64,000 nt of DNA from Chitinivibrionales bacterium (lineage in GTDB: Bacteria > Fibrobacterota > Chitinivibrionia > Chitinivibrionales > WJKA01): NCBI GenBank assembly GCA_038247415.1, contig JBBRUX010000005.1, positions 32,001 through 96,000 on the forward strand, in the 5' to 3' direction. A program made the position numbers and the translations under genes. How positions within the stretch are numbered: the first letter of the stretch is position 1; every line of letters begins with the position of its first letter. Shown one piece after another: positions 1 to 64,000 of this stretch. The notes beneath the pieces were generated by a model. It was given only the letters and a program-made list of their open reading frames with translations. It was not told the DNA's origin and did not search any database.

Positions 1-672
1 ATTCGCGACATTTTTGTAAGCATGGGTTTTGCCATTGCAGATGGTCCTGAAGTTGAATCCGATTATTACAATTTCGAGGCACTCAATACTCCAAAACATC
101 ATCCTGCGCGTGACATGCAGGATACATTCTATATAACACCCGATGTAGTATTACGAACACACACCTCCCCAGTACAAATTCGCGTCATGGAATCTCAAAA
201 ACCGCCCCTACGCTATATAATGCCCGGGCGTGTTTACAGAAACGAAGAAATTAGTTCGCGATCATATTGCCTTTTTCATCAAGTCGAAGGCATTTATATC
301 GATAAAAACGTAAGCTTTGCAGACCTCAAAGGGACACTCCTCGCATTTTCTAAGAGGTTTTTCTCGGAAAACACACGTATTAAAATTCGTCCAAGCTTTT
401 TCCCCTTTGTAGAACCCGGGGTCGAAGTTGACGTCGAATGTTTCTTGTGTAAAGGCATTGGCTGTTCGCTATGCAAGAAAAGTGGCTGGCTAGAAATTCT
501 TGGCGCAGGAATGATTCATCCCAATGTGCTTGCCTCTGGCAAGATAGACCCCAATGAATTCAGCGGTTTTGCTTTTGGTATGGGCATCGAACGGATTGCA
601 CTGCTTAAATATGGTATCGATGACATCCGCCATTTCTATGAAAACGATGCTCGATTTCTCCGTCAATTATAA
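1..672 (+). CDS. pheS: Phenylalanine--tRNA ligase alpha subunit (5' end outside window)
   Basis: Motifs [43 protein letters not shown]; frame is open from base 1; followed by pheT. Confidence 0.97.
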
Positions 673-708
673 TTAAATTTTTGTTGTATCAAGGATTTCT
701 ATACCGCT

Positions 709-3096
709 ATGAATATATCGCTTAATTGGCTCAAAGATTTTGTTCCCATAACACTTCCTGCAAAAGATTATGCCGATATTCTTACTGGCCTCGGTTTAGA
801 AATAGCAAAAATCAAGCATTTCTCCATACCCAAGGGCATTGTTGCGGCGCTCGTACTGTCTGTAGAAAAGCATCCTTCTGCCGATAAACTGCATGTCTGC
901 AGCGTTTCTTTGGGAAGCGGCGATTCCGTTCAGATTGTATGTGGAGCACCAAATGTAGCAGCAGGGTTAACAGTTCCCTGCGCAACTATAGGCACTGTAA
1001 TGTCTCCTGAGCTCACCATTACAAAAGCGAAATTACGTGGGGTAGAAAGCTTTGGCATGCTTTGTTCGGAAAGAGAATTGACACTTTCCGACGATCATAG
1101 CGGGCTCATGATTCTTTCCGGGTCAATTGCTCCCGGTACTCCTCTTAATCAAATATATCCAAACGATTCTATATTAGAACTCGAAATTACTCCCAATCGA
1201 GGCGATTGCCTTTCGCTTTTAGGAGTAGCACGGGAATTGGCCGCAAAACTTGGTGTTCCCTTATCGTTTGCAGATATAAAAGTAACCCAAGATCCAACAA
1301 TGCTTTGCTCCCCCATTACGGTACAACTCGATGCTCAGGCATGCCCGCGCTATATGGGCCGATTCATTGCTAACGTTTCAATTGGGCCCTCTCCAGAATG
1401 GCTTAAAAACAGGCTTTCGATACTGGGGCTGCGATCCATCAATAATGTGGTTGACGTTACCAACTATATCCTTTTTAATTTTGGTCACCCGATGCATGCT
1501 TTTGATGCCCAAACAATAGCCGGAAATCACATTGCCATTAAAAATGCCGATTCTGTAGCAACGTTTACAACACTCGACGGAATAGAACGTAAACTTGTGC
1601 CCGAAGATCTCCTGATTTGGGATGCAGAAAAGCCTATTGCACTTGCAGGTATTATGGGGGGGCTCAATTCCTCAATTACCCAATCAACCAAGAATATTTT
1701 TCTTGAATGTGCCTACTTCGATCCTGTTACGGTGCGCAAAACGTCAAAAAGACTTGGTTTATCATCAGATTCTTCGTACCGATTCGAACGCGGAGTAGAC
1801 CCCCTCGAAGGATTAAGCAGAGCTCTTGACACAGCAGCAGAACTTATTCGGCTCACCGCATCGGGAACTATTGCCACAGATTATATCGATTGCTACCCTA
1901 GCGCCTTGCCCGTTAAATCGATTGCGCTTCGCACCGATTATGTCAACCGTCTTTTGGGCATTGTTCTTTCCGACACAGTTGTACATACTCTCATTTCGAG
2001 CCTCGTTGGATTTACCATACAAAAAGATAGCATAGGCCACTTTACTGTTATTGCGCCACATTATCGCCATGATATAACCATCGAAGCAGATCTTGTCGAA
2101 GAGATAGGCCGATTATATGGATACGATACTATTCCAGCTTCGGAACATGGCTATTTGGCCCTTGCTCAACCAGAAAACAAACAAGAAAAAAAGCTCGATG
2201 CGCTTAAAAAAGCACTCTGTGGTGCTGGCCTTGCCGAAATAGTTTGCAATAGCCTCGTTTCGGTTCGAACCAATCAAATCATTACCCCCGACATTAAAGC
2301 AGTTGAGCTCTTAAATCCGCTTAACCCCGATATGGCGCAGCTTCGCACATCACTTACGCCATCCATGCTTTCTACCATTGCCTACAACTTGCATCGTCGT
2401 AATAAAAACAATCGTTTTTTTGAAATTGGCAGAATTTTTTCTGCAACATCCGATCCTATTCCAGCTGCCGAAAGAAGTATTCTTTGTATAGGTCTTGAAG
2501 GTGACGCTACGCCGGCTTCGTGGGCACAAGAACGCCAACCACTAACCTTTCACCATGCGAAAGGGCTACTCACATCTATTGGAATTACCGCTGATAGTGG
2601 ACCGTTTACATTCTCAAATGGCAACCAAAAACATGGGTGGTACAATAGCCATGCCGTGGTCTCTGGACCTTGCGGCATAACTGGGCACTGCGGTCTTGTG
2701 GGAACCGAACTTGTGCAATTCTTTGATATTAAATCTCCCGTGTATCTTATTCATCTCGATATAACACAATGGCTTAAAGAACAGCCTGCTCAAAAGATCT
2801 TTAAAGGCCTCGACCGCTATCCCTCTGTGGAGAGAGATTTCTGCTTCGTTATCGACCAGGCGTTACCTGCATCCACTATTGCCGATCATATTGCAACGCT
2901 ATCTCCTTTAATCTGTCAGGTTACTCCCTTCGATGTGTATGCCGGCGAAAAACTGGGAGCAGGCAAAAAAAGCATTGCCTATTCGGTTACGCTCCAATCG
3001 CCAGTACAAACACTCACAGCAAAAGAAACAGAACCTCTCTGCGATACAATTATTCAAAGCTTGAGTAAAAATTTTGGTGCAACCCTGCGCACTTAA
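709..3096 (+). CDS. pheT: Phenylalanine--tRNA ligase beta subunit
   Basis: 795 aa; VCGAPN tRNA-binding domain, ITPNRGDCLS, RFERGVD, DLVEEIGRLYGY, C-terminal FDX-ACB domain (RYPSVERD, FDVY). Confidence 0.97.
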   Translation: MNISLNWLKDFVPITLPAKDYADILTGLGLEIAKIKHFSIPKGIVAALVLSVEKHPSADKLHVCSVSLGSGDSVQIVCGAPNVAAGLTVPCATIGTVMSPELTITKAKLRGVESFGMLCSERELTLSDDHSGLMILSGSIAPGTPLNQIYPNDSILELEITPNRGDCLSLLGVARELAAKLGVPLSFADIKVTQDPTMLCSPITVQLDAQACPRYMGRFIANVSIGPSPEWLKNRLSILGLRSINNVVDVTNYILFNFGHPMHAFDAQTIAGNHIAIKNADSVATFTTLDGIERKLVPEDLLIWDAEKPIALAGIMGGLNSSITQSTKNIFLECAYFDPVTVRKTSKRLGLSSDSSYRFERGVDPLEGLSRALDTAAELIRLTASGTIATDYIDCYPSALPVKSIALRTDYVNRLLGIVLSDTVVHTLISSLVGFTIQKDSIGHFTVIAPHYRHDITIEADLVEEIGRLYGYDTIPASEHGYLALAQPENKQEKKLDALKKALCGAGLAEIVCNSLVSVRTNQIITPDIKAVELLNPLNPDMAQLRTSLTPSMLSTIAYNLHRRNKNNRFFEIGRIFSATSDPIPAAERSILCIGLEGDATPASWAQERQPLTFHHAKGLLTSIGITADSGPFTFSNGNQKHGWYNSHAVVSGPCGITGHCGLVGTELVQFFDIKSPVYLIHLDITQWLKEQPAQKIFKGLDRYPSVERDFCFVIDQALPASTIADHIATLSPLICQVTPFDVYAGEKLGAGKKSIAYSVTLQSPVQTLTAKETEPLCDTIIQSLSKNFGATLRT

Positions 3097-3248
3097 ATGA
3101 CTGCCTCCTTTGTGCCTATTTCTTTCTGCTAAAATCTTCGTCTTTTTGTGATTTCGAGTGTATTTTAAAGTGTTTCAAAGTTTTCTTTGATACGCATAAT
3201 AAACTTCTGCTTTTTTTAGGGAAATTGTAGCCCGAAAGTAATTACCTT

Positions 3249-4709
3249 ATGGAAGAATCATCTCTGGTAAAACCTTTCTCAGAATTTACTATTCTGATTG
3301 TGGACGACGAAGTCACACTTGTTTCTTTCCTAAAAGAAGCCCTGGGTGATGACTATTGTATTACCACAGCAACAAGCGGAACAGAGGCGCTTAAGCTTAT
3401 TAAGCACGGTGGATTTGATGTCCTCATTTCCGACCTTAAACTTCCCGACATGTCGGGAATTGACATTCTTAAATTTGCCAAAGAGCAAGATGAATTTATC
3501 GAAGCAATAATTATGACGGGGTATGCAACGCTCGATTCGGCAACCCGTTCCATTAACCTTGGAGCATCAGGGTATCTTATTAAGCCACTCTCACTCGATG
3601 AACTTAATTTTCAGATCAAACGGGCAATTGCGCAGCGTTCATTTCATCTTAAAAGCCAAAGCATTATTGAATCTTCTGGTTCTTTTTCTTCCGACATCAA
3701 AAATCATTTGTACGATATTACCCGTTTGTATAACTTTTCCCGTAAGCTCATATTATCGTTTGAATTGCCCGAGATGATCCAGATTATTCTTGATGATATC
3801 AAGGAACGTATGGATCCAGACCTCGCGGTGGTCTCTATTCAGTTTCTTGATTTATCGGAATTATATGCATCAACAAAAAGTGCAGCAATACCAGAAGCTG
3901 CCATCCGAAAAGCCTTGGCCGCTCAATGGACCCAGGCATTTGACGGAATGGACATCGAGCGCTTTCATGCTAACCAAATACCGCTCACCCTTTTTCATGG
4001 CAGACTTCCCGATACACAACTGCCAGACGATATGGATATTGTAACTATTCCCATGATTGTGAAAGGGCGAACAATTGGTTCCCTTGCAATGTACCACAAA
4101 GCACCCTTCTCTTTGGCAATGCCCGAATATCAATTTTTATATATCTACACGTCGCTCATTGCATCCATTGTCGAACATGCGTACCTCGATATGCAAGCCC
4201 AGCTGCTTGCGAAAACAGATGGCCTGACAGGTGTTGCAAACTTCAGGCTTTTTCATGAAACGTTATCACGTGAAATATCGCGTGCTGATCGTAAAAAGAA
4301 TGAGTTCACCCTTATTCTCATCGATATAGACGACTTTAAAAATGTTAATGATACCTATGGGCATCCGGCAGGGAACGAAGTTCTCAAAGACTTAACAAAC
4401 CGTATTGGTGGAATTATTCGCCGAAGCGATCTTTTAGCGCGCTATGGGGGCGAAGAATTCGCCATTATCCTCCCCGATACAGCTTTAGCAGGAGCTGAGA
4501 TTCTTGCCGAAAGAATTCGTAAAGAAACTGAGATTCATCCCGTTATTGTTGGTAATGCTTCTATTGCATATACCATAAGCCTTGGTATTGCGGTATACCA
4601 TGGAGCTAACCCATGCCTGAAAGAATCGCTTGTTACAACTTCCGATCAGGCTTTGTATTCGTCTAAGCGTCAAGGAAAAAACCGGGTTACGGTAGGAAAC
4701 GTAAACTAG
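3249..4709 (+). CDS. Response-regulator diguanylate cyclase (REC-GAF-GGDEF)
   Basis: N-terminal REC (IVDDE, SDLKLP, MTG, KP), central GAF-like region, TDGLTG...DIDDFK...ARYGGEEF with upstream RRSD I-site. Confidence 0.9.
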   Translation: MEESSLVKPFSEFTILIVDDEVTLVSFLKEALGDDYCITTATSGTEALKLIKHGGFDVLISDLKLPDMSGIDILKFAKEQDEFIEAIIMTGYATLDSATRSINLGASGYLIKPLSLDELNFQIKRAIAQRSFHLKSQSIIESSGSFSSDIKNHLYDITRLYNFSRKLILSFELPEMIQIILDDIKERMDPDLAVVSIQFLDLSELYASTKSAAIPEAAIRKALAAQWTQAFDGMDIERFHANQIPLTLFHGRLPDTQLPDDMDIVTIPMIVKGRTIGSLAMYHKAPFSLAMPEYQFLYIYTSLIASIVEHAYLDMQAQLLAKTDGLTGVANFRLFHETLSREISRADRKKNEFTLILIDIDDFKNVNDTYGHPAGNEVLKDLTNRIGGIIRRSDLLARYGGEEFAIILPDTALAGAEILAERIRKETEIHPVIVGNASIAYTISLGIAVYHGANPCLKESLVTTSDQALYSSKRQGKNRVTVGNVN

Positions 4710-4731
4710 TTACCATGCAGAAATTAAACGT

Positions 4732-5997
4732 ATGATACTCTCCTTCTTTGTCACAATCTATAGTTTCGGCTTCGAAATAATTGTTTTTTGTGCGCGCGTT
4801 CTCTTTACCCTTTCGCCCAAATTTGCATCATGGGAAATAGACCAAAGAATTGCCGGCCCAAAAAAAATAGAACACGCTCAACATACTGCAAAAATTGTCT
4901 GGATTCATGGAGCTTCACTTGGGGAAGTACGCCTCATTCCCAAGCTTTTAAGCGTTCTCTGTCAAAAACACCCCCACGATAGATATGTGGTTACTGCAAC
5001 AACTAAAAATGGATTGTACTATCTCTCCACGCTCAAACACCCCTTAATTGACACCTATGGATATCTGCCCTTCGATACCCTTACCCGCATGACCGCCTTT
5101 TTGCGCACCTTTGCAATACACCGTGTATGGATCCTCGAAACCGAAATCTGGCCATCACTACTTTACTCATGCAAAAAAGAAAACATCCCCATCGGATGCA
5201 TTAATGGCCGAATTGAACACAAATCATTTTTACGATACCAACAGTTCAAATGGCTTATCAAGCCCCTGCTTGCAACCTTTAATCCTGTTTTGGTACAATC
5301 GGATGAATATGCAGAGCGCTATCAATTATGCGGTGCGCAACCCGACGCTATAAAAGTATTCCCCAATCTTAAAAGCATTACTTCTATTGCAACTACCTCG
5401 CAAGCAAAGCGAACACGTTTACGTAAAGCTCTTTGTATCTCGCCAACACAGCTGGTATTAACGGCAGGATGTGTTCATCCCGGAGAAGGATTAATTATTC
5501 GCCGAGCAGCAGAATTTCTTAAAAATCGAGGTGTATCCATCACCTGTATCCTGGTGCCTCGTCACCTGAAAGCATGCACCATTATCCAAGGAGAAATGGG
5601 ATCCGATACCCCCATACTTACCAGTTGTTCGGCACACGAATCATTTACATCATGCATAATAAATAAAATTGGCATTCTCGAGGAAATGTATTCTTTGGCA
5701 GATGTTGCATTTGTAGGTGGTACGTTTGTATCCATTGGGGGACATAGCATGTGGGATGCTGCCCAATGTGGTATCCCTGTATTTTTTGGGCCTCACCATC
5801 AAACTCAGTATGAAAGTTGCCTTGCGCTTCAAAACGCCCGCGTTGGCTTTTTAGCAGGGCAGGCAGAAAGTATTGCTCAAGGAATTCTTACCTATGTTGT
5901 AAACGAGCCAGGGCATTCGAATTTTCTGAGTGCTCGAGATGCTTTTGCAAAATCCATGCGTAATAAAATCTCCGACCTCGGGCCTTTTTTACCATGA
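4732..5997 (+). CDS. waaA: 3-deoxy-D-manno-octulosonic acid (Kdo) transferase
   Basis: VWIHGASLGE, YLPFD, ETEIWP, INGRI, LVPRH, FVGGTFVSIGGH motifs of KdtA/WaaA. Confidence 0.9.
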   Translation: MILSFFVTIYSFGFEIIVFCARVLFTLSPKFASWEIDQRIAGPKKIEHAQHTAKIVWIHGASLGEVRLIPKLLSVLCQKHPHDRYVVTATTKNGLYYLSTLKHPLIDTYGYLPFDTLTRMTAFLRTFAIHRVWILETEIWPSLLYSCKKENIPIGCINGRIEHKSFLRYQQFKWLIKPLLATFNPVLVQSDEYAERYQLCGAQPDAIKVFPNLKSITSIATTSQAKRTRLRKALCISPTQLVLTAGCVHPGEGLIIRRAAEFLKNRGVSITCILVPRHLKACTIIQGEMGSDTPILTSCSAHESFTSCIINKIGILEEMYSLADVAFVGGTFVSIGGHSMWDAAQCGIPVFFGPHHQTQYESCLALQNARVGFLAGQAESIAQGILTYVVNEPGHSNFLSARDAFAKSMRNKISDLGPFLP

Positions 5998-7163
5998 GCC
6001 CCCAAGCATTACAAATTCCATCAGCATGCACGCTTCTTTGTGGCGACGATGCCATCAGCATGGAGAATGCCCGAACTACAAAAATCGCGCAATTGACAGC
6101 AGCTTATCCTGGCCTGGCAATTCTCCGCTTTGATCCTGCGGTGCAAAAACTCGGACAATTCCTTGATCAAATGATGACCGTTTCTCTTTTTGCCGAACCT
6201 CGCGCATTTGTATTACGCCATGCGGAATCTCTCGATGCCAAGGAATCTGCTGCACTTGCTACGGCACTAGATTACCCACTCTCCGACGCCTGGCTCTTTA
6301 TTGAATCAACCGACATACCCGGCGCAGCAGCTAAGCCTGCCAAAACAACCAAAACCGCAAAACCAAAAGCTATTGCATGGCCAAACCTTTTCAAGTTGCG
6401 CATGCAAGAACAACCTGCGCGGTATTCCATTACAGAATTTATCAAGCCCCGCGACTACGAAATGGCCCCCTGGGTCGTAGATCGCGCTCGTCAATTCCTG
6501 TCACGTCAAATATCCCCAGCCGATGCAGCACATCTTGTTGATACGGTAGGGCCAGAGCCCGTGTCGCTTTTTTCGGAGCTTCAAAAAATCGACCTTATCT
6601 TGCCCGCTGGTGATCCCATTACTAAAAAGATAATCGACGCAGTATGTGAAGCAGCACGGGAAATTACTCCCTTTGAACTTGCAGAATCACTTGGCAAAAA
6701 AGATTCCGAGCGAACCATGGTTATTCTGGATGGTTTGTTTCGGCAGAATTTTTATGCCCCCACCTGTATTGCAGCGCTCTTTCGCCATTTTTTCGCGCTT
6801 CTGAGAATACGTTCTTACGCAGATTCCCATAAAGCAGAAATGAAAGCGTATCTTGAGGCAGTGGGTAACTTTTCAAAAAAACATATTTCAGACGAAATTG
6901 GCTTGGCGATTGGGGTTGCAGCTGGAATACTTACCGAAACTCAAAGAAATCGGGTATATCCGGCAATCATTAAATCTGGCATTGTTTCTGCAACGCGCAA
7001 TTTTTCTGCATCTTCGCTTATCTCGATTTTAGAAATGCTCTACGAATTTGATATCCAAACAAAACGAGGGCAACTCGATCCAAATCGATCCTCCATGGAA
7101 CTTCTGTGCTATAAGATTCTTCGCTCTAAAGAAATCGAAGCGACCTATTTCAAAGAGCAATAA
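5994..7163 (+). CDS. holA: DNA polymerase III delta subunit
   Basis: LLCGDD N-terminus, SLFAEPR, ELQKI, PFELAE motifs; length typical of HolA. Confidence 0.8.
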   Translation: MSPQALQIPSACTLLCGDDAISMENARTTKIAQLTAAYPGLAILRFDPAVQKLGQFLDQMMTVSLFAEPRAFVLRHAESLDAKESAALATALDYPLSDAWLFIESTDIPGAAAKPAKTTKTAKPKAIAWPNLFKLRMQEQPARYSITEFIKPRDYEMAPWVVDRARQFLSRQISPADAAHLVDTVGPEPVSLFSELQKIDLILPAGDPITKKIIDAVCEAAREITPFELAESLGKKDSERTMVILDGLFRQNFYAPTCIAALFRHFFALLRIRSYADSHKAEMKAYLEAVGNFSKKHISDEIGLAIGVAAGILTETQRNRVYPAIIKSGIVSATRNFSASSLISILEMLYEFDIQTKRGQLDPNRSSMELLCYKILRSKEIEATYFKEQ

Positions 7164-7170
7164 ATTTACT

Positions 7171-7908
7171 ATGAGATATTTTTTCCGCGCAGAATTTGAT
7201 GGTACCGACTACTGCGGCTGGCAGAAACAGCCCAATTGCAGATCGGTTCAAACTGAGATAGAAAAAGCTCTCTCTATTCTCTTGCGTACCCCCATTGAAG
7301 TTATTGGAGCCGGTAGAACCGATGCGGGAGTCCATGCGCGAGGCATGGGAGTGCATTTTGATACTCCCAATAAACTCAATATACATTCGGTACTTCATTC
7401 TCTTAATGGGCTTTTGCCCTACGATATTAGTGTGTATGAAATGCACCTAGTAACAGACACTTTTCATGCCCGATTTTCGGCACTTGTGCGAGAATATTCG
7501 TACACCATGGTGCTGCGAAAAACACCTTTAAGTAAACTTCGTGCCTGGGAAATACGCTCGATAGTTGATTGGGACTTGGTTACCCAGAATGCGCGCGATA
7601 TTTGCGGCACACACGATTTTTCTACCTTCTGCTGCGCCGACACAGCAACCATTAATAAAACATGCACCGTTTTTAAGGCCGATATTGCACGCTCCGATTC
7701 GAACATTGTATTTTCTATAGCTGCCGATCGGTTTATTTACAGAATGGTTAGATCGCTCACCGGGACCCTCATAGACATTGGTCGTGGTAAAATAAAAGCT
7801 TCTATGAAAGATCTTATAGCATCGTGCGATCGATTATGCGCAGGAACCACAGCACCGGCAGCGGGGCTTGTTCTTGAAACCGTTGAGTATCCAAAGGATT
7901 CCCTATGA
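7171..7908 (+). CDS. truA: tRNA pseudouridine(38-40) synthase
   Basis: FDGTDYCGWQKQ, GAGRTDAGVHA, FHARFSA, GTHDFSTF, FIYRMVR; start placed at ATG 7171 just after the holA stop. Confidence 0.95.
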   Translation: MRYFFRAEFDGTDYCGWQKQPNCRSVQTEIEKALSILLRTPIEVIGAGRTDAGVHARGMGVHFDTPNKLNIHSVLHSLNGLLPYDISVYEMHLVTDTFHARFSALVREYSYTMVLRKTPLSKLRAWEIRSIVDWDLVTQNARDICGTHDFSTFCCADTATINKTCTVFKADIARSDSNIVFSIAADRFIYRMVRSLTGTLIDIGRGKIKASMKDLIASCDRLCAGTTAPAAGLVLETVEYPKDSL

Positions 7909-9116
7909 AACAACCTTCGCAACGCACAGGAACCTACCTCATATTCTTAACAATAGGAATAATTTGCGGGGCTATTGGAGGCGGAGAAATCATACGTCGT
8001 ATTCTGACAACTAATGTAAATATTGCCCAGCAGCCACAGCCTATTGCTACCAATAAGCCCGACACCACGACTCTTATAGCACCCACACTCTCATCGGTTC
8101 GAAAAACCGCAATTGTAGATGCAACAACGATTATCGCGCCTACCGTTGTTGGTATTGTAGTAACGCAACTGCAAGAAGTGCGCTCGTCTGCTAACACGGG
8201 CGATTTTTTTGATTTGTATTTTGCACCAGAAATGGTTCCCCGCTACCGTGAAGTAGAAAATATGGGCTCGGGATTTGTTCTTTCTGCCAATGGGATGATC
8301 GTTACCAATTATCATGTTGTAGAGAGCGCCCAAAAACTCTATGTCAACTTTCCCGATGGTCGCGAACTCGAAGGAAAGGTTTTTGCCTTGGATCCACAGT
8401 CGGATATAGCCCTGATAAAAGTTTCTGCTCAAAACCTTTCTTGTGCAAAACTGGGAAATTCGGATAGTTTACTTGCGGGCGAATGGGCCATTGCATTTGG
8501 TAATCCGTTTGGCTATTTCATAAACGATGCACATCCCACAGTTACCGTTGGCGTAATATCTGCGCTTAATCGCAATTTTAGTGCCACCGAAGGTTCCCTG
8601 TACCGAGGAATGATCCAAACCGATGCGGCCATCAACCCAGGCAATTCGGGAGGCCCGCTTGTGAACGCTCTTGGGGAGGTTATTGGTATCAATACGTTTA
8701 TCTATACCGGAAGCAAAACAAATAAAGGTTCAATTGGAATTGGTTTTGCTATTCCCATCAATCGTGTTCGTCGTGTAGTAGACGAGCTGCTCACGTATCA
8801 CACTCGACGACCCGTTTGGACTGGTATTGCCGTTCAGGACATTACCCATGAAATTGCTGCAGCGCTCAATCTTTCACGCATTACCGGGGTAATTGTCACC
8901 AACATACTTGCAGCAAGCCCCGGAGAAAAAAGCGGATTACGTCCCGGCGATGTTATAACGTCACTTGGACAGCATCGTATCAATTCCTCCAGCGATATCG
9001 AAGGATTTTTTCTCGACTATTTTGCAGGCGACCAGATACGCATTGGGTATATGAGGAATGGTAAAGTGGGTTTCGCAACACTTACGCTTGCAGCACCAAA
9101 AACTACGCTTCAATAA
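7905..9116 (+). CDS. HtrA/DegP-family serine protease with PDZ domain
   Basis: GSGF, TNYHVV, DIAL, IQTDAAINPGNSGGPL catalytic triad motifs; N-terminal TM; one C-terminal PDZ. Confidence 0.92.
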   Translation: MKQPSQRTGTYLIFLTIGIICGAIGGGEIIRRILTTNVNIAQQPQPIATNKPDTTTLIAPTLSSVRKTAIVDATTIIAPTVVGIVVTQLQEVRSSANTGDFFDLYFAPEMVPRYREVENMGSGFVLSANGMIVTNYHVVESAQKLYVNFPDGRELEGKVFALDPQSDIALIKVSAQNLSCAKLGNSDSLLAGEWAIAFGNPFGYFINDAHPTVTVGVISALNRNFSATEGSLYRGMIQTDAAINPGNSGGPLVNALGEVIGINTFIYTGSKTNKGSIGIGFAIPINRVRRVVDELLTYHTRRPVWTGIAVQDITHEIAAALNLSRITGVIVTNILAASPGEKSGLRPGDVITSLGQHRINSSSDIEGFFLDYFAGDQIRIGYMRNGKVGFATLTLAAPKTTLQ

Positions 9117-9184
9117 AAACGGCAAAGTGTATATTTTATTACATGTAAAATTACTATTTCACACGTGCAGAAAGGGGCCGCCTG

Positions 9185-9478
9185 ATGGCAGTTGCTCTTA
9201 AGGAAAAAAATATTGCCACGATGATTCTTGTAGTCGTCGTTGGTATTCTCATCGGATCATACCTCAACTACCTGATTATCGCCCTCATCCCGGGAAGCAA
9301 CAACGTTGTTAAAAATTTCTTCTCATTTTATTTCATCAATTTGAATCTCGGTTTTCCAAATCCATGGCTTATCGATCTTAATGCAATCAAATTTCAGCTT
9401 GGAATGCAAATGAAGTTTAGCGTACTCTCCATTATTGGTGTATTTCTGAGTCTCTATTTTTTCCGCTGGTATAAATAA
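9185..9478 (+). CDS. Small membrane protein (DUF4321-like)
   Basis: 97 aa with two hydrophobic helices flanking a beta-like IDLNAIKFQLG segment; purine-rich RBS upstream. Confidence 0.55.
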   Translation: MAVALKEKNIATMILVVVVGILIGSYLNYLIIALIPGSNNVVKNFFSFYFINLNLGFPNPWLIDLNAIKFQLGMQMKFSVLSIIGVFLSLYFFRWYK

Positions 9479-9524
9479 GTAATACTCATCAGGCTCATTT
9501 TTTTTATAGTGCAGAAAGATTTTC

Positions 9525-10958
9525 ATGGATTTTTTACCAACTACCCTATCAGCAATCTCTGCATCGCTTTTGCAGGGAGAAACAACATGCGTTTCTCTTG
9601 TTGAACACTCCTTATCTGCCATAGCTGCTTCACACAATGAAATCAATGCATTTATTACGACACAGAGCGATGCTGCATTAGCACGCGCCAAGCAACTAGA
9701 CTCTCTGTCAACCACAGAAAAACAGAGTTTACCTCTTTTTGGCGTTCCGGTTGCTGTAAAAGACAATATTTGTACAAAAGGGTTAAAAACAACCTGTGGC
9801 TCAAAAATGTTAGCAAACTTTATTCCTCCCTACAATGCAACGGTTGTAGAGGCCCTCGAAAAAGCCGGGGCGATTATTGTTGGCAAAACTAACCTCGATG
9901 AATTTGCTATGGGATCAACTACCGAGAGCTCATTTTTTGGAGCTACAAAAAACCCCCTCGACACAACAAGAATTCCCGGCGGAAGTTCTGGCGGTTCGGC
10001 CGCTGCAGTTGCCGCACATACTGTTCCACTGTCGCTGGGTTCCGACACAGGCGGTTCCATTCGTCAACCGAGCAGCCATTGCGGTATAGCGGGTCTTAAA
10101 CCTACCTATGGTCGAGTATCGCGCTATGGTTTGGTTGCATTTGCATCATCACTGGATCAGATTGGGCCCATGGCACACGACGTTGTCGACTTGGGAACCG
10201 CACTTTCGGTGATATCGGAAGCCGATACACGCGATTCAACACATGCGCGCAAGCAATTTTCTATCGCGCCCGAATCGTACACGCAAAAACTTAACACCAT
10301 GGTAGTGGGCATTCCTCAAGAATATTTTGCAGAAGGTTTAAGCGAAACCGTGCGTACTGCTGTAAACAATACCATAGAAGCGCTTAAGGTCAATGGTATT
10401 AGTTTTATTCCAATTTCGCTTCCCAATCTTTCGTATGCTGTTGCAACATACTATATCATTTGTACAGCAGAAGCGTCCTCAAATCTCTCCCGTTACGATG
10501 GCGTCAAGTATGGACTGCGCGCATCGGGGGCAACAAGTCTTCAGCAGATGTATACAAAAACACGTGCAGAAGGGTTTGGCGCAGAAGTAAAACGACGCAT
10601 TATGCTTGGAACCTATGTTCTTTCTGCTGGATACTACGATGCGTATTATCTTAAAGCCGCACGGGTACGTACGCTTATAGCAAACGATTTTAACGAAGCT
10701 TTTAAACAATGTCAGGCTATTGTTGCACCAACAGCACCCAGCGCAGCATTTAAATTTGGCGAAAAAGAAAACGATCCACTCGCATTATACCTGGCTGATA
10801 TTTATACTGTATCTGCAAACTTATCCGGAATACCTGCCATCACGGTACCCATTAAAAACGCATCTTCTCCAATTGGAATTCAATTTATGGCACCTCGTTG
10901 GAACGAAGAAACTCTCTTGCGTTTAGGATATGCAGTTCAAAACATCCCCAGGATTTAA
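9525..10958 (+). CDS. gatA: Asp-tRNA(Asn)/Glu-tRNA(Gln) amidotransferase subunit A
   Basis: GKTNLDEFAMGS, PGGSSGGSAAAV, LGSDTGGSIRQP, EVKRRIMLGTYVLSAGYYDAYY. Confidence 0.97.
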   Translation: MDFLPTTLSAISASLLQGETTCVSLVEHSLSAIAASHNEINAFITTQSDAALARAKQLDSLSTTEKQSLPLFGVPVAVKDNICTKGLKTTCGSKMLANFIPPYNATVVEALEKAGAIIVGKTNLDEFAMGSTTESSFFGATKNPLDTTRIPGGSSGGSAAAVAAHTVPLSLGSDTGGSIRQPSSHCGIAGLKPTYGRVSRYGLVAFASSLDQIGPMAHDVVDLGTALSVISEADTRDSTHARKQFSIAPESYTQKLNTMVVGIPQEYFAEGLSETVRTAVNNTIEALKVNGISFIPISLPNLSYAVATYYIICTAEASSNLSRYDGVKYGLRASGATSLQQMYTKTRAEGFGAEVKRRIMLGTYVLSAGYYDAYYLKAARVRTLIANDFNEAFKQCQAIVAPTAPSAAFKFGEKENDPLALYLADIYTVSANLSGIPAITVPIKNASSPIGIQFMAPRWNEETLLRLGYAVQNIPRI

Positions 10959-10961
10959 GCA

Positions 10962-11573
10962 TTGGAACTTTTTCCTCACCATGGAGTAACCCGTTTAAAA
11001 GCAATTGTGCACCATTATAGGGTTTTATGGCTCGTGTATGTATCGATGGTACTTGCAGTGCTCGGAGGATGTTCGCCCCAGCTTCGGTATACAGCTAGCG
11101 CGGGGTCAACAACACAACAACAGACATCTTCATGGGATCAAAACAAGACTATCGAACCCGATTTCAGCCTGGCACTAGAGCCTGATACAAAAATTGTAAG
11201 CACCGACGAAAATCGATTGCGTCGAATTATCGGTTCGTATGTTGGTGTGCCTTATAAATCGGGGGGGCTATCACGTAAAGGGCTCGATTGTTCTGGGTAT
11301 GTAACTTTGGTGTATCGCGATTATAACAACTTAAAATTACCCCGCAATAGTGCTGCAATGTATACAATTGGGAATAAAATCAAGACGCGCGATCTGCAAT
11401 GCGGAGATCTGGTTTTTTTTAAGGGTGTTTTTTTTGGCTCCATCAATCATGTCGGAATGTATGTTGGAGATGGATGGTTTGCACATGCAAGCACGAGTAG
11501 TGGTGTAATGTATAGTGCTATAGCAGAAGACTATTACCGCAAACGATTTGTTGGAGCAAGGAGAGTTTTATGA
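10962..11573 (+). CDS. NlpC/P60 family lipoprotein peptidase (start uncertain)
   Basis: Lipobox-like LGGC; GVPY..GG....GLDCSG, LPR, GDLVFF, HVGMY, FAHAS. Confidence 0.88.
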   Translation: MELFPHHGVTRLKAIVHHYRVLWLVYVSMVLAVLGGCSPQLRYTASAGSTTQQQTSSWDQNKTIEPDFSLALEPDTKIVSTDENRLRRIIGSYVGVPYKSGGLSRKGLDCSGYVTLVYRDYNNLKLPRNSAAMYTIGNKIKTRDLQCGDLVFFKGVFFGSINHVGMYVGDGWFAHASTSSGVMYSAIAEDYYRKRFVGARRVL

Positions 11574-12436
11574 TTTCGGTGGCATTTCTAGGCGAACGTG
11601 GCTCCTTTTCCGAACTCGCTGCACGCGAATTTTTTGGAACTTCAATACAGTGTGTATCATCTGAAGATTTTGACAGTGTTTTTTACCACGTCATGAGTGG
11701 CGAATGCAACTATGGCATTATCCCCATAGAGAATTCGATGGCAGGAAGCATTCATCAAAACTTCGATTTACTGCTAGAACACGAATGCGTTATCGTTGGT
11801 GAAATTTACATTCATATCGAACACTTTCTCATTGCTAATCAAGGTGTGGCCAAAAGAGCCATTAAAAAAATTCTCTCTCATCCTCAGCCACTTAGTCAAT
11901 GCCGATCGTTTATTACTAAAATGACTAATATCGAAACCATCGCAACTTCCAGTACCTCCGAAGCAGTACGATTAGTAAAGACTGGCAATTTAAAAGATGC
12001 TGCTGCAATTGGCTCTATGCAATCGGCACTCGATTATAACATGAAAGTTCTTGCAAAAAATGTGGAGGATAGCGAATACAATCTTACTCGTTTTCTTATT
12101 GTTGCAAAAAATTCGATTACTAAAAAGCAAACCAATAAGTCAGAAAAAACAATTAAAACATCCATTGTCTTTTGTACAAAAAACATTCCGGGCGTATTAT
12201 TTAAAGCACTATCTGCATTTTCGTTGCGTGACATCAACCTCTCAAAAATTGAATCGCGCCCTTTACGAGGAAAGCATTTCGAATATATCTTTTACCTCGA
12301 TTTTCAAGGGTGCACAAAAGATCCCGTTGTACAAAAAGCACTTTTGCATTTACAAGAAATTACAACCTTTTATAGACTACTGGGTTCCTATTCTGTTGGC
12401 GAAATTGTTCGTCCAGCATTCCAAAAACGCGCTTGA
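11570..12436 (+). CDS. pheA: Prephenate dehydratase (PDT-ACT)
   Basis: FLGERGSFSE, PIENS, SHPQPLSQC, NLTRF, INLSKIESRP. Confidence 0.93.
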   Translation: MISVAFLGERGSFSELAAREFFGTSIQCVSSEDFDSVFYHVMSGECNYGIIPIENSMAGSIHQNFDLLLEHECVIVGEIYIHIEHFLIANQGVAKRAIKKILSHPQPLSQCRSFITKMTNIETIATSSTSEAVRLVKTGNLKDAAAIGSMQSALDYNMKVLAKNVEDSEYNLTRFLIVAKNSITKKQTNKSEKTIKTSIVFCTKNIPGVLFKALSAFSLRDINLSKIESRPLRGKHFEYIFYLDFQGCTKDPVVQKALLHLQEITTFYRLLGSYSVGEIVRPAFQKRA

Positions 12437-12467
12437 TTCACTTAACTCTTAAAGGTATCTTTTTTGT

Positions 12468-13670
12468 ATGACTAATTTTTCATCAATGGCCAAAGCACTT
12501 CGTTCATCAGAAATTCGTCGGCTAATGAGCCTTGCGGCAGACCCCTCAATTATTTCGTTTGCAGGTGGAATGCCAAACAATTCGCTTTTCCCCATCGATA
12601 TTGTTGATAAAATTTGGCTCAACCTACCCGAATCTCAAAAGCAAATTGCCTTTCAATATGGACCAACTTCGGGCTATCCCCCACTCCTTGCAGCACTTAC
12701 TAACTACTTGCAATCGCGAGGAATTCCAACAACCGACGGTTCTCTCATCATTACAACCGGTGCGCAACAAGCAATAAGTCTTCTATCGCGTGTCATGCTT
12801 GACGAAGGTGATCATGTCGTTACCGAATACCCAAGTTTTATTGGCGCGCTTGCTGCATTTTCTTCCTGCGGGGCAATTCTCGATCAGATTCCCCTCGACG
12901 AAGAAGGCATTGAAGTTGAAGCCCTCAAGAAACACCTCGATGCTGCTAATCATATGCCTAAAATGATTTACCTCAATACACACTTTCACAATCCCAAAGG
13001 GATAACATACTCTGCAGCGCGTAAAGAAGAAGTTCTTTCCCTTCTGGAGAATCGCTCTATTCTCGTTCTGGAAGACGACCCTTATAGCGAACTTTATTTT
13101 AATGAAAAAGATAAAGTTGCAACAATCCCCATGGCCGCCACAAACGACGGCAGAACACCATTGTGCTATGTGGGATCATTTGCCAAAATACTCGGGCCTG
13201 GTATGCGTTTAGGATGGCTCTTTGGACCTAAAGAAATAGTTGAAAAATGCGAACTCGCAAAGCAATCTGCTGACGCATGTTCCTCAACGCTCACACAAGT
13301 TATTGCTGCCGAGTTTCTCATGCAAGGTAAACTTCCTCCCTACCTTTCTCCCTTGCGTAAAATCTATTCTCGCCGGGCTCAACTTATGTTGACAGCTTTA
13401 AGCAAACATATGCCCAAGGAAGTTTCCTGGACAACCCCGCGGGGCGGTTTTTATGTTTGGGCAACCCTGCCAGAACACATCAACGCCACCGATGTCTTTA
13501 CTATTGCATTATCCCGTGGTGCAGCATTTGTTGTTGGTAGTGCCTTCGACCCCGCTGGAATTCGCAATAATTGCTTCAGGCTAGCATTCTCTCATACTGC
13601 AGAAGAAAAAATAGAAAAAGGGATTGCAATAATTGCAGAGGCTGTTAAAGAGGTTTTGGCAAAACTGTGA
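12468..13670 (+). CDS. PLP-dependent aminotransferase class I (LysN/ARO8-like)
   Basis: ISFAGGMP, QYGPTSG, HNPKG, EDDPY, GSFAKILGPGMRLGW; location next to pheA suggests an aromatic aminotransferase. Confidence 0.9.
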   Translation: MTNFSSMAKALRSSEIRRLMSLAADPSIISFAGGMPNNSLFPIDIVDKIWLNLPESQKQIAFQYGPTSGYPPLLAALTNYLQSRGIPTTDGSLIITTGAQQAISLLSRVMLDEGDHVVTEYPSFIGALAAFSSCGAILDQIPLDEEGIEVEALKKHLDAANHMPKMIYLNTHFHNPKGITYSAARKEEVLSLLENRSILVLEDDPYSELYFNEKDKVATIPMAATNDGRTPLCYVGSFAKILGPGMRLGWLFGPKEIVEKCELAKQSADACSSTLTQVIAAEFLMQGKLPPYLSPLRKIYSRRAQLMLTALSKHMPKEVSWTTPRGGFYVWATLPEHINATDVFTIALSRGAAFVVGSAFDPAGIRNNCFRLAFSHTAEEKIEKGIAIIAEAVKEVLAKL

Positions 13671-13846
13671 AATCTGTTGTAGGCTGATTTTGATTTATTC
13701 AGATTAGTGGGTTTACCGGAAAAATATTCTTGGGGATTTTCATCGTGGCGTGCCTTATACTTCTTGTAAATCTTTTTTAATTCGTAGCCATTTTGTTCCC
13801 CAATTTCTTTTCTGGCTTTCCAAATTTCTGCGCTATGGGAGCGCAT
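13592..13846 (-). other. Possible remnant of a small charged helical protein
   Basis: EIWKARKEIGEQNGYELKKIYKKY resembles short antitoxin-like ORFs; the 3' part overlaps the aminotransferase, so it is likely degraded. Confidence 0.25.
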
Positions 13847-13875
13847 TTTTTTGCGCGAACAAGCATTGAAACACT

Positions 13876-13907
13876 AAAGGCCGCACCAACACATGGTAAC
13901 GGCCTTT
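13876..13907. terminator. Hairpin, probable intrinsic terminator
   Basis: aaaggccg-cacca-acaca-tggtaa-cggccttt inverted repeat downstream of the minus-strand pseudogene. Confidence 0.45.
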
Positions 13908-13940
13908 GTTAACTTATATACTTCCCAAACTTACAATCGA

Positions 13941-14709
13941 TTATTTATACTCCGTATCGCAATTTTGGCGAAATTGCTTTCTGATTTGTCCAAAAAGAGC
14001 GGTTTGCGCAGAAATAAGAAGCTTTGGCCAATGCTTGTCTGCTATGACACTCATTGACATAGAAGCTTTTCCAGGTGATTGTGCTTTAATGACATCCCGA
14101 ATAATAAATCCAGTTCCTTTTTGATATCAATTCAGTTTTCAAATAAGATTCATATAACCGTTACCAAAACCGGCTGCTGCATTAAAGCCTCTATAATTTG
14201 AGCTCATTACACCAAGCATGATCGTGTGGACATTGAGGGCTGCACACAGTGAATCGAGCAGGCTCATTGGCTCATCCTGAACATAATTAAGACTATCTGC
14301 ACAGAGTTGATCAGCACCTATGCCTACGGTTTTGCCAAGTATCTTTTTGAAATTGGGCTTTGTTAAGGCTTTATACTTTTCGTTTGAAGTAACTTTGTCC
14401 ATGGGAAGAAATTCAACCCCCGGTAAACACAGCAGTTGAGCTATCGAGAAATTCTTTCCAGAGAACATTGAGACATGCCTTATACGGTGCATAGTATTTC
14501 TCTTCAGATTGCATGACCCTAGGCCCGTTGCTTGGAGGGTCGCCATCTAATACAATGGATTTATTAAGCGAATAACTGACAATTGCAATGGGGCCCTTTC
14601 CTTTAAGCAAAGTCCAGGTTGCGCAAAAAGAGAGCGATGGAAGAGCTACTGTGGCAGCAAAAACAACCATTGTCGCTTTTTTAAGAAAGCGTAAATTTGA
14701 GAGTTTCAT
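13941..14709 (-). pseudogene. Degraded gene for a secreted hypothetical protein
   Basis: Signal-peptide ORF from 14709; removing one G in the G5 run near 14417-14421 joins it to the 14139..14546 frame; that frame continues through two in-frame TGA codons to TAA at 13941. Confidence 0.65.
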
Positions 14710-14858
14710 GCATGCTATCCTTCGTTATTGTTGATAAGAAGCATGCATTTATAATCGTTGACTAAAACAGCTCGTCGAGGCCATAAAACAATACTATTCC
14801 CCACTGGATTTCATTGCTAGCACTAACGAAGTGACAAATTGGCGAATAGTTAACAATT

Positions 14859-15870
14859 GTCGAGTAGACACGGGTATTTCAACCCAAGCCTCTCACGGAA
14901 CCGTGCTTGAAAGTCTCCCTTCACACGGCTCTTTTTGACAGACGCAACCTAATAATTAAAACCATACTCCCAATATGGAAACATCTTCGGTTCACTCTCA
15001 ATCACCCGTTTGAGCCAGCCGTAGGCTTTTCCGTAAGTATTCGTTTTGTACTTCTTCCGAGCCCATTTGACAAGATAGGTGTTTAGTCGCCAGAAAACAT
15101 TCCGCAATACTGACGGACTGTATTTCCCATAGTAGTGCAACCAGCTCCTGATCTTGGGTGATAATTCCTTCGATACATCCTTGAGGTCAATTGGCACCCA
15201 ATTCCATATCGAAAGTCTTCTCAATTAATCAAGTATCCGTTTCTGGTTCTTTCTACTTATTGCAGGGAAATATGACCAAAACAACTCGCCACCTTGCTTT
15301 TTGTAAAGCCTCGGCTTGAAGGTATACCCCAGAAAATCAAACTGCCTTGCTACCTCTTTAGGTTCTTTTTGTGACCGTATCGAACAATGACAATACACCA
15401 TCTTTGTCTTCTCTCCATTCAGCTCCAAACCGTACCCTTGCAAGTGCGTCCGTAACCGATCAAGAATAAACTCTGATTGCTCCCAACTTCGTGTATGTAT
15501 CACTATGCCATCTGCATAGCGCTCAAACACTATTCGGGGCTGTGTACTTTGAATCCACAAGTCAAATGCTTCGTGAAGGAACAGATTTGCCAACAGCGGA
15601 ATTAAAACTCCACCTTGCGGGGTACCCTTGTCCGTTTGCGCTGAGAGTCCATCAATTCCAACTCTCTTCCCGCCTCGCTTGACAAGAAACCATGCTTCCC
15701 ATACTTGTCGTTTTGTTATACTTTGCGTCTTTGCCGCTGGTTTCGTCTCTATGCCGTGTACCAATGTGACCAAAACTCAGGTTACTGTCACACTTATCCC
15801 CAAACAGATTAAGAAGTCTGGGTTTCTGATACTGTGAAATTGATTTCGACACCTCGTAAACGGTTTAATT
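14859..15870 (-). mobile_element. Group II intron remnant (bacterial class D-like) with internally deleted, stop-interrupted RT/maturase
   Basis: Minus strand has domain V GAGCCGTGTGAAGGGAGACTTTCAAGCACGGTTC and domain VI ending ...TACTCGAC at 14859. RT motifs VWEAW..VK....GIDG, GTPQGG, LANLFLH, FERYADG, FDFLGY and a domain X (WLHYYG) split by TAA at 15225. Confidence 0.9.
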
Positions 15871-15874
15871 TATT

Positions 15875-16100
15875 GGTTCTTCAGACATTTTCGGGTGATT
15901 TCTTGTTGAATAAATTATACTTTATTCTATAGAAAGACACAAAACTTTATGAAGCAGCCTTAGGCCTTGAGCATCCATGACACGTGACGTCGGTAAACTT
16001 TCAGCCAGAGGCTAGAGTTGTAGCCGTACATGTTGGGACAACAGACCTGCTTTGGGCTTGTCCTGATTGCAAGAAGCGGATGCATGGACATGTGGAAGCC
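15875..16100 (+). mobile_element. ISL3-family IS left end with transposase N-terminal pseudogene fragment
   Basis: Begins GGTTCTTCAGACATTTTCGGGTGA (ISL3-like terminus); reads KDTKLYEAALGLEHP*HVTSV...WACPDCKKRMHGH, matching the ISL3 N-terminal zinc-finger region with Trp->TGA. Confidence 0.7.
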
Positions 16101-16151
16101 CTATATGAATTCGATAGCAGCCAATGTGCCGGATAGTAACAAAATGCTTAT

Positions 16152-16225
16152 TAGATATTTTTTTATCTAATCTATTGACTCAACTATTTTTAATGAGTAT
16201 ATTATTATCGATAAGAAATTATCTA
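16152..16225 (+). promoter_or_regulatory. sigma70 promoter of rex-adhE flanked by two putative Rex operators
   Basis: TTGACT(16175)-17 bp-TATATT(16198); 18-mers TAGATAT-TTTT-TTATCTA (16152-16169) and TCGATAA-GAAA-TTATCTA (16208-16225) with Rex-type 7-4-7 geometry. Confidence 0.6.
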
Positions 16226-16245
16226 TTAACTTCAAGGAAGCGCAA

Positions 16246-16902
16246 ATGGCCACAAATTTTACTTTTCGGGCTACTCCCCAGCCAACTATTAAAAGAATCC
16301 CCGCTTACCTAGCAATCCTTAAAGAACTGGAACTAGCTGGTCAAATCACCGTTTCTACTACTGATATTGCAGATAGATTAGCCTTGAATCCTATTCAAGT
16401 CCGAAAAGATCTTTCGATAACAGGCATTACGGGTAGACCAAAAATTGGGTACATCACCACAGAACTCATTGCGGGGATTTACAATTTTTTAGGATGGCAC
16501 AATACCAAAGACGCAGTTCTTGTTGGTGCTGGAGCGCTTGGATCAGCTCTTTTAGGATACAAGGGGTTTGCTGGATACGGATTGCGCATTACCGCGACAT
16601 TTGATTCGTCTAAAAAGCTTATAGGCAAAACAATTCATGGCCGAGTTGTTGCACCTATCAACGAGCTTGAAGATTTCATACGCCAAAGCGCTATACGGAT
16701 AGGAATCATTACTGTTCCTGCCGAAGCTGCTCAGGATATTGCTTATCAATGTGTGAGAGCAGGCATTAGAGGGATCTGGAATTTCTCTCCTGTAAAACTT
16801 GCAGTGCCACATCAGGTTGTGGTACAAAACGAAGATCTCTCGAGTGGTCTTGCACTCCTTTCAGTAAAGATTTCCGAAAAGCTTTCAGCAGACTCTAGGT
16901 AG
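16246..16902 (+). CDS. rex: Redox-sensing transcriptional repressor Rex
   Basis: PTIKRIPAY, QVRKDLS...G...IGY winged helix; LVGAGALG Rossmann motif; GIWNFSP. Confidence 0.95.
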   Translation: MATNFTFRATPQPTIKRIPAYLAILKELELAGQITVSTTDIADRLALNPIQVRKDLSITGITGRPKIGYITTELIAGIYNFLGWHNTKDAVLVGAGALGSALLGYKGFAGYGLRITATFDSSKKLIGKTIHGRVVAPINELEDFIRQSAIRIGIITVPAEAAQDIAYQCVRAGIRGIWNFSPVKLAVPHQVVVQNEDLSSGLALLSVKISEKLSADSR

Positions 16903-17002
16903 CCTGGATCCTAGACTCTTCACGAAGGCAACGGATACCAGGCAGATTGGTTCTCTCACGGTTTTTTTGTATAAACCATTTCATGAAATAAAGGAGTCTT
17001 AT

Positions 17003-19636
17003 ATGACAAACAAAAATACACATAAAACTGCTCCAAAAGGCATACCCTTGCACAGCGAAGTTGATCCCGCAGGGGTTGTTGAAGCCCTGGTAAACCGCGT
17101 TAAAGCAGCCCAGGAAGTATACGCACAGTTTACACAGGAACACGTCGATCGAATTTTTGAACTGGCTGCCATCGCGGCAAATAAACAACGTATAAGCCTT
17201 GCGAAAGCAGCAAAAGAAGAAACGGGAATGGGTCTGGTGGAAGACAAAATCACTAAAAATCATTTTGCCTCCGAATACATTTACAATAAATATCGCGACA
17301 TGAAGACTTGCGGAACCATCGATCGCGATGATGCAGCCGGTATCATTAAAGTTGCCGAACCCCTTGGTATTATAGCTGGGGTTATTCCCGTAACTAATCC
17401 CACAAGTACAGCAATCTTCAAATCGTTGCTGGCCCTCAAAACAAGGAACGGTATCATTTTTTCGCCTCATCCTCGCGCAAAGAACTGCACTATTGCCGCT
17501 GCAAAAGTAGTACTTGACGCAGCGATACAAGGTGGAGCTCCCCGGGATATTATCGCCTGGATCGATGAACCCACTCTCGAAAGCAGCAACGCTCTTATGC
17601 AGCATCCTGGTATTGCAACCATTCTGGCAACAGGCGGTCCAGGAATGGTTAAAGCTGCATATAGCTCGGGAAAACCAGCACTGGGAGTAGGCGCTGGCAA
17701 TACCCCGGCAGTAATAGATGAAACAGCTGATATTCGCATGGCCATCAGCAGTATCCTTATTAGCAAAACATTTGATAATGGCATGATCTGCGCCTCGGAA
17801 CAGGCACTCGTTGTTGTTGACAGCGTATACGAATCTGTCAAAGAGCATCTGATTGCAGCACGGTGCATGATTCTGAATAAAGATCAACGAGATGCAGTTG
17901 GTAAAACAATAATCATACATGGACGTCTCAATGCAGAAATTGTAGGCCAACCAGCCTCTGTTATTGCACACATGGCTGGAATAGAAATCGCTGCCGAGAC
18001 CAAGGTTCTTGTTGGTGAAGTAACGCGCGTTGCAATGGACGAACCATTTGCCCACGAAAAACTTTCGCCAGTTCTTGGGCTTTTTAAAGCAAAGGATTTT
18101 GCCAATGCGCTTGATATAGCAAGCGCACTCCTTACCATGGGTGGAATGGGTCATACAAGCGTGCTGTATACAAACCAGAATAATGTCGAACGGATAAAAA
18201 CCTTTGGAGAACGCATGAAAACTGGCCGTACACTTATCAATATGCCTGCAAGCCAAGGAGCAATAGGGGATCTTTACAACTTTAGCCTTTGCCCATCGCT
18301 GACGTTGGGATGCGGTAGTTGGGGAGGAAATTCTGTGAGCGAAAATCTAACACCAGAACATCTGCTCAATATCAAAACTGTTGCAATGCGCAAAGAGAAT
18401 CTGCTCTGGTTCAAAGTCCCTGAAAAAGTTTACTTTAAAAGAGGTAGCCTCGAACACGCTCTCAACGATCTTGCTGGCAAAAAAAAGGCATTTATTGTTA
18501 CTGATAGGTTTCTTTTCGATAATGGCCTTTTAGCTCCGCTTATTGAGAAACTGGGCCGTTTAGGTATTTTGTTTGATGTTTTTGCCGATGTAGAACCCGA
18601 CCCAACCATTGCTACTGCTCGTAAAGGAGTTCACGAAATGGCGGGGTTTAAGCCCGATGTAATTATTGCCATTGGTGGTGGTTCGCCCATGGACGCTGCA
18701 AAAATTATGTGGCTCCTCTATGAGCATCCGGAAGCAGATTTCGAAAATCTTGCCATGCGCTTTATGGATATTCGCAAAAGAGTGTACACCTTTCCAAAAC
18801 TTGGAAGGTTAGCAAGCTTTGTAGCAATTCCAACCACCTCGGGAACTGGATCGGAAGTAACTCCCTTTGCTGTAATAACTGATGAAAAAACAGGTATGAA
18901 ATATCCCATTGCAGACTATGAACTTACTCCCGACATTGCTATTATTGATGCAGATCTGGCTGCACGCATGCCAAAAAACCTAACTGCCTATTCGGGGATC
19001 GATGCGCTGACTCATGCACTCGAAGCTATGGTAAGCGTGGTTGCAACCGAGTTTACAACACCGTATGCACTGGAAGCCACTCGCCTGATTTTCGAATACC
19101 TGCCTAAAGCATACGCTCTGGGCGAAGCTGATATGGACGCGCGCGAAAAAGTGCATCATGCATCTGCTATGGCAGGAATGGCTTTTGCCAATGCTTTTTT
19201 GGGGGCATGTCATTCGATGGCGCACAAACTTGGCGCATACTTTCACCTTCCTCACGGACTAGCAAACGCATTGTTAATCGAAGAGGTAATGCACTACAAC
19301 GCAGCAATTAGTCCAACCAAACAAGGTGTTTTTCCTCAGTATACCCACCCGCAAGCTCTGGAACGCTATGCCCGTATGGCAGATTATTGTGGACTTGGTG
19401 GAACAGACCCAATAGATAAATGCGAACGCCTTATTGCAAAGGTTGCCGCCCTCAAGGAAGAACTCGGCATTCCAAAAAGTATTGCTGAGGCTGGAATCGA
19501 TAAAAATGCTTTTATGGCCAAGCTAGACGAAATGGTAGAGGCTGCGTATGATGACCAGTGTACCGGTGCAAATCCACGCATACCAATGATGAGCGAAATG
19601 AAAGAACTCTATTTACAAGCGTATAGTCAGAAGTAG
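17003..19636 (+). CDS. adhE: Bifunctional acetaldehyde-CoA/alcohol dehydrogenase
   Basis: ALDH domain (PVTNPTST, ATGGPGMV, FDNGMICASEQ) plus Fe-ADH domain (GGGSPMDAAK, PTTSGTGSE, CHSMAHK...HG); RBS AAGGAG before ATG 17003. Confidence 0.97.
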   Translation: MTNKNTHKTAPKGIPLHSEVDPAGVVEALVNRVKAAQEVYAQFTQEHVDRIFELAAIAANKQRISLAKAAKEETGMGLVEDKITKNHFASEYIYNKYRDMKTCGTIDRDDAAGIIKVAEPLGIIAGVIPVTNPTSTAIFKSLLALKTRNGIIFSPHPRAKNCTIAAAKVVLDAAIQGGAPRDIIAWIDEPTLESSNALMQHPGIATILATGGPGMVKAAYSSGKPALGVGAGNTPAVIDETADIRMAISSILISKTFDNGMICASEQALVVVDSVYESVKEHLIAARCMILNKDQRDAVGKTIIIHGRLNAEIVGQPASVIAHMAGIEIAAETKVLVGEVTRVAMDEPFAHEKLSPVLGLFKAKDFANALDIASALLTMGGMGHTSVLYTNQNNVERIKTFGERMKTGRTLINMPASQGAIGDLYNFSLCPSLTLGCGSWGGNSVSENLTPEHLLNIKTVAMRKENLLWFKVPEKVYFKRGSLEHALNDLAGKKKAFIVTDRFLFDNGLLAPLIEKLGRLGILFDVFADVEPDPTIATARKGVHEMAGFKPDVIIAIGGGSPMDAAKIMWLLYEHPEADFENLAMRFMDIRKRVYTFPKLGRLASFVAIPTTSGTGSEVTPFAVITDEKTGMKYPIADYELTPDIAIIDADLAARMPKNLTAYSGIDALTHALEAMVSVVATEFTTPYALEATRLIFEYLPKAYALGEADMDAREKVHHASAMAGMAFANAFLGACHSMAHKLGAYFHLPHGLANALLIEEVMHYNAAISPTKQGVFPQYTHPQALERYARMADYCGLGGTDPIDKCERLIAKVAALKEELGIPKSIAEAGIDKNAFMAKLDEMVEAAYDDQCTGANPRIPMMSEMKELYLQAYSQK

Positions 19637-19670
19637 TGATAATTGTCAAAAAAAGAAATGTGTGTTTAAA

Positions 19671-19705
19671 AAAAAGGGAAAGACAAGAATTGTCTTTCCC
19701 TTTTT
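19671..19705. terminator. Bidirectional intrinsic terminator
   Basis: Perfect 16-bp stem aaaaagggaaagacaa-gaa-ttgtctttcccttttt between convergent adhE and the cqsA-like operon. Confidence 0.85.
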
Positions 19706-19779
19706 AAAAACCTTAGCGCCATAATTTTATGCAGTATCTGGCAATATTTCAGGTAACAAGAAGCTAACCGAGCACATTC

Positions 19780-20454
19780 TCAGATTTCCCCAATCATAAG
19801 CCCCTTCATCAATTGTAAATATTCTTCTCTCTTGCCATCAAAGTCGACCGGCTTTTGAAAGAACTCAAAAAACCTGCTATGGCGCAATGTCCGATAGAGA
19901 AGATTATTATCGTGCTCGGGATTACCCGTGATGAGAATGAAACGGATATTAGGACGGATTTTATGAACTTCATCGCAGAGCTCATTTCCTCGCATGCCAG
20001 GCATAACTTCATCGGTTATTACAAGTCGCACTTCTGGAGTAACTTTAATGAATTCTAAAGCTTCGAGAGGATCTAAGAATGTTTTTAAATTAAGATCTTT
20101 TGCAAACTTTCGCCTAAAAATAAAGAGATTTTGTTCCTCGTCATCAACATACAGCGCTAGGGGGTTTTCTGTGGGAGAAGGCCCTATTTTTTGTCGTATG
20201 CGGTCAAAAACGAGACCTATTGTTGCATCGTTAAATATTTGAGGCACACAATAGGGCTCTAAATCCAAGCGGCGTCCATCAAAGCGGACTTCAAGCTCAC
20301 GTGCAAATTCAGAAAACGACAAGATGTCAAAGCCATATGCCGTTAGCTTACTATCCTTGTGCAACTCGGAATCGAGCGATTTCAGGTCTTCGTAATCCCC
20401 ACAGATTGTGTCAACCGCAGATTTAATAACTTCGTAGAGGTCAGTGTCTCTCAT
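19780..20454 (-). CDS. Fusion of an ACP-like domain (no canonical Ser) and a receiver (REC) domain
   Basis: N-terminal ~90 aa has the ACP pattern (DSKL.AYGFDILSFSEFARELEVRF..TIG); C-terminal REC intact (YVDDE, ITDEVMPG, ITG, QKP). ATGA overlap with the upstream cqsA-like gene. Confidence 0.75.
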   Translation of the reverse strand: MRDTDLYEVIKSAVDTICGDYEDLKSLDSELHKDSKLTAYGFDILSFSEFARELEVRFDGRRLDLEPYCVPQIFNDATIGLVFDRIRQKIGPSPTENPLALYVDDEEQNLFIFRRKFAKDLNLKTFLDPLEALEFIKVTPEVRLVITDEVMPGMRGNELCDEVHKIRPNIRFILITGNPEHDNNLLYRTLRHSRFFEFFQKPVDFDGKREEYLQLMKGLMIGEI

Positions 20455-21641
20455 AGTGAACGCAAGCCTTTCGGAAATTGCGATGTAATATTGAGCATTT
20501 TGAGGGAATCGATAATCTGCTCTGCCATATATTCAATTTCTTCTTCTGTTATACCAAAATATATTGAAAACCGAGCCAAGCTCGTATTTTCGGGAACTGC
20601 AGGAGGTAAAAAAGCAGAAAAAAGTATTTTTCTTTTTTTAAGCTCGCTATATAATTGACACACCGATTCCACTCCTTTAAACATCAATGATACTATCTGA
20701 CATTTACTCGGACCGGTATCGACGCCTTTTTCATTGAGAAGCTTACGAAGAAGTGCTGCTCTGGCATGCATGGTTATTGCACGCTCTGGTTCGCGCATGA
20801 GAATTTCTAATGCCTTGCAATTTCCGGCAGACGTGGCAGGGGTTGGAGCAGAACTAAAAATAACCGATCGAAGCCGATAGGTTAAATAATGGGCGGTTTG
20901 GATATCTGCAATAATAAAGCCCCCATGACCGCCCAATCCCTTTGCAATACTTACCGTTCGCAAGGGAATGCGTGACGCAAGCCCTTGTTCAACAGCTAAT
21001 CCCCCACCTTTTTCTCCGCATAATCCAAATGAGTGCGCTTCGTCAACAACTAACAAACAGCCAGTTTCTTCGCATATATCCACATATTCATGCAAATTTG
21101 CAACGCTGCCGTTAGTACTATAATACGAATCGACGGCTACAATACCAGGACCAAATGTCTTGACAAATTGACGAAGAGATGCTATGTCATTATGTCGAAG
21201 GGGAATTATCCGACTTCCGGCAAAACGCGCGCCATCCCACAACGATGCATGCGCATAGATATCGAGGTACACGGGAATATCCGGGCTTGCAATTGCTTCT
21301 ATAAGCCCAACATTTGCAGTCCAGCCACAGGTAGTAAGCACAATACTTTCTGGGCCTTCTGCCTGAGCAGATTCAGCAATTTTACGCTGAAAATCGCCAT
21401 GAAAACCACTAAAACCACCATATACGACCGAGGCCATTGCACCAGAACCAGTGAGTTCGGTTGCTTTGTTACGTGCAAGCGTTACTTCTGGATGCGAAGA
21501 AAGTCTCAGGTAGTCATTATGATGACAAGCTATGAATCCGTCGCAATCTTCTGGTTGATCAAAAGGAAATGGATTGAGTGCAGCAAGGCGTCCCATTGTG
21601 GGGATCTTATGTTTTTCAAACCAAACGGGTAGCATCGCCAT
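20451..21641 (-). CDS. cqsA: CqsA/LqsA/JqsA-family alpha-hydroxyketone autoinducer synthase (PLP-dependent alpha-oxoamine synthase fold)
   Basis: NDYLRLSSHP, GWTANVGLI, VYLDIYAHASLWDGAR, RHND, GPGIVAVDSYYST.G, VDEAHS, SIAK. AHxSLWxG, GPGI and DSxYST match CqsA/LqsA as I recall them, not BioF (NHAS, VFSMDG). Confidence 0.82.
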   Translation of the reverse strand: MAMLPVWFEKHKIPTMGRLAALNPFPFDQPEDCDGFIACHHNDYLRLSSHPEVTLARNKATELTGSGAMASVVYGGFSGFHGDFQRKIAESAQAEGPESIVLTTCGWTANVGLIEAIASPDIPVYLDIYAHASLWDGARFAGSRIIPLRHNDIASLRQFVKTFGPGIVAVDSYYSTNGSVANLHEYVDICEETGCLLVVDEAHSFGLCGEKGGGLAVEQGLASRIPLRTVSIAKGLGGHGGFIIADIQTAHYLTYRLRSVIFSSAPTPATSAGNCKALEILMREPERAITMHARAALLRKLLNEKGVDTGPSKCQIVSLMFKGVESVCQLYSELKKRKILFSAFLPPAVPENTSLARFSIYFGITEEEIEYMAEQIIDSLKMLNITSQFPKGLRSL

Positions 21642-21665
21642 CTCGTAATTCCCTTAAAAAAATGT

Positions 21666-22826
21666 TTATACTACTTCTTGAGAAGCAATTTCATAGGCTT
21701 CTACCATGCTGGTACACCCTTGACATCCAATACATCCAGCACTATTTCCAACACCAAAGGATAACCCCCGATGGTGCATTCGTCGAGCAGCCTCCAGATA
21801 CAGCGACACGAGATCATCGAGTGAATGTTTTAGGTAGCTTGGAACCATATTTACAAGATGATTGCTATGAGGACGTACCAAAAGCAGCGTTGTTAGTACC
21901 CCAATAGATGCAAATTCGTCGATGCTTTGTAGAACTTTTTCGTACTTTTCTCCAAAGCCCAGAATACACGTGGTGTTAACAGAATTTTTACCATACGCCG
22001 CAACCGCAGCTTCCCAATTTCTTATATAGTCATCGCGGGAACAGCGCGATTTTCCTGGACAGATTTCTTTGCGAATATCTTCATCGAGGATTTCGAGAAA
22101 AATCCCCAGCGAATCTGCATACTTGGCAGTTTCGGCAATGAGTGACAAATCTTTTACCGGTTCGTGCTGTATATGAACCGAAATGTTCACACGTTCCTTA
22201 ATTTTCTTTACTAAGTCAATAAGTTCACGTACCACGACATCATTATCGGCAAATGTACCAGAAGTAATAGTAAGTGATCGCACTCCCTGTTGCGATGCCA
22301 AAGCTACTGCTTCAACGAATTTATCGATATCTTGTTTGGCTGCCCATTCGTTTATTCCTTTGCCAACCGGCTCAAGTTCACAATAGCGACATTCAAGACC
22401 ATCGGCAAAATGTTTGCATTCGTGGGCATACACCGACACGGCAGTAGCGTAACAATGCGTGCTAATACCTATTTCCATCATTGGTGTACCATCTTTAAGC
22501 GTTGCCCGTAAAAACGAAGGAATCGTTCTGCTTTTAAGCACAGCACCATTTGTTGCCGTTATAATTTTTTTAAGAGAATCATATTCCGATTGGATTGCAT
22601 ATGCCCCAAGCCAATGATCGAGGCCATATATTGGCAAACTTATCATACTCGAAAATTCATTATCCACGGCAGATCGCATATGGAAAGTTTTGCCTTGTGG
22701 ACCCGCACCAGTTCCTTTGGAAATAAAACTGCTGAGGGGAACACCATTTACGGTGGGTGGCGCAATACCCCGAGATTGGAGCTCGAGACGGCGGCGAAAC
22801 TGTGTCATTTGTGGAGAGTTTTGCAT
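21666..22826 (-). CDS. Radical SAM enzyme with CX8CX2C motif (MSMEG_0568-like)
   Basis: CKHFADGLECRYC; TITSGT; DEDIRKEICPGKS; C-terminal AGCIGCQGC. Start placed at ATG 22826 just after the FAAL stop. Confidence 0.78.
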   Translation of the reverse strand: MQNSPQMTQFRRRLELQSRGIAPPTVNGVPLSSFISKGTGAGPQGKTFHMRSAVDNEFSSMISLPIYGLDHWLGAYAIQSEYDSLKKIITATNGAVLKSRTIPSFLRATLKDGTPMMEIGISTHCYATAVSVYAHECKHFADGLECRYCELEPVGKGINEWAAKQDIDKFVEAVALASQQGVRSLTITSGTFADNDVVVRELIDLVKKIKERVNISVHIQHEPVKDLSLIAETAKYADSLGIFLEILDEDIRKEICPGKSRCSRDDYIRNWEAAVAAYGKNSVNTTCILGFGEKYEKVLQSIDEFASIGVLTTLLLVRPHSNHLVNMVPSYLKHSLDDLVSLYLEAARRMHHRGLSFGVGNSAGCIGCQGCTSMVEAYEIASQEVV

Positions 22827-22842
22827 TTTAAAATTCTTTATA

Positions 22843-24501
22843 TCATTTAAAAAGCGTAAGTGAATTGTTAATAAGTCTTTCTTTGATAACTTTACGACGT
22901 TTTTTTCCACTCGATGTCTTCTCGATACTCCCTTTTCCGCAAAAGTAAACATGCGTTAACAAAAGTGCAAAAGATCTGAATATTAAATCCTGAATTTCTT
23001 TACGACGTGCCACTGCATCCGCCGATTCGAGCGGTTTTGTTTCGATAAGCGCATGAAGCTCTGCAACACCCGTTTGAGCATTCTCTAGAGAAAGCACAAC
23101 AGTGCATCCACTGCGAACATTTTCCAAACTTTCGATACACTGCTCGATATCGTCTGGAACAATGTTGCGCCCGCCAATAATAATAAGATCGTCTTTACGG
23201 GAGTGGAAAAAAAGTTCTCCATCATAGGTAAATCCGATATCGTTAGTGCACAGCCAGCCATTTTTAAGTGCCTTTTGAGTCGCCTCCGGATTTTTTAAAT
23301 AACCGGATGTTAAACAAGGGCCTTTTACAAAAATCTCCCCTAAGGCTAAATCTGGCAAAACTTCACCCGCAGTGCTTCGAACTTCAAGCAAAGTACCCTT
23401 AAATGGTTCTCCTATAGAAACAATTTCTAGAGATTCCTTGTCGGATTCATCCGAGAGCGACAGCTTTTCAGATTCGTCTACCCTAACGCGTAGAACCGTT
23501 GCCCCGTCGCTTCGTTTGGTTGAAGTTGCGCCAAGCGCATTTTCGGCCATGCCATAGCCCACGTGAATATGGCGCGATTGCAATTTGTGTTTTGACAACA
23601 AATCTATTGCACGCCGTAAAACAATACCCGTTACTTTTTCTGCACCAAAATACAAATCGAGCCGACTCAAATCGAGAGTGTCTGCCGTGGAATGTCCTAA
23701 AAGCTTAATAGTATGGGCCATTGCCGCGTTGGTTGTAAAATTAAGTCCTGTTTTATGCTCAGCCAACAGCTTAAACCACCTAAGGGGGTTCATCATATAC
23801 CAACGAGGCGAAACAAGAATATTGTCAACACCCTTATATAAAGGAAGCAGAATCCCAATAAAAAGGCCCATGTCATGATTAAAGGGAAGCCAGGATGCAC
23901 AGTGTTTAAGCTCTATCCCCGATGCCAGCGTGTATTCGAACCCAAGCACATCTACTTGGTTTAAAACCATTTGATGAGTCACAATAACACCTTTAGGAAT
24001 TCCCGTGCTTCCCGAAGAATATTGAATAACTGCATACTCACTAGGCGATACGGCAACACGTTCCAGAAAAGGTTTTCCTGTATGTTCTTGCAAATCCTTG
24101 AGCGATATGGCCTGTTTACCGGTGAGCGTACACCATGCTGCGGCCATGGCTTTATCGTCGGCTGTTTCACAAATAATAGTTGCAAATGCGCAACTATGTT
24201 CCACTCTGCCAAGATACTGTTCATAATCTTCGGATAACCCCATTACGGGTCTTAGAGGCACAGCTACTGCACCTAAACGCCAAACAGCTAAAATAATCGT
24301 AACATATTCATGACGATTAGTTAGCAATATACCCACGGTGGATGATTTCCCAACGCCTATTTCTGCAAGGGCGGTAGCATACAAACCAGAAGATTCCCAA
24401 AGATTTGAAAGTTTAAATTCACTTTTCTCTTCTGGAAATTTCCAAACAGGATCATATTTCTGTATGTTTTTTTCTACACTAGCAAGCAATGTATCTTCCA
24501 T
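22843..24501 (-). CDS. Fatty acyl-AMP ligase (FAAL)
   Basis: QYSSGSTGIPKG, SWLPFNHDMGL, FGAE, GYGMAE followed by a FAAL-type insertion, RKDDLIIIGGRN, KTSSGK; RBS AGGA before ATG 24501. Confidence 0.88.
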   Translation of the reverse strand: MEDTLLASVEKNIQKYDPVWKFPEEKSEFKLSNLWESSGLYATALAEIGVGKSSTVGILLTNRHEYVTIILAVWRLGAVAVPLRPVMGLSEDYEQYLGRVEHSCAFATIICETADDKAMAAAWCTLTGKQAISLKDLQEHTGKPFLERVAVSPSEYAVIQYSSGSTGIPKGVIVTHQMVLNQVDVLGFEYTLASGIELKHCASWLPFNHDMGLFIGILLPLYKGVDNILVSPRWYMMNPLRWFKLLAEHKTGLNFTTNAAMAHTIKLLGHSTADTLDLSRLDLYFGAEKVTGIVLRRAIDLLSKHKLQSRHIHVGYGMAENALGATSTKRSDGATVLRVRVDESEKLSLSDESDKESLEIVSIGEPFKGTLLEVRSTAGEVLPDLALGEIFVKGPCLTSGYLKNPEATQKALKNGWLCTNDIGFTYDGELFFHSRKDDLIIIGGRNIVPDDIEQCIESLENVRSGCTVVLSLENAQTGVAELHALIETKPLESADAVARRKEIQDLIFRSFALLLTHVYFCGKGSIEKTSSGKKRRKVIKERLINNSLTLFK

Positions 24502-24520
24502 GTAATTCCTTGGTAAATAT

Positions 24521-24769
24521 CTATGTATGAGCTGCGATAAATGTAGCCAGATCATTTAGTGTCCGTAGTTCCTTAATTACTGTAGCATTAGGAATCGCAA
24601 GCTTGAACTTTTCTTCTACGAGTGCTTGAAGCTGCATAAGCGTCATAGAATCAATCATACAATCTTCAATAAGATCTTTTCCTACAACATCCTTAGCTGG
24701 CTGGTCAAAGAGGTGGTGTTCATCACATAAATTAACAAGTGAGGTGAGTATCTGATCTTTATTTGCCAT
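24521..24769 (-). CDS. Acyl carrier protein
   Basis: 82 aa acidic protein with IDSM phosphopantetheine Ser, VEEKF, TLNDL; RBS GGAG; first gene of the operon. Confidence 0.88.
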   Translation of the reverse strand: MANKDQILTSLVNLCDEHHLFDQPAKDVVGKDLIEDCMIDSMTLMQLQALVEEKFKLAIPNATVIKELRTLNDLATFIAAHT

Positions 24770-24849
24770 TGCACTGCTCCTTAGGAAAAATATGGTTGAA
24801 TGCGCGGGAGATTAACTTTTAGTGAACGAAAATAGATTATTCCCTCTTG

Positions 24850-24878
24850 ATTATACGGGTTTTTGTTTTTTGAGTCAA
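24850..24878 (-). promoter_or_regulatory. sigma70 promoter of the ACP-FAAL-rSAM-cqsA operon
   Basis: Minus strand TTGACT-17 bp-TATAAT, about 80 bp upstream of the ACP start. Confidence 0.75.
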
Positions 24879-24920
24879 TTTATAACTTATAATGTTTGCA
24901 CGCCATGCCTAAAAAGAAAG

Positions 24921-24941
24921 TTATCATGCATGCCATGATAA
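24921..24941. promoter_or_regulatory. Perfect inverted repeat, putative transcription-factor site
   Basis: TTATCATG-N5-CATGATAA located 42 bp upstream of the operon -35 hexamer. Confidence 0.4.
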
Positions 24942-25000
24942 TGGATAACAAATTGATTTTGCTTAGAATGTCAGCTATTCAAGCGTCAACGATGGCCCAA

Positions 25001-26674
25001 TCAATTATCTTCTGGTTCGACCCGGCGAGCACTTGCATACCGCGCAGTGGCTTCTACCGAGGATGTTTCTGAAATCTGTCGCAAGCGGGCTAGTGCTGCA
25101 GGATGTTCGATATTGTACCAGTCGCGTGGCATTAGATCGCTGCTAAAATCATGACAACCTTCAACCATATCAAGGCCGCGTGGAACAACGTCCGGATTAT
25201 TGAGCACTTGCCGACATCGATGCGCATACAGATACACAATAGCATCCATAAGCTTTCCGGGCTTGTGTTTATGCGAAGGCATTTTTTCGAGAAGCTGCTC
25301 AAACAAGCGTGATGCGTTTGCCATGGTTCCCTCATTGAAATACGCATAAATTCCTTGACGTATAGAATCACGGGTTTCGTCTTTGTATGCTACAACTTCA
25401 CGTGCCTGATGTCCGTAAATTTCAAATACCTCAAATTTTTTATGGTATCCCTTAACGCGCAAAATATCAACCATACGAGAATGCTGATCATCCTGAAGAT
25501 CATCCATGACTTCCTGACTCACCACTATTTCTAATCCATACAGTTTTGCTACCGATTCTAGCCGGGAACACACATTGACTGCAGTACCAATCCAAGTACG
25601 ATCATATTTTTTTTCGGAGCCAATATTCGCTTCCAACACAGAACCTTTGGCAATGGCAATTACATTGGCCATTTTAGGCATGCCAGCTATCACAAGTTGC
25701 TTGTTGTAAATTTGCAAACTTTGTCGCATGAGCAGCGCAGCCTCTACCGCTGTTTTACCATCGGGGAAAATTGCCATCACGGCATCACCCATCAGTTTAT
25801 CAACCTCGCCTCCAGCCGAAAACACTGGGTCAATCATCATTTCAAAATATTTATTAAGAAATTGAGCCTGCACATCTGGGTCGGTCATCGATTCGGTAAG
25901 TGGCGTAAAATTTCTCATATCGCAAATGAGAATAGCTTTATCGCTCATGCGAGGCTTAAATTGACGAGGATCTCGGCCTTGATTAACTTCATTAACAACC
26001 GAGGGTCTTACAAACGTTGAAATAATAGCATTGCGAGCAACGAGTTCAGAATTTTTATGTTCAAGCACCAGTTGTCTACGCAGGGCATCTTCGGCTCGTA
26101 GGCGCTCTTTTGTGGTATCCAGCGAAATAACATAAAAGATGTCAAGCGCAAGCTTTATCATGGCAATAACCATAGATGAAAGCCATGCAATTGCGAATGC
26201 TCCTACCATATTGGAGAGCGTGGATACAGCAGATCCTGTTTGTATAAGGTAACTCGCTGCCGCGCAGATAAGGCCAAGAGGAAAAGCAACTACCGAAAAA
26301 TAAACTTTAGAAGAAGTAAATCCATACACAAAACCTGCCCACATCAGCGAGGCATACCAATACTGGTTCATATTGTTATGCATCATGAGGTTTGCAAATA
26401 CAAACGGGAACATAAAAACAAGCGCTGCTTCCCAATACACTTTATGCCATGTTTGAAATGGAGAGTTTTTGGGAAAAAATACGAAAGGGATAGTGATCGC
26501 AACAATAATCAACCGGAGCAACAAATCTTCGTGATAGCCCAGATAAAATTTACAAATCAGATAAAAGAGCATGTTTGAGAGCGGAGCAATTACACCCATA
26601 AAGAAGGCAAACTTCTCGGTAGTATAAAATTTGGGAGAGCGGGTGATCCCAATGGCAGTTTTAAGATAATCCAT
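25001..26674 (-). CDS. Membrane adenylate cyclase (class III) with a CqsS/LqsS-like 6-TM sensor domain
   Basis: Six hydrophobic segments with YHEDLLLR and FPFVFANLMMHN...WYAS; coiled coil; cyclase motifs ICDMRNFT, VDKLMGDAVM, YDRTWIGTAVNVCSRLES. Start placed at ATG 26674. Confidence 0.82.
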   Translation of the reverse strand: MDYLKTAIGITRSPKFYTTEKFAFFMGVIAPLSNMLFYLICKFYLGYHEDLLLRLIIVAITIPFVFFPKNSPFQTWHKVYWEAALVFMFPFVFANLMMHNNMNQYWYASLMWAGFVYGFTSSKVYFSVVAFPLGLICAAASYLIQTGSAVSTLSNMVGAFAIAWLSSMVIAMIKLALDIFYVISLDTTKERLRAEDALRRQLVLEHKNSELVARNAIISTFVRPSVVNEVNQGRDPRQFKPRMSDKAILICDMRNFTPLTESMTDPDVQAQFLNKYFEMMIDPVFSAGGEVDKLMGDAVMAIFPDGKTAVEAALLMRQSLQIYNKQLVIAGMPKMANVIAIAKGSVLEANIGSEKKYDRTWIGTAVNVCSRLESVAKLYGLEIVVSQEVMDDLQDDQHSRMVDILRVKGYHKKFEVFEIYGHQAREVVAYKDETRDSIRQGIYAYFNEGTMANASRLFEQLLEKMPSHKHKPGKLMDAIVYLYAHRCRQVLNNPDVVPRGLDMVEGCHDFSSDLMPRDWYNIEHPAALARLRQISETSSVEATARYASARRVEPEDN

Positions 26675-26747
26675 AAATTTTGCACTCTGATTGAAAGCGC
26701 ATCTCTCTTTTCCTACATACCTATTATTTTGGTACTTATTGTAACTT

Positions 26748-26776
26748 ATTTTATCACATCGGGTTGAATAGCGCAA
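26748..26776 (-). promoter_or_regulatory. Putative sigma70 promoter of the sensor-cyclase gene
   Basis: Minus strand TTGCGC-17 bp-TAAAAT. Confidence 0.5.
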
Positions 26777-26833
26777 GAGAGCAAACAAGTATTGTCGATT
26801 TTTCTTTGAATGCTTGCCTAGATAGATCCTACC

Positions 26834-28027
26834 ATGATAAACTTTGATACTATGAACTCAGAAACCATCCTTGATTTATTTGATGTTGAACCAATAAACG
26901 AAAAACGCATATCTGAACGTGCATTTCTTACCGTTGCGGTCACCCTTGAAATTGGGGATCGGCTTGTACGCGGCGTCGAATGCAAAAACGTCAGTCTTGG
27001 CGGTATGTTCCTAATTTCGAAGGTTCATATTCCCCTTGGAAGCGTTGGAACAGTTACTCTTACAAAACGCTGCGATAAAAAAAGAGTGAGCTTTTCTGCC
27101 GATTTTGAAGTCGTACGTCACGAAGGAGAAACAAAAGAAGATATTGGGCTTGGCCTTAAATTTATTCGACTTACCGATGAAGATAGACTTGCAGTCGAAT
27201 TCATTGTTGATTTCCGCACGGGTGTAACCCTTCGGGAACGATTAGATTTGTCGGAAGAGAAAATTTCGGACATCCGCTTTAAAATTGCGCAAACCCAAGA
27301 AGAACTAGCTGGAGCATTTTCACTTGTTCACGATTCCTATGTAACGCGAGGTTACATGGATCCCGACCCAAGCGGTATGCGCTTGAGCATCCACCACGCC
27401 ATGCCTCTAACAACAGTTGTTATTGGCGTTCAAAACAATCGAGTTATTGCTGCTTCGGCACTTTTTTTAGACTCCCCCATTGGCTTGCCCATGGACAATC
27501 TTTACAAGAGAGAGCTTTCTGAATTTCGCCAAAACAGGCGACTCATAGCAGAAATTGGGGCATTTGCCGTTCACCAAGATTTGCGAGCATTTACAACAAC
27601 ACTCGTGCTGCATCTTCAAAAGCTGATGTTTTTATACACCTTTAGATACCTGAATCTCGATGATATTGTTTTGGTAATAAACCCGCGACACAAGCTTTAT
27701 TATCAACATGTCTTATTAGCCAACCAAATTGGGCCCGAGCGCGTTTACCAAAAGGTAAAAGGAAATCCGGCCATTGCCATGTCGATGGATGTTCGCAAAG
27801 CACAAGATCGTTTTAAAGAAAGCTATTCTACCCTACCCGACAATAAAAACTTGCATCGCTTTTTTTACGAACATACAAGCGAATGCCTACAAATGCCTGA
27901 ACTTCGTCAGCCTATTGTCACGTGGAATCGCGCATTGCTGCATTATTTTTTCGAAGAACGGTCGAAACTTTTCGAGACAACAAGCGCCGATACCATAAAA
28001 TTTATTCTTAGCCATTACGAGAATTAA
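26834..28027 (+). CDS. PilZ domain fused to an N-acyl amino acid synthase (FeeM/NAS GNAT-fold)
   Basis: PilZ: RISER (RxxxR) and NVSLGG. NAS: FKIA...AFSLVHDSY..RGY, DSPIGLP.D, AEIGAFA, INPRHKLYY, PAIAM. Confidence 0.78.
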   Translation: MINFDTMNSETILDLFDVEPINEKRISERAFLTVAVTLEIGDRLVRGVECKNVSLGGMFLISKVHIPLGSVGTVTLTKRCDKKRVSFSADFEVVRHEGETKEDIGLGLKFIRLTDEDRLAVEFIVDFRTGVTLRERLDLSEEKISDIRFKIAQTQEELAGAFSLVHDSYVTRGYMDPDPSGMRLSIHHAMPLTTVVIGVQNNRVIAASALFLDSPIGLPMDNLYKRELSEFRQNRRLIAEIGAFAVHQDLRAFTTTLVLHLQKLMFLYTFRYLNLDDIVLVINPRHKLYYQHVLLANQIGPERVYQKVKGNPAIAMSMDVRKAQDRFKESYSTLPDNKNLHRFFYEHTSECLQMPELRQPIVTWNRALLHYFFEERSKLFETTSADTIKFILSHYEN

Positions 28028-28028
28028 T

Positions 28029-28811
28029 ATGTCAACTGCAACAAGTGCTGGTTACGTTTCTGCCGACTATCTCAAAGCACTTGCGCAGGCAGCAGAACCC
28101 ATAAAAAAGCGCATACGAGATTTGCTTGCGCTAGGCTCCAACTCAAAAATTCTTGATGCGGGCTGTGGTCCTGGCACCGATACTATTCCTTTAGCACGTT
28201 TACTGAATAATTCGGGCATAATTTGTGGCATGGATGCCGATAGATCTATGATTCAAGCCGCGCAAACCCGCATACAAGTAGAATGGTTCCAAAATCTTTA
28301 TCATTATGTCGCTAACGCCACTGCAATTCCTTGCAAAACCAACAGTTTTGATGCAGCATTTTGTGATCGGGTATTACAACACATTAAAGATGCTCATAAC
28401 GCAGTCGCCGAAATGTGTCGTATAGTAAAGCCTGGTGGGAAAATTGTACTTGTCGATTCAGATCATTCCTCACTGAGCATTTCGACAAATAATTCATCAA
28501 CAGAATGTGCATTGCGAACCTGGAGAACTCAAAGATTACACAATGGCCTCGCTGCTCGTAATCTTGGCACCTATGCAATTAAAGCAGGGCTATTACTAGA
28601 AAGTATAGAGTGCATCCCTTTTCTATCTCGCAGCTATGCAGGATTTAGGCTCGGAACAGCTGCAGATCTTGTTGAGCAAGAAGCCGTTACACGAGGGATT
28701 ATATCGTCCGATCAATTAGATTCATATAAATCTGACCTGGAAGATCTCGATCGCGCCAATGCATTTTATTCTGTAATTCCTATGATAATACTCTCAGCAA
28801 CTAAACCGTAA
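28029..28811 (+). CDS. Class I SAM-dependent methyltransferase (UbiE-like)
   Basis: ILDAGCGPG, GMDAD, NATAIP...SFDA, DRVLQH, RIVKPGG. Confidence 0.88.
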   Translation: MSTATSAGYVSADYLKALAQAAEPIKKRIRDLLALGSNSKILDAGCGPGTDTIPLARLLNNSGIICGMDADRSMIQAAQTRIQVEWFQNLYHYVANATAIPCKTNSFDAAFCDRVLQHIKDAHNAVAEMCRIVKPGGKIVLVDSDHSSLSISTNNSSTECALRTWRTQRLHNGLAARNLGTYAIKAGLLLESIECIPFLSRSYAGFRLGTAADLVEQEAVTRGIISSDQLDSYKSDLEDLDRANAFYSVIPMIILSATKP

Positions 28812-28818
28812 TACAAAC

Positions 28819-29217
28819 GTGAACCAAAACACAACAATTCAAACGACTATTCAGATTGCAGTGAGGCATCCAGAATCTGCATCTGCGCTAATGGCTAAAA
28901 CTTTTGCAGCGCATTTCGATGGTGCACAGTGGATAGATCGTGAGATGCGACTCCAATTTTGTATCTTATTTTTGGGCAATTTAATCGATAGCAATATCGA
29001 AGAATCTGTTGGTGCGGCTCTTATAGACCGGTTAGAGGCTCGATCTCTTGAATTTGGAATGCGAATGCTTAAGCGCAATCCTGATACAGGACTAAAAATT
29101 CTCATTGTTCTCATAATGAAAGAACTAAGAACCCGCCAAAAGTTCGAATCAGAAGAGCAAATGTCATTCTATAAAGAAATCCTTGCTCGCTTTTTCCCCG
29201 AAATTAATTCTCACTAA
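28819..29217 (+). CDS. Hypothetical protein (helical)
   Basis: 132-aa ORF tightly following the methyltransferase; no family recognised. Confidence 0.55.
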   Translation: MNQNTTIQTTIQIAVRHPESASALMAKTFAAHFDGAQWIDREMRLQFCILFLGNLIDSNIEESVGAALIDRLEARSLEFGMRMLKRNPDTGLKILIVLIMKELRTRQKFESEEQMSFYKEILARFFPEINSH

Positions 29218-29332
29218 AAGTGCAATTCCTGCCTTTTAGCAGTAACAATCACCCATTTTTACTTGCTTATTACTATATTATCTTTTCGTAATAAATGTAC
29301 CGAGTACCTTTTATTGTTTTAAGCAGACCTTC

Positions 29333-31616
29333 ATGAATGATGCAAACCTTCGTGGTACCACCGTGGCTCCTGAATTGGAATGGCATAGCAATCCGATGTT
29401 GCGCAATGTGTCAAAACGCATTGTTCAGCCCATGATCAGATATCTTGACGCTGAATTTGGTACTACCATTACGAATCAAATTATTGCCGAAAGTGATCAT
29501 GATCGTGATTTTTTTGAAGATGTTTATGGATTTATGCCCATTGAAACCACCGAGAAAATGTTTGCGAGTGCAATCCGCATAACTGATAACCCCGACTTCG
29601 CCTACAAAATGGGAAAAGAAATCTGGAAATACACTCCAACAATTCAAGCCCTTCTTGGAATAACCGTAGCTACCCCTTCTTTGCTTTTTGAGAATATGAA
29701 CAACATCGAAGGAAAAGCCGTACGTACAACAATAGTTGACACTCAAAAATTTGGGGCTTCCAAATATAGGCTTAGCATTAGCTTTAGGGGCGGCTTTGTG
29801 GAACCAGCCAATGCATGCCGTAATAGGCATGGAACCTACGAATCGGCCACACAAATGTTCGGTTTACCACCATCCAAAGTTGAGCACCCCCAGTGCCGAT
29901 TTAGAGGCGACGATCACTGCGTGTACGATATTACCGTCCCTGAACAATCATTTTTTATTTATCAAAAAATTTCGTTTATAATTGGCTTTTTGGGTTTGGT
30001 AGGCTTTGGTCTCTTTGCACTTTTGCACTCCCCTATTCTTGCAATAGTTGGAAGTCTTTGCATCCCGTTAGCGCTCGGTTCGTACCTCTTTTTCTTGAGA
30101 TCGCGCCTTACCGCAAATTTACGGTGGATTGCAAATGCAAAGCATTCAATTGAGGAGAATAGCAAAGATGTTTTAACTGAAATGAATCGCACGAAACATT
30201 TGCATGAGCTTACAAGCAACCTCAATAGCTGCTTATCTCCCCTATCTGTCGCGAAAGCAGCAACACATTCCCTTACCCACGATTTCAATTACGGCTCTGG
30301 GCAAGTTTGGCTTCTTAAAGACGACGACTCCCTTATGTGTACAGCAACATCTGGGTTAGCACAAAATCTTGAAGCCTCGGTGAAAAGTATTTCGTATTCC
30401 ATATCCGAGGGAATGAATCGCCCCGAAAGCTTTATTGCACATGTTATAGGCCGTAAAGAAATTCTCCTCATTAATGATGTTAAGACAAGTACACAAACCT
30501 TCATTGCACCCACTCAAGATTTGCTCCAATTGATCAATCCATCATCCTTTATTATTGTGCCGACTGCTTTGCTTTATTATTGTGCCGATTCTCGAAAAAA
30601 ACAAAGCAGTCGGCATGATCATTGGCGCAAACCATGAGGCTGGTGTTCAAGTAAAATATCTGGATCGTGTTATTTTCGAAGCACTTACGCTTGTCGTTTC
30701 AACAACATTGGCAAAGGCCAAAGTCTTTGAAAGCATGGAACGAAAACTCGAAAAAAGAAAGCAACTCTTGCGCGATCGTCAAGATGAATTGCTTATAGCC
30801 CGAAAGATATCAATTCAAAACGAAAAGGTCTCTGCGCTGGGGGAAATGGCCGCAGGCGTTGCGCACGAGATTAACAATCCGCTTAATTTCCTTGTTAATA
30901 TAGTAAGCGAGCTCGAACGAGACACAAAAGGGTTGCATGAAATAGCTGCACTCGGTAACACGTTTGCACCACAAAACATTCGCCATGAAATCGATAAAAT
31001 CTTTGTCGATTACAACCTTGCCGAGCGCATCACTGAATCGGACTATGTTTACACGCTCATCCGACAATCTCTTGCCCGTGCACAGAAAACGGTGAGTAGT
31101 CTGCGCATTTTTGCGCGCCAAGCCGGTAACGATGGAGTAAAACCCGAACCATTGTGCGAATTGATTCGTAGTGCATTCGAGATTATTCCACAAAAATATC
31201 GAGCAGATGTAACCCTTACGTGCGAGCTTGGTTCAGAGTGCGCGGTGCATGTTAATCGTATAGAATTCTCTCAGATAATTATTAATATCCTTACCAATTC
31301 CATAGAAGCCATGAATGGCAAAGGATCAATAAAAATTGACTTAGAAGAAACAAATCGATCTCATCTGGTTTCAATTTCAGATACTGGTTGCGGGGTTCCT
31401 CCCGAAAATAGAGCACTTATTTTTAAAGCCTTTTTTACCACACAAAATAAAGAACAGCATACCGGCTTAGGGCTTACGGTTGCGCTGGAACTTTCTCATA
31501 AAAATGGCGGTACTATCGAACTCGCACAAAAGCAACCCACTCTGGGAGCATGCTTTATAATTACTATACCTAAACCGTTCAAACCTTCGGCAGAGCTGGA
31601 TGCCCATGCCGCTTAA
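29333..31616 (+). pseudogene. V4R-like sensor-2TM-GAF-histidine kinase, frameshifted by a 25-nt insertion
   Basis: First ORF has V4R-type ACRN..G...HPQCRFRGDDHCVY, TM helices and the start of a GAF domain; second ORF has the GAF end, H-box AHEINNPL and N/G boxes. Deleting 25 nt at a 17-bp duplication gives one 752-aa ORF. Confidence 0.78.
30547..30588 (+). repeat. 17-bp direct repeat (ctttattattgtgccga x2, 8-nt spacer)
   Basis: Copies at 30547-30563 and 30572-30588 coincide with the kinase frameshift. Confidence 0.9.
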
Positions 31617-33312
31617 AAAAGGATTGCTTAAAAAAATTGCTGCATCAACTGCTATTATACTGGCTTTGATAATTATTTGCATATCCATTTTCTCTCATCT
31701 GACGTTGTGGTGGGGAACAGCCGAATTCTTTTTATGTATTGGCTTATTTATTATTATCTTCGATTGGCATGATCGTAGTTCGCTTCTCATGAAACAAAGC
31801 AATGCTAAAACAATCGAATTAGAACAAACTCATAATAGCCTCGTTCGTGCCAATGAGCACATTGTTGCCCTTCATGGTTTTTCTCAACAAATAACCGGAT
31901 GTGAAACTATACAATCGGTCTGCCACACCGTTACAACCGCACTTGTAAATAGTTTTTCATACGATGCGAGTATTTTTTGGCTCTGGGATAACACTCACAA
32001 CAAGCTTATGGCAATTTCTGCGGCAGGCAATATCCCTGCTCTAATAGACCTTCCTGATACGCTTACCCAACATGATGGCCTCTTGGAATCAGTGATGCGC
32101 TCAAAGCAAACCGTGCTCATTCGACGTCGCGAAGAAAAATCAAACGATAAAAATAACGAAAAAATAAAACTTCTCGAAAGCGTTGGTCTCTATTCTGTTG
32201 TGGTAACCCCGCTCATGCACGAAAACGAGATTCTTGGGGTTCTCTTGGCAGGTTTTCAGGAAATTCAAAGTATGGATACTCACGATGCAAAGGTCATCGA
32301 ATCGTTGCTCAACACAGCATCGGATCGTATGGCTAAAGGCCAGCTCGAGCTACTTGACGAAAAAGAAGAATCCGTTTTCAATTCGGTCTCTAACCTTGCA
32401 GGTAATGCCCTTGCGCGAGTAATCATGTTTTCGAGCATGGAAGCTCAAATTGAAAAGCGTGCCAAAGAGCTAACCTTAACCCACGAAAAACTTGCTCAAA
32501 CACGAGAAATAATCATTCAGGTCGAGAAGCTTTCATCTCTTGGGAAAATGGCTGCGGGCGTTATTCACGAAATCAACGACCCACTCAATTTTCTTGTTAA
32601 TATTTTGCCCGATCTTAAGCGCGACTTCGAGGGGCTCACACACATCAAAACGTTGCTGCTCACCCCAGACTGCCCTGCGGATTTAAAACAGAAAGTTCAA
32701 AACATTGTTGACGAGTACGAACTCGAATCTCATTTGGAAGAGCTGGACTTTATTTTTTCTCGAGCATCCGATGCACTAGGCAAAAGCTCTCGCATTGCTT
32801 CCGGGTTGCAGGTCTTTTCCCAAGGCGGCAAATCGGTGTCGAAATCATCAGATCTTATTGCGCTGGTTACCCAAACGCTCGAGCTTATTCCTCGCAAAAC
32901 CAAAGGGGATATCGCCATACATCTCGATCCTGCTTCCGAAATACTATGGGAAGTAAACCCCGATAGATTTTCCCAGGTTTGCATGAATCTCATTATCAAT
33001 GCACTAGATGCCATGAATGGGCAAGGCACATTAACCATTGCTGGAACATCTTCTGGTACACAGGCCCACATAAGCTTTTCAGATGATGGACCAGGCATTC
33101 CCCTAGCCATCCAGAAAAAAATCTTCGATCCCTTTTTCACAACAAAGCCTGCCGGAAAAAGTACGGGACTTGGGCTTACTATCTGCGCTGAAATCGTGCG
33201 TGATTATGGTGGCCGATTTGAAATCGATTCTGCACCCGGTACAGGAACCCGTTTCACCATATATTTCTCAGAAGAACAGCGCACAGCATTTAATCTGGCG
33301 CTTCCCGTATAA
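31600..33312 (+). CDS. Membrane sensor histidine kinase (2TM-GAF-HisKA-HATPase)
   Basis: IHEINDPL H-box, NLIINALDA, DDGPGI, FDPFFTTK, GTGLGL-type G2 box; paralogous to the upstream kinase. Confidence 0.9.
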   Translation: MPMPLKKGLLKKIAASTAIILALIIICISIFSHLTLWWGTAEFFLCIGLFIIIFDWHDRSSLLMKQSNAKTIELEQTHNSLVRANEHIVALHGFSQQITGCETIQSVCHTVTTALVNSFSYDASIFWLWDNTHNKLMAISAAGNIPALIDLPDTLTQHDGLLESVMRSKQTVLIRRREEKSNDKNNEKIKLLESVGLYSVVVTPLMHENEILGVLLAGFQEIQSMDTHDAKVIESLLNTASDRMAKGQLELLDEKEESVFNSVSNLAGNALARVIMFSSMEAQIEKRAKELTLTHEKLAQTREIIIQVEKLSSLGKMAAGVIHEINDPLNFLVNILPDLKRDFEGLTHIKTLLLTPDCPADLKQKVQNIVDEYELESHLEELDFIFSRASDALGKSSRIASGLQVFSQGGKSVSKSSDLIALVTQTLELIPRKTKGDIAIHLDPASEILWEVNPDRFSQVCMNLIINALDAMNGQGTLTIAGTSSGTQAHISFSDDGPGIPLAIQKKIFDPFFTTKPAGKSTGLGLTICAEIVRDYGGRFEIDSAPGTGTRFTIYFSEEQRTAFNLALPV

Positions 33313-33430
33313 CTCTTTAAAAATTGCCCCATTAAAAAACGCCCTCCATTCTTGATCAAAATTGATTGAACCCTGCAGAATATTCCGCGATTGCGGCAGA
33401 TTTTCCCCTCTCTTAATTCTGTAAATTTCT

Positions 33431-33475
33431 TAATCGATTGATTTAAAACAAACTCCTGTATGGCCCTTAGTTTGC
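33431..33475 (+). promoter_or_regulatory. Putative sigma54 promoter with upstream IHF site
   Basis: TGGCCCTTAGTTTGC at 33461-33475 (GG-N10-GC); reverse-strand AATCAATCGATTA at 33431-33443 fits the IHF consensus WATCAANNNNTTR. Confidence 0.55.
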
Positions 33476-33509
33476 GTTTTACCTTAGCAACACCATAAGG
33501 AGGATTTAT

Positions 33510-33734
33510 ATGAACGCCCTTAAAAAAAAGCTTATTAAACGTGCAACACAAGCGTACAAACACATTTATCCCTGTACCAACAAACGATCTCTCTACGAAT
33601 GTTTTACCTCCGAAGGAGAGCGACTGCTTTTCTGGTTTAATACCGCTGATAATAATACGCATCTTCTTATAGGAGATATGAAACCTGTCCAACAATTTGC
33701 ACGTCAAGCTTATCACTCTTCCACGTACACGTAG
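33510..33734 (+). CDS. Small hypothetical protein
   Basis: 74 aa; strong RBS AGGAGG; preceded by a sigma54-like promoter. Confidence 0.65.
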   Translation: MNALKKKLIKRATQAYKHIYPCTNKRSLYECFTSEGERLLFWFNTADNNTHLLIGDMKPVQQFARQAYHSSTYT

Positions 33735-33765
33735 CCGATTGTATGGTTGGATGTATTTTTCTTGC

Positions 33766-34944
33766 ATGAATCAAAAAACGATTTCTTCCATTGATATTTT
33801 TTCTCACGTTATCGATAATTTTGGTGATGCAGGTGTCGCACTACGATTAGCCAGTGAGCTCTCGTACCGGATAGCACATCACCCTATCCGCTTATTTACC
33901 GATGCATACGAACTCACCAACCGACTTCTTGGCGAAACATGTATTTGCGTAAACAACGCAGGTGCAAATTTGAGCATTCACCCTTGGACTTCTACCACGT
34001 GCTGGAACGACCTCACGCCAGCAGATTTGATTATTGAAACGTTTGGGTGCGACATTCCCACTGAGTACCTAAAAAAAGCCTATGTGCGTGGCGGGGTCTG
34101 GTTTAACCTCGAATATCTTTCGGCAGAAAGCTGGATAGAAGAGTGCCACCTTGGAGAATCGCTGCTGGATTCTGGCTCATTGCGAAAATTCTTTTTTATG
34201 CCAGGATTTACAAAAGCAACAGGAGGGCTCATTACCCGTGCGATAAAACTGACTTCACCACACACCGCTGTGCCCAATGCAGCTCGGGCAGTGCGCACTT
34301 TCGCCCAATCGTATGGATATACGCCAACCGAACCAGAATTCATTGGTTTCCTCTTTTGTTATGACTTTGAACATGCTTCCTTTTTTGATGCATTAGTAAA
34401 TTACCCGACACGCATTCTACTTATTGCCTGCGGAGATCAAGCTCATGAAGCAGTAAAAAACAACATGAAACAAGGAGTGAGGGAAACGAATTTTCTCATT
34501 CACGAAAAAAACCTAACGGTGCTTCTTGCGCCTTTTGTAAATCAAGCTTCATTCGATACGCTCATTGCAGGCTCAGATTTTGCACTTATCCGTGGAGAAG
34601 ATTCTCTTGCACAAGCAGTTCTTGCCCACGTCCCTTGTATCTGGGATATTTACAAACAAGAGCGATCGGTACATACTAAAAAGCTTATTGCATTTCTCGA
34701 CCGAATAAAGCCGTTTTTTGCAGACCAACTCATTTTTACTGGGTACCAAGAACTCATGCACCAGTATAACAGCGATAGCGATCTTACTACCACTCTGCAA
34801 TGGATCTGGTTTTTAAATAACCTGAGCCCGCTCAAACAATCCGCAGTCGAGTTTGCGAGCTACCTCAATAAAAATTGCAATCTATGCGATCAAATGCTAT
34901 TTTATGCGACTCAATTTTTAAACCAGTCAAGGGAGCATTCATGA
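33766..34944 (+). CDS. earP: EF-P arginine rhamnosyltransferase
   Basis: DIFSHVIDNFGDAGVALRLA, IETFGC, NLEYLSAESW, FFMPGF...TGGL, IRGEDS, WDIY.Q; overlaps efp. Confidence 0.92.
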   Translation: MNQKTISSIDIFSHVIDNFGDAGVALRLASELSYRIAHHPIRLFTDAYELTNRLLGETCICVNNAGANLSIHPWTSTTCWNDLTPADLIIETFGCDIPTEYLKKAYVRGGVWFNLEYLSAESWIEECHLGESLLDSGSLRKFFFMPGFTKATGGLITRAIKLTSPHTAVPNAARAVRTFAQSYGYTPTEPEFIGFLFCYDFEHASFFDALVNYPTRILLIACGDQAHEAVKNNMKQGVRETNFLIHEKNLTVLLAPFVNQASFDTLIAGSDFALIRGEDSLAQAVLAHVPCIWDIYKQERSVHTKKLIAFLDRIKPFFADQLIFTGYQELMHQYNSDSDLTTTLQWIWFLNNLSPLKQSAVEFASYLNKNCNLCDQMLFYATQFLNQSREHS

Positions 34945-35501
34945 GAGAAGCAGGCGATCTCAGACAAGGTAATGTGGTAAAAGTGGGCAACGATTTACTC
35001 CTCGTTGTGAAATCTATCTATAACGCTGGTGGTCGCAATGCTGCTACGGTTAAAATGAAGCTTAAAAATTTGGCCTCCAATGCCGTTACAGAAAATGTGT
35101 ATCGTGCCACCGATAAGTTCGATAACATTATGCTCGATAAAAAAACCATGGCCTATTTGTATGGATCCAATGATTTTTATACCTTCATGGATCAAAACTC
35201 CTTTGAGCAGATCGATCTTACCAAAGAAGTTTTAGGCGATGCTCTCAACTATATCAAAGAGCAGATGGAAATCGATATTGTTTTCTACGGTGATAAGCCC
35301 GTTTCCATAGAACTCCCTACAAACGTAGATATGGAAATTACCTACACCGAACCCGCAACTAAAGGCGACACCTCTGGCAAAGTGTTTAAAGCAGCCACCA
35401 TTGAAACTGGATTTGAAGTTCAGGTTCCTCTCTATTGTATGATTGGCGAAAAAATTCGCATCGATACGAGAAATGGTGAATTTGTAGAGCGCGTTAAATA
35501 A
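34941..35501 (+). CDS. efp: Elongation factor P (Arg32 type)
   Basis: 186 aa from ATG 34941; GGR32NAA loop; TEPATKGDT, ETG..VQVPL, DTR.GE. Confidence 0.96.
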   Translation: MREAGDLRQGNVVKVGNDLLLVVKSIYNAGGRNAATVKMKLKNLASNAVTENVYRATDKFDNIMLDKKTMAYLYGSNDFYTFMDQNSFEQIDLTKEVLGDALNYIKEQMEIDIVFYGDKPVSIELPTNVDMEITYTEPATKGDTSGKVFKAATIETGFEVQVPLYCMIGEKIRIDTRNGEFVERVK

Positions 35502-35517
35502 AAAAATAGCTATCAAT

Positions 35518-35558
35518 AAAAAAGGCAACTTTTAAGTGATTAAAAGCTGCCTTTTTTT
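35518..35558. terminator. Bidirectional intrinsic terminator
   Basis: aaaaaaggcaacttttaa-gtga-ttaaaagctgcctttttt hairpin between convergent genes. Confidence 0.75.
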
Positions 35559-35577
35559 ATAGTGTGGCAAAGGCTCT

Positions 35578-36678
35578 CTAGCCCCGAACTTTTCTCCAAA
35601 CCAGTGCACTTCCTACATATAACGAAACCATCAAAATGGTGACTCTTAGTGGAGAGTGCAACAGCATATGATAATGCAACACGCGTTCTGTAAAGAGGCA
35701 TATCAGAGAAATAAGAGGGATATGAATTAAAAATGGATAAAACGAACAAATACCGAGAGCACGAACAAGCGGAAATTTAAATACCCAGGCAATGATGCCA
35801 GTTCCACGGGCCAAAGCATACAAAAGCATGGCATATAAGGGTGTCATAAAAACATGATACCGAAAAAAACGTTCTTGCCAAACACAAACCTCAAATTCTT
35901 TAACATTATAATAAATGCAGATAATAAGGACTGCGATAGCTATATCATTTAAAATCCAATCGTACCGCCCAATGCTTGCAAACCCTTTAGGATGACTTAG
36001 CACAAAAAACCGAGCAACAAGCATCCCTATAAAAAACTCAAAAAAACGAAGTGGCGCAAAAATATGAAAAAAGGAATAATAATTCTGATTACTTATATAC
36101 ACATAAGTAAACGACCAAGCAAGTATCGGCAGCATGGCAATACCGCTTGCCACAAGAACCGATCTCCTGGTTTTTAAACGAGCAACAACCTTAAGCGCTG
36201 GCCCAATAAGCGCATAGCAGAGGAAAAATGCAGAAAGTGCCCACGAAGGCGTATTAAGAGAACAGAGGGTTACAGGAAAAAAGGATGATAATCCTAAAAG
36301 ATGAATGATCGCTGCCAGTGGAATATCAAAGAAGCCCAGCCCTTGCATTGTTGTCAAGCATATGGGAATCATGATAATGGTCATCGCAGCATGCAAAGGA
36401 TACAGAGCACGCAAACGTCGTTTAAAAAAATCCCATCCATTAAAGACTTTATCTGTTTTTCCAAACTTATATCCATAAATAAAGCCACCGATAATAAAAA
36501 AGAGCGATGCATGAAACGGAGGCCCTTTAATAACTGCAAAAAACCACCCTGGGGTGGCATGCATATCGTTAAGTCCACCAATTTGAACAATATGAAAGAG
36601 GACTATGCCTGCGGATGCTACGAGCCGTAGTCCATCGATACAGGGAAAATAGCCCGGTTTCGCTGTTGTTTTAAGCAT
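35578..36678 (-). CDS. Acyltransferase family 3 (OafA/OatA-like) membrane protein
   Basis: IDGLR...VLFH, FFIIGGF, FFKRRLRALYP, PSWALSA, RFFEF..GM, SFYPFLIH; multi-pass membrane protein. Confidence 0.88.
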   Translation of the reverse strand: MLKTTAKPGYFPCIDGLRLVASAGIVLFHIVQIGGLNDMHATPGWFFAVIKGPPFHASLFFIIGGFIYGYKFGKTDKVFNGWDFFKRRLRALYPLHAAMTIIMIPICLTTMQGLGFFDIPLAAIIHLLGLSSFFPVTLCSLNTPSWALSAFFLCYALIGPALKVVARLKTRRSVLVASGIAMLPILAWSFTYVYISNQNYYSFFHIFAPLRFFEFFIGMLVARFFVLSHPKGFASIGRYDWILNDIAIAVLIICIYYNVKEFEVCVWQERFFRYHVFMTPLYAMLLYALARGTGIIAWVFKFPLVRALGICSFYPFLIHIPLISLICLFTERVLHYHMLLHSPLRVTILMVSLYVGSALVWRKVRG

Positions 36679-36856
36679 TTCAGTGAGTTCTCGTGCGTCA
36701 TCATATAGTTACGTTAATTTTTAATATAATACATTAAATGCCCCATGGTTTTGGATTTTGATATTCTACCAACGAGAAGCCCATCATTTATATTTTGTTT
36801 GTTGTTTTCGAGAGCAAAAACTTCACGCGGCTTATATTTCAAAGGAGTACTATAGT

Positions 36857-37492
36857 ATGCAACATTCGATTATTAAGCCAATCATTCTCTTTGTAATAGT
36901 TCTCTCTCTGTTTCAATTTACGGGATGTGGTTATAATGCATTGCAATCGGGCGACGAAGACGTTAAAGCATCGTGGTCCGAAGTTGTGAACCAATATCAG
37001 CGTAGGTCCGATCTTATTCCTAACCTGGTTAATACTGTCAAGGGCTATGCTGCTCACGAAGAAGATGTTTTTACTTCCGTTACACAGGCACGCGCCCAGG
37101 TTGGCTCAATTAAAGCAACCCCCGAATTGCTCAACGACCCTGCTGCATTTCAGCGTTTTCAAGCAGTTCAAGGTCAAATGACAAGCGCACTCTCCCGATT
37201 GCTCGTGGTTTCCGAAAATTATCCTAATCTTAAAGCAGATGCCTCATTTCAGGCACTCCAGGCGCAACTCGAAGGCACCGAAAATCGGATAACCGTAGCT
37301 CGCAACAGATATATTGCATCGGTAAAGAGTTATAATACCAAGGTACGAACATTTCCAACGCTCATTACAGCCCGAATTTTTGGGATAACCACAAAACCAA
37401 ACTTTTCGGTTGCTAACGAGGAAGCTATTTCTACTGCCCCATCTGTAGATTTTGCAAAACCAGCTGTTCCTGCCGCACCTGGAACACACTAA
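36857..37492 (+). CDS. lemA: LemA family protein
   Basis: YQRRSDLIPNLVNTVKGYA, ENYPNLKA, LEGTENRI.VAR; RBS AAGGAG. Confidence 0.93.
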   Translation: MQHSIIKPIILFVIVLSLFQFTGCGYNALQSGDEDVKASWSEVVNQYQRRSDLIPNLVNTVKGYAAHEEDVFTSVTQARAQVGSIKATPELLNDPAAFQRFQAVQGQMTSALSRLLVVSENYPNLKADASFQALQAQLEGTENRITVARNRYIASVKSYNTKVRTFPTLITARIFGITTKPNFSVANEEAISTAPSVDFAKPAVPAAPGTH

Positions 37493-37498
37493 ATTCTC

Positions 37499-38386
37499 AT
37501 GAGCACACTGCACACTCTCCGCGCGTTGCGTTTTTTTCGCCACGCATTTAGTACTCTGGCTATTCTCGCAGTATTTGTTGGTGCATATGCTCAAGAAAAA
37601 ATTCCTGCGCTTACGAGCATGGTTACCGATCTTACGCAAACGCTTTCTGCCAACCAGATTCAATCCCTGACCACAGAATTATCTGCATTCGAGAAACGTA
37701 AAGGCTCTCAAATCGTTGTTCTTCTTGTGCCAACAACGCAGCCAGAAGCCATTGAGCAGTATTCTATTCGTGTAGCCGAAGCTTGGAAAATTGGCCGCAA
37801 AGGCACCGATGATGGCGCCATTCTTATTATTGCCACGAACGACCGTACTATACGCATTGAAGTTGGCTATGGGCTAGAAGGTATACTCACCGATTATGCA
37901 ACAAAACGAATTATAGAAGAACAAATCGTACCTGCTTTTAAGCAAGGGCAGCTCTTTGCAGGTATTGTTGCGGGTGTTACTACACTAGAAAGGCTTGTTG
38001 ACGGAGAAGAACTTCCCCCTCCAAAGCCACGTTCGCATTCGGGAATCCCAAAAGGCAAAGGCCTCGAAATACTCCTGCCCATTCTCTTTTTTGGAACCAT
38101 TTTTTTACGATCTCTTTTTGGCAGGCTTTTTGGAGGAATCTGTGCAGGCGGGCTTGTTGGATTCATGATATTTCTTGTTTTTAGCTCTATGCTTGGGGCA
38201 GTTGCATTGGGTATTATCGCATTTATATTTATTCTGCTTGGCGGGATGGATTCTCGCGTAGGCGGAGCAGGCCCTCGAGGCGGTGGTTTTTTTGGTGGAG
38301 GAGGAATGGGGTCAGGTGGTGGGTTTAGCGGCTTTTCTGGTGGCGGTGGAGGTTTTGGCGGAGGCGGAGCATCGGGTCGATGGTAA
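37499..38386 (+). CDS. TPM-domain (YgcG-like) membrane protein
   Basis: VTD..QTLS, WKIGRKG.DDG, RIEVGYGLEG, Gly-rich tail GGGGASGRW. Confidence 0.9.
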   Translation: MSTLHTLRALRFFRHAFSTLAILAVFVGAYAQEKIPALTSMVTDLTQTLSANQIQSLTTELSAFEKRKGSQIVVLLVPTTQPEAIEQYSIRVAEAWKIGRKGTDDGAILIIATNDRTIRIEVGYGLEGILTDYATKRIIEEQIVPAFKQGQLFAGIVAGVTTLERLVDGEELPPPKPRSHSGIPKGKGLEILLPILFFGTIFLRSLFGRLFGGICAGGLVGFMIFLVFSSMLGAVALGIIAFIFILLGGMDSRVGGAGPRGGGFFGGGGMGSGGGFSGFSGGGGGFGGGGASGRW

Positions 38387-38432
38387 GCAACCAAATGGCA
38401 AATCTTTATACAAACTTTTTCTGTGATACACT

Positions 38433-38933
38433 ATGACTTTACTTATTAGAATTATTCGTCATCTAGTCTCCCCTGGGTGGATAGTACGCAAATACTTTTC
38501 TGTGCAGGCAATGGATTCTATTAAAGCTGCAATCTCAAGCTCAGAAAAAAAGCATTGCGGCGAAGTCAGATTTGCTGTTGAGCATGCCCTTCATGTACCC
38601 GATCTCCTTTCGAACACATCCGCCCGAGATAGAGCACTCGAAGTTTTTTCTCTGCTGCGAATCTGGGACACCGAATGTAATAATGGTGTGCTTATCTATC
38701 TCTTATTGGCAGACAAATCTGTCGAAATAATTGCGGATCGAGGAATAAACAAAATCGTTGGTTCTCAAGAATGGGGACGCATTTGTTCTGATATAAAATC
38801 TCAGTTTAAAAAGAATGCATTTCCTCAAGGCGTACTCCATGGTATTGAGCAGATAACCGTGCACCTTTCCAAACACTTCCCCTATTCGTCTCTAGACACA
38901 AACGAACTCGACGATTCGCCTATGATTTTATAA
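38433..38933 (+). CDS. TPM-domain protein
   Basis: EKKHCGEVRFAVE, WDTE.NNGVLIY, IIADRGI, NELDD; conserved lemA-TPM-TPM triad. Confidence 0.85.
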   Translation: MTLLIRIIRHLVSPGWIVRKYFSVQAMDSIKAAISSSEKKHCGEVRFAVEHALHVPDLLSNTSARDRALEVFSLLRIWDTECNNGVLIYLLLADKSVEIIADRGINKIVGSQEWGRICSDIKSQFKKNAFPQGVLHGIEQITVHLSKHFPYSSLDTNELDDSPMIL

Positions 38934-39033
38934 GTTCTCTGCGCATCTTTTTTTAGGCTCCTCCCCATAGTCTTATCCCCAACGTATTTTAAATACAGAC
39001 AACTATACTCACATCATTTTTGGAGATAAAACA

Positions 39034-40434
39034 ATGATCCTGACTCTTGCCAAAAAATCAAAGAGCTCTACTTGTATAGAATTTATTACCAAAGACTCTA
39101 TAAACCCAATTCAAGATTTTGATGGCGAAGCTGGACAAATAGCAGTCCGCTACCTCGAAGCCCAAACTCTTATTTATTGTGGTTTAGGCGATGTTGCCAA
39201 GTACACAACTGCAACATTACGCCGGGCAAGTGCAGTGGGCCTTCAACGCGCAAAAAGCCTCAAAAGAACCTCGATAAGCGTTATCCCGCCAGTATGTGCT
39301 GCACAACAAGAATCTGTCGATGCCATTATCGAAGGACTCATGCTTGGCGACTACAGCTTTTCGACGTATAAACCTATCAAACCCCAATCGGCATTATCGG
39401 TAGAGCTCATTTCTAAAAGCTACACCCAAAAACGGTTAGATCGTATAATGTCAATCTGTTACGGAACAAATTATGCCCGTGCGCTAGTCAACGAAAATGC
39501 GCATATTGTAACACCAGAATATCTTGCGCATCATGCCCGCGCAATTTCGCAAAGTCAAAAATGCAGCGTAACCATTCTCGACGAAACTCAGTTGCAAGCG
39601 CAGGGGCTCAATCTTATCTGTGCTGTTGGCAGCGGATCGGCCACTCCCCCGCGGCTTATCATTCTCAAGTACACTTCTCCAAAACCTAATGCACCCACCG
39701 TTGCCATTATTGGAAAAGGAATTACCTTCGATTCGGGCGGACAAAACCTTAAGCCCACAGGCAGTATCGAAACCATGCGATGCGATATGGCAGGTGCCGC
39801 AGCAGTTCTTGGCTTTTTCTCATCAATCAACGAAATTAATCCGAGCGTAAATATTATTGGTGTTATCCCTTCTGCCCACAACGCCATCGACTCTCTTTCT
39901 TATTTTCCCGGCGATATCTATACTGCATACAATAAAAAAACCGTCGAGATCAATAACACCGACGCCGAGGGTCGCCTCGTGCTCGCCGATGCAATTTCGT
40001 ACACTATTGACAAACACAAGCCAGATGCGATTATCGATTTAGCAACCCTCACAGGCGGCATTCTTGTTGCCCTCGGAGATACCATAGCAGGCCTTTTCTG
40101 CAACAATGACGCCCTTGCAAACAAGCTTTTTACTGCAGGGGAAACAAGCGGCGAAAGACTCTGGCGGTTTCCACTCTACCCCGAATATACCGAAGCCATG
40201 AAAAGTGATTGTGCCGATTTACGCAACAGCAGTAAACTCAAAAAAGGTTGGGCTAGCTCCATAACCGGAGCCGCGTTTATTCAAGAATTTGTAGCAGGAA
40301 CGCCATGGGCACATCTGGACATTGCAGGAACTGCATTTAACGAAGGTGAAGCAAAAGGCGAAATTCCAAAATATGGTACCGGATTTGGCGTGCGACTCTT
40401 AGCACAGCACCTAGGCAACTATTTGTCTGAATAA
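39034..40434 (+). CDS. pepA: Leucyl aminopeptidase (M17)
   Basis: GKGITFDSGG, M.CDMAGAA, NTDAEGRL.LAD, DLATLTG, WAHLDIAG. Confidence 0.93.
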   Translation: MILTLAKKSKSSTCIEFITKDSINPIQDFDGEAGQIAVRYLEAQTLIYCGLGDVAKYTTATLRRASAVGLQRAKSLKRTSISVIPPVCAAQQESVDAIIEGLMLGDYSFSTYKPIKPQSALSVELISKSYTQKRLDRIMSICYGTNYARALVNENAHIVTPEYLAHHARAISQSQKCSVTILDETQLQAQGLNLICAVGSGSATPPRLIILKYTSPKPNAPTVAIIGKGITFDSGGQNLKPTGSIETMRCDMAGAAAVLGFFSSINEINPSVNIIGVIPSAHNAIDSLSYFPGDIYTAYNKKTVEINNTDAEGRLVLADAISYTIDKHKPDAIIDLATLTGGILVALGDTIAGLFCNNDALANKLFTAGETSGERLWRFPLYPEYTEAMKSDCADLRNSSKLKKGWASSITGAAFIQEFVAGTPWAHLDIAGTAFNEGEAKGEIPKYGTGFGVRLLAQHLGNYLSE

Positions 40435-40464
40435 GTTTTAATCTTATAAGAAGGGACAACGACT

Positions 40465-41076
40465 ATGACCATTGAAACTATTGGCGGGATCCATCCCTTT
40501 GATGCCATTGTTGTTATTGGCGCGATTATTTTTTTGATCCTTGGCATTAAACGTGGTCTCATAGAAGAATTATTTAGGCTCGCTGGTATTATTGGCGGTT
40601 TCCTTATTGCTGTCAGATTTAACCACGATCTCTCCCCAGCTCTTAACTTTATCAAAGTCCCCGAAAATACTCTTAATGCAATTGCATTTGGCATCATCTT
40701 TATTGTTGCAGTAATTGTAATCATCGCCTTTGGATGGCTCTTTAAAAAGGTTGTTCATTTAACGCCTGCAGCCTGGGCCGATTGGCTATTTGGAGGGGTT
40801 TTTGGTATTGTCAAGGTTCTCTTTATAGCCTGGATATTTGTTCTCTCGGTAGAATCTTCACCTTTTCGCAGTATCAAAATCCAATTTGACCGATCTAAGC
40901 TCTATCCGATTCTTGCTTCTATACCAGTCAAGTTCAAGGTTCCATTCATTGAAATGGGCAAACAAACCATTATTCATCAATCGTCTCGGATTATATCTGA
41001 ACCCTCCTCTAAAGCACCTCTTATCAGAGAAGGCGTCAAGCGAATTCCTCCTCAACGCAAAAGTTCATTACCATGA
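40465..41076 (+). CDS. cvpA: CvpA family membrane protein
   Basis: D.....GIKRGLIEE N-terminus, DWLFGGVFG; four TM segments. Confidence 0.8.
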   Translation: MTIETIGGIHPFDAIVVIGAIIFLILGIKRGLIEELFRLAGIIGGFLIAVRFNHDLSPALNFIKVPENTLNAIAFGIIFIVAVIVIIAFGWLFKKVVHLTPAAWADWLFGGVFGIVKVLFIAWIFVLSVESSPFRSIKIQFDRSKLYPILASIPVKFKVPFIEMGKQTIIHQSSRIISEPSSKAPLIREGVKRIPPQRKSSLP

Positions 41077-41879
41077 TTCTTTTTTTTGGAGCACTGTTCG
41101 GCCTTCTTCTCGGATCATTTTTTAATGTGCTTATTTACCGTATTCCACGCAATGAATCAATTGCATTTCCCGCATCACATTGCCCGCAGTGCAAAAAAAC
41201 GCTTAAACCCTGGCATAACATTCCTCTTGTAAGCTACCTCTTTCTCTTTGGGAAATGTTCTTATTGTAAAAAAACAATTAGCATCCGCTACCCACTACTA
41301 GAAGCACTCACAGGGATTCTCTGCGCGCTTTTATGCGCGTTCTATCTTGTTCCTAACATACTCTTGCATCAGGGTCTTTTTAGTATACTTGTATTCGGAA
41401 TTAAGGCGCTCATTCTTCTTCTGCTGATACCCATTGCAATTATCGATTATGATCATCTCATAATACCCGATAGGTTTTCGATCGGCTCCATCGCAGCGGG
41501 GATAATTCTTGCATTACTTCCTTCTGGCATTGGCATTATTCAATCACTACTGGGTCTGGTTGCTGGAGGGGGAACTCTTTTACTAATAGGAATGCTTGGC
41601 AAGGTGCTCTTCAAGAAGGATAGTATGGGCATGGGCGATATTAAGCTTATGGCAGGATTTGGTGCGCTTTTTGGTCCATCCATTGCCTTCTATGGCATAA
41701 TGTTTGGCTCGGTCATTGGAGCTATCGTCGGGGTAATTCTTATTGTGTCAGGCCTGCTTAAACGAGGCGTTGTTATCCCTTTTGGGCCTTTTCTTGCAAT
41801 GGGAATTTGGGTGGGTGTTTTCTTTGGGGATACCATACTGCAATCGTACACAAGCTTTCTCAATTCCCTCATTCGCTAA
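41073..41879 (+). CDS. pilD: Prepilin peptidase/N-methyltransferase
   Basis: GSFFNVLIYRIP, SHCPQC, NIP...GKCSYC, ID....IIPD, MGMGDIKL, IPFGPFL. Confidence 0.93.
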   Translation: MILFFGALFGLLLGSFFNVLIYRIPRNESIAFPASHCPQCKKTLKPWHNIPLVSYLFLFGKCSYCKKTISIRYPLLEALTGILCALLCAFYLVPNILLHQGLFSILVFGIKALILLLLIPIAIIDYDHLIIPDRFSIGSIAAGIILALLPSGIGIIQSLLGLVAGGGTLLLIGMLGKVLFKKDSMGMGDIKLMAGFGALFGPSIAFYGIMFGSVIGAIVGVILIVSGLLKRGVVIPFGPFLAMGIWVGVFFGDTILQSYTSFLNSLIR

Positions 41880-41996
41880 TATGCTCTCGTATAGCAGTGC
41901 GTTTGAGCTCCTTTGAAGCTTTTGGAAGATTCACCAACCTGCTAGACAGATACAATTTCTAAGGTGATAAATTCTTACCGCCCTGTATCACTTATT

Positions 41997-43124
41997 TTAG
42001 GAAGCTCTCCGTTGAAACGAACTAAGCGCTATCCAAAAAACAGCTATGCCAATAAAAAGCATGGCAAGTCCTTCACGCCACAAATCAACAAACGTTGCTC
42101 CTTTAAGTAAAATCGATCTCACGATAAACATAAAAAAGCGCACTGGATTTGCAGCAGTTACAATCTGAACCCACCCCGGCATATTTTCAATCGGGATAAA
42201 AAAGCCTGAAAGCATTATAAAAAAGATTAAAATGAACCACAGCAAAAAAAGGACTTGTTGACTTGTACGAGCAATCATGGAAGCCAATATACCAATACCC
42301 AAAGACGACATCATATAGAATATCGCAAATACAAAAAGTGCCACCGGATCACCTTTAAACGGTATACGAAACCATAAGAGCGAAACCGCAAAAAATGCAA
42401 CAATTTCAATCACGCCGATTATAACAAACGGTATAATTTTTCCCACGACGAGCTGAATTGGCGTAATGGGAGTAACCAGAAGCTGTTCAAAGGTCCCTTT
42501 TTCTTTTTCTTTAACTATAGAGAGTCCGGTTAAAAGCCCTGTAATAAGCGCAACTAAAATCACCACGAGCGCAGGAATCATGTACCATGTAGAATCCAGA
42601 CGCGGGTTAAACATTACCACAGGAGACACTTTTATAGGAATCTGACTTTCAATATTCATACCTTGAGATTTTAAAATCAATGCTACCCTATCGAGCGAAA
42701 AACGGGAGAGCACAGAATTCATGTATCCTACTGCTACTTGAGAGCTATTCGCATCTTCCCCATCGATGCGTAAATAAACCGAAGAAGATTTATTATTGCT
42801 TATTTTCAAACCAAAATCAGGTGGAATAACAAGACCCACTCGAATCTCTCCCTTATCAAGCATAGTAGTTATGTGGCGTTCATCCGTTGTTAGTCCTACA
42901 AAACGGAAAAGCTCGTTATACTTGAGATGCGTAATTAAATCGCGACTAACCGGAGTATTGCTGTAATCCACAACGGCAATAGGGGTATTTTTAACATCGG
43001 TTGTTATCGCATATCCTATAACAAAGAGCTGCACAAGAACCGGAAAAAATATGAGCCTCACCATGAGCGGATCCGCTTTAATATGAGCAAACTCTTTCCA
43101 AATAAGAGTAAATATGCTTCTCAT
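41997..43124 (-). CDS. ABC-2 transporter permease (YbhR-like)
   Basis: KEF N-terminus, FNP, SIVKEKEKGTFEQLLVTP, SGFFIPIENMP. Confidence 0.9.
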   Translation of the reverse strand: MRSIFTLIWKEFAHIKADPLMVRLIFFPVLVQLFVIGYAITTDVKNTPIAVVDYSNTPVSRDLITHLKYNELFRFVGLTTDERHITTMLDKGEIRVGLVIPPDFGLKISNNKSSSVYLRIDGEDANSSQVAVGYMNSVLSRFSLDRVALILKSQGMNIESQIPIKVSPVVMFNPRLDSTWYMIPALVVILVALITGLLTGLSIVKEKEKGTFEQLLVTPITPIQLVVGKIIPFVIIGVIEIVAFFAVSLLWFRIPFKGDPVALFVFAIFYMMSSLGIGILASMIARTSQQVLFLLWFILIFFIMLSGFFIPIENMPGWVQIVTAANPVRFFMFIVRSILLKGATFVDLWREGLAMLFIGIAVFWIALSSFQRRAS

Positions 43125-44245
43125 AATTTAGCCTTGAGGTTACGAATCGATAGTATTAAAAACAAAAATCCCATCCCCGACAAAATGCACAAAGGCTGCC
43201 ATAGTTCAACTATCCCTACACCTTTGAGCATAATACCACGTATAAGCAGCAAAAAGTACGTGGCTGGCATTATATTGGCAAGCCATTGCAAAGCCTGGGG
43301 CATACTTGCAATTGGAAATATGAATCCCGAGAGCATTATCGTAGAAAGCATCGTAATAGGTATTACTAAGAGCATTGCCTGTTGCTGGGTTTTTGCCACA
43401 GTGCTAAAAATGAGACCCAAGGCAAGAGACACCAAAATGTAAACAAGACACGAAAGAATCAAAAACGCATAATTTCCAGCGCACGAAACCCCAAACCACA
43501 CTTGTCCCACAAAAAGCATTAAACCTCCGTCAATTGCCGCAATGGCAACATATGCAAGGATTTTTCCAATAATAATTTCTATTGGTTTTAAGGGCGAAAT
43601 AAGAAGTTGTTCGAGAGTGCCAAGCTCTTTTTCGCGGGTAAGCGTTAGCGAGGTAAGCATGGCCGGTATCATGATCAGAATAATTGCCATTAGTCCGGGA
43701 ACAAAAAAGAGTGAGCTTTTCTGTTCGGGATTATACAAAACATCGGGAACAACATTGATCGAAGCTTGTGGTTTTATTCCTAATATTCCAAACGCGGCCT
43801 TTTGCATCAGAGGTTCAGCAAGATTACGAATAAGGGTTCCTTGATTAGGATCGGTTCCATCAATAAGAACCTGAATTGGCGCTGGAGTCCCTCCATTGCG
43901 TACGTCTTTATCAAAATCGGGCGCAAACCGAAAGATTGCCTTGACATGCCAGGTTTTAAACACTTCTTCTACGTTATTTGCAGAATACACATACCCCAAC
44001 ACTTTAAAAGTTTGCGAAGCATCAATGTTACGACCGATATCTCGCACCACACTGCTCCCGCTTGGATCTTCGATAAGCACCGGTAAATCTGAAATATCAA
44101 GAGTTAGTGCATAGCCATACAAGAACATCATGAGGACTGGAAGCGCAATTATAATAATCAGCGTCTGCCAATCTCGCATAATATGCCATGTTTCTTTTAT
44201 GACAAGGGCACGTATACGCAAAGGAGAAATAGAGTGAGAATTCAT
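43121..44245 (-). CDS. ABC-2 transporter permease (YbhS-like)
   Basis: KETWHIMRD, YNP, REKELGTLEQLLISP, SGFIFPIASMP. Confidence 0.9.
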   Translation of the reverse strand: MNSHSISPLRIRALVIKETWHIMRDWQTLIIIIALPVLMMFLYGYALTLDISDLPVLIEDPSGSSVVRDIGRNIDASQTFKVLGYVYSANNVEEVFKTWHVKAIFRFAPDFDKDVRNGGTPAPIQVLIDGTDPNQGTLIRNLAEPLMQKAAFGILGIKPQASINVVPDVLYNPEQKSSLFFVPGLMAIILIMIPAMLTSLTLTREKELGTLEQLLISPLKPIEIIIGKILAYVAIAAIDGGLMLFVGQVWFGVSCAGNYAFLILSCLVYILVSLALGLIFSTVAKTQQQAMLLVIPITMLSTIMLSGFIFPIASMPQALQWLANIMPATYFLLLIRGIMLKGVGIVELWQPLCILSGMGFLFLILSIRNLKAKL

Positions 44246-44976
44246 ACTCTCCCCACACCAACTAATTTAATAAAAACATCATTAAGCGAATCGCATTCAA
44301 GCTTTTTTTTAAGCTCACGAGGCGTTCCCAACGCAGCAATTTTTCCATCTATCATTATTGATAAGCGAGTACAATATTCTGCTTCATCCATATGATGCGT
44401 TGTAATAAAAACAGTTGTTCCTTGTGCGGCGAGATTCCCAAGCAGATCCCAAAAATTACGACGGCTAACCGGATCTACAGAACCCGTTGGTTCATCGAGA
44501 AACAAAATAGAGGGCTCATGGAGCAAGGCACACGCAAGGGAAAGTCTTTGCTGCCAGCCCCATGGAACATCATTGGTAATGCGCCCAAGCAACTTTGACA
44601 AATCTAAAAAATGTGCCAATTTTTGTATTCGCTTCTGCAAAGTAGCACGAGGAACCCCATAGAGCGCGCCATAAATTTGCATATTTTGTAAAATGGTTAA
44701 ATCGGTATACAAACTAAACTTTTGCGACATATAGCCAATGCGCGATCGAATTTTATCAGACTCACGCATAATATCGAAGCCTGCAACCTGTCCCGATCCC
44801 GAGCTAGGCATGAGCAAACCGCATATCATTCGAATTGCGGTAGTTTTACCCGCACCATTCGCTCCCAAAAAACCAAAGATCTCCCCTTGAGCAACCGACA
44901 CATTAATGTGATCTACCGCAACATAGCTGCCAAACAACTTGGTAAGATTTTGAGTTTCTATTGTTAATGGCGCCAT
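44242..44976 (-). CDS. ABC transporter ATP-binding protein
   Basis: GANGAGKTT, YMSQKFSLY, degenerate signature VPWGWQQR, LDEPT, THH. Confidence 0.92.
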   Translation of the reverse strand: MAPLTIETQNLTKLFGSYVAVDHINVSVAQGEIFGFLGANGAGKTTAIRMICGLLMPSSGSGQVAGFDIMRESDKIRSRIGYMSQKFSLYTDLTILQNMQIYGALYGVPRATLQKRIQKLAHFLDLSKLLGRITNDVPWGWQQRLSLACALLHEPSILFLDEPTGSVDPVSRRNFWDLLGNLAAQGTTVFITTHHMDEAEYCTRLSIMIDGKIAALGTPRELKKKLECDSLNDVFIKLVGVGRV

Positions 44977-44978
44977 AC

Positions 44979-45905
44979 TTAGCCTACCATTTCCCCTTCA
45001 GAAACAAGGGCAAAAAACAAATCTTCGATGCTTGGTTCAAGAGGTTCGATATGAGCATCGAGGGGCACTATTTTTCGAATAAGGAGTTCCGGATCCGCAA
45101 CATGAGGAGATACCCCAATATGAATACATCCTCCCACAGGATACGCTCGTTCTATGCCATGAGGCAACTCAACCGATTTTGATAGCGTCAAGGAACGCTC
45201 TGCACACTCTGCTTTAAAAATTTTATAGGGATACTGTTGACGCAAGAACGTAGGCGTACCAGAAAGCAGAACAACTCCTTTATGAAGCAATGCCAGTTCA
45301 TCACAATATTCAGCTTCATCCATATAAGGAGTAGACACTACTATAGTTATACCATCGCGCTTAAGCTCCGATAAAATAGTCCAAAACTCTTTGCGTGAAA
45401 CAGGATCGACTCCTGTTGTAGGTTCGTCAAGGATAAGAATTTGGGGAGTATGTATGAGGGCGCACGAAAGCGCTAATTTTTGCTTCATCCCTCCCGAAAG
45501 ATTTTTTGCTTTACGATCTACAAAAGAAGATAGTCTCGAAAATGTCAAGAGTCTTGAAATGCGACTCGCGCGTTCTGTACCATACACCCCAAAAATATCA
45601 GCAAAAAAATGCATGTTTTCGCCAACACTTAAATCTTCGTAAAGCGAAAATTTTTGCGGCATATATCCGATAATGCTTCTAATGGTGCGCATCTGAGAAT
45701 CGATTGGATAACCGCCAACCTCTGCGTATCCGCTATCGGGATCGATAAGCGTCGTAAGAACCCGCATGAGCGTTGTCTTCCCGGCCCCATCGGCACCAAT
45801 AAGACCAAACATCGATCCCTTTTGTACCGAAAAAGATAAACCAGCAAGGGCATGGATATCTGCATAGTTTTTGCAGATATCGCGTACTACGAGAGCTTCA
45901 TTCAT
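44979..45905 (-). CDS. ABC transporter ATP-binding protein
   Basis: GADGAGKTT, LSGGMKQK, LDEPTTGVDP; with the next gene it forms a split YbhF-like ATPase. Confidence 0.92.
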   Translation of the reverse strand: MNEALVVRDICKNYADIHALAGLSFSVQKGSMFGLIGADGAGKTTLMRVLTTLIDPDSGYAEVGGYPIDSQMRTIRSIIGYMPQKFSLYEDLSVGENMHFFADIFGVYGTERASRISRLLTFSRLSSFVDRKAKNLSGGMKQKLALSCALIHTPQILILDEPTTGVDPVSRKEFWTILSELKRDGITIVVSTPYMDEAEYCDELALLHKGVVLLSGTPTFLRQQYPYKIFKAECAERSLTLSKSVELPHGIERAYPVGGCIHIGVSPHVADPELLIRKIVPLDAHIEPLEPSIEDLFFALVSEGEMVG

Positions 45906-45911
45906 GGAGTA

Positions 45912-46817
45912 TTAACGCCATACTTCTACCGGCAGGCCACGTTTAAGCAGTAATGCTGGGTTTGCAGCTAAAGCCCTCACCTTGAACACGAGTTCATTGC
46001 GAGACTGCCGCGTTTGAATGTTTTTAGGCGAAAATTCGGCATCATTGCTGATCCAGACAATGGTTGCAGGAACAAACTGCCCAGCACCATCCTGATTGTC
46101 AATTCTAATTCTAACACCGAGACCAGGTTTAAGTTGCGCAAGCAACGTTTGAGGTACAAAAAAATCAACTTGAACAGTGTCATATTTGCCAAGCTCATAA
46201 ATTGGCTGTCCTGGCAGCGAGATTTCGCCGACTCGTTTGAAGGTACTGATGACAAGCCCATTTTTAATTGCCTTTACAACGCAACGACGAATTTGATCCT
46301 CTAATGTTGCTCGTTGTGCATCGATCGCATCTTTTTGTGCCAAAAGTGCTGCTGCCGACAATTGAGAAGATTTCATCTTTAGAAAAGCTGATTCATAGGT
46401 AGTTTTAAGGGCATCTTTCTGTTGACTTGGCGCAGAACCTTTATCAACAAGTCCGCCAATTCTATCAAACTCCCTTTTTGCACCCGACAAATCGGCTTCT
46501 CCCGACGATAACCCCGCTCGTGAAGCAGCTATGTGTGCTGCCAATTGCTCGGCTGTAGCAGCAAGTTCTGCACGTTTTAAATGAAAAGGAATAGTATCGA
46601 TAACCGCAATAATTTCGCCAGCCACAACAGGCTCGCCCTCTTCTTTGTTAACCATAATGAGTGGGCCAGACACTGTTGTTGCAGCTTGTGTTGTTTGTAT
46701 TTCTACCACAGCAGAACCAAGAAAATCTTTTGAAATTTTGCCAGAACATCCGATATATCCTGCAATAAATGCCGTTACTGCAAGAATCTGAGCTGCTTTT
46801 TTTCCTGCCATTTGCAT
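45912..46817 (-). CDS. HlyD/YbhG-type membrane fusion lipoprotein
   Basis: Lipobox-like YIGC, coiled-coil hairpin, AEFSPKNIQT, LKRGLP; RBS GAGG before ATG 46817. Confidence 0.88.
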   Translation of the reverse strand: MQMAGKKAAQILAVTAFIAGYIGCSGKISKDFLGSAVVEIQTTQAATTVSGPLIMVNKEEGEPVVAGEIIAVIDTIPFHLKRAELAATAEQLAAHIAASRAGLSSGEADLSGAKREFDRIGGLVDKGSAPSQQKDALKTTYESAFLKMKSSQLSAAALLAQKDAIDAQRATLEDQIRRCVVKAIKNGLVISTFKRVGEISLPGQPIYELGKYDTVQVDFFVPQTLLAQLKPGLGVRIRIDNQDGAGQFVPATIVWISNDAEFSPKNIQTRQSRNELVFKVRALAANPALLLKRGLPVEVWR

Positions 46818-46867
46818 ATACACCTCGTTACGATAAATATTCTTATTCTCTACCTTAAAACTCATGC

Positions 46868-48208
46868 TTAAAATTCTAATCTTCGTCCTGCCGTAAAGTA
46901 AATCTGGAGAACAACCATTTTTTGCGCAAGGAGAAGGACATCAAGTGAAGCTGACGATTTCAATACATTTATAAGTGCCGCTTGCAAATCGGTTTCGGTA
47001 ATAAGCCCAGCATCAAAAGAGTTTTTTGCATCTGCAGCTACTGCCGCATAGGCATCGTATACAGTTTGTGCAGCAACGCGTTGCTTCTCACCTTTTTTAA
47101 ATTGGCTCTTTAGCTGAACCAGATTTTTTTGAGCAGTTTGATACATATTCATTCTGGTTGTTTTTACAATATCTTCATTTTGTCGTGTTTGTTCTCGCTG
47201 AGATTTGACTTTAAAACCATCAAAAATAGTAAAGCGCAATTGCGCACCAAGCATTCCATAGGCCATAAAAACCGTATCATTTAAAGCTAAGCCTGGATTG
47301 GCAATTCTAAACCCACCGGTCAAAATCAAATTGGGATAGTGCTGACCAGACTGAACTTTTTCAAGTGCTCCAAATTGAGATGCTGCAATAGATAATGCAT
47401 AAAGATCGGGTTTGAGCGTATCAACAGCCACGTTCAGTGGATCTCCCCAGCTCGAATCAAATGAAGAGGCAATTGGCTCACAAGTAGAGTCTTTTATTCC
47501 TGCTATTTGCATGATTTCCTGCTGTATTGAATCGGCAGAATTAACAAAAGAAACTAACTCATAGTTGCTTTGCGCAACTTTTGCAGAAGCCTCAAGAAGT
47601 CGCGAACGAGAAGCAATACCGCTCTCTTTTTGATTCTGTAAATTTTGATAAACCCGTTCGTGTTGTTGAATAAACCGTTTTTGAGTTTTGGCTTGCAAGC
47701 GAGCTATTTCCCATTGAAGGTAGAGCATCCCGAGTTTGAACGAAAGCACATTTTCAAGTTGTGTGATCTGGGTTTCTTTGAGGGAACTGCCCAGCGCGCG
47801 ATATTGAAGATTAAACTTATTAACAATTGCTTGAGTGAGCGGATAGGCTACATCAATACCAACATCTGCACGGTCATTATCCCCAAGTTTCACAGTTTTC
47901 GTTTTCCCAGTGGGCATAAGTATAAATGTATCAAGCGTAGGAAGATATTTTATAGCCGATTCCATTTGAATCATACGATTTCGCTCGGAAAAGTATGCAT
48001 ACGATCCCACGAGATCGACCGTGGGGTACAATAGAGCGCGAGCTTCCGATTCTGCGTTCCTGCTTTTCCCCAATTCCTGAGTAGCAATCGAAATATCAAG
48101 ATTCTTTTCTAACATGTGCGTTTGTAAATCACCAAGCGAAATGGGTTTACAAAACCCATACATTATTGTGCAAAAAAACAGAATGCACCCAAACAATCGG
48201 CGATTCAT
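46868..48208 (-). CDS. TolC-family outer membrane efflux protein
   Basis: Signal peptide, two repeats with YP + beta strands, IFDGF, helical hairpins; operon context. Confidence 0.82.
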   Translation of the reverse strand: MNRRLFGCILFFCTIMYGFCKPISLGDLQTHMLEKNLDISIATQELGKSRNAESEARALLYPTVDLVGSYAYFSERNRMIQMESAIKYLPTLDTFILMPTGKTKTVKLGDNDRADVGIDVAYPLTQAIVNKFNLQYRALGSSLKETQITQLENVLSFKLGMLYLQWEIARLQAKTQKRFIQQHERVYQNLQNQKESGIASRSRLLEASAKVAQSNYELVSFVNSADSIQQEIMQIAGIKDSTCEPIASSFDSSWGDPLNVAVDTLKPDLYALSIAASQFGALEKVQSGQHYPNLILTGGFRIANPGLALNDTVFMAYGMLGAQLRFTIFDGFKVKSQREQTRQNEDIVKTTRMNMYQTAQKNLVQLKSQFKKGEKQRVAAQTVYDAYAAVAADAKNSFDAGLITETDLQAALINVLKSSASLDVLLLAQKMVVLQIYFTAGRRLEF

Positions 48209-48867
48209 ACATGCTCCTTAAAAAGCAAACCATCGGTAATCATATCCACAATATGTCGAATACGAATTTGGTAAAATGATTCATCAAATTCCAGAGTATT
48301 TCCATTCATTTTTTTATGCACAACCCCAAGAAATGGCTGGACAATAAACGATGCTGCGCACATACCCACAATATTGATAATAACATGAGTAGGATCGCAG
48401 GGAAGTATTTTTTTTTCGGCAATGGCTTTACTAATTGCAGTAAAAATGATACCAGGAAAATGTTCGTTAGAAATAGGTATTTCCTCAAGGATATGAGCCA
48501 GAGCCTTACCGCCATCAGCCAAGTCCCGCAACATCATCCGAATAACCGTAGGATTCTCTCGCAACATGCCAATGTAGACAACTACAATGCCTTCTACAAG
48601 GGATCTAAAGTCTTTTGCAGAACGAATGCGCTGTTCTTGAGAAAAAAAACTTGTCCAAATTATTTGAACAACATCGTGAATTGCGGCTTCATACAAGTTG
48701 CTTTTGGTACGAAAATAGTAGTGAATTAAAGCTTTGTTTACATTGGCCCGAAGAGCAATTTCTTGAATGCGCGCCCCAGCTTGACCTTTAGCAACAAACT
48801 CATCTCGCGCAGCTGCAAGAATGCGTTTTTCGGTGGAGGCATCAATTGGCTTATCAACAGTCTTCAT
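48205..48867 (-). CDS. TetR/AcrR family transcriptional regulator
   Basis: ILAAARDEF...G..GARIQEIA..ANVNKALIHYYFRTK. Confidence 0.92.
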   Translation of the reverse strand: MKTVDKPIDASTEKRILAAARDEFVAKGQAGARIQEIALRANVNKALIHYYFRTKSNLYEAAIHDVVQIIWTSFFSQEQRIRSAKDFRSLVEGIVVVYIGMLRENPTVIRMMLRDLADGGKALAHILEEIPISNEHFPGIIFTAISKAIAEKKILPCDPTHVIINIVGMCAASFIVQPFLGVVHKKMNGNTLEFDESFYQIRIRHIVDMITDGLLFKEHV

Positions 48868-48981
48868 AAAAACTAACCATCTGTTTTAACTAAACGTTTT
48901 AACCATATGACTAAATATAGTTATACTCTTATAAAAATGCAAATCCCGAGCAGATTACAACAAATATTCCAGATGCCTCAA

Positions 48982-49242
48982 TGCCCAGAAATTGGAACTG
49001 CAGATCAGGGAACAACGGTAGAAGAAGCGTGGCAAATCTTAAGGAAGCGACAGAACTTTATCTTAAAGAATTTCCTACCCCGCACGTAGAACGCACTTTT
49101 ATGACAACCTTTGAAAAAAATTACAATTGATGGCGCTGTCGGTTGTGTTGTCCCGATGCACAAAGAAATAGCAACAGGGACTCTTCACAGTATACTCAAG
49201 CTAGCACAGATCACTCAAGCAGAGTTCCAAGAACATCTTTGA
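48982..49242 (+). pseudogene. Degraded hicB-hicA toxin-antitoxin pair
   Basis: CPEIGTADQGTTVEEA, then after a 1-nt deletion LANLKEATELYLKEF (HicB); followed by GCVVPMHKEIATGTLHSILKLAQIT (HicA C-terminal half). Confidence 0.78.
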
Positions 49243-49308
49243 GTTGACAACAAACAACATATTTTCCTAAGCAAGCAATGCCTTAGAACAAAGTTGCCTC
49301 GCGCTCCC

Positions 49309-52300
49309 CTAGTAAGCGCAACTTAATCGTGATGTAAACACCCCTAGCACATTACCCGAAACATCAAAAGCTTTCATACGCAGGATATACATTCCAGGAG
49401 TTAATGGCTTGGAAGAAAGGTTCCAACGGAATGAACCAACCATTCCACGTGTCATTCCAGAAAGCACCGTCTGCCTAACAACTCTTCCTTTGAAATCGAG
49501 CAATTCAAATCCTAAGAGCCCAACCCCACTCTGAGGAATAGAAAAACGCGCAACAATAAGATTTTTAAAAGGATTGGGGTAACACCCAACAAGCGACAGT
49601 TTAAGATTTTTAAGTATTGTAAATCGCTTGAAATCCTCTGTTGCAATTATGATTGATTTCTGCACATCAGAGGACTTTGGTACCATTACAGAAAGCGGTT
49701 GATCGAAAGGTATAAAATTACCATCGTCTGTGCTGATAAAAACTTTTTGTTGAGCAGAGAGATTCGCATTTTCGGTTGTGAGCATAATGTGCTGATCGTT
49801 ATCAGCATCATTATGAAGCACAAGTGTATACAACGCAAGCCCATTATCAAGCTTATGGTATACAAACATGCTTGCTTGACGTTTGGTAAGAGGCTCAATT
49901 GCACCAATGCTTAAGGTACCAAATGACGGTGTTAAAGGAATAGTTGAAGCATTTGATGTTTCGTTTAATACAAACGCGCATCGAACTGATGATTTTTGGC
50001 CATCTTTATTCGATGTTGCAACAACATCAACTCCAAACGAGTTCCCAACTATTTCTTTGTTGACGCTAGCACCTATGCTAGACATTGAAGCTGGGAGCGG
50101 TGGGAATCGGAGAATTTTTGCAGATGCGCTTTTATTAAGGATGGAGTATCCAAATCCCGAAGTTCCTTTAAGGGAGTCTGCAAGGTCTTTTTTGGTATCT
50201 GCTAGTCCCCAAAATACAAGTTTCGTTTTAAATTTTTTGGTTACAGGATCTAGATCCCACGCATAAATCGCAAGCGAATCGCCAGTAATTCCGCTTGCTT
50301 TTAGAACATCACCAATTTTCAAATCATACTTATAAGGAACATTTATGTCAGTCCATTGATTCTGTGGAGCGAGACCAACGTCTACAGTATCTTTTTGACT
50401 TAACGTAACGCCATCGCCAAAATTAAATTGAACCGAATTTTTGGTTTTCAACCAAAACAATCTTCCCGGAAGCACCTTAAAGGTAGTATCAGAAAGTGAA
50501 GTAAATTCATTCCAATCCAGGCCACCCCACTTGTACAGTCTCATCTTCTTGTTATCGTAGATCCACCCAGAATTACCATCCCCAATACCTGCTTGCTTCG
50601 CAAGACCAGAAAGTGCCGCCCCAATTCCAATTGAATCTAAATTAGCCGTAACAGCTATGGGGGTCCAAACGTTGGCCTCTGGTGCGATCACATCCGATTC
50701 TATACGTTTAACTCTGCGAGAAATATTTACCGTATCGGAATGCGGCCCATCGCTTATGATCAAACGTGCCCGCAACCCGTTTTCTTCAGTAATAAAAGAA
50801 TTGTCAATGGCGAGAATTGCCTTTTCGGGTGTAGCGCAATTTCCACATATAAACCCTGTTTGCATTTTTGACGAGCCGGTATTGTCATCGGTGAACGCTG
50901 CTCCATCTTTGGCATACTGCAGCTTCCACGACACATTGACAATTTGGTCTCCTATAGAAATGGTATCAGAGGAATTAGCACCTGTAATTAATACTTCACC
51001 AGTATCTTGTTCACTTGCAAAAGAAAGTTTAGGTCTCTTTGTATCGAGCATAATCTGGAAAGGAATTCGTTTGCCAGCTGTAACATAAGCAGCAGGTTTA
51101 AACCAGAGCGTTGAGGTTGCTTGATCGAGCGTAACATTGTACAGAGCAGATACTGCACCTGCTTCATTAACGCTATATATACCAATATCTTTCGATGTAT
51201 AGCCAGAAGGCAGAGAATCATAACGTAGGCCAAGCGTAACGGTCGGCAGCCACTGAGCAAGCGAAAAGCCAACACCAACTGGAATCAAGTCTGCAGAGCC
51301 AACAGGTTGACTAAATTTCAAGGTATCTTGTCCTGTTGGGGCAACAAACCCCAAATCTTTACGAACAACAACATTACTATTAAAACCATAAACCTGTTTT
51401 GCAGAAGTATCACCATAACTTAAAGTTTGAAAAGTATAATTTCCCGTTGCTGCGCTAGAACAAGAGGAGTCAAACGGCGGCGACCAAGGCCCTCCACTTT
51501 GATCGCGCAACCATAACCCTACATAATATTTAGTATTAAAGAGAATTTTGCTCTCAAGAGGAATACTAAAAGCAAAAGATGCTGCTGCACCAATATCTAT
51601 AGCCTGACTAGACGGTGTAGTAGCACGCACAGCAGCAGAATCCACCGATACAGAGCTTCCAATGGAGATGCTACTATTTTTTATGGGCGTTAAGGTACCT
51701 TCTATATCAATACTATTAGTTGTCGCATTAAAGGTGGTTTTAGCAATTTTTATTGAATTAGTCAAGACAGACCCGCTCCCCAGCAACGTTTTAGCGGATG
51801 CCGTCTTTGCAACCACGATATCTGACCACAGCAAATTATTTTGTGTTTGCAAAGCAAAATAATATTGAGTATTCTGATCCAACCCAGTTACCAGCATAGG
51901 TGTGGCAGACGGAGAAGCGATGCTTCTTATTTGTAGAGTATCTGTTGGAACTTGACCTGCAACAAAAGGCCCTCGACTAATAAGCATTCTCATTTTCTGG
52001 GCTAGTGGAGCCGGCAACCAGGAGAGTTTGACCGAAAAAGCATTAATAGTATCAACAACGAGAGTGCTCTGATTGGCTATGCGAGGAAACCCTGCAACAA
52101 AACTTGACTTAACAGAATCGCTCACAACACCGTTGCGCCCTGCTAATCTGACTATAACCGACACTGTTTGGGTATCGGAAAAAAGGAGCTGGCTTTTAAT
52201 TCTTTTGCTATACGATCCAGTCACAAGCTGACTCACAAATGTTGCCCGGTCGATAGTTTCATCGGGGATGAGTGCCCCATTTTTGCCAATGATCGAAAGA

Positions 52301-54684
52301 GTGACAGATATGGAATTTGTATCGGTTAAAGTAGACCCATTTCCAAGAGTTACAATTGCCGAATCGGCTTTGGAACTATCTGGCACGACAGACGGATAAA
52401 CCGCAGTATTACCAAGATATTTGCCAGAAGGCACCAATTGGTTTCGGGGCTTCATAGCTACCGATTGTGCATCGGTTGCTACATAGGGACTCAAAGTACC
52501 ATTGTTCCATGTTGCACCTGCCCAAAAGCCATAATACTGCTCGGTCGATTTAGTTGACGGAGGTACATTAACAGTATCTTTAAAAATAATGGTAACCGTA
52601 TCCCCAACCTGCTTGCCCATAGCGCGTACAGAATATTTTGCAACAACAGCATTTGTCAAAGGATCTATCGGAGTTCCACCTGGGCGAAAATAAAGACGAA
52701 CAGAGTCTGCGCCAAACGTAATTGGGGAGGAAGCAACAGGAAGTTTCCCTGCATAGGAAACTACTACCTGTGAAGACGACAAAGGCGAAACAACTATGGA
52801 TACACCATTGAACGAAGGATTTGCAATCACAATGTCAATCGTCGAAGAATCTGAACCCGCAGGTCCAGGGCCACTCACAACAAGTTTAACCTTATAATGG
52901 CCAGTATCGGTATACGTAACGGTTTTTGTAGGAACTCGCACATCGTACATGGATTGGTTCCCATTCCCAAAACTCCACAACCATTTTGTTATAGTTCCTG
53001 TTGAACTATCCGTAAAAGTAATTGTGGCAGGTGCAGCCGAAAGGATTCTATCTGAACCGAATTTTGCATCAACAGGAATTGCTGTTGGGAAAACTTTAAT
53101 AGTGGTGCTTACCGAATCTTGGGTGGTTGTACCTCTAACAATAAGCCAAACCACAAAAGTGCCACTATCAGCAAACGTGTGAGATTGCGTTGCTTTAGTG
53201 GTAGTATATCCCACGGTATCTGCAGGATTATTAGAAAAACGCCATTTCCAAGATACAATGGACCCAAGTGAATTGTCTGTGAAAGTTGGTGTAAATGGAG
53301 CATACCCAGTTGCATTAGGAGCTAGGAACGAAGCTTTTACACCTTTAATAGAAATAGTAGTGCTCGTTGAGTCTACAACTCCTTGATCACGGATAATCAG
53401 CCACACCGTGAAAGCTCCGGTATCGGCAAAGGTATGCGCTTGTGTCGTTTTTCGAACTGTATATCCAATAGTATCAGCAGGATTATTTGAAAAGCGCCAT
53501 TTCCACGAAGTAATAGCACCGGTACTATTATCGGTAAAAGTAATTATCTGAGGATTATATCCAGCGGCGGTAGAAGGAGAAAATCCTGCTTTGGTAGCAG
53601 TAGTCAAGGTTGTTTGGCCTAGGCGTTGAGTTTCAAAAGTCAATTTAGCTTCATCAGCAGAAATGACGCTTTTATTAAATCGAAGTTCATCAAGAAAACC
53701 TGTTGGGGCGGCTCTAAACCCGCCCCAAGCTGCAGAAACTGGTTGCGATGTTGGACCACCAACCAAATTTCCATTCTTGTAAAACCGACCATTTATTCCA
53801 TCAAAGGTGTAGGTCATAAGCATCCAAGAATTATTAGGCCCAAAACCTGTTGAATCTATGGGAATTAGCATTGTAGTTGAAACATTACTTCCAGTCTTAA
53901 CCCCCCATGGTCCCCCAGAAACGGTTTTTTGATAATAACCATTGGCTGCAGTACCGGTCTTAGAAATAGTATTCAGTGAATTAAAATTATTTGCATCGGG
54001 ATAGTCGTTTGAAAAGGGATAAATCCAATATGAAATAGAAAAGGCGCTTGGCGCCCAGCTAAGCCCAGGAATATTAACAATCCCTGAAGTTTGATAACTA
54101 TTTACTCCTCCTGCGATGATTGGGGGATCAATTTCTTGAGCACGATAGAGAACGCTGTCCATTTTTGCAAGGAAATTATTTGAAGTTGCATCTTTAAATT
54201 TAGTAATTGTATCTCCGCCTATAATTCCATCATTAGTGCCTTTTTCATTAAAGTGATATGCTGCTTGAAACTTCGTATTGACAAACACACTAGTTGGATC
54301 TGATTCGCTCACGGTTACCGAAGAATTCCCATAATGCATCTTTATTTTTAGAACGCTACTTTTATCGACAACATCAATTTTAATCCAAAAAATCGCTTGT
54401 TTGTTTACTTGACTAAATCGTTCGATTTCATACACAAGTGGTGTAATGCCATCCTCTTTTGAAAACCGAATATCTGCACCGGATGCTTGTGCTAAAAGAA
54501 AAATTGAATCTGCCGGATCGATAATCCGAATCATGAGCGGAAAATCTGCTATATTACCAGATAAATTTAATGGGATCGGATTTAAATAGAAATCCACATT
54601 TTTCTTGTATCCACTATAATCAACCGCATACGCTGCGCCAGCGCTTAAGCATCCAATAATTAATGCCACTACTATTTTTCGCAT
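49309..54684 (-). CDS. Large secreted multidomain protein (DUF2341-LamG-like-3xPKD-FN3-like, C-terminal sorting-type domain)
   Basis: Signal peptide; GADIRF...L.YEIE...FWIK (DUF2341); LDELR (LamG); three FTD.S.G...W.W.F PKD repeats; C-terminal YPNPF...DFKGR.V...GMYIL; RBS GAGGAG before ATG 54684. Confidence 0.8.
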   Translation of the reverse strand: MRKIVVALIIGCLSAGAAYAVDYSGYKKNVDFYLNPIPLNLSGNIADFPLMIRIIDPADSIFLLAQASGADIRFSKEDGITPLVYEIERFSQVNKQAIFWIKIDVVDKSSVLKIKMHYGNSSVTVSESDPTSVFVNTKFQAAYHFNEKGTNDGIIGGDTITKFKDATSNNFLAKMDSVLYRAQEIDPPIIAGGVNSYQTSGIVNIPGLSWAPSAFSISYWIYPFSNDYPDANNFNSLNTISKTGTAANGYYQKTVSGGPWGVKTGSNVSTTMLIPIDSTGFGPNNSWMLMTYTFDGINGRFYKNGNLVGGPTSQPVSAAWGGFRAAPTGFLDELRFNKSVISADEAKLTFETQRLGQTTLTTATKAGFSPSTAAGYNPQIITFTDNSTGAITSWKWRFSNNPADTIGYTVRKTTQAHTFADTGAFTVWLIIRDQGVVDSTSTTISIKGVKASFLAPNATGYAPFTPTFTDNSLGSIVSWKWRFSNNPADTVGYTTTKATQSHTFADSGTFVVWLIVRGTTTQDSVSTTIKVFPTAIPVDAKFGSDRILSAAPATITFTDSSTGTITKWLWSFGNGNQSMYDVRVPTKTVTYTDTGHYKVKLVVSGPGPAGSDSSTIDIVIANPSFNGVSIVVSPLSSSQVVVSYAGKLPVASSPITFGADSVRLYFRPGGTPIDPLTNAVVAKYSVRAMGKQVGDTVTIIFKDTVNVPPSTKSTEQYYGFWAGATWNNGTLSPYVATDAQSVAMKPRNQLVPSGKYLGNTAVYPSVVPDSSKADSAIVTLGNGSTLTDTNSISVTLSIIGKNGALIPDETIDRATFVSQLVTGSYSKRIKSQLLFSDTQTVSVIVRLAGRNGVVSDSVKSSFVAGFPRIANQSTLVVDTINAFSVKLSWLPAPLAQKMRMLISRGPFVAGQVPTDTLQIRSIASPSATPMLVTGLDQNTQYYFALQTQNNLLWSDIVVAKTASAKTLLGSGSVLTNSIKIAKTTFNATTNSIDIEGTLTPIKNSSISIGSSVSVDSAAVRATTPSSQAIDIGAAASFAFSIPLESKILFNTKYYVGLWLRDQSGGPWSPPFDSSCSSAATGNYTFQTLSYGDTSAKQVYGFNSNVVVRKDLGFVAPTGQDTLKFSQPVGSADLIPVGVGFSLAQWLPTVTLGLRYDSLPSGYTSKDIGIYSVNEAGAVSALYNVTLDQATSTLWFKPAAYVTAGKRIPFQIMLDTKRPKLSFASEQDTGEVLITGANSSDTISIGDQIVNVSWKLQYAKDGAAFTDDNTGSSKMQTGFICGNCATPEKAILAIDNSFITEENGLRARLIISDGPHSDTVNISRRVKRIESDVIAPEANVWTPIAVTANLDSIGIGAALSGLAKQAGIGDGNSGWIYDNKKMRLYKWGGLDWNEFTSLSDTTFKVLPGRLFWLKTKNSVQFNFGDGVTLSQKDTVDVGLAPQNQWTDINVPYKYDLKIGDVLKASGITGDSLAIYAWDLDPVTKKFKTKLVFWGLADTKKDLADSLKGTSGFGYSILNKSASAKILRFPPLPASMSSIGASVNKEIVGNSFGVDVVATSNKDGQKSSVRCAFVLNETSNASTIPLTPSFGTLSIGAIEPLTKRQASMFVYHKLDNGLALYTLVLHNDADNDQHIMLTTENANLSAQQKVFISTDDGNFIPFDQPLSVMVPKSSDVQKSIIIATEDFKRFTILKNLKLSLVGCYPNPFKNLIVARFSIPQSGVGLLGFELLDFKGRVVRQTVLSGMTRGMVGSFRWNLSSKPLTPGMYILRMKAFDVSGNVLGVFTSRLSCAY

Positions 54685-54933
54685 GGGTAACTCTCCTCTG
54701 CGCTTAATTAATAAAATTTTTGTACCCCTTTTAAAAAATTTAGTACATGCAACCTTAAAACTCAAGCGCTTAAATAAGCTATATTTCTAAATTCAAACAA
54801 GTTAGGGCATTCTATATTCTTTACTTTATCATAAAAACAAGCGTATATCCAATATTTTATTCAAACTCCCAAAAAAAATATCATTTTTTACATAACCTTA
54901 CGCTTTTTATCGCTGCATAATTTATATTTTTTC

Positions 54934-55033
54934 GGGGCTAGGCCCTGCGCAATCAAAGACTGTGAACCCCGCCAGGCCTGGAAGGGAGCAACGGTAAGCA
55001 GACACCAGGTGTGCCGCAGGTAAACTTAGCCCT
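54934..55033 (+). ncRNA. ffs: Signal recognition particle RNA (small bacterial SRP, 4.5S)
   Basis: Domain IV core GAACCCCGCCAGGCCTGGAAGGGAGCAACGG, terminal pairing GGGCTAGG/CTTAGCCC, T-run, position upstream of dnaX. Confidence 0.92.
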
Positions 55034-55135
55034 TTTTTTTGAGTAAATACCGAGAATATCTGATCTTATTACGGCAGGTTGGCAATTGCCTCATTCCAGC
55101 GCCTTGGCACTGTTTTTGGCCGGAAACTTCCTTAT

Positions 55136-56893
55136 ATGAGCTATCTTGTTTTAGCCCGAAAATGGCGACCTCAGGTTTTTGAGGATGTTATCGGGCAAGA
55201 GCACATAACCACGACCCTTCAAAAAGCTATTCAACAGCAGAGGGTAGCTCACGCTTTCATTTTTTCTGGCACACGCGGGGTAGGCAAAACCACAACGGCA
55301 CGTATTTTATCCCGAGCTCTCAATTGCGATAATGGCCCTACTCCTAATCCTTGTGGCACCTGCGCAACCTGCAAAAACATCCTCTCTGGAAATAGTTTTG
55401 ATGTGCTTGAAATAGATGGTGCCTCAAATAATCGCGTTGAGGATATCCGTGAACTACGCGAAAATGTCAATTACTCTTCTATGGGTGGCAAATATCGCAT
55501 TTTTGTGATTGATGAAGTACACATGCTCACAAAACAAGCATTTAATGCGCTTCTTAAAACACTCGAAGAACCACCTCCCAATGTAATCTTTATTTTTGCG
55601 ACAACCGAGCCTCACAAAATCCCCGACACCATTCATTCTCGCTGTCAACGATATGATTTTAGAAGAATAACAGCAGAGCAGATCCTAGCCCAGCTCGAAA
55701 AAATCTGCACCGCCGAATCCATTACCTACGAGCGAACAGGCCTGCTTTTGGTTGCGCGCAAAGCAGAAGGTTCAATGCGCGACGCGCTCAGCCTTCTGGA
55801 TCAAGTATACTCTTTTTGCCGTGAATCTATTGTAGAAAAAGATGTACGATCTGTTCTGGGTCTTGTTGACGCAGAGGTTTACTCTCTTGTCATGGATTCC
55901 ATAATCAATAAGCAACCAGAACCAGCTCTTGCAGCAATCCAAGATGCGCTCTATCATGGTTTTGATTTGTCGGATTTCTGCGGTGGCCTCGAAGAATACC
56001 TGCGCTCCCTCCTTTTTATTCATATACCAGCCATTGCAGAAAAAAGGCGTGTTGATCTTAACATCGACTCCGAACAGAGCCTCGCTACCGTTACCAGACA
56101 ATCAGAACAAATTGACGAAGGACAATTACTTCGTATGATCGATCTTGTTCGAAGAACCCACAACGATCTTAAACGAAGTACATTTGGCAGATTTAGTGTT
56201 GAAGTAATGATCATGAAAATGTGTGCACTCGACGCTACGGTATCTCTTGAGAACCTACTGGGAGCACTTGGCGGTGGAACGCCTCCATCATTTACACACG
56301 CGGGACCATCGTTCACTTCCTTGCAGGATCAAAAAAAAAAAAATCCTGAGCTTCCAAGCGACTCCATAAAGCCAGAACCTCTTCTTTTAAAAGAATCCGT
56401 CCAAACAATCGAGCCACCAAACGACGATAGTCCACCAATTGCAGAGTGCATTGATATTCCCCAACCGCAACCTACTGTTTATTCGAAACCAGAGCCCATA
56501 GTACCACTTGCACAAGAAATAGCCGATCCGATTTTGCGATGGCCCGACTTTCTTGAACATCTTTTGCACGAACGTCCCAATATCGGTTCTTTTTTGGCTC
56601 TCTCAAAGGTTAAAACATCAGATACCGATTCGATTGACATTCTTTTTCGTTACGCCTACCGATTTCAATACTCAGAAATTACTAAACGCGAAAACAAGGA
56701 AACGGTAAACGAATATGTAACGGCCTTTATGCGAAGACCTATCGAACTGAGAATTCACCTCGAACCTGCGAGTGCACATCCATCTGCCGAAATTGAACCA
56801 GACTTACCTCAACGTAAATCAATTGATGATGAAATAGCCCAGGAACCAATTATAGCATCGGTTCTTGAACTTTTTGACGGAGAAATACTTTAG
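55136..56893 (+). CDS. dnaX: DNA polymerase III subunits gamma/tau
   Basis: MSYLVLARKWRP, GTRGVGKTT, C4 zinc motif, EIDGAS, IDEVHML, SRC. Confidence 0.97.
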   Translation: MSYLVLARKWRPQVFEDVIGQEHITTTLQKAIQQQRVAHAFIFSGTRGVGKTTTARILSRALNCDNGPTPNPCGTCATCKNILSGNSFDVLEIDGASNNRVEDIRELRENVNYSSMGGKYRIFVIDEVHMLTKQAFNALLKTLEEPPPNVIFIFATTEPHKIPDTIHSRCQRYDFRRITAEQILAQLEKICTAESITYERTGLLLVARKAEGSMRDALSLLDQVYSFCRESIVEKDVRSVLGLVDAEVYSLVMDSIINKQPEPALAAIQDALYHGFDLSDFCGGLEEYLRSLLFIHIPAIAEKRRVDLNIDSEQSLATVTRQSEQIDEGQLLRMIDLVRRTHNDLKRSTFGRFSVEVMIMKMCALDATVSLENLLGALGGGTPPSFTHAGPSFTSLQDQKKKNPELPSDSIKPEPLLLKESVQTIEPPNDDSPPIAECIDIPQPQPTVYSKPEPIVPLAQEIADPILRWPDFLEHLLHERPNIGSFLALSKVKTSDTDSIDILFRYAYRFQYSEITKRENKETVNEYVTAFMRRPIELRIHLEPASAHPSAEIEPDLPQRKSIDDEIAQEPIIASVLELFDGEIL

Positions 56894-56912
56894 AACCAAC
56901 CAAGGAGGTCGT

Positions 56913-57227
56913 ATGTCAAAAGATATGTCCAAACTTCTCAAACAAGCCCAAAAAATGCAATCCGATATGATGAAGAAGCAGGAAGAACTTGCTGCACAGC
57001 ACATCACAGGCACCGCGGGCGGCAATATGGTTTCGGTTACCCTCAGTGGAGGCGGTGATTTAATAGGTATTAAGCTCGATCCTGAAGTTGTTGACAAAGA
57101 CGATGTTGAAATGCTCGAGGATTTGATCGTTGCAGCGTTTCAAAACGCATCAGAAAAGGTTAAAGAAATGAGCAGCGCCACATTTGGAGCATTATCTTCT
57201 GGCCTTAAAATTCCTGGTCTCATGTAA
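56913..57227 (+). CDS. ybaB: YbaB/EbfC nucleoid-associated protein
   Basis: KQAQKMQ, AGGNMV, DVEMLEDLIVAA; RBS AGGAGG; lies between dnaX and recR. Confidence 0.93.
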   Translation: MSKDMSKLLKQAQKMQSDMMKKQEELAAQHITGTAGGNMVSVTLSGGGDLIGIKLDPEVVDKDDVEMLEDLIVAAFQNASEKVKEMSSATFGALSSGLKIPGLM

Positions 57228-57228
57228 C

Positions 57229-57825
57229 ATGTTAAGCGTTCTTGAAAATGCTATAACCGCCCTTTCTGGGTTACCCACAATTGGTAAGAAGAGTGCGTTT
57301 CGATTAGCACTCTTTCTTATAGAACAACCCGAAGAAAAAGTGCGAGAACTCGCACATGCGCTTCTGGCACTTTCACACGACATTCGTCATTGTAAAGAAT
57401 GCTTTAATTTAAGCGATAGCGACCTTTGTTCGGTGTGTACTTCAACCACCCGAGACACAAAGGTGTTGTGTGTGGTAGAAAAACCACAAGATGTGATCAC
57501 CCTCGAAAGCGCAGGACGGCACCGTGGTTTGTATCATGTTCTTGGTGGAGTACTCTCCCCTATCAACGGCATTACCGCTGATAAACTTCATATTAAAGAA
57601 CTTCTCGATCGGATTCACAAACTGTCGCCTCAAGAAATTATTTTTGGGCTCTCTGGGAGCGCCGACGCAGATACTACCGAACACTACATAGCAAGACTAT
57701 TGCGCTCTATGCCACTCATTCGCATTACTCGGCTCGCTCGAGGGCTTCCAGCAGGTATGGAGCTCGAATACGCAGATCAAATGACTCTGAGCGCAGCCTT
57801 AACTCAGCGGGTTGAATTTACGTAA
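57229..57825 (+). CDS. recR: Recombination mediator RecR
   Basis: LPTIGKKSAFRLA, C4 zinc finger, CVVE, YHVLGG.LSP, TRLARGLP.G. Confidence 0.95.
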   Translation: MLSVLENAITALSGLPTIGKKSAFRLALFLIEQPEEKVRELAHALLALSHDIRHCKECFNLSDSDLCSVCTSTTRDTKVLCVVEKPQDVITLESAGRHRGLYHVLGGVLSPINGITADKLHIKELLDRIHKLSPQEIIFGLSGSADADTTEHYIARLLRSMPLIRITRLARGLPAGMELEYADQMTLSAALTQRVEFT

Positions 57826-57834
57826 AGGAATATC

Positions 57835-58344
57835 ATGAATACACTTATTTTTTGGATACGCAAAACGTTTGCCTCAATGCTTTTTACCGGCTTCTTCCCT
57901 ATTGCCTCTGGTACCGTAGGTTCGGCCCTTACCATTGGAATGATTTACGCAGCACACCAACGATTTCCTCAGGTTTTTAATCCCCAGTATACAGTCTGGC
58001 ATTGGGTATTTCTTATTGTTGCTATTGGCATTAGTATTTTTCTCTCTTCGGATGCACACCGTATTTTTGGCTCCGAAGACCCATCTCCTGTGATTATAGA
58101 CGAGTGGGCAGGTCAGCTCGTTACGTTTTTTCTAATACCAATATCGGTCCCTACACTCGTCTTGGGTTTTGTCCTTTTTCGTTTTTTTGATATTGTCAAG
58201 CCATTCCCTGCTCATACCGTAGAATCGATCGAAGGGGGTGTGGGAATTACCCTCGATGATGTTATTGCAGGTGTGTACGCAAATATTTCCCTTATGGCAA
58301 TGCTTGCTGGGTATCATTATGTACACAATCTTATTACACAATAA
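57835..58344 (+). CDS. pgpA: Phosphatidylglycerophosphatase A
   Basis: ASGTVGS, DPSPVIIDE..GQ, FRFFDIVKPFP, GGVGITLDD. Confidence 0.92.
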   Translation: MNTLIFWIRKTFASMLFTGFFPIASGTVGSALTIGMIYAAHQRFPQVFNPQYTVWHWVFLIVAIGISIFLSSDAHRIFGSEDPSPVIIDEWAGQLVTFFLIPISVPTLVLGFVLFRFFDIVKPFPAHTVESIEGGVGITLDDVIAGVYANISLMAMLAGYHYVHNLITQ

Positions 58345-58377
58345 CACTACAACGAATCACCTTTGTAAGGAATTTTA

Positions 58378-59271
58378 ATGACAAAACAAGATCCGATAAT
58401 TATTGGATGCGACCATGCCGGATACGAGCTCAAAGAACACATAAAGCGAACCCTTACCCAGCTCAAAATAATATTTAAGGATATTGGAGCTTTTACCAAG
58501 GAACCCTCGGATTATTCTATTTACATCTCCGAAGTAGCCTCTGCGGTATCATCAGGTGAATTTACACGAGGGATAGCAATCGACGGAATGGGTATGGGGG
58601 CAAGCATGGTTGCCAATCGTTTTCCACGTGTTTACGCATCGCACTGCCTCAACTCAGATATGGCCCAGGTTGCCCGATCACATAACAATTCAAATATTCT
58701 TGTCATGGGCGGGCGCATTACATCTCCGTGGTATGCGGATCAAATACTCAAGCAATGGCTTGAAATGAAATTCGAAGGCGGAAGACATGCTAAACGTCTT
58801 TCTCTTATTGACGATAATACAAAGCTACAAATTGCCCTCAACCACCTCGATTCTATCGAGCCCAAAGACTTCTCTGCGGCAGGGGTCGATGAACAGCTTT
58901 TCCACAAGGCAACCAAAGGTATCGAGCGCCTCAAGCAGCTCTTTACAGCCGATAGAAGAATGACCCATGAAACACGACTGCCCGAATCGTGTCCATCGTC
59001 TTTTTTCCACAATGGCATGCGCTACGAAGCGCTCATGGTCGACTTATCGGAGAGTGGGGCACAATTCCAGCTCGATACAGGCTCACACAAAATCAGCTTA
59101 GTGTCAGACGAAGAGCTGGAATTTTCTATTAAGACTCCCTATGGTCACTCAACCTGCAAAGGCAAAGTAGTGTGGGTAGATCGATCATTCTACTTAACAT
59201 GGGGAATAAAATTTACCGAGCTCTCACCCGATAAGAACGACCCTCTTAAAAGTCTCATGGATTCGATGTAA
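58378..59271 (+). CDS. rpiB: RpiB/LacA-LacB sugar-phosphate isomerase fused to a C-terminal PilZ-like domain
   Basis: GCDHAGYELK, ARSHNNSNIL.MGGR, FEGGRHAKR; C-terminal DLSESG...GKVVW....WGIKF. Confidence 0.8.
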   Translation: MTKQDPIIIGCDHAGYELKEHIKRTLTQLKIIFKDIGAFTKEPSDYSIYISEVASAVSSGEFTRGIAIDGMGMGASMVANRFPRVYASHCLNSDMAQVARSHNNSNILVMGGRITSPWYADQILKQWLEMKFEGGRHAKRLSLIDDNTKLQIALNHLDSIEPKDFSAAGVDEQLFHKATKGIERLKQLFTADRRMTHETRLPESCPSSFFHNGMRYEALMVDLSESGAQFQLDTGSHKISLVSDEELEFSIKTPYGHSTCKGKVVWVDRSFYLTWGIKFTELSPDKNDPLKSLMDSM

Positions 59272-59762
59272 TGTTTTCTGAGGAAATACTACTGTTGCGC
59301 GGGCGCCTTGCAGCCGAGCTTACATCTCAAAAATTTACTATTGCAACAGCAGAATCTTGCACCGGAGGTTTGATTGGTGCTATCCTGACCCATGCGGGAG
59401 GAGCTTCTGTATTTTTTAAAGGCGGGATAATAGCTTATGATAATAGTATTAAAGAAACCATTCTGTCTGTCCCAAAAGAAATTCTCGTAACGTATGGTGC
59501 AGTTTCCCCACAAACCGTAGTATCCATGGCCCTGGGCGCAACGAAACTACTTCAAACAGATTGTGCAATTGCGGTATCGGGAATTGCAGGTCCTGACGGA
59601 GGAACTTTACAAAAACCAATTGGTACTGTTTGCATTGCAGTTTTGTGCCCACGACATTCGATTGAGCAACCATTCCTGTTTGAAGGGGATCGGGAATCGA
59701 TACGACTTCAAACAGCAATCAAAGCATTTACTATGATGCATTCTATTCTGCGTCTTGCCTAA
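59271..59762 (+). CDS. CinA C-terminal domain protein (NMN deamidase, PncC-like)
   Basis: ATAESCTGG, GAS, GAVS, SGIAGPDGG..KPIGTV. Confidence 0.9.
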   Translation: MFSEEILLLRGRLAAELTSQKFTIATAESCTGGLIGAILTHAGGASVFFKGGIIAYDNSIKETILSVPKEILVTYGAVSPQTVVSMALGATKLLQTDCAIAVSGIAGPDGGTLQKPIGTVCIAVLCPRHSIEQPFLFEGDRESIRLQTAIKAFTMMHSILRLA

Positions 59763-59834
59763 AATAAATATAAAAACTAAATTAAATTACCCTTAAATAT
59801 AGAAATTATTTTAAGTAAATTTTGAACCAGGGAA

Positions 59835-60050
59835 CTCTGCGAACGGCTCAAAACCGTACCCTGAGCGGAGCCGAAGGGTCTCGTGTCAAGCGCGTAAGGG
59901 AGGACGGGATGTGCTGGGGAAAACGGCAGTGACACCCCCTCAGTGCAAAAAGACTCAGGCGCTTTGCGCCGCAAGGATTTTTGTACCGGCTTGCGAAGCA
60001 AGAGCATGGAGGAGGCCCGACGGCGAAGCCGGTACGCCCAAATTCTTGCT
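59835..60050. repeat. GC-rich REP-like composite intergenic repeat, copy 1
   Basis: Blocks 59835-59879 and 60015-60050 recur at 63310-63379 and 63398-63433; contains the CCCTGAGCGGAGCCGAAGGG hairpin. Confidence 0.75.
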
Positions 60051-60064
60051 CAATATCTCCAAGA

Positions 60065-60508
60065 CTAACGATTCAAAAAAATAATCAGCCCCAACCCCGA
60101 TGTAAATGTTCCAAAAACGGTTGGATCGAAATCGAGCTTATATCCCACATGTCCATACAGTTTTAATTGAGGAACAATCTCATATTGTAAGCCATAATAA
60201 TTTCTAAAACTAAAGCGAGCATCAACATGATCAGCAAAATTTAGTGCTGGTGAAAACCCGATGTAATGCTCTAAATTCGTAGCAATAGTTCCAAAAATAA
60301 AATTATTTTCTAATTCTATCGACATATCATAGTCTCCATCTTTACGTATGCTCATTCCCACCTGTGGTCGCATTTCGTATACTGGACCAAAACGGATATC
60401 CGCACCAACAGTCGGATGCTCGCCAACAGAAAAAAGAAGGCCGAAATCTGCTGCTAGCACTGTGCTGGCAAAAGTTACTACTGCTGCCAAAAGATACACA
60501 AATTTCAT
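60065..60508 (-). CDS. Secreted small beta-barrel-like outer membrane protein
   Basis: Signal peptide ending VLA; alternating aromatic/Gly beta strands; RBS AGGAG. Confidence 0.6.
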   Translation of the reverse strand: MKFVYLLAAVVTFASTVLAADFGLLFSVGEHPTVGADIRFGPVYEMRPQVGMSIRKDGDYDMSIELENNFIFGTIATNLEHYIGFSPALNFADHVDARFSFRNYYGLQYEIVPQLKLYGHVGYKLDFDPTVFGTFTSGLGLIIFLNR

Positions 60509-60589
60509 AAAAACTCCTCTAATAAATTAGTAGATCCATATAATAATAATATAGATTAATCCCAAACCTGAGGGGGACTTCAAGAAAGC

Positions 60590-61027
60590 CTATGCAATAG
60601 TATCACTCCACAACTGCCGAACCAAATCTAATATGATATGTTTTTGATCTTGGGCTATTGGGTATTTAGGTGAATTGTATGCAGTGGTGTCGCGATTTTC
60701 TATTACAAGCACTTTTGCATTGCCACTCAACGAATGAGTGTGCCACCCAGACATCTTGACATTATACATTTTCCCAGGCACCATGTCAATTGCGTGAATT
60801 GCCTTAGGGGAAGTATCTCCTTCTGCAAGGAAAAGTATGCATCTTCCGGATAGGAGAACAAATACTTCATCTGTTTCCAAATGCCTCTGAAACGTAGTAA
60901 GGTTTTCGGGCAAAAGTTCGTCGATAAAATTTAAAACCGCAACGCGCCAGGCACCAAAGTCTACAACAGGCTTATACCCTGCGCCGTTATACTCGCTAAT
61001 TTCAAGTAACGATTCTGGAATTGACAT
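60590..61027 (-). CDS. Cupin-fold hypothetical protein
   Basis: RH..TDEVFVL..G and G.MYNV...WHTH cupin metal motifs. Confidence 0.7.
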   Translation of the reverse strand: MSIPESLLEISEYNGAGYKPVVDFGAWRVAVLNFIDELLPENLTTFQRHLETDEVFVLLSGRCILFLAEGDTSPKAIHAIDMVPGKMYNVKMSGWHTHSLSGNAKVLVIENRDTTAYNSPKYPIAQDQKHIILDLVRQLWSDTIA

Positions 61028-61115
61028 ACACTCATCCTTTTCGCGTCATTTAGAGTAACCCTTATCCTTTACGACCAACTATACCCAAAAGTAATTTAAA
61101 AGAAATTGAAAAACC

Positions 61116-62210
61116 TTATGGAGTTACAGGTTTTTCAATTTCTAATCTGTGCAGTAGTTTCCCCCCCGGAGTGTAAAATTGCGTATTGTTAAACAGGTCT
61201 GTCCTCGATACGACTACTATATTCTTGGTATTATTATAAAGGACTCTTTTGCTTAGAACAGCTCTCCGATCTACTTTTTTACCTTGCTGGATAGCTGCCG
61301 CAGAAATGTAATCATAAGCGCACGACCCTTCAAGAATGGTTGAAAACGACCCAACCTGTGGATATCGCCACGCTTTTCCAGCGCCATCTATAAACGAAAA
61401 ATAATACGTTCTGCATAGCGTAAACTTATCGGTCAAAACCTGATAGCTGCCAGAAGCAGATTTTCCGAGTGTGCGCGTAAGTGGTAAACTAACCCCATTG
61501 ATTACTACCAAAGCTTGCTGTGGTGCTTTACCTGATGCATCAAAGTAGGCAGCCATAAACGTTGTTTTATTGGCATCGATAAAAAAATGAGACCCTGCAA
61601 TAATGGGAAACGGTGCATACGGGCTTGACCCACCACCAAAATCATGAACCCAAAAATAGGAGTATTGTACTTTTCCAGAATCGTAACCTGCACCAAGCTC
61701 ATGATATGCACTGCTCATGATATTTTTACGATGCCCATCAGTGCCCGAACCATCGGCTGCTGGAGGATTGCCATCCATCACCCACTGTTTCATGGTAGCA
61801 AGAGGACTAGAATTTCCAGAAGCAATATTTTCTGCCAAATTTCCGCTTTGTGTATAATACGAATTGATTCTGACAAATGCATCGGTTCCATTGCAGGAAT
61901 TATGTTGTAGTCCGCACTTGGATGCCATGTCAGTTGCATGCGCCCGAGAAGATCTGTTAAGATCGATATTCCAGTAAACGGGCCCCACAGCCGGGTACAC
62001 CGATGGCTGCAATATTGTGGTATACGCAGCACCTACATAGGCATTGCGATATCCAACCGGATCGAATCGACACGCGTTAGTCAATACAATTAAGCTTCTC
62101 TCGTGCCAATTAGGATACCCTGGATACGCAGCAGGGGGATCCCCATATCCAGCGTTCGAATATGTAACCCCGAGAACTAAAAGTGCAAAAAGCAAACAGT
62201 ATCGACTCAT
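61116..62210 (-). CDS. Secreted CAP/SCP-domain protein
   Basis: LTNACR, AHATDMA, HNS, AENIASG, GHRKNIM, WVHDFG; signal peptide from ATG 62210 with RBS AAGGAG. Confidence 0.85.
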   Translation of the reverse strand: MSRYCLLFALLVLGVTYSNAGYGDPPAAYPGYPNWHERSLIVLTNACRFDPVGYRNAYVGAAYTTILQPSVYPAVGPVYWNIDLNRSSRAHATDMASKCGLQHNSCNGTDAFVRINSYYTQSGNLAENIASGNSSPLATMKQWVMDGNPPAADGSGTDGHRKNIMSSAYHELGAGYDSGKVQYSYFWVHDFGGGSSPYAPFPIIAGSHFFIDANKTTFMAAYFDASGKAPQQALVVINGVSLPLTRTLGKSASGSYQVLTDKFTLCRTYYFSFIDGAGKAWRYPQVGSFSTILEGSCAYDYISAAAIQQGKKVDRRAVLSKRVLYNNTKNIVVVSRTDLFNNTQFYTPGGKLLHRLEIEKPVTP

Positions 62211-62355
62211 GGTAAGCTCCTTGAATACCTTAATTATTGACTGTCCGAAAACACTTGTAACACCCCGTTGAAAGGAGTCGAAACAAGCTTCATTATCAAA
62301 AGATACCTTGTGCAATTTCGGTATCCAAGAAAAACTCTCCAGAGCTACGCGCGAA

Positions 62356-63048
62356 TTATTTATTCTTTTTAGCAATCATGAACAAATTTGCATGGAACAT
62401 AACCTGTGCTTTAGCGAGCTTGTAATTAAACGGAAAAAATATTTTAAGCAGTGCACTCCCCCGCTTGACCAATTGATCTAAAAACCATCCTGGAATAAAA
62501 TCGAAATGGGCATAAAAATGTTTCTTGTGTATAACGGCAAAATCCGAATCACTCAACATTGTCTCAAAGCGATAGGGTGTTACAATAAAGGCATGGGTAT
62601 AATCTATCCAGAAATCCATGCCCCATGAGTTAAAATCGGGAAAAAGAAAAACCGCTACACCCCCAGGCTTTAAAACCCGATGAATTTCTTTTAGTAAATC
62701 ATATGCTTTTTCGTGATTGGGCATATGCTCAAAAACATGACTTAACACAATACAATCGGCACTCTTATCATCTTGGATTATAGGCGGAACAAAGCCCAAA
62801 TACCCTTCGGCTCCTAATTTTTTTGCATTTTCTAAAATCAATTCGTTATTATCGAAGCACACATAGCTATGCCCATTTTCAAGACACCACCGTGTAAAAT
62901 CTCCCTGCCCCGGGCCAACTTCAACAATGCGACTCGCTTTGGGAATTACCTTTGCAATAGCTCCATTTACTCTTGTTCGCAGGATAGAATTGGTCAATCG
63001 CCCTAAAGCCGTAGGCTTTTTGGTCATAAAAAAATCATATTTGCTCAT
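62356..63048 (-). CDS. Class I SAM-dependent methyltransferase
   Basis: IVEVGPGQG, SHVFEH, RVLKPGG, DYTH. Confidence 0.85.
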   Translation of the reverse strand: MSKYDFFMTKKPTALGRLTNSILRTRVNGAIAKVIPKASRIVEVGPGQGDFTRWCLENGHSYVCFDNNELILENAKKLGAEGYLGFVPPIIQDDKSADCIVLSHVFEHMPNHEKAYDLLKEIHRVLKPGGVAVFLFPDFNSWGMDFWIDYTHAFIVTPYRFETMLSDSDFAVIHKKHFYAHFDFIPGWFLDQLVKRGSALLKIFFPFNYKLAKAQVMFHANLFMIAKKNK

Positions 63049-63309
63049 AAATCAATCTCCAACTAAATAAACTTTCCTAGAACCTAATTAAAATAATACG
63101 TGTAGCCTCCCTTTGGTTATTGCCTTATTAACCCACAAGAGAATTATGATTTGGGCGTTTAAGATTTAAATCTGGCGGTTGTTTCTGAATTTGGGGGGGG
63201 GGGGAATACTTAATAAATCTTAATAATCTTGAATCTGGGCACCACGGTTGCCACCGTCGGCCCCTCTCCGCTACCGTAATTGTAAAACTCCTTGTTCGCT
63301 TCTACTCGG

Positions 63310-63433
63310 CTCTGCGAACCGCTCAAATCCGAACCCTGAGCGGAGCGCCGCATTGAGCGTCGTCGAAATGTCGAAGGGTTTCCCCCCGCTTCTGAGTGCC
63401 CGACGGCGAAGCCGATACGCCCCAATTCTTGCT
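63310..63433. repeat. REP-like composite intergenic repeat, copy 2 (with nested unit)
   Basis: Same two flanking blocks as 59835-60050; an extra CATTGAGCGTCGTCGAAATG unit lies inside the hairpin. Confidence 0.75.
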
Positions 63434-63495
63434 TTATTATTCTTGATTAAAGCAAATCCAAAATGCCGAGATCCTTATCCTTTTTTTTATCTTTT

Positions 63496-64000
63496 TTATA
63501 TGCTTTTCCTCCTCGCATGAGGCGAATCCCCATACTGATTATACGCAATTGTTCTCCCTACCGACATAATGCGCCCACCGATACAGCTACTGCATTGAGT
63601 TGCGGTTTCATCGAGGCATGGTTTTCCATCGTATAATTGATAATTAGTACGTACATCGGTAGGAGTTACTTGCGGCATAATGACATTTGCACCATAGCGC
63701 AAACCATCTTCACGTCCATTGGGATTCATTGCTTGCAATGCGGTAGTTGCCGCAATATTGACATCTTCTAAATAAAGTCTGGTTACAGCAATCATGTTTA
63801 AGGCAAGCTGATAAATGTAATCTTTTTGACTATCGATAAGCGGGCCATAATGGCTCATTGGTGTGGCATGATGCACAATGAATGGTCCCATTCCAATCAT
63901 GTCAATATCGAGTATTTTAAAAAAGAGGATATCATCAGCAAGCATCTCAATAGTCTGATGAGGTAAACCAATCATGACGCCGGTTCCCACCTGAAAACCG
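63496..64000 (-). CDS. hydE: [FeFe]-hydrogenase maturase HydE, radical SAM (5' end outside window)
   Basis: GTGVMIGLPHQT..LADD, DMIGMGPF, AATTAL, GANVIMP..TP, YQLYDGKPC. Confidence 0.88.
   Translation of the reverse strand, partial: GFQVGTGVMIGLPHQTIEMLADDILFFKILDIDMIGMGPFIVHHATPMSHYGPLIDSQKDYIYQLALNMIAVTRLYLEDVNIAATTALQAMNPNGREDGLRYGANVIMPQVTPTDVRTNYQLYDGKPCLDETATQCSSCIGGRIMSVGRTIAYNQYGDSPHARRKSI

Follow-up and report, generated by a model that had tools for sequence, protein, structure and literature searches.

A putative lipid-signal locus in a Chitinivibrionales bacterium that combines a CqsA-related synthase with a CqsS-type sensor-cyclase

Background

In the CqsA/CqsS (CAI-1) system of Vibrio, a PLP-dependent synthase that uses acyl-CoA as its substrate is encoded beside a six-helix sensor with a HisKA-HATPase-REC output. 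In the LqsA-LqsR-LqsS/LqsT system of Legionella and the JqsA/JqsS/JqsR system of Janthinobacterium, the synthase gene comes with a gene for a response regulator, and the sensors are histidine kinases; in LqsR the receiver domain is N-terminal and the second domain is of a different kind. Carrier-dependent alpha-oxoamine synthases of lipid and natural-product pathways, such as bacterial serine palmitoyltransferase (SPT) with its ACP and acyl-ACP synthetase, are encoded together with an adenylating enzyme and an ACP, or form fused proteins with them. Laboratory constructs have linked a CqsS-type six-helix receptor with the domain of a class III cyclase, described as the CAI-1-regulated CqsS-Rv1625c chimera (Beltz, Bassler and Schultz 2016, PMC4821796) and the CqsS-AC2 chimera (Seth et al., as cited in PMC12414865). 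As presented in the 2016 cluster analysis (PMC4821796), the CqsS cluster comprised sensory histidine kinases only, with cyclase anchors matching locally only.

Results

Organization of the locus

We examined a window of 64,000 nucleotides from the 3.84-Mb genome of an uncultured sediment bacterium of the order Chitinivibrionales (Table 1). As the sequence-only reading had described, the minus strand carries six co-oriented genes (ORF list; internal starts used for the cyclase and radical SAM genes), and coordinates and sequence agree on gaps of 19, 16, 24 and -4 nt between the ACP, FAAL, radical SAM, synthase and receiver genes. Also as described, a TTGACT-17-TATAAT promoter precedes the ACP gene and a terminator follows the last gene. 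The promoter site lies 81 nt upstream of the ACP start, inside the 231-nt gap that follows the cyclase gene; we consider it plausible rather than proven, because promoter-like sites show no overall excess in the region (20 observed versus 17.5 +/- 4.0 in shuffles). The terminator hairpin, overlooked by the automated scan and found by reading the sequence, may also end the plus-strand adhE gene, since it stands between an A-run and a T-run. A gene for a PilZ-FeeM N-acyl amino acid synthase also lies near the operon.

Table 1. Features of the locus, with positions counted along the window
Feature	Position	Strand	Details
Sensor-cyclase, 557 aa	25001-26674	-	start at M39 of listed ORF; Guanylate_cyc 33.5 bits
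Six-helix (6TM) sensor domain, residues 1 to about 190	26105..26674	-	phmmer relatives and profile matches to CqsS
Class III cyclase catalytic domain	25424..25945	-	predicted ATP-specific; solved relatives OaPAC, bPAC, CyaB
Promoter, sigma-70-like TTGACT-17-TATAAT	24850..24878	-	11/12 matches, top site of region
Acyl carrier protein (ACP), 82 aa	24521..24769	-	PP-binding 31.4 bits; serine motif IDSM intact
Fatty acyl-AMP ligase-like adenylating enzyme (FAAL), 552 aa	22843..24501	-	AMP-binding 171 bits; DIP2-like C-terminal domain
Variant radical SAM enzyme, 386 aa	21666..22826	-	start at M43 of listed ORF; Radical_SAM 42.2 bits
PLP-dependent alpha-oxoamine synthase, 396 aa	20451..21641	-	Aminotran_1_2 99.6 bits; NF005526 294.7 bits
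Receiver protein, 224 aa	19780..20454	-	ACP-like domain, residues 1 to about 95, then C-terminal receiver; Response_reg 37.6 bits
Intrinsic terminator	about 19668-19705	-	16-pair hairpin, then T8; fold -22.3 kcal/mol
Histidine kinase	29333..31616	+	N-terminal domain of unknown family, two predicted membrane helices, GAF, HisKA, HATPase
Second GAF histidine kinase, 570 aa	31600..33312	+	paralogue without N-terminal domain; GAF_2 36.1 bits, HATPase_c 86.3 bits

The sensor-cyclase

In the sensor-cyclase, the N-terminal six-helix sensor is connected through a helical linker to the class III cyclase domain, which is followed by about 140 aa of helical tail at the C-terminus. Five segments pass the hydropathy threshold (residues 24-40, 51-67, 83-99, 128-144 and 157-173), and a sixth, aromatic-rich segment at about 106-122 falls below it. 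Searching 1.84 billion representatives with phmmer, we found 94 relatives of the six-helix domain, and among the 74 that were scanned for Pfam domains the outputs were histidine kinases (33), class III cyclases (18), GGDEF (8), SpoIIE (3), and one each of Ser/Thr kinase, receiver only and Hpt only, with no Pfam domain in the remaining nine. The CqsS-like N-terminus that had been postulated is borne out, with a profile built from these relatives matching residues 24-166 of V. campbellii CqsS (E 1.5e-18, 66.4 bits) and direct BLASTP giving E 2e-4. Besides CqsS, the same profile matches kinase genes that adjoin cqsA in three genera, among them the histidine kinase genes directly 3' of it in Cupriavidus (78.2 bits) and in Ralstonia (70.0 bits). 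By sequence similarity, the membrane domain belongs to the CqsS sensor family, and across the whole genome the profile matched the sensor-cyclase and no other protein. Full-length orthologues with 47% identity occur in two genomes of the same order.

Whereas Vibrio CqsS has a HisKA-HATPase-REC output, the output domain here is a class III adenylate cyclase. Among solved structures it is closest to proven adenylyl cyclases, namely the photoactivated OaPAC (81.2 bits) and bPAC, together with CyaB, and in the alignment to OaPAC both metal-binding Asp residues, the substrate Lys, and the Asn and Arg are retained, with Thr replacing an OaPAC Asp. The enzyme is predicted to be specific for ATP. The genome contains 10 cNMP-binding matches. 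In contrast to the CqsS chimeras, which are laboratory constructs, this fusion is natural, has a catalytic domain nearest to OaPAC, bPAC and CyaB, and is encoded beside a synthase gene.

The synthase

The top NCBIfam model for the synthase is CqsA (NF005526), ahead of bioF (231 bits), SPT (207) and Kbl (176), and its 294.7 bits lie below the NCBI CqsA cut-off of 428; for comparison, the same model gives 697 bits for V. campbellii CqsA and 508 for a Streptomyces cqsA. In all ten further clade members scanned, CqsA was the sole NCBIfam model at E<=1e-75 (284-319 bits). In an IQ-TREE phylogeny of 59 rows, the 5 CqsA references and 31 rows of the clade formed one group (support 100/100) that excludes the BioF-like and SPT references, and within which the clade of the window synthase, without the CqsA references, was itself supported at 99/99. 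All 37 relatives compared keep the PLP lysine K234 as well as H131, D200 and H203, and identity to V. campbellii CqsA is 32%. Membership in a sister clade of bona fide CqsA is therefore strongly supported by the tree, and the synthase shares with Vibrio CqsA its superclade and a homologous six-helix sensor encoded beside it. Of the CAI-1-type signal synthesis proposed by the sequence-only reading, the kinship with CqsA stands, but the CAI-1-type chemistry is left as an inference by the sister position and the sub-threshold score; substrates and product may differ from those of CqsA, because the synthase scores below the cut-off and falls outside the clade of the five references. A second synthase/receiver pair is present on contig 17 of the same genome, and the genome-wide profile search found no six-helix sensor belonging to it, a point against the signalling reading.

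The receiver protein and the neighbouring kinases

The receiver gene overlaps the synthase gene by 4 nt and is translationally coupled to it, a coupling that distinguishes the locus from Vibrio CqsA/CqsS; a response regulator gene beside the synthase gene recalls instead the Legionella and Janthinobacterium systems. The receiver residues D104, D105, D148, T176 and K201 are kept by all of 14 relatives. The label ACP-REC given to this protein earlier has to be revised, as the ACP-like domain has Ile at the phosphopantetheine serine position and the 14 relatives have I, L, F or Q, with a conserved Ser in none, which rules out a carrier protein-receiver fusion. The N-terminus matches PP-binding at E 0.15 only, and an hhalign comparison with ACPs of the same genome aligns it in the correct register at E 0.006; the AlphaFold model (pLDDT 87.4) places four helices ahead of the receiver domain. 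This order differs from that of LqsR, in which the receiver comes first. Sequence similarity to LqsR is weak (E 0.0012), and the LqsR structure 6sy9 is the seventh-ranked Foldseek match of the model (E 5.1e-7), a fold match that concerns receiver domains generally and is no proof of orthology.

The receiver protein is predicted to dock on the synthase dimer (ipSAE 0.64, against 0.00 for the best of three controls). Of 157 solved complexes, 116 attained this mark, as did 2 of 215 mismatched pairs, although a job of a dimer plus a domain with custom alignments is unlike the tool's calibration set and the score may stem from carrier protein-enzyme structures that the model had memorized. Agreement between runs was >= 91% and partner pLDDT >= 81, and the contacts in the receiver protein comprise residues 43-45, 48 and 64-76, including the pseudo D-S-L motif.

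Two GAF histidine kinases on the plus strand, overlooked in the sequence-only reading, are part of the conserved neighbourhood. In this assembly the first is split into two ORFs by a 25-nt tandem duplication at 30547-30571, visible as a frame change in tblastn and absent from the contigs of two of the three runs that cover this position; its Pfam domains were read in the second half and in whole homologues of 733-804 aa, and homologues adjoin the synthase at loci L022, L023, L032, L145 and L146. The second aligns with residues 224-731 of the L023 kinase, and at L145 and L146 a similar second kinase comes after the first.

The ACP-FAAL-radical SAM cassette

A dedicated ACP, FAAL and radical SAM enzyme encoded upstream of the synthase set the locus apart from the Vibrio system. 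The FAAL scores below the NCBIfam cut-offs for PRK07768 (272 bits) and the fatty acyl-AMP ligase PRK09192 (262.5 bits), as does the radical SAM enzyme for TIGR04043 (132.9 bits) and variant_rSAM (113.9 bits). We did not recover the exact six-gene set elsewhere, and within the subclade of the window synthase the exact cassette adjoins the synthase in the window only. Among 296 genomes of the phylum its sole close relative is in genome G068, where it occurs without a synthase; there the order is ACP, FAAL, methyltransferase and radical SAM, the FAAL is the nearest genomic relative (456 bits, adjoining an ACP), the radical SAM protein (49% identity) keeps C-x8-C-x2-C and the C-terminal CxxCxxC, and the surrounding cluster is unrelated (TPP enzyme, SRPBCC cyclase, UbiA prenyltransferase, polyprenyl synthase). 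This distribution would fit a mosaic operon, in which the cassette is a mobile starter-unit module for another product that came to lie between cyclase and synthase without supplying the latter, and the synthase takes ordinary acyl-CoA like CqsA, as would the finding of no ACP or ligase at 11 of the 14 subclade loci in the DNA examined and the closeness of the PilZ-FeeM gene. We nevertheless consider a mosaic quite improbable: gaps of 16 and 24 nt and a single promoter and terminator link the cassette to the synthase, and genomes G048 and G049 carry non-orthologous ACP and AMP-ligase genes in the system. In G048, the ACP, AMP-ligase and synthase genes are contiguous on one strand, and in G049 the cyclase, ACP, AMP-ligase and an additional B12-type radical SAM gene follow one another on one strand in the same order as in the window, which argues that the function was recruited more than once.

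Conservation across Fibrobacterota

Synthase, receiver protein and sensor-cyclase occur together in other Fibrobacterota, a co-occurrence that the sequence-only reading had left to be checked. Within the window's subclade, the receiver protein is encoded <= 2.5 kb from the synthase at 13 of 14 loci (at the fourteenth the contig stops 232 nt past the synthase), a six-helix protein is present in the DNA examined at seven (six with a cyclase domain, one cut by a contig end), and a GAF kinase at six. The adjacency of synthase and cyclase is repeated in L023, L024, L025, L103, L105 and G049, and in the basal subclade a six-helix HisKA-HATPase-REC hybrid kinase stands beside the synthase at four of seven loci (L039, L041, L047, L048). 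Across the phylum, the sensor query matched 8 of 14 genomes that have a synthase of this clade versus 16 of the 282 that lack one, absence being defined as no match at E<=1e-80. These 16 genomes, such as the 97% complete G050 with a sensor-domain match of 40% identity, and the placement of cyclase and synthase on different contigs in G048, are what could be expected if the two genes were neighbours by coincidence and the cyclase answered to an unrelated cue. Such a coincidence is very hard to credit, with the adjacency recurring at six loci with a cyclase and four with a kinase output, and the gene for the sole six-helix protein of the 3.84-Mb window genome separated by 3.4 kb from one of the two synthase genes.

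In the sister subclade, none of the 17 synthase loci has a sensor or a receiver protein; clade membership alone is therefore no proof of signalling. Of the three loci annotated for neighbours, L027 and L038 carry FAAL, short-chain dehydrogenase and DUF1254/DUF1214 genes, with an ACP, a desaturase and an APS kinase in addition at L038 and a sulfotransferase at L027, a gene content more suggestive of lipid biosynthesis than of signalling. These loci lend some support to reading the window locus as a self-regulated membrane-lipid or secondary-metabolite pathway, in which the synthase would use an ACP-bound acyl chain in an SPT-like manner, the kinases and receiver protein would tune synthesis, and the cyclase would report the level of an amino-ketone lipid or the membrane state in the same cell. 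An ACP and an adenylating enzyme beside an alpha-oxoamine synthase are also the pattern of bacterial sphingolipid synthesis, and the predicted docking would suit homeostatic feedback equally. Still, the six-helix domain binds a diffusible autoinducer in Vibrio and is encoded next to cqsA in three further genera, the tree puts the synthase with CqsA instead of SPT, and the window's subclade is without the reductase and sulfotransferase genes of the lipid-type subclade; we regard such a pathway as unlikely. The carrier-dependent synthases themselves, including fused AMP-binding/PP-binding/aminotransferase proteins of 1063-1221 aa in L075 and L086, fall with the SPT-like and "other" tree groups far from the window's clade, and no sensor or receiver genes adjoin them at the loci examined.

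Discussion

Homologies, conserved gene neighbourhoods and intact catalytic residues point to the locus being a variant of the alpha-hydroxyketone-type (CqsA/CqsS, LqsA/LqsS) lipid-signal circuits, comprising signal synthesis, sensing with a cAMP output, and kinase/receiver feedback, to which we assign a probability of about 0.55. In the signal circuit that we infer, the FAAL would activate a fatty acid and load it onto the dedicated ACP, the variant radical SAM enzyme would modify the chain, and the synthase would condense an amino donor with this acyl chain, which in the window genome probably comes from the three upstream genes. The lipophilic product would act between cells and be sensed in the membrane, as the ligand of the sensor-cyclase, by the only CqsS-type six-helix sensor of the genome, and the output would be cAMP, because this sensor carries a class III adenylate cyclase where a histidine kinase would be usual, in contrast to the sensors of Legionella and Janthinobacterium. 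The next arm would be formed by the conserved neighbouring GAF histidine kinases, whose GAF domains may bind cAMP, together with the product of the receiver gene. The serine-less ACP-like domain of this receiver protein would dock at the acyl entrance of the synthase, so that phosphorylation could gate signal synthesis and close a feedback loop.

Three of the outcomes that the sequence-only reading had named as fatal to it were checked by computation, and none of them arose: the synthase does not group with the BioF-like or SPT references, the membrane domain resembles CqsS, and the genes co-occur elsewhere. Our literature searches found no published account of such an architecture, in line with what the sequence-only reading had asserted. 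The locus provides a natural example of a CqsS-type sensor joined to a cAMP-making enzyme in place of a kinase, a combination previously seen only as a laboratory-built chimera.

Organisation of the locus

The locus lies in a metagenome-assembled genome of sediment origin (3.84 Mb, 99 contigs, 96% complete). We found that the six co-oriented genes described in the sequence-only reading are present on the minus strand, and the ORF listing together with the sequence bears out their gaps of 19, 16, 24 and -4 nt; the gene coordinates adopt the internal start codons that this reading implied. The promoter it had proposed (TTGACT-17-TATAAT, 24878..24850) is also there, with 11 of 12 matches, and is the top promoter-like site of the region, while promoter-like sites as a class are not enriched (20 found vs 17.5 +/- 4.0 in shuffles). 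After the last gene we observe the expected terminator, a 16-pair hairpin with T8.

Features of the locus and its surroundings, in window coordinates
Feature	Position	Strand	Description
RVT_1 ORF	15225-15773	-	182 aa
Receiver protein	19780-20454	-	ORF; domain confirmed by Pfam
Synthase	20451-21641	-	ORF; domain confirmed by Pfam
Radical SAM	21666-22826	-	ORF with internal start; domain confirmed by Pfam
FAAL (putative)	22843-24501	-	ORF; domain confirmed by Pfam
ACP	24521-24769	-	ORF; domain confirmed by Pfam
Sensor-cyclase	25001-26674	-	ORF with internal start; domain confirmed by Pfam
Divergent three-gene group	26834-29217	+	397, 260 and 132 aa
Split GAF histidine kinase	29333-30637 and 30555-31616		two ORFs, halves of one kinase
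25-nt tandem duplication	30547-30571		shifts the frame and splits the GAF kinase in this assembly
Second GAF kinase	31600-33312		next after the split kinase
EarP and elongation factor P genes	33697-35501	+	EarP gene first

Several neighbouring genes were also recorded. Divergent from the cyclase gene lie genes for a PilZ-FeeM-type N-acyl amino acid synthase fusion, a class I methyltransferase and a 132-aa ORF without a family; no PilZ-FeeM homologue was seen in loci L021-L049, which carry relatives of the synthase. The 182-aa ORF matches the C-terminal part of the RVT_1 reverse transcriptase domain only (62.8 bits) and may, from this partial match, represent part of a group II intron or retron. 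Additionally, the gene for elongation factor P comes after one for an EarP rhamnosyltransferase (289.6 bits), an arrangement typical of EF-P rhamnosylation.

The synthase is a sister of CqsA

The synthase has the alpha-oxoamine synthase fold (Aminotran_1_2, 99.6 bits), with the PLP lysine K234 and residues H131, D200 and H203 invariant in 37 relatives. Its best NCBIfam model is CqsA/LqsA NF005526 at 294.7 bits, below the curated cut-off of 428, and the other models are likewise under theirs (bioF 231 vs 426, SPT 207 vs 640, Kbl 176 vs 460); true CqsA proteins reach 697 bits (V. campbellii) and 508 bits (Streptomyces cqsA) on NF005526. Upon scanning ten other members of the clade that the window synthase forms with its relatives, we observe that the CqsA model alone appears at E<=1e-75, with 284-319 bits. 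Relatives are numerous at 42-70% identity, often labelled CAI-1 autoinducer synthase by JGI and as a generic aminotransferase by NCBI. One synthase listed at NCBI (P0103, 59% identity) belongs to Chitinispirillum alkaliphilum, which has been cultured.

We placed the synthase in an IQ-TREE phylogeny of 59 rows (31 of the clade, 5 CqsA references, 7 SPT, 6 BioF-like and 10 others). The CqsA references and the clade are united at 100/100 and are sisters within that group (references 100/99, clade 99/99), so that the synthase falls outside the clade of the five references, among rows that include no Legionella LqsA. It is set apart from the SPT and BioF-like rows by a branch 1.0 long, supported at 100/100, in a tree where the Kbl, ALAS and bioF cut-offs are reached by no row and the BioF-like rows score 362-406 vs the bioF cut-off of 426. 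The grouping with CqsA that had been proposed from the sequence is thus upheld by profile scores and phylogeny, and an identity as BioF, SPT or Kbl is ruled out by the same two lines, the tree holding no Kbl-passing row. Because the CqsA model is the best one yet remains below its cut-off, and because the tree places the clade as a sister, we consider the synthase CqsA-type-like but a non-member: it is predicted to work like a CqsA-type enzyme, a type that forms an amino- or hydroxyketone autoinducer out of an acyl thioester and an amino donor, yet is outside the curated family. As in CqsA systems, a gene nearby encodes a CqsS-type six-helix sensor.

The same genome carries a second synthase on contig 17 (L004 7746-9615, minus strand), 52% identical and with its own receiver protein, the pair adjoining a flavodoxin/4Fe-4S protein and a flavin amine oxidase; no sensor accompanies this pair, the genome's one six-helix protein being that of the window. 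In metagenome contigs we also observe fusions of a CqsA-like synthase domain with a membrane transporter domain of the MMPL type (L108 279-4013, 1245 aa; L110 5311-8520, 1070 aa), with a six-helix HisKA-HATPase-REC-Hpt hybrid kinase a few kb downstream.

A CqsS-type sensor domain joined to a class III cyclase

Next, we examined the N-terminal 235 residues of the sensor-cyclase. An exhaustive search with this query matched 94 proteins among 1.84 billion representatives, compared with just two relatives beyond the window's own protein in a word-indexed search. Output domains were scanned in 74 of the 94 (P0004-P0097), the other 20 being mostly short (105-380 aa), and comprised histidine kinases (33), class III cyclases (18), GGDEF domains (8), SpoIIE phosphatases (3), a Ser/Thr kinase (1), a receiver only (1) and an Hpt only (1), with no output domain in nine. 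Judged from these 74 relatives, the CqsS-type six-helix domain has been reused widely as an input module.

The sensor had been called CqsS-like, and this holds as homology. V. campbellii CqsS, its sequence taken from the same record as its cqsA, matches many of the six-helix relatives, the top match (P0085, 79.8 bits) being itself a cyclase, and the profile of the six-helix family matches CqsS at residues 24-166 (E 1.5e-18, 66.4 bits). The profile also matches the HisKA-HATPase genes immediately after cqsA in Cupriavidus (78.2 bits) and Ralstonia (70.0 bits), and it has no second match in the window's genome. Furthermore, the cyclase aligns directly with CqsS in BLASTP at E 2e-4, and the alignment is co-linear at the N-terminus.

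In place of the HisKA-HATPase transmitter, the sensor-cyclase has a class III cyclase domain. The closest solved relatives of this catalytic domain are the proven adenylyl cyclases OaPAC (5x4t, 81.2 bits), bPAC and CyaB. Both metal Asp, the substrate Lys and the transition-state Asn and Arg are conserved; the alignment with OaPAC keeps the D in LICDMRNF, the K and D in KLMGD, and the N and R in AVNVCSRLE. At the position of OaPAC's adenine-side Asp the protein has Thr, and the resulting Lys/Thr pair is one that we take to specify ATP.

The receiver protein carries a serine-less carrier-like domain

In the last gene of the operon, the receiver domain (Response_reg, PF00072, 37.6 bits) has residues D104, D105, D148, T176 and K201 invariant in 14 relatives. 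The gene had been described as an ACP fused to a receiver, and the ACP part of that description does not stand, as the carrier serine is missing: Ile44 occupies the phosphopantetheine-serine position, which is variable (I, L, F, Q and others) across the 14 relatives, and a true carrier protein is ruled out by the absence of a conserved serine among them. The domain matches PP-binding (PF00550) weakly in the right register (E 0.15, 12.8 bits) and aligns with the genome's own ACPs in hhalign at E 0.006. Its AlphaFold helices (3-18, 44-57, 66-74 and 79-90) follow the order of a carrier protein, and Foldseek with the whole receiver-protein model returned matches to the receiver domain only.

We then modelled the N-terminal domain together with the synthase dimer. 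In the predicted dock, receiver-protein residues 43-45, 48 and 64-76 lie on synthase residues 128-149 and 346-351, with a contact agreement between runs of at least 91% and a partner pLDDT of at least 81. The ipSAE was 0.64 vs 0.00 for the best of three controls, on a docking mark that 116 of 157 solved complexes attained, as did 2 of 215 mismatched pairs, where the custom alignments and dimer set-up are unlike the calibration of the tool and likeness to solved complexes may yield a pass. From this model we read the N-terminal domain as a putative carrier-protein mimic that would bind the synthase. The receiver protein may also regulate the synthase.

The acyl cassette appears portable

The ACP, FAAL and variant radical SAM genes form a cassette between the sensor-cyclase and the synthase. 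The putative FAAL matches AMP-binding at 171 bits, and its top NCBIfam rows mix CoA-ligase and FAAL subfamilies, all of them sub-cut-off; the adjoining ACP favours reading it as a probable fatty acyl-AMP ligase. The radical SAM protein is above the Pfam cut-off (Radical_SAM, 42.2 bits) and scores 113.9 vs a cut-off of 125 on NCBIfam variant_rSAM. It does not have the canonical CxxxCxxC spacing, and a conserved C-x8-C-x2-C with a C-terminal CxxCxxC is found instead. Among 296 genomes of the phylum it has a single relative (49% identity, genome G068), and a metagenome scan with the protein returned zero relatives. In G068 the order is ACP, FAAL (456 bits), methyltransferase and radical SAM, in a different cluster that has no synthase, and on this account we consider the cassette a portable module. 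The operon structure, together with an ACP-ligase-synthase run in genome G048 and an ACP-ligase-radical SAM run in genome G049, favours the view that the cassette feeds the synthase.

The G068 cluster (L129, G068:C20:117500-137400), which holds the only close relative of the window's cassette, is long and co-oriented. Its content includes methyltransferases, two radical SAM proteins, an SRPBCC cyclase, a TPP enzyme, ACP, FAAL, a cysteine desulfurase-rhodanese, a glycosyltransferase, a UbiA prenyltransferase and a polyprenyl synthase.

Neighbouring GAF kinases and cAMP

Upon examining the genes beyond the divergent group, we found two GAF histidine kinases, the first of them in two halves. Whole kinases of the split type (733-864 aa) adjoin the synthase in five other loci (L022, L023, L032, L145 and L146). 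Three runs cover the site of the 25-nt duplication: contigs of X2 contain it and those of X1 and X3 do not, which makes it either polymorphic or an assembly variant; a fixed pseudogene is ruled out, as two of the three runs are without it. The kinase N-terminal domain was modelled by AlphaFold from five sequences only, at pLDDT 57.1. Atlas leads on it are V4R (12% of one cluster) and DUF2378 (11% of a second cluster), and a Cys-x7-Cys motif, presumably V4R-like, is a lead only. Genome-wide, there are 10 cNMP-binding matches and three class III cyclases. Cyanobacterial cyclases provide precedents for GAF domains that bind cAMP, and by analogy we hypothesise that those of the neighbouring kinases might do so as well.

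Co-occurrence in relatives and across the phylum

A FastTree of all clade loci, annotated by their neighbours, separates into three subclades, A, B and C; L108, L109 and L110 are outside it because their synthase scores are below the 250-bit threshold. Subclade A comprises 14 loci, namely the window, the contig 17 paralogue, L021-L026, L032, L103-L105, and the loci of G049 and G048, two genomes that belong to the same taxonomic order as that of the window and whose loci were assigned by 58% identity, outside the FastTree. A receiver protein lies within 2.5 kb of the synthase in 13 of the 14, and in the remaining locus the contig stops 232 nt past the synthase. In the locus DNA examined, a six-helix protein is found in 7/14, a GAF kinase in 6/14 and ACP with AMP-ligase in 3/14, with several of the loci that have no six-helix protein offering less than 1 kb of DNA upstream of the synthase. 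A cyclase domain is seen in six of the seven six-helix proteins, and the seventh is cut by a contig end. The co-occurrence elsewhere of synthase, receiver protein and sensor is borne out by these counts (13/14 receiver, 7/14 six-helix). In G049, cyclase, ACP, AMP-ligase and radical SAM follow one another as in the window, all on the same strand, the radical SAM being of the B12-binding type and the ligase non-orthologous to that of the window; in G048, ACP, ligase and synthase are contiguous and the cyclase is on another contig.

The other two subclades have different neighbours. In the basal subclade C (7 loci), a six-helix HisKA-HATPase-REC hybrid kinase adjoins the synthase in four. None of the 17 subclade B loci has a sensor (0/17) or a receiver protein (0/17). 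Gene content in subclade B, annotated in three loci, looks like lipid biosynthesis: L027 (a Methylococcales MAG) and L038 (Pseudomonas sp. 2835) carry FAAL, a short-chain dehydrogenase and DUF1254/DUF1214, with ACP, a fatty acid desaturase and APS kinase also in L038 and a sulfotransferase also in L027, and from these genes the product of the two loci may be a sulfated amino-lipid. The sensor partnership is common to canonical CqsA and the basal subclade C, and the simplest reading of this distribution would be that the partnership is ancestral and that subclade A replaced its output by a cyclase.

Across 296 genomes of the phylum, mutually related and therefore not independent as counts, the synthase clade was found in 14 and a match to the sensor query in 24 (including the unpublished G253), with both in 8, the synthase only in 6 and the sensor only in 16. 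The six synthase-only genomes belong to family f18 and appear to correspond to subclade C loci, where a kinase-type sensor was found by profile and missed by the single-protein query. The 16 sensor-only genomes, among them G253, have no clade synthase at E<=1e-80 (for example, G050:C194:62717-63412); their receptors may be 'solos' that sense the signals of others.

A proposed circuit and its meaning

Taking these parts together, we give a chance of roughly one in four to the following circuit. A lipid autoinducer from the neighbouring CqsA-like synthase would bind the CqsS-type anchor of the sensor-cyclase, gate it and so set cAMP; the adjacent GAF histidine kinases would read cAMP and phosphorylate the receiver protein, and its serine-less carrier-protein mimic would plug the acyl entrance of the synthase. 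As the mimic would act on the enzyme itself, the circuit would exert direct, protein-level control over autoinducer synthesis. The CqsS pathway, which resides in one protein, would here be split into a sensor-cyclase, a second messenger, a kinase and a regulator. We consider homology and gene pairing at the locus well supported, and infer its chemistry, ligand-receptor relation and intercellular role; overall, we rate the locus as a variant of alpha-hydroxyketone signalling with a swapped output and new accessory parts.

The receptor role of six-helix cyclase anchors is a question open since at least 2016 and still a blind spot in a 2025 review, which cites synthetic chimeras only (PMC12414865). 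The main bacterial evidence for anchors as receptors is artificial, a CqsS-Rv1625c chimera built in a 2016 eLife paper and regulated by CAI-1; in that paper's cluster analysis, the CqsS cluster contains histidine kinases only and cyclase anchors match only locally (PMC4821796). Our literature search, which covered only a minority of subscription journals, turned up neither a naturally occurring CqsS-type cyclase nor an operon that joins CqsA and FAAL, so a published description may still exist.

In contrast to the engineered chimera, a laboratory construct, the CqsS-type sensor-cyclase fusion of the window is natural and lies close to the gene of a likely ligand synthase, which makes a testable pair of an orphan cyclase and a candidate ligand. 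The finding bears directly on what cyclase membrane anchors do. Furthermore, alpha-hydroxyketone-type signalling would extend to the Fibrobacterota with cAMP as its output, and a response regulator bearing a carrier-protein mimic is suggested as a new mode of regulating an autoinducer synthase.

Follow-up and report, generated by a model that had tools for sequence, protein, structure and literature searches.

A CqsA-like synthase operon with its own acyl carrier and ligase genes lies beside a CqsS-type sensor cyclase in a sediment Fibrobacterota genome

The window analyzed here is a 64,000-nucleotide stretch of a Chitinivibrionales genome from sediment (phylum Fibrobacterota), in which five genes form one tight block read in a single direction, with a membrane cyclase and two co-conserved histidine kinases nearby. 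The features are as follows.

24769-19780, (-) strand: operon of ACP, FAAL, radical SAM enzyme, synthase and response regulator
24521..24769, (-) strand: dedicated ACP, 82 aa
22843..24501, (-) strand: FAAL-like adenylating enzyme (open reading frame 22843-24555)
21666..22826, (-) strand: variant radical SAM enzyme, 386 aa, between the FAAL and synthase genes
20451..21641, (-) strand: CqsA-like PLP-dependent alpha-oxoamine synthase (AOS), 396 aa
19780..20454, (-) strand: response regulator (RR) with a carrier-protein-like N-terminus and a receiver domain
24850..24878, (-) strand: promoter-like site TTGACT-17-TATAAT
25001..26788, (-) strand: membrane class III nucleotide cyclase (P0006) carrying an N-terminal sensor of CqsS type, upstream of the ACP gene
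29333..31616, (+) strand: large histidine kinase, co-conserved with the locus, two open reading frames in the source genome
31600..33312, (+) strand: GAF histidine kinase, co-conserved with the locus

Successive gaps between the ACP, FAAL, radical SAM, AOS and RR genes are 19, 16, 24 and -4 nt, the RR start overlapping the AOS stop by 4 nt. The promoter-like site, about 80 nt upstream of the ACP start, has 11 of 12 matches and is the top match in 19300-27200; because 20 sites were found across the region compared to 18.2 expected, it is a lead only. An earlier sequence-only reading placed an ACP with the DSM Ser and a FAAL with its insertion at the head of an operon holding a CqsA homologue, and all of these are present where it put them. 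The radical SAM gene, the RR and the receptor-like membrane cyclase did not appear in that reading.

The ACP (Pfam PP-binding, 31.4 bits against a cut-off of 20.8) contains the sequence MIDSMTL, with the Ser of the DSM motif in place. The adjacent adenylating enzyme (Pfam AMP-binding, E 4.6e-50) likely starts at M19, at position 24501, and its homologue at another locus (L131) aligns from residue 20 onward. Its top NCBIfam rows are FAAL/FACL subfamilies, every one scoring under its cut-off (PRK09192, 262.5 against 600; PRK05850, 208.8 against 775), and its closest solved structures are FAALs (7r7g, 3pbk, FadD23 and 3kxw). The insertion specific to FAALs is usually about 20 residues long. In a MAFFT alignment the operon enzyme carries an insertion of about 24 residues after GYGMAE, shared by the L131 homologue and absent from four non-FAAL adenylases. 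An adenylate-forming fold with an insertion between the subdomains marks the operon ligase as a predicted FAAL.

The synthase was examined as a bona fide CqsA/LqsA, and this assignment was rejected, as its NF005526 score of 294.7 bits is short of the 428 cut-off and the protein falls in a separate sister clade. Eleven further members of its clade score 284-319 bits on this model, compared to 478-697 bits for six bona fide CqsA proteins. NF005526 is nevertheless its best NCBIfam row, followed by BioF (231, cut-off 426) and SPT (207). The closest solved relative is CqsA 2wk7 (179 bits, compared to 153.6 for SPT); K234 pairs with the SLAK Lys of that structure and DEAHS with its DESHS, and the PLP Lys and DEAHS-type motif show no variation within the family (21 of 21). 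In quick trees whose only support values are SH-aLRT, the 26-row family (support 98) and the six true CqsA (support 98) are sister groups, and the two together are separated from SPT/BioF-like synthases at support 100. Among the alpha-oxoamine synthase families, CqsA is thus the closest to this synthase, which sits in a distinct sister clade. The earlier label of a CqsA-family synthase holds for the closest relationship, by HMM, structure and tree, but not for membership of the equivalog. Similarly, the HHNDYL described as a divergent N-terminus does align with QSNDYL of CqsA, but H-(Q/H)-NDYL is usual in the enzyme's own family, with consensus LHQNDYLRL and H40 invariant in 21 of 21 members.

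That the enzyme is a housekeeping BioF or Kbl with an incidental likeness to CqsA is very improbable. BioF is the second-best NCBIfam row, but its score of 231 is under the cut-off, the tree unites the operon synthase and CqsA with support 100, no biotin genes are nearby, and the source genome has another, more BioF/KBL-like synthase on contig C30. The window family is patchily distributed, in 14 of 296 genomes of the phylum. The source genome contains two paralogous AOS-RR pairs, the second of which adjoins a gene pair of FAD oxidase-like and flavodoxin/ferredoxin type, with no ACP or ligase in the flanking DNA covered.

Between the FAAL and the synthase lies a radical SAM enzyme (Pfam Radical_SAM, 42.2 bits against a cut-off of 29.5) that scores 132.9 on TIGR04043, under the cut-off of 303.7. 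Its presumed cluster motif is Cx8Cx2C instead of CxxxCxxC, kept in 21 of 21 homologues. The Cys of a C-terminal GCIGCQGC motif (CxxCxxC) are also conserved in 21 homologues, and these extra residues would suit an auxiliary cluster. No solved structure matched at the sequence level. The AF2 model (pLDDT 90.1) has MgmA, BioB, LipA, PylB and HydE as its nearest folds (Foldseek E 1e-6 to 5e-8, TM 0.42-0.62). The operon enzyme differs from the lipoyl synthase, biotin synthase, HydE and PylB group in its Cx8Cx2C motif and in belonging to a rare family, with 23 hits. LipA works on a carrier-bound acyl chain.

The last gene of the operon encodes a receiver domain (Response_reg, residues 101-205, 37.6 bits against a Pfam cut-off of 30.2) in which DD, D, T and K, presumably the acidic pair, phospho-Asp, Thr and Lys of the receiver, are invariant in 120 of 120 homologues. 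Residues 1-100 were modeled with an AF2 pLDDT of 85.4, and in an unbiased VIA search all of the top 50 entries for this model were ACP/PCP structures (Z 9.4-6.4). The carrier-protein Ser is missing in 118 of the 120 homologues and present in two. The N-terminus is thus predicted to be a carrier-protein fold without the Ser. A literature search found no description of a carrier-protein-like domain combined with a receiver.

Upstream of the ACP gene, P0006 has a class III catalytic domain (Pfam Guanylate_cyc, residues 282-455, 33.5 bits against a cut-off of 21.9) preceded by membrane segments spanning residues 60-224. The motifs CD.R.FT, GEVDK..GD, DRT.IG.AVN and RLE, which we take to hold the metal-binding Asp pair, the Lys/Asp specificity pair, the Asn and the Arg, are conserved in eight of eight homologues. 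Comparison of cyclase N-termini with CqsS-type N-termini by hhalign gave a probability of 97.9% (E 3.1e-13, 157 columns), compared to 4.8% and 1.7% for reversed controls and 0.1-0.2% for eight column shuffles. P0006 alone reached 54% against the CqsS type, and the best of 70 random multi-TM open reading frames of the genome reached 2.6%. The sensor domain had 308 library hits, and the best 150 of them included 75 histidine kinases and 27 cyclases. These profile comparisons indicate that the N-terminal domain of the cyclase is homologous to the CqsS sensor domain.

The two histidine kinases beyond the cyclase gave no match when compared with the CqsS N-terminus. The larger is broken by a 25-nt tandem duplication near 30547-30571 that is missing from the contigs of runs X1 and X3; across its two frames it is 37-40% identical to 733- and 864-aa histidine kinases of the related loci L178 and L179. 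The second (Pfam GAF and HATPase_c) is 39% and 34% identical to histidine kinases that adjoin AOS and RR genes in L179 and L178, respectively.

Gene context among relatives supports the feeding of the synthase by acyl-ACP. In one genome of the same order (G048), the genes run ACP, AMP-binding enzyme (454 aa) and AOS, with a 17-nt gap between the ACP/ligase pair and the downstream orthologous AOS. The RR there is divergent, two histidine kinases lie alongside, and no cyclase was found near the AOS. In another (G049), the order is cyclase (48% identity), ACP, AMP-binding enzyme (458 aa), B12-radical SAM enzyme, two histidine kinases, RR and AOS. The ligases of both genomes are non-orthologous to the window FAAL (23-35% identity over parts) and lack the insertion. 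A sulfotransferase-linked sister clade combines AOS, sulfotransferase, DUF1254/1214 and SDR genes with a FAAL and an ACP in six of the six loci flanked on each side by 4 kb or more, or 9 of 13 over all loci. An RR adjoins the AOS in 11 loci, five of which have P0006-like cyclases. Dedicated acyl supply appears to be optional, because eight of these 11 loci have no ACP or ligase in the flanking DNA covered. At one further locus (L042), the same cyclase and RR context surrounds an AOS from another family.

One alternative is that the ACP, FAAL and radical SAM genes tailor fatty acids as an independent unit and simply came to lie between the cyclase gene and the AOS-RR pair, with the synthase taking acyl-CoA or housekeeping acyl-ACP and nothing being passed from the operon ACP. 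The trio does seem to be a module in its own right, because L131 has ACP, FAAL, methyltransferase and radical SAM genes inside a larger cluster (32%, 39% and 49% identity to the window ACP, FAAL and radical SAM enzyme) with no AOS within 10 kb. The eight loci without an ACP or ligase are also in line with independence, as is the presence of the radical SAM family in 2 of 296 genomes of the phylum compared to 14 of 296 for the AOS. Acyl-CoA is the acyl donor of true CqsA, for which decanoyl-CoA and SAM are the substrates described (PMC9516700). We nevertheless consider independence unlikely. The genes form a single operon with 16-24 nt gaps and one good promoter-like site, different ACP/ligase pairs lie directly upstream of the orthologous AOS in G048 and in the G049 locus, and the sister clade keeps a FAAL and an ACP throughout its fully flanked loci. 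The proposal of the earlier reading that a dedicated FAAL/ACP pair feeds the synthase therefore gains from the tight operon and from the recurrence of an ACP and an adenylating enzyme beside this family, both of which are gene context only, but is tempered by the eight loci that lack them and by the AOS-free trio. Its suggestion of a species-specific tail fits the non-orthologous ligases and differing tailoring radical SAM enzymes between species, again as a matter of gene context only.

A precedent for such feeding comes from Rhodobacteria, where SPT is described as using acyl-AcpR loaded by AasR, a ligase that loads only that ACP (PMC9386255). Because this SPT prefers acyl-ACP, an enzyme of the AOS superfamily can do so. 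The window likewise encodes an AOS alongside a specialized ACP and ligase. Given this resemblance to the AasR/AcpR/SPT trio of sphingolipid synthesis, the operon could instead make a sphingoid- or capnine-like structural aminolipid, or else a secondary metabolite, with the signalling genes merely regulating synthesis of the product. FAAL-preceded true SPTs were found in the same scan (for example L033, 514.8 against a cut-off of 500), and the sulfotransferase, SDR and desaturase neighbors in the sister clade resemble lipid tailoring genes. We regard such a non-signal product as unlikely, since the window synthase scores only 200-207 bits on SPT models with cut-offs of 500-640 (207.3 against 640 and 200.5 against 500, with 148 against 670 on a third), compared to 505-552 for true SPTs from the same scan. 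Unlike the rhodobacterial system, the window has a CqsA-like synthase, a FAAL-type ligase with the insertion and a signalling neighborhood, and the operon is without a ceramide synthase- or reductase-like gene. The patchy distribution and the two paralogous AOS-RR pairs also argue against a structural lipid, as does the locus in which the synthase was exchanged for another family and the signalling context was retained. The Ser-less carrier fold of the RR and the CqsS-type ligand-sensing domain of the adjoining cyclase, as predicted, favor a signal over a membrane lipid.

CqsA and LqsA join acyl-CoA with SAM or aminobutyrate to give an alpha-hydroxyketone precursor. Like the CqsA/CqsS system of Vibrio and related alpha-hydroxyketone autoinducer systems, in which an NF005526 synthase is adjacent to a 6TM sensor kinase, the window combines a PLP-dependent AOS with aligned catalytic Lys and DEAHS with a neighboring membrane protein bearing a CqsS-homologous sensor domain. 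In contrast to those systems, it adds a dedicated FAAL, ACP and radical SAM enzyme, its putative receptor has a class III cyclase as output in place of the hybrid histidine kinase, and its RR has a carrier-protein-like domain. The cyclase also resembles the engineered CqsS-Rv1625c chimera of Beltz et al. (2016), made in connection with a receptor hypothesis for 6TM cyclase anchors, in joining a CqsS-type 6TM module to a class III catalytic domain (PMC4821796). In that paper the CqsS cluster consists of histidine kinases only and its likeness to cyclase anchors is local. Unlike the laboratory-built chimera, the window fusion is natural and recurrent (27 of the best 150 representatives) and lies beside a CqsA-like synthase.

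Gene order, domain identities, family placement, synteny and the homology of the cyclase and CqsS sensors are all observed. We consider it about an even chance (roughly 0.5) that the operon unites biosynthesis and signalling in the manner of CqsA/CqsS while drawing on a private supply of acyl chains, and its product is probably a quorum-sensing-type small molecule made from a fatty acid on its own carrier protein. Counting against this reading are the synthase score under the CqsA cut-off, the acyl-CoA use of true CqsA, the eight RR-linked loci and the AOS-free trio mentioned above, the lipid-tailoring look of the sister-clade neighbors and the missing cyclase near the G048 AOS. A free fatty acid would be adenylated by the FAAL and passed to the dedicated holo-ACP. 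The LipA/BioB-like radical SAM enzyme, with a putative auxiliary cluster, might then edit the carrier-bound chain or a later product. The CqsA-like enzyme would join the acyl thioester with an amino donor to give an alpha-aminoketone, which may turn into a diffusible molecule of the alpha-hydroxyketone type. This molecule would be sensed by the CqsS-type membrane domain of the adjoining cyclase, with a cyclic nucleotide as output. The two histidine kinases and the RR with its Ser-less domain could form a second branch or provide feedback on synthesis. In this scheme we infer the substrates, the hand-off from ACP to synthase, the role of the radical SAM enzyme and the pairing of ligand and receptor.

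More tentatively, we speculate that the locus pairs a 6TM adenylate cyclase, as receptor, with the natural source of its ligand. With an acyl chain loaded by the FAAL and ACP and tailored by the radical SAM enzyme, the synthase would produce an autoinducer of the hydroxyketone type. The CqsS-type domain of the adjacent cyclase would bind this autoinducer, so that cell density would be read directly as cyclic nucleotide. The Ser-less RR domain would imitate an ACP and dock on either the synthase or the ligase, coupling phosphorylation to signal production.

The few systems in which quorum sensing by alpha-hydroxyketones is known are proteobacterial; they take their acyl chains from the acyl-CoA pool and relay the signal by a hybrid kinase. 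The locus described here would bring Fibrobacterota, and with it a separate sister family of synthases, into the range of CqsA/CqsS-type systems. Swappable private modules, with different ligases and radical SAM enzymes in three related genomes, could supply and edit the acyl chain, and such exchange could offer a simple route to species-specific signals. The debate on whether adenylate cyclases use their six-helix membrane anchors as receptors has relied mainly on a chimera of CqsS and a cyclase built in the laboratory. With a natural sensor-cyclase fusion encoded beside a candidate ligand synthase, that question would become directly testable.

Five genes lie head to tail on the minus strand and encode, in order, an acyl carrier protein (ACP), a fatty acyl-AMP ligase (FAAL)-like enzyme, a radical SAM enzyme, a CqsA-like PLP alpha-oxoamine synthase (AOS) and a response regulator (RR), with intergenic gaps of 19, 16, 24 and -4 nt. 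Among promoter-like sequences of the region the best, TTGACT-17-TATAAT with 11 of 12 matches, precedes the ACP start by approximately 80 nt; the scan was not enriched overall (20 sites compared to 18.2 expected). The sequence-only reading had named the ACP, the FAAL and the CqsA-like AOS, all of which are present; the radical SAM gene, the RR and the cyclase upstream were not mentioned in it.

Features of the operon and its surroundings
26788-25001, minus strand: membrane protein with a class III cyclase domain (P0006), 595 amino acids, upstream of the operon
24769-24521, minus strand: ACP, 82 amino acids, assigned by Pfam, Ser in DSM
24555 (start of ORF; probable start M19 at 24501) to 22843, minus strand: FAAL-like ligase
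22826 (probable start, as in gene call P0126) to 21666, minus strand: radical SAM enzyme
21641-20451, minus strand: AOS
20454-19780, minus strand: RR, 224 amino acids
26834-28027, plus strand: PilZ domain fused to a FeeM-type N-acyl amino acid synthase
28029-28811, plus strand: methyltransferase, after the PilZ-FeeM gene
28819-29217, plus strand: 132-amino-acid ORF, no assigned function
29333-31616, plus strand: large histidine kinase (HK) split into two overlapping ORFs

The observation that a carrier protein and a FAAL-like ligase accompany the synthase is confirmed. The ACP has the intact Ser of DSM and exceeds its Pfam threshold (31.4 compared to 20.8). The ligase contains an insertion of approximately 24 residues after GYGMAE that has no counterpart in four non-FAAL adenylases, and its closest solved structures are FAALs; it scores under every NCBIfam cut-off.

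The AOS is nearest to CqsA. On NCBIfam it scored highest with NF005526, the model of CqsA-type alpha-hydroxyketone autoinducer synthases (294.7 bits, compared to 231 for BioF and 207 for SPT), and among solved structures CqsA 2wk7 (179 bits) ranked above SPT (153.6 bits), with the PLP Lys and the DEAHS motif aligned to those of 2wk7. A CqsA homologue in this broad sense is upheld, but membership in curated CqsA is rejected: the score is below the cut-off of 428 bits and the enzyme falls in a separate clade. The window AOS and 11 further clade members scored 284-319 bits on NF005526, unrelated AOS 160-220 bits, and six bona fide CqsA from Vibrio, Cupriavidus, Ralstonia, Streptomyces and Tistrella replicons, drawn from a plasmid collection, 478-697 bits. 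None of nine further AOS from the compared loci was a true CqsA, and no bona fide LqsA above the cut-off was found in a Legionellaceae MAG and 25 of its family. In one of two quick maximum-likelihood trees (SH-aLRT support), the six true CqsA formed one group (98) with the window family (26 rows) as its sister (98), and the two together were separated from SPT/BioF-like enzymes with support of 100. From the sub-threshold score and the sister position, the window AOS is, judged by sequence, a member of a CqsA-like sister family. The N-terminus, previously considered divergent, does have HHNDYL where CqsA has QSNDYL, but this is usual in its own family, in which H40 is invariant in 21 of 21 sequences. 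A single-sequence search of genome contigs with the AOS gave no matches.

The AOS of L014 and L016, from a Kiritimatiellae MAG and a Nevskia MAG, are identical, and those of a Polyangia MAG and a Pseudomonadota MAG (L001/L133 compared with L184) lie on very short branches inside the Fibrobacterota clade. Mis-binned contigs are as probable an explanation as recent transfer.

The claim that a dedicated FAAL/ACP pair feeds the synthase is partly supported, by gene context. The AOS family is present in 14 of 296 genomes of the phylum Fibrobacterota (the radical SAM family in two), and the closest AOS (58% identity) are those of two same-order relatives, G048 and G049, both with an ACP and an adenylating enzyme at the locus. 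G048 has ACP (76 amino acids), AMP-binding enzyme (454) and AOS on one strand, a divergent RR and two kinases; G049 has cyclase, ACP (92), AMP-binding enzyme (458), B12 radical SAM enzyme and two HKs, followed by RR and then AOS. The ligases of both are short and without the insertion, and neither is an orthologue of the window FAAL; the three genomes thus share the core but have different accessory sets. In a sister clade of the AOS (Methylococcales, Lysobacteraceae, Nevskia, Pseudomonas, Sorangium and other MAGs), AOS, sulfotransferase, DUF1254/1214 and SDR genes occur with FAAL and ACP, in some loci with an additional desaturase. Of 13 such loci, 9 have FAAL and ACP, including all six with 4 kb or more of sequence on each side; the remaining four have less than 2 kb of upstream sequence. 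On the other side, 8 of 11 RR-linked AOS loci are without ACP or ligase in the available sequence, including a second AOS-RR pair of the window's own genome (contig C17, L082, 8746-13237, minus strand; 52% and 53% identity). That pair, which may be a second signal channel, is preceded by FAD amine-oxidase-like and flavodoxin/4Fe-4S (ferredoxin) genes, not by ACP, FAAL and radical SAM genes. Conversely, L131 has ACP, FAAL, methyltransferase and radical SAM genes within a large cluster and no AOS within 10 kb. The comparative evidence suggests that the ACP/ligase pair goes with this AOS family often, not always. A precedent for a superfamily enzyme that prefers a dedicated acyl-ACP is AasR/AcpR/SPT (PMC9386255).

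The sulfotransferase cluster itself (AOS-sulfotransferase-DUF1254/DUF1214-SDR-FAAL-ACP) is conserved in L007, L011, L016, L022, L009, L020 and L140, which come from Pseudomonadota, Bacteroidota and Myxococcota MAGs and one Pseudomonas isolate; its product may be a sulfated amino- or hydroxy-ketone lipid. The L131 cluster (782-20203, Fibrobacteres MAG) encodes methyltransferases, three radical SAM enzymes, a START protein, a shikimate-DH-like protein, a TPP enzyme, ACP-FAAL, a cysteine desulfurase-rhodanese, GT2, CofC-like protein, UbiA prenyltransferase and polyprenyl synthetase.

On the question of signal or lipid, SPT identity was rejected: the AOS fell far below the SPT cut-offs, and the operon has no ceramide-type gene. 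RR adjoins AOS in 11 loci, five of which have P0006-like cyclases. The two HKs of the window, on the strand opposite the operon, are orthologous (34-40% identity) to HKs beside AOS/RR in G048 and G049; a match to HNOB in one HK N-terminus was weak (E 0.023) and not significant alone. In L042 a cyclase-RR-cyclase-x-RR frame is kept with an AOS of another family inside.

The N-terminal membrane domain of the cyclase and the sensor domain of kinases encoded beside true cqsA are homologous. Aligned with hhalign, eight cyclase N-termini and four CqsS-type N-termini gave 97.9% (E 3.1e-13, 157 columns), compared to 4.8% and 1.7% for reversed profiles and 0.1-0.2% for eight column shuffles. P0006 alone gave 54% (E 1.3e-4) against the CqsS TM profile, and the best of 70 random multi-TM ORFs, sampled from 267 in the window's genome, gave 2.6%. 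A profile search with this domain over 1.84 billion representatives matched 308 proteins at E ≤0.001. Among the best 150 of these, local HMMs assigned a kinase core to 75 and a cyclase core to 27; 27 were fragments below 300 amino acids and 21 were left unassigned. The CqsS TM model, too, matched 105 of the 150. The catalytic motifs of the cyclase are kept in all eight homologues. The consulted part of Beltz et al. (PMC4821796) describes a CqsS-Rv1625c chimera, places CqsS-type modules, in its survey, on histidine kinases only, with merely local similarity to cyclase anchors, and contains no natural CqsS-cyclase fusion. Whereas that chimera was built, here a CqsS-type domain appears to occur naturally on a class III cyclase. 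Three results point to a signal: the association of the AOS with signaling genes, the CqsS-like domain of the cyclase, and the failure of SPT models together with the lack of ceramide-type genes.

The RR family (168 matches, all approximately 220 amino acids) has an unusual N-terminal domain. Residues 1-100 have a predicted fold (pLDDT 85.4) for which every Foldseek match listed was a carrier protein, at weak E values of 0.1-1.5. An unbiased VIA search returned ACP/PCP structures for all of the top 50 (Z 9.4-6.4; rmsd mostly 2.2-3.7 Å, maximum 5.9), a uniform list even though Z below 8 can be common in small helical domains. The PP-binding match was weak (E 0.16) and not significant alone. Among 120 homologues, G-x-D is kept, L, I or V stands at the Ser position in 107 and Ser in two, and the receiver residues DD, D, T and K occur in all 120. 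From the predicted fold we infer that this domain may be a carrier-protein mimic under phosphorylation control.

The radical SAM family is rare (23 matches). Its Cx8Cx2C and C-terminal CxxCxxC motifs are conserved in 21 of 21 homologues, and no solved structure matched at the sequence level; the predicted model (pLDDT 90.1) has MgmA, BioB, LipA/LIAS, PylB, RlmN, HydE, ThiH and MqnE as nearest folds. In L131 the gene after the radical SAM homologue encodes a cysteine desulfurase-rhodanese. A reasonable guess, put no higher, would be C-H functionalization of a carrier-bound chain, possibly sulfur insertion. Among the matches listed from a metagenome search with the radical SAM alignment, identity was at most 40% and none lay near AOS, FAAL or ACP. 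One contig of 50,407 nt, matched between searches by its length, appears to carry two AOS, three RR and the radical SAM homologue. In L084 and L086 (Omnitrophica-type), homologues occur with START, DFP-like and shikimate-DH-like genes and a 7TM kinase/RR/HD-GYP set.

The PilZ-FeeM, methyltransferase and 132-amino-acid genes are divergent from the cyclase gene and absent from every other locus compared. Acyl-ACP is the substrate of FeeM-type enzymes, so the private ACP of the operon could be available to PilZ-FeeM as a second enzyme. The methyltransferase was rejected as a counterpart of that in L131, the resemblance being merely generic. The break in the large HK is a 25-nt tandem duplication at 30547-30588, with TTTATTATTGTGCCGA present twice. 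Run X2 has the window's form; the 25 nt are absent in contigs of runs X1 and X3 of the same study, which puts both HK halves in one frame, and the duplication is either strain variation or an assembly artifact. Approximately 4 kb from the operon, a 182-amino-acid ORF with a reverse transcriptase domain (15225-15773, minus strand; RVT_1 E 4.9e-17) may be the remnant of a group II intron or a retron.

A limited literature search found no relevant report of an RR with an ACP-like domain, of Fibrobacter with CqsA, of CqsA with a sulfotransferase, or of CqsA or an AOS joined with FAAL/ACP. We put the probability at about one half that this locus represents CqsA/CqsS-type signaling in variant form. 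Compared to CqsA/CqsS, it would have a synthase of a sister family with an optional, swappable private acyl supply, and a candidate receptor module wired to a cyclase together with a carrier-protein-like regulator.

Follow-up and report, generated by a model that had tools for sequence, protein, structure and literature searches.

A gene of an uncultured Chitinivibrionales bacterium (Fibrobacterota) encodes a membrane receptor-cyclase in which a six-helix domain, homologous by sequence comparison to the receptor domain of CqsS/LqsS, is joined through a helical linker to an intact class IIIb adenylate cyclase domain and a set of C-terminal helices, without kinase domains. The gene lies upstream of genes for an acyl carrier protein (ACP), a fatty acyl-AMP ligase, a radical SAM enzyme, a CqsA-like alpha-oxoamine synthase (AOS) and a receiver protein. 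The evidence tips modestly towards a lipid-signal-gated source of cAMP, that is, a CqsS-type receptor-cyclase whose ligand would be supplied by the neighbouring AOS enzyme set. The window, meaning the whole stretch of DNA analysed, comprises 64,000 nt (assembly GCA_038247415.1, contig JBBRUX010000005.1, positions 32,001-96,000).

Architecture of the receptor-cyclase

The gene and the segments of its product are arranged as follows:

25001..26674, minus strand: receptor-cyclase gene (P0001), from the ORF and its translation; 557 aa, stop codon counted in
26120..26674, minus strand: CqsS/LqsS-like six-helix membrane domain, aa 1-185 (hydropathy, invariant columns, hhalign to CqsS, hmmsearch, reverse profile)
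25940..26119, minus strand: aa 186-245, comprising the helical linker that follows TM6 in the cytosol and the conserved segment RNAIISTFVRPSVVNEVNQG ahead of the catalytic domain (block invariant among orthologues)
25400..25939, minus strand: class IIIb adenylate cyclase catalytic domain, aa 246-425 (PF00211, PDB alignments, residue positions, orthologue invariance)
25004..25399, minus strand: C-terminal helical domain, aa 426-557, with the motif EGCHDF (conserved in orthologues)

The ORF spans positions 25001..26788 of the minus strand, and translation from the ATG at 26674 yields the protein of 557 aa. This start agrees with the N-termini of homologues, and alignments with orthologues begin at the same ATG. 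Guanylate_cyc (PF00211) was the sole Pfam match in the protein, covering aa 244-417 with a score of 33.7 bits (cut-off 21.9). HisKA and HATPase_c were absent in Pfam searches extended to E values of 10, while the CqsS protein of V. campbellii, used as a control, showed both. The claim of the earlier note that no H-box or HATPase domain follows the membrane domain was thus borne out. No NCBIfam model matched the protein as a whole.

Comparison with the PDB identified photoactivated cyclases as the closest solved relatives of the catalytic domain (OaPAC, E 1.7e-24; bPAC, E 6.4e-19). The cyclase motifs pointed out earlier were all found in the translation: CDMR at aa 251-254, DKLM at 292-295, GDA at 296-298, DRT at 358-360 and NVCSR at 367-371. 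In the alignment, D252, K293 and D297 pair with D156, K196 and D200 of OaPAC, and the DRT..NVCSR stretch pairs with DYT..NVAAR. Two metal-binding aspartates (D252 and D297), two adenine-specifying residues (K293 and T360) and two transition-state residues (N367 and R371) are invariant in five orthologues; these roles follow what is established for class III cyclases, together with the OaPAC alignment. With K293 and T360 in place, ATP would be the expected substrate. Together, the Pfam and OaPAC comparisons upheld the proposal that a cyclase whose catalytic residues are all present stands in place of a kinase. The similarity to OaPAC and bPAC includes the Lys/Thr signature of class IIIb and the helical segment ahead of the core: the linker and RNAIISTFVRPSVVNEVNQG region pairs with the helix/handle region that precedes the OaPAC catalytic domain. 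We presume that aa 186-245 constitute a "cyclase transducer element". The input is where the proteins differ, a soluble BLUF light sensor in OaPAC and bPAC as opposed to a membrane domain in the receptor-cyclase.

In the set of regions compared, a profile built from the C-terminal domain recognised 24 of the 26 receptor-cyclases of Fibrobacterota, the two exceptions being loci L113 and L116. No Pfam family was found for aa 426-557.

Relationship of the membrane domain to CqsS and LqsS

The two strings in which the earlier note had recognised CqsS segments were located at aa 37-54 (FYLICKFYLGYHEDLLLR) and aa 87-111 (FMFPFVFANLMMHNNMNQYWYASLM). The parallel had been drawn with V. cholerae CqsS and was checked here against the V. 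campbellii protein only. Pairwise BLASTP between the receptor-cyclase and V. campbellii CqsS gave a weak match (E 0.003, 24% identity across 86 aa). When 14 relatives of the N-terminal domain were combined into a profile, referred to as A1, hhalign aligned it with the same CqsS at a probability of 96.9% and an E value of 1.8e-10, with aa 16-122 set against CqsS residues 17-125 in register. The A1 HMM was then run on every ORF of 100 aa or more from six loci containing cqsA homologues (Z=1e6). It matched only the sensor adjacent to cqsA, in four of the six loci (Cupriavidus, E 6.9e-18; Ralstonia, 2.3e-16; V. campbellii, 1e-13; Vibrio sp., 1.5e-11). The cqsA genes tested from these loci clear NCBI's curated threshold of 428 bits, with 696.7 and 580.5 bits. 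Conversely, a profile made from the four cqsA-adjacent sensors picked out the receptor-cyclase alone from the genome's 5,443 ORFs, although this match was weak (E 1.8e-4, 19.5 bits). Judged from these alignments and profile searches, the likeness exceeds chance, and the membrane domain and the receptor domain of CqsS/LqsS are homologues, as had been proposed.

A generic MASE domain or another cyclase anchor fitting better than CqsS was looked for, and none was found. No Pfam MASE family matched the whole protein at E values up to 10 or aa 1-195 at E values up to 1. A look-up in the language-model-based ESM Atlas, on which we do not rely, returned unnamed clusters first and MASE6, MASE2, MASE11, MASE8 and MASE7 only at ranks 10-27 (score 0.93-0.94). 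An anchor of the Rv1625c type was rejected, as comparison of A1 with the PDB gave no chain at E values up to 1, the Cya entries 7yzi and 7yzk included; the PDB set evidently does not contain the CqsS cryo-EM chains of 2026. Word-indexed homologue searches with aa 1-200, and with A1 on longer proteins, returned only the receptor-cyclase itself and two relatives, and no informative names came from looking up the clusters of ten relatives. Rv1625c/Cya and the mammalian membrane cyclases have the same succession of six-helix anchor, helical transducer and class III catalytic domain as the receptor-cyclase, but their anchor is not detectably related and their catalytic domain is of class IIIa rather than IIIb.

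Four residues, R54, N100, W106 and S109, are predicted to sit where TM2, TM3 and TM4 end in the outer leaflet. In an alignment of 31 rows, R54 is conserved in 31, N100, W106 and F93 in 30 each, and S109 in 26. In the cryo-EM structure of V. harveyi CqsS with CAI-1, as described in PMC13729885, Arg47 and Ser103 form hydrogen bonds with CAI-1's head group, and Trp33, the third hydrogen-bonding residue, is essential for CAI-1 sensing; W104 of V. cholerae CqsS is given as the selectivity Trp in PMC3376566. R54 of the receptor-cyclase aligns with V. harveyi Arg47 and S109 with Ser103. The W-x-x-S pair singled out earlier also held up, W106 and S109 being aligned, through the V. campbellii sequence, with the Trp and Ser numbered W104 and S107 in the V. 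cholerae literature. On the strength of these alignments, R54, W106 and S109 correspond to CqsS residues that contact CAI-1 or tune its binding. The column of Trp33 is occupied by Cys41, and among the 31 rows Trp is found there only in the four cqsA-adjacent kinases. Because this hydrogen-bond partner of CAI-1 is replaced, the receptor-cyclase is best regarded as a distant relative of CqsS and not as an orthologue. Covariation of the pocket residues with the kind of adjacent AOS was looked for and none was seen.

These residues weigh against the idea that the six-helix domain is a mere membrane anchor or dimerisation device, with activity being set otherwise, for example by the C-terminal domain. 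That domain is conserved and unexplained, and most bacterial cyclase anchors are without a demonstrated ligand in the account given by the relevant parts of PMC12414865. Yet R54, N100, W106 and S109 are polar intramembrane residues that hardly vary among relatives carrying five different types of output, the positions of R54, W106 and S109 coincide with sites of CAI-1 contact or selectivity in CqsS, and the recurrent pairing with AOS genes (see below) would not be expected of a simple anchor. We consider this idea very improbable.

In summary of the comparison with CqsS and LqsS, the proteins have in common a detectably homologous N-terminal receptor domain of six helices with short loops, the signature of an Arg in TM2, an Asn at the end of TM3 and Trp-x-x-Ser in TM4, and a gene located near an AOS gene. 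They differ in output, a class IIIb cyclase with an extra C-terminal domain against DHp/CA modules with or without a receiver, and in host, Fibrobacterota against Pseudomonadota (Vibrio, Legionella, Cupriavidus/Ralstonia).

Neighbouring genes and a proposed model for cAMP control

The following features flank the receptor-cyclase gene:

24850..24878, minus strand: sigma-70-like promoter match, TTGACT-17-TATAAT, 11/12, in the 231 bp that separate the cyclase and ACP genes (consensus match only)
24521..24769, minus strand: ACP (Pfam PP-binding)
22843..24555, minus strand: fatty acyl-AMP/ACP ligase (Pfam AMP-binding; NCBIfam fatty acyl-AMP ligase subfamilies)
21666..22952, minus strand: radical SAM enzyme, nearest to the MSMEG_0568 family (Pfam, NCBIfam)
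20451..21641, minus strand: CqsA-like AOS (PDB, NCBIfam, quick tree)
19780..20454, minus strand: 224-aa protein with a C-terminal receiver domain (Pfam Response_reg), with a 4-nt overlap between its start and the stop of the synthase
26834..28027, plus strand: PilZ-FeeM fusion, joining an N-acyl amino acid synthase to a domain of the c-di-GMP-receptor type (Pfam), divergent from the cyclase gene
28029..28811, plus strand: SAM-dependent methyltransferase (Pfam), behind PilZ-FeeM in loci G047 and G049 as well
29333..31616, plus strand: sensor histidine kinase in two ORFs, split by a 25-nt tandem duplication
31600..33312, plus strand: GAF-domain sensor histidine kinase (Pfam GAF_2 and HATPase_c)

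The CqsA-like gene lies 3.4 kb downstream of the cyclase gene on the same strand. Its product had the CAI-1 autoinducer synthase as top PDB match (E 1.2e-51). The best NCBIfam model, NF005526, scored 294.7 bits, below its equivalog cut-off of 428, and a quick tree placed the protein as sister to proteins from cqsA contexts (SH-aLRT 97). The pairing of the synthase with a receiver protein was found at three other loci too. The genes adjoining the receptor-cyclase probably make a lipid signal. The promoter-like site between the cyclase and ACP genes implies that co-transcription of the two is not obligatory; the count of such matches in the region is not above that in shuffled sequences.

We postulate that the receptor-cyclase would work as a homodimer in the membrane. 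Its six-helix domain, as a member of the CqsS/LqsS receptor fold family, would bind a lipophilic signal of the amino- or hydroxy-ketone type in the outer leaflet, such a signal being the putative product of the ACP, fatty acyl-AMP ligase, radical SAM enzyme and CqsA-like AOS. Ligand binding would shift TM6, as in CqsS. Since TM6 continues into the cytosolic helix and the conserved pre-catalytic segment, its movement would reset the catalytic dimer and alter cAMP synthesis, whether upwards or downwards. The cAMP may be read by cNMP-binding proteins, for which ten cNMP_binding matches were found in the genome and none among the 41 further ORFs of the window, and possibly, as a speculation, by the adjacent GAF kinases.

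Direct regulation of a cyclase by a membrane ligand has a precedent in the chimeras CqsS-Rv1625c and CqsS-AC2, as described in PMC4821796 and by Seth et al. (bioRxiv 10.1101/694877). With the CqsS-Rv1625c construct, 10 µM CAI-1 is reported to have caused a 4.8-fold stimulation (Beltz et al. 2016, PMC4821796). Those proteins resemble the receptor-cyclase in having a CqsS-type six-helix receptor ahead of a class III cyclase. According to the same reports they were built in the laboratory from a Vibrio receptor and class IIIa catalytic domains, whereas the receptor-cyclase is natural, of class IIIb, equipped with a divergent receptor and accompanied by candidate synthase genes of its own.

Related receptor-cyclases and the nature of the ligand

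The A1 domain was present in 10 of 81 genomes of the class, while cyclase-level matches to the whole receptor-cyclase occurred in 34 of the 41 genomes searched. No second A1 match was found in the bacterium's own genome. A scan of genome contigs yielded five loci, two of them close; in metagenomes, the orthologue alignment picked up distant cyclases only. All 26 Fibrobacterota genes with an A1 domain that were examined encode cyclases. An AOS gene lies within 400 bp of nine of these, divergently oriented in eight, and 2.1-8.3 kb away from six more; the remaining 11 have none. A tightly paired example from another family is the G262 pair in locus L114, with the cyclase at 9189-10763 and the synthase at 7886-9061. 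Cyclases of this kind are recurrently paired with AOS genes in this survey, with the caveat that the surveyed genomes are related and the counts do not represent independent events. At other loci, at least three kinds of adjacent AOS genes occur (CqsA-like, SPT/BioF-like and PRK07505). Five genomes, when checked for all their AOS genes, contained two or three each, and five of the total of 11 adjoin a receptor-cyclase.

Within the bacterium's own class, the most constant neighbour is the PilZ-FeeM N-acyl amino acid synthase gene and not the CqsA-like gene. It stands 46-158 bp from the cyclase gene, divergently oriented, at all four complete orthologous loci (G000, G048, G047 and G049), with the methyltransferase next to it in three. 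The gene set from the cyclase to the AOS cluster recurs in G048. In G047 and G049 the PilZ-FeeM/methyltransferase pair is kept with no AOS gene within the flanks covered; G047 carries a CqsA-like gene on another contig, together with two kinases. This arrangement would suit an N-acyl amino acid, possibly as its methyl ester, as the ligand of a receptor-cyclase with the same architecture and mechanism, c-di-GMP controlling synthesis through the PilZ domain. FeeM-type synthases use acyl-ACP, and the ACP and acyl-AMP ligase could supply such an enzyme just as well. We regard this ligand as unlikely, if worth keeping in mind: PilZ-FeeM had no match in 20 loci from other Fibrobacterota families, where AOS genes do recur, and the relatives of the receptor domain with known ligands bind signals of the ketone type as far as described in PMC3376566 and PMC13729885.

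A somewhat fainter likelihood attaches to the sensing of one of the cell's own membrane lipids or lipid intermediates, for instance a sphingoid base or long-chain amino-ketone, which would make the protein a feedback regulator of lipid synthesis and not a cell-to-cell receptor. Four adjacent AOS tested from other families score best as serine palmitoyltransferase-like in NCBIfam, at 338-357 bits and below cut-off. The binding site of the CqsS fold lies inside the bilayer, and the apo-CqsS structure has lipid-like densities at the same site (both as reported in PMC13729885). The AOS of the window, however, groups with cqsA-context proteins, and its cluster includes two sensor kinases, a receiver protein and tailoring enzymes, as is typical of signalling loci. 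In addition, each of the five genomes checked retains a separate BioF-like AOS for housekeeping.

The receptor-cyclase is one member of an undescribed family. Opinion is evenly balanced on a wider proposal, in which the Fibrobacterota possess a family of natural receptor-cyclases that would couple a CqsS-type lipid-binding domain directly to cAMP synthesis, each paired with a ligand-making AOS, in a quorum-sensing-like or lipid-signal circuit that bypasses the phosphorelay. It has long been asked what role six-helix membrane domains play in class III adenylate cyclases, and in the parts of a 2025 review that bear on it the synthetic CqsS chimeras are still the sole proof of concept for such domains as receptors. 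The combination of a CqsS-type receptor with a cAMP cyclase was previously known only as a laboratory-built chimera. If the proposal is true, the receptor-cyclase would be the first natural six-helix adenylate cyclase anchor with a ligand predictable from the genome. As a natural version of the chimera design that comes with candidate ligand-synthesis genes, it offers a defined gene pair with which the ligand can be sought. It would also take CqsA/CqsS-type signalling beyond the Pseudomonadota, with cAMP as an added output, and would define a modular membrane sensor domain that is as yet without a Pfam model.

The earlier note had spoken of an output swap on a known quorum-sensing input module. 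The replacement of the kinase by a cyclase stands, as the Pfam results indicate; the swap is not a single one, since the domain is a modular sensor fused to five output types. Among the relatives, A1-type domains are joined to kinases, cyclases, GGDEF, SpoIIE and Ser/Thr kinase domains, and natural class IIIa cyclases with such a domain also occur in metagenomes (P0007).

The receptor-cyclase gene and its catalytic domain

The receptor-cyclase gene lies in an open frame spanning 25001..26788 on the minus strand. Translation from the ATG at 26674 yields P0001, a protein of 557 aa; since homologues start at the position of this ATG, the 38 codons upstream of it are probably untranslated. All sequence strings quoted in an earlier note on this DNA were found in the translation. 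Pfam recognises a single family in P0001, the class III cyclase, over aa 244-417 (score 33.7 bits, threshold 21.9), and no kinase domain, in agreement with the note's statement that no H-box or HATPase domain follows. An NCBIfam search gave no match. The closest solved structures are OaPAC, a photoactivated adenylate cyclase (E 1.7e-24, aa 212-425), and bPAC (E 6.4e-19). Alignment with OaPAC equates its metal-binding D156 and D200 with D252 and D297 of P0001 and its adenine-specifying lysine with K293, while the P0001 block DRTWIGTAVNVCSRLE, aligned with OaPAC DYTILGDAVNVAARLE, yields T360, N367 and R371. The complete set of cyclase residues claimed previously (both Asp, Lys, Thr, Asn and Arg) is therefore present, and all six are invariant across five orthologues. 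The Lys/Thr pair is the mark of class IIIb adenylate cyclases. Given this pair and the six retained residues, the cyclase of P0001 looks catalytically complete and ATP-specific.

Relationship of the membrane domain to CqsS

Hydropathy analysis of P0001 delineates six segments joined by short loops (aa 22-182); the N-terminus and the even-numbered loops contain basic residues, and the predicted topology that fits is N-in, C-in. A full HMMER scan of 1.84 billion representative proteins with aa 1-195 identified 75 relatives at E<=0.001, 32 of them at E<=1e-10. According to Pfam, these carry histidine-kinase (27), class III cyclase (14), GGDEF (8) or SpoIIE (3) domains, a Ser/Thr kinase (1), Hpt only (1) or TPR only (1); 20 have no family, many of these being fragments. 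The assignments show the six-helix domain as a putative modular sensor. In the alignment underlying A1, a profile of the P0001 domain and 13 short relatives, R54, N100 and W106 are invariant and E82, F93, Y105 and S109 nearly so. The conservation of polar intramembrane residues makes it unlikely that the domain is a plain anchor.

Cyclase-level matches to P0001 were found in 34 of 41 related genomes, whereas the A1 domain occurs in 10 of the 81 genomes of the class, and the two other class III cyclases of the window's genome are without it. By this spread, the domain is no general cyclase anchor. A better fit to a generic MASE or other cyclase anchor than to CqsS, the outcome that would have spoken against the earlier reading, was looked for and did not emerge: no MASE family in Pfam matched P0001 at E<=10 or the domain alone at E<=1, and the A1 profile found no chain in the PDB copy searched, though full-length Rv1625c/Cya is present there. 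By sequence, no kinship to a MASE-type or Rv1625c-type anchor was detected.

The CqsS sequence used for comparison was obtained by tblastn of the window's CqsA-like protein against a plasmid collection, where matches lay in Vibrio second chromosomes (filed as plasmids) and in Cupriavidus, Ralstonia, Streptomyces and Tistrella records. The V. campbellii cqsA homologue scored 696.7 bits for NF005526, the NCBIfam family for CqsA (cut-off 428). Convergent after it is the gene of a 690-aa protein with HisKA, HATPase_c and receiver domains and an N-terminus without Pfam family; by synteny and architecture, this protein is CqsS. Pairwise BLASTP of P0001 against it was weak (24% over 86 aa, E 0.003). 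Profile-profile alignment, the check proposed for the suspected likeness to CqsS, bore it out: A1 matched the V. campbellii protein with a probability of 96.9% (E 1.8e-10, aa 16-122 vs 17-125). When every ORF of 100 aa or more in six cqsA-homologue loci was scored with the A1 HMM (Z=1e6), exactly four proteins matched, each the sensor adjoining the synthase (Cupriavidus, E 6.9e-18; Ralstonia, 2.3e-16; V. campbellii, 1e-13; Vibrio sp., 1.5e-11), and nothing in the Streptomyces and Tistrella loci. Ralstonia eutropha is listed in a review among bacteria with lqsA-lqsS clusters (PMC3376566). The window's genome has 5,443 ORFs of 100 aa or more; the reverse profile, made from the four cqsA-adjacent sensors only, matched just one of them, the P0001 gene (E 1.8e-4, 19.5 bits).

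W104 and S107 of V. cholerae CqsS determine head-group preference, and V. harveyi numbering is offset by 5 at C170/F175 (2012 review, PMC3376566). In a 2026 cryo-EM study the CqsS dimer binds two CAI-1 molecules in its outer-leaflet half, where TM1-4 of one protomer and the partner's TM6 grip each molecule; the head group forms hydrogen bonds with Trp33, Arg47 and Ser103, and the tail contacts Phe26, Tyr29, Leu83, Phe86 and Phe87 as well as Phe158, Phe162 and Phe166 of the partner (PMC13729885).

P0001 equivalents of CqsS ligand-site residues in a 31-row alignment (P0001, 26 relatives and the four cqsA-adjacent sensors)
V. harveyi Arg47: R54, conserved in 31/31
V. harveyi Ser103 (V. cholerae S107): S109, conserved in 26/31
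Selectivity Trp (V. cholerae W104): W106, conserved in 30/31
V. harveyi Phe87: F93, conserved in 30/31
V. harveyi Tyr29: F37
V. harveyi Trp33: C41; Trp only in the four kinases among the 31 rows
V. harveyi Phe26: N34; His in 20 of the 31 rows

The W-x-x-S pair previously likened to W104/S107 occupies those columns in the alignment with V. campbellii CqsS. These equivalences and their conservation make the CAI-1 site's polar core the signature of the whole six-helix domain family. One head-group contact differs, Trp33 of CqsS being C41 in P0001, which argues for a ligand akin but not identical to CAI-1. Covariation of pocket residues with the kind of adjacent alpha-oxoamine synthase (AOS) was looked for and none was seen.

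Four metagenome proteins (P0007, P0025, P0033, P0052) join the same domain family to class IIIa catalytic domains; the nearest solved relatives of P0007 are mammalian AC8, AC5 and AC9, then Rv1625c. Three tandem six-helix-domain genes with non-cyclase bodies lie in locus L062 (G068 contig C15), all on the minus strand: a 563-aa protein without Pfam families, a HisKA-receiver protein and a kinase (10942-12633, 12738-14207, 14527-15897). In genomes G061 and G062 (L064, L065) the domain is borne by LytS-type kinases, with LytTR regulators alongside.

Gene neighbourhood and linkage to alpha-oxoamine synthases

Downstream of the cyclase gene, on the same strand, a 231-bp gap with an 11/12 promoter-like match precedes five genes, for an acyl carrier protein, a fatty acyl-AMP ligase, a radical SAM enzyme, an AOS and a 224-aa receiver-domain protein. 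The best solved relative of the AOS is the CAI-1 synthase CqsA (E 1.2e-51), before serine palmitoyltransferase (8e-44); its best NCBIfam family is NF005526, where its 294.7 bits fall short of the 428-bit cut-off. A quick maximum-likelihood tree of 38 proteins, rooted only at the midpoint, grouped the enzyme with three Chitinivibrionia relatives in a clade (99); a branch with SH-aLRT 97 sets this clade and six cqsA-context proteins apart from 28 other AOS enzymes of the class. The genes upstream are divergent: a PilZ-FeeM fusion of the N-acyl amino acid synthase family, a methyltransferase gene, a small ORF and a pair of sensor kinase genes. One kinase has a clear GAF domain, and a 25-nt duplication splits the other.

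26834-28027 (+): PilZ-FeeM fusion (counterparts at L060:18762-19982, L061:10967-12142 and L063:11571-12746)
29333-31616 (+): split sensor histidine kinase, two overlapping ORFs of 434 and 353 aa
30547-30563 and 30572-30588: repeat copies of the 25-nt tandem duplication

A 733-aa orthologue of the split kinase in genome G048 aligns with ORF 1 to residue 400 and with ORF 2 from residue 397; the split reflects true decay of the gene or else an error of assembly.

The window's genome (G000) comprises 3.84 Mb in 99 contigs and is 96% complete. Close relatives of P0001 come from Fibrobacterota MAGs titled Chitinispirillum sp. (47% identity, aa 1-545) and Chitinispirillaceae bacterium. Four complete orthologues (47-48% identical) were identified within the class, each transcribed away from PilZ-FeeM at a distance of 46-158 bp; a fifth copy (G035) is missing its first ~118 codons. 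This constant arrangement of a PilZ domain fused to a FeeM-type synthase suggests that c-di-GMP may control a lipid-signal synthase. In the main rival to an AOS product as ligand, PilZ-FeeM and the methyltransferase, constant neighbours of the receptor-cyclase within the class, would make the signal. Only in G000 and G048 does the set of ACP, ligase, radical SAM, CqsA-like, receiver and two kinase genes adjoin the class orthologue; G047 has a kinase-kinase-receiver-ligase-CqsA-like set on a separate contig from the receptor-cyclase.

As to the AOS pathway, the preferred source, a survey of CqsS-type membrane domains with cyclases near synthase genes, as the earlier note had proposed, was carried through the phylum. 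A1 matches came from 31 of the 296 genomes, counting one match in the unpublished G253. Outside the class 37 places matched; the regions analysed cover 23, the other 14 being short contigs, weak matches of family f18, and G253. HMM scoring identified 26 genes with the six-helix domain in 23 loci, every one with the cyclase domain and 24 with the C-terminal domain. Nine of the 26 are within 400 bp of an AOS gene (eight divergent, one tandem); for six more the distance is 2.1-8.3 kb, three of these being tandem paralogues that share a neighbour's AOS; for 11 the flanks examined contain none. The genomes are related and these counts non-independent. A further divergent pair, recognised from coordinates in G261, stands outside the 26-gene score, as the gene runs off its contig. 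AOS-linked receptor-cyclases represent six genera in four families. CqsA is the best match for three adjacent AOS enzymes (290-305 bits), serine palmitoyltransferase/BioF-like for four (338-357 bits) and PRK07505 for one. Five genomes checked whole have 2-3 AOS genes each, 11 in total; five are beside a receptor-cyclase and the remainder score as BioF-like. Maker and sensor are arranged here as in cqsA-cqsS, except that a cyclase replaces the kinase. The finding reaches beyond P0001: Fibrobacterota have a family of receptor-cyclases, and metagenomes contain class IIIa versions (P0007).

Receptor-cyclase copies reach up to four per genome in the phylum search, and in L105, L107 and L108 (G257, G251, G249) two or three tandem paralogues stand beside one AOS gene.

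Proposed signalling and further features of the window

Computation shows the domain order, input-module homology, intact active site and gene linkage of P0001. We postulate that the protein dimerises, like all class III cyclases, and that a lipophilic amino- or hydroxy-ketone from the neighbouring AOS pathway would bind among TM1-4 and TM6', level with R54, N100, W106 and S109. A second rival holds that P0001 senses an endogenous membrane lipid. In CqsS, CAI-1 binding shifts TM6, which then no longer runs unbroken into the cytosolic helix (PMC13729885). With the AOS-derived ketone as ligand of P0001, binding would likewise move TM6, and the movement would pass through the post-TM6 helix (aa ~183-215) and then the invariant RNAIISTFVRPS segment (aa 214-225) to the catalytic dimer, altering cAMP output. 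CAI-1 stimulates a CqsS-Rv1625c chimera and inhibits a CqsS-AC2 chimera (PMC4821796, PMC12414865), so the sign of the response is not predictable. Ten cNMP-binding proteins are encoded elsewhere in the window's genome; as a speculation, the adjacent GAF kinases and receiver protein could be cAMP readers.

Full-text searches of the openly accessible literature on CqsS, LqsS, CqsA or alpha-hydroxyketones with adenylate cyclase yielded synthetic chimeras only, hence no description of a natural CqsS-type receptor-cyclase, and brought up no paper on CqsA in Fibrobacter. CqsS-type modules (56) cluster apart from cyclase anchors in a 2016 paper (PMC4821796), and a 2025 review treats cyclases of this design as synthetic (PMC12414865). 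The initial observation of a CqsS/LqsS-like domain wired to a cyclase is confirmed; its interpretation as an autoinducer-gated cAMP source is supported as far as sequence analysis reaches, the gating by ligand being what we infer.

A second CqsA-like synthase of the window's genome, 52% identical to the first, adjoins a receiver-domain protein in L066 (contig C17; 9407-10615 and 8746-9483, both minus strand), among flavodoxin/ferredoxin-type and amine-oxidase-type genes and with no membrane sensor near. Three other features of the window were recorded:

14949-15773 (-): two short adjoining ORFs with reverse-transcriptase and group II intron maturase domains, resembling what is left of a group II intron protein
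33697-35501 (+): elongation factor P directly after the EarP rhamnosyltransferase gene, the listed ORFs overlapping
58378-59271 (+): ribose-5-phosphate isomerase B (LacAB_rpiB) with a fused C-terminal PilZ domain
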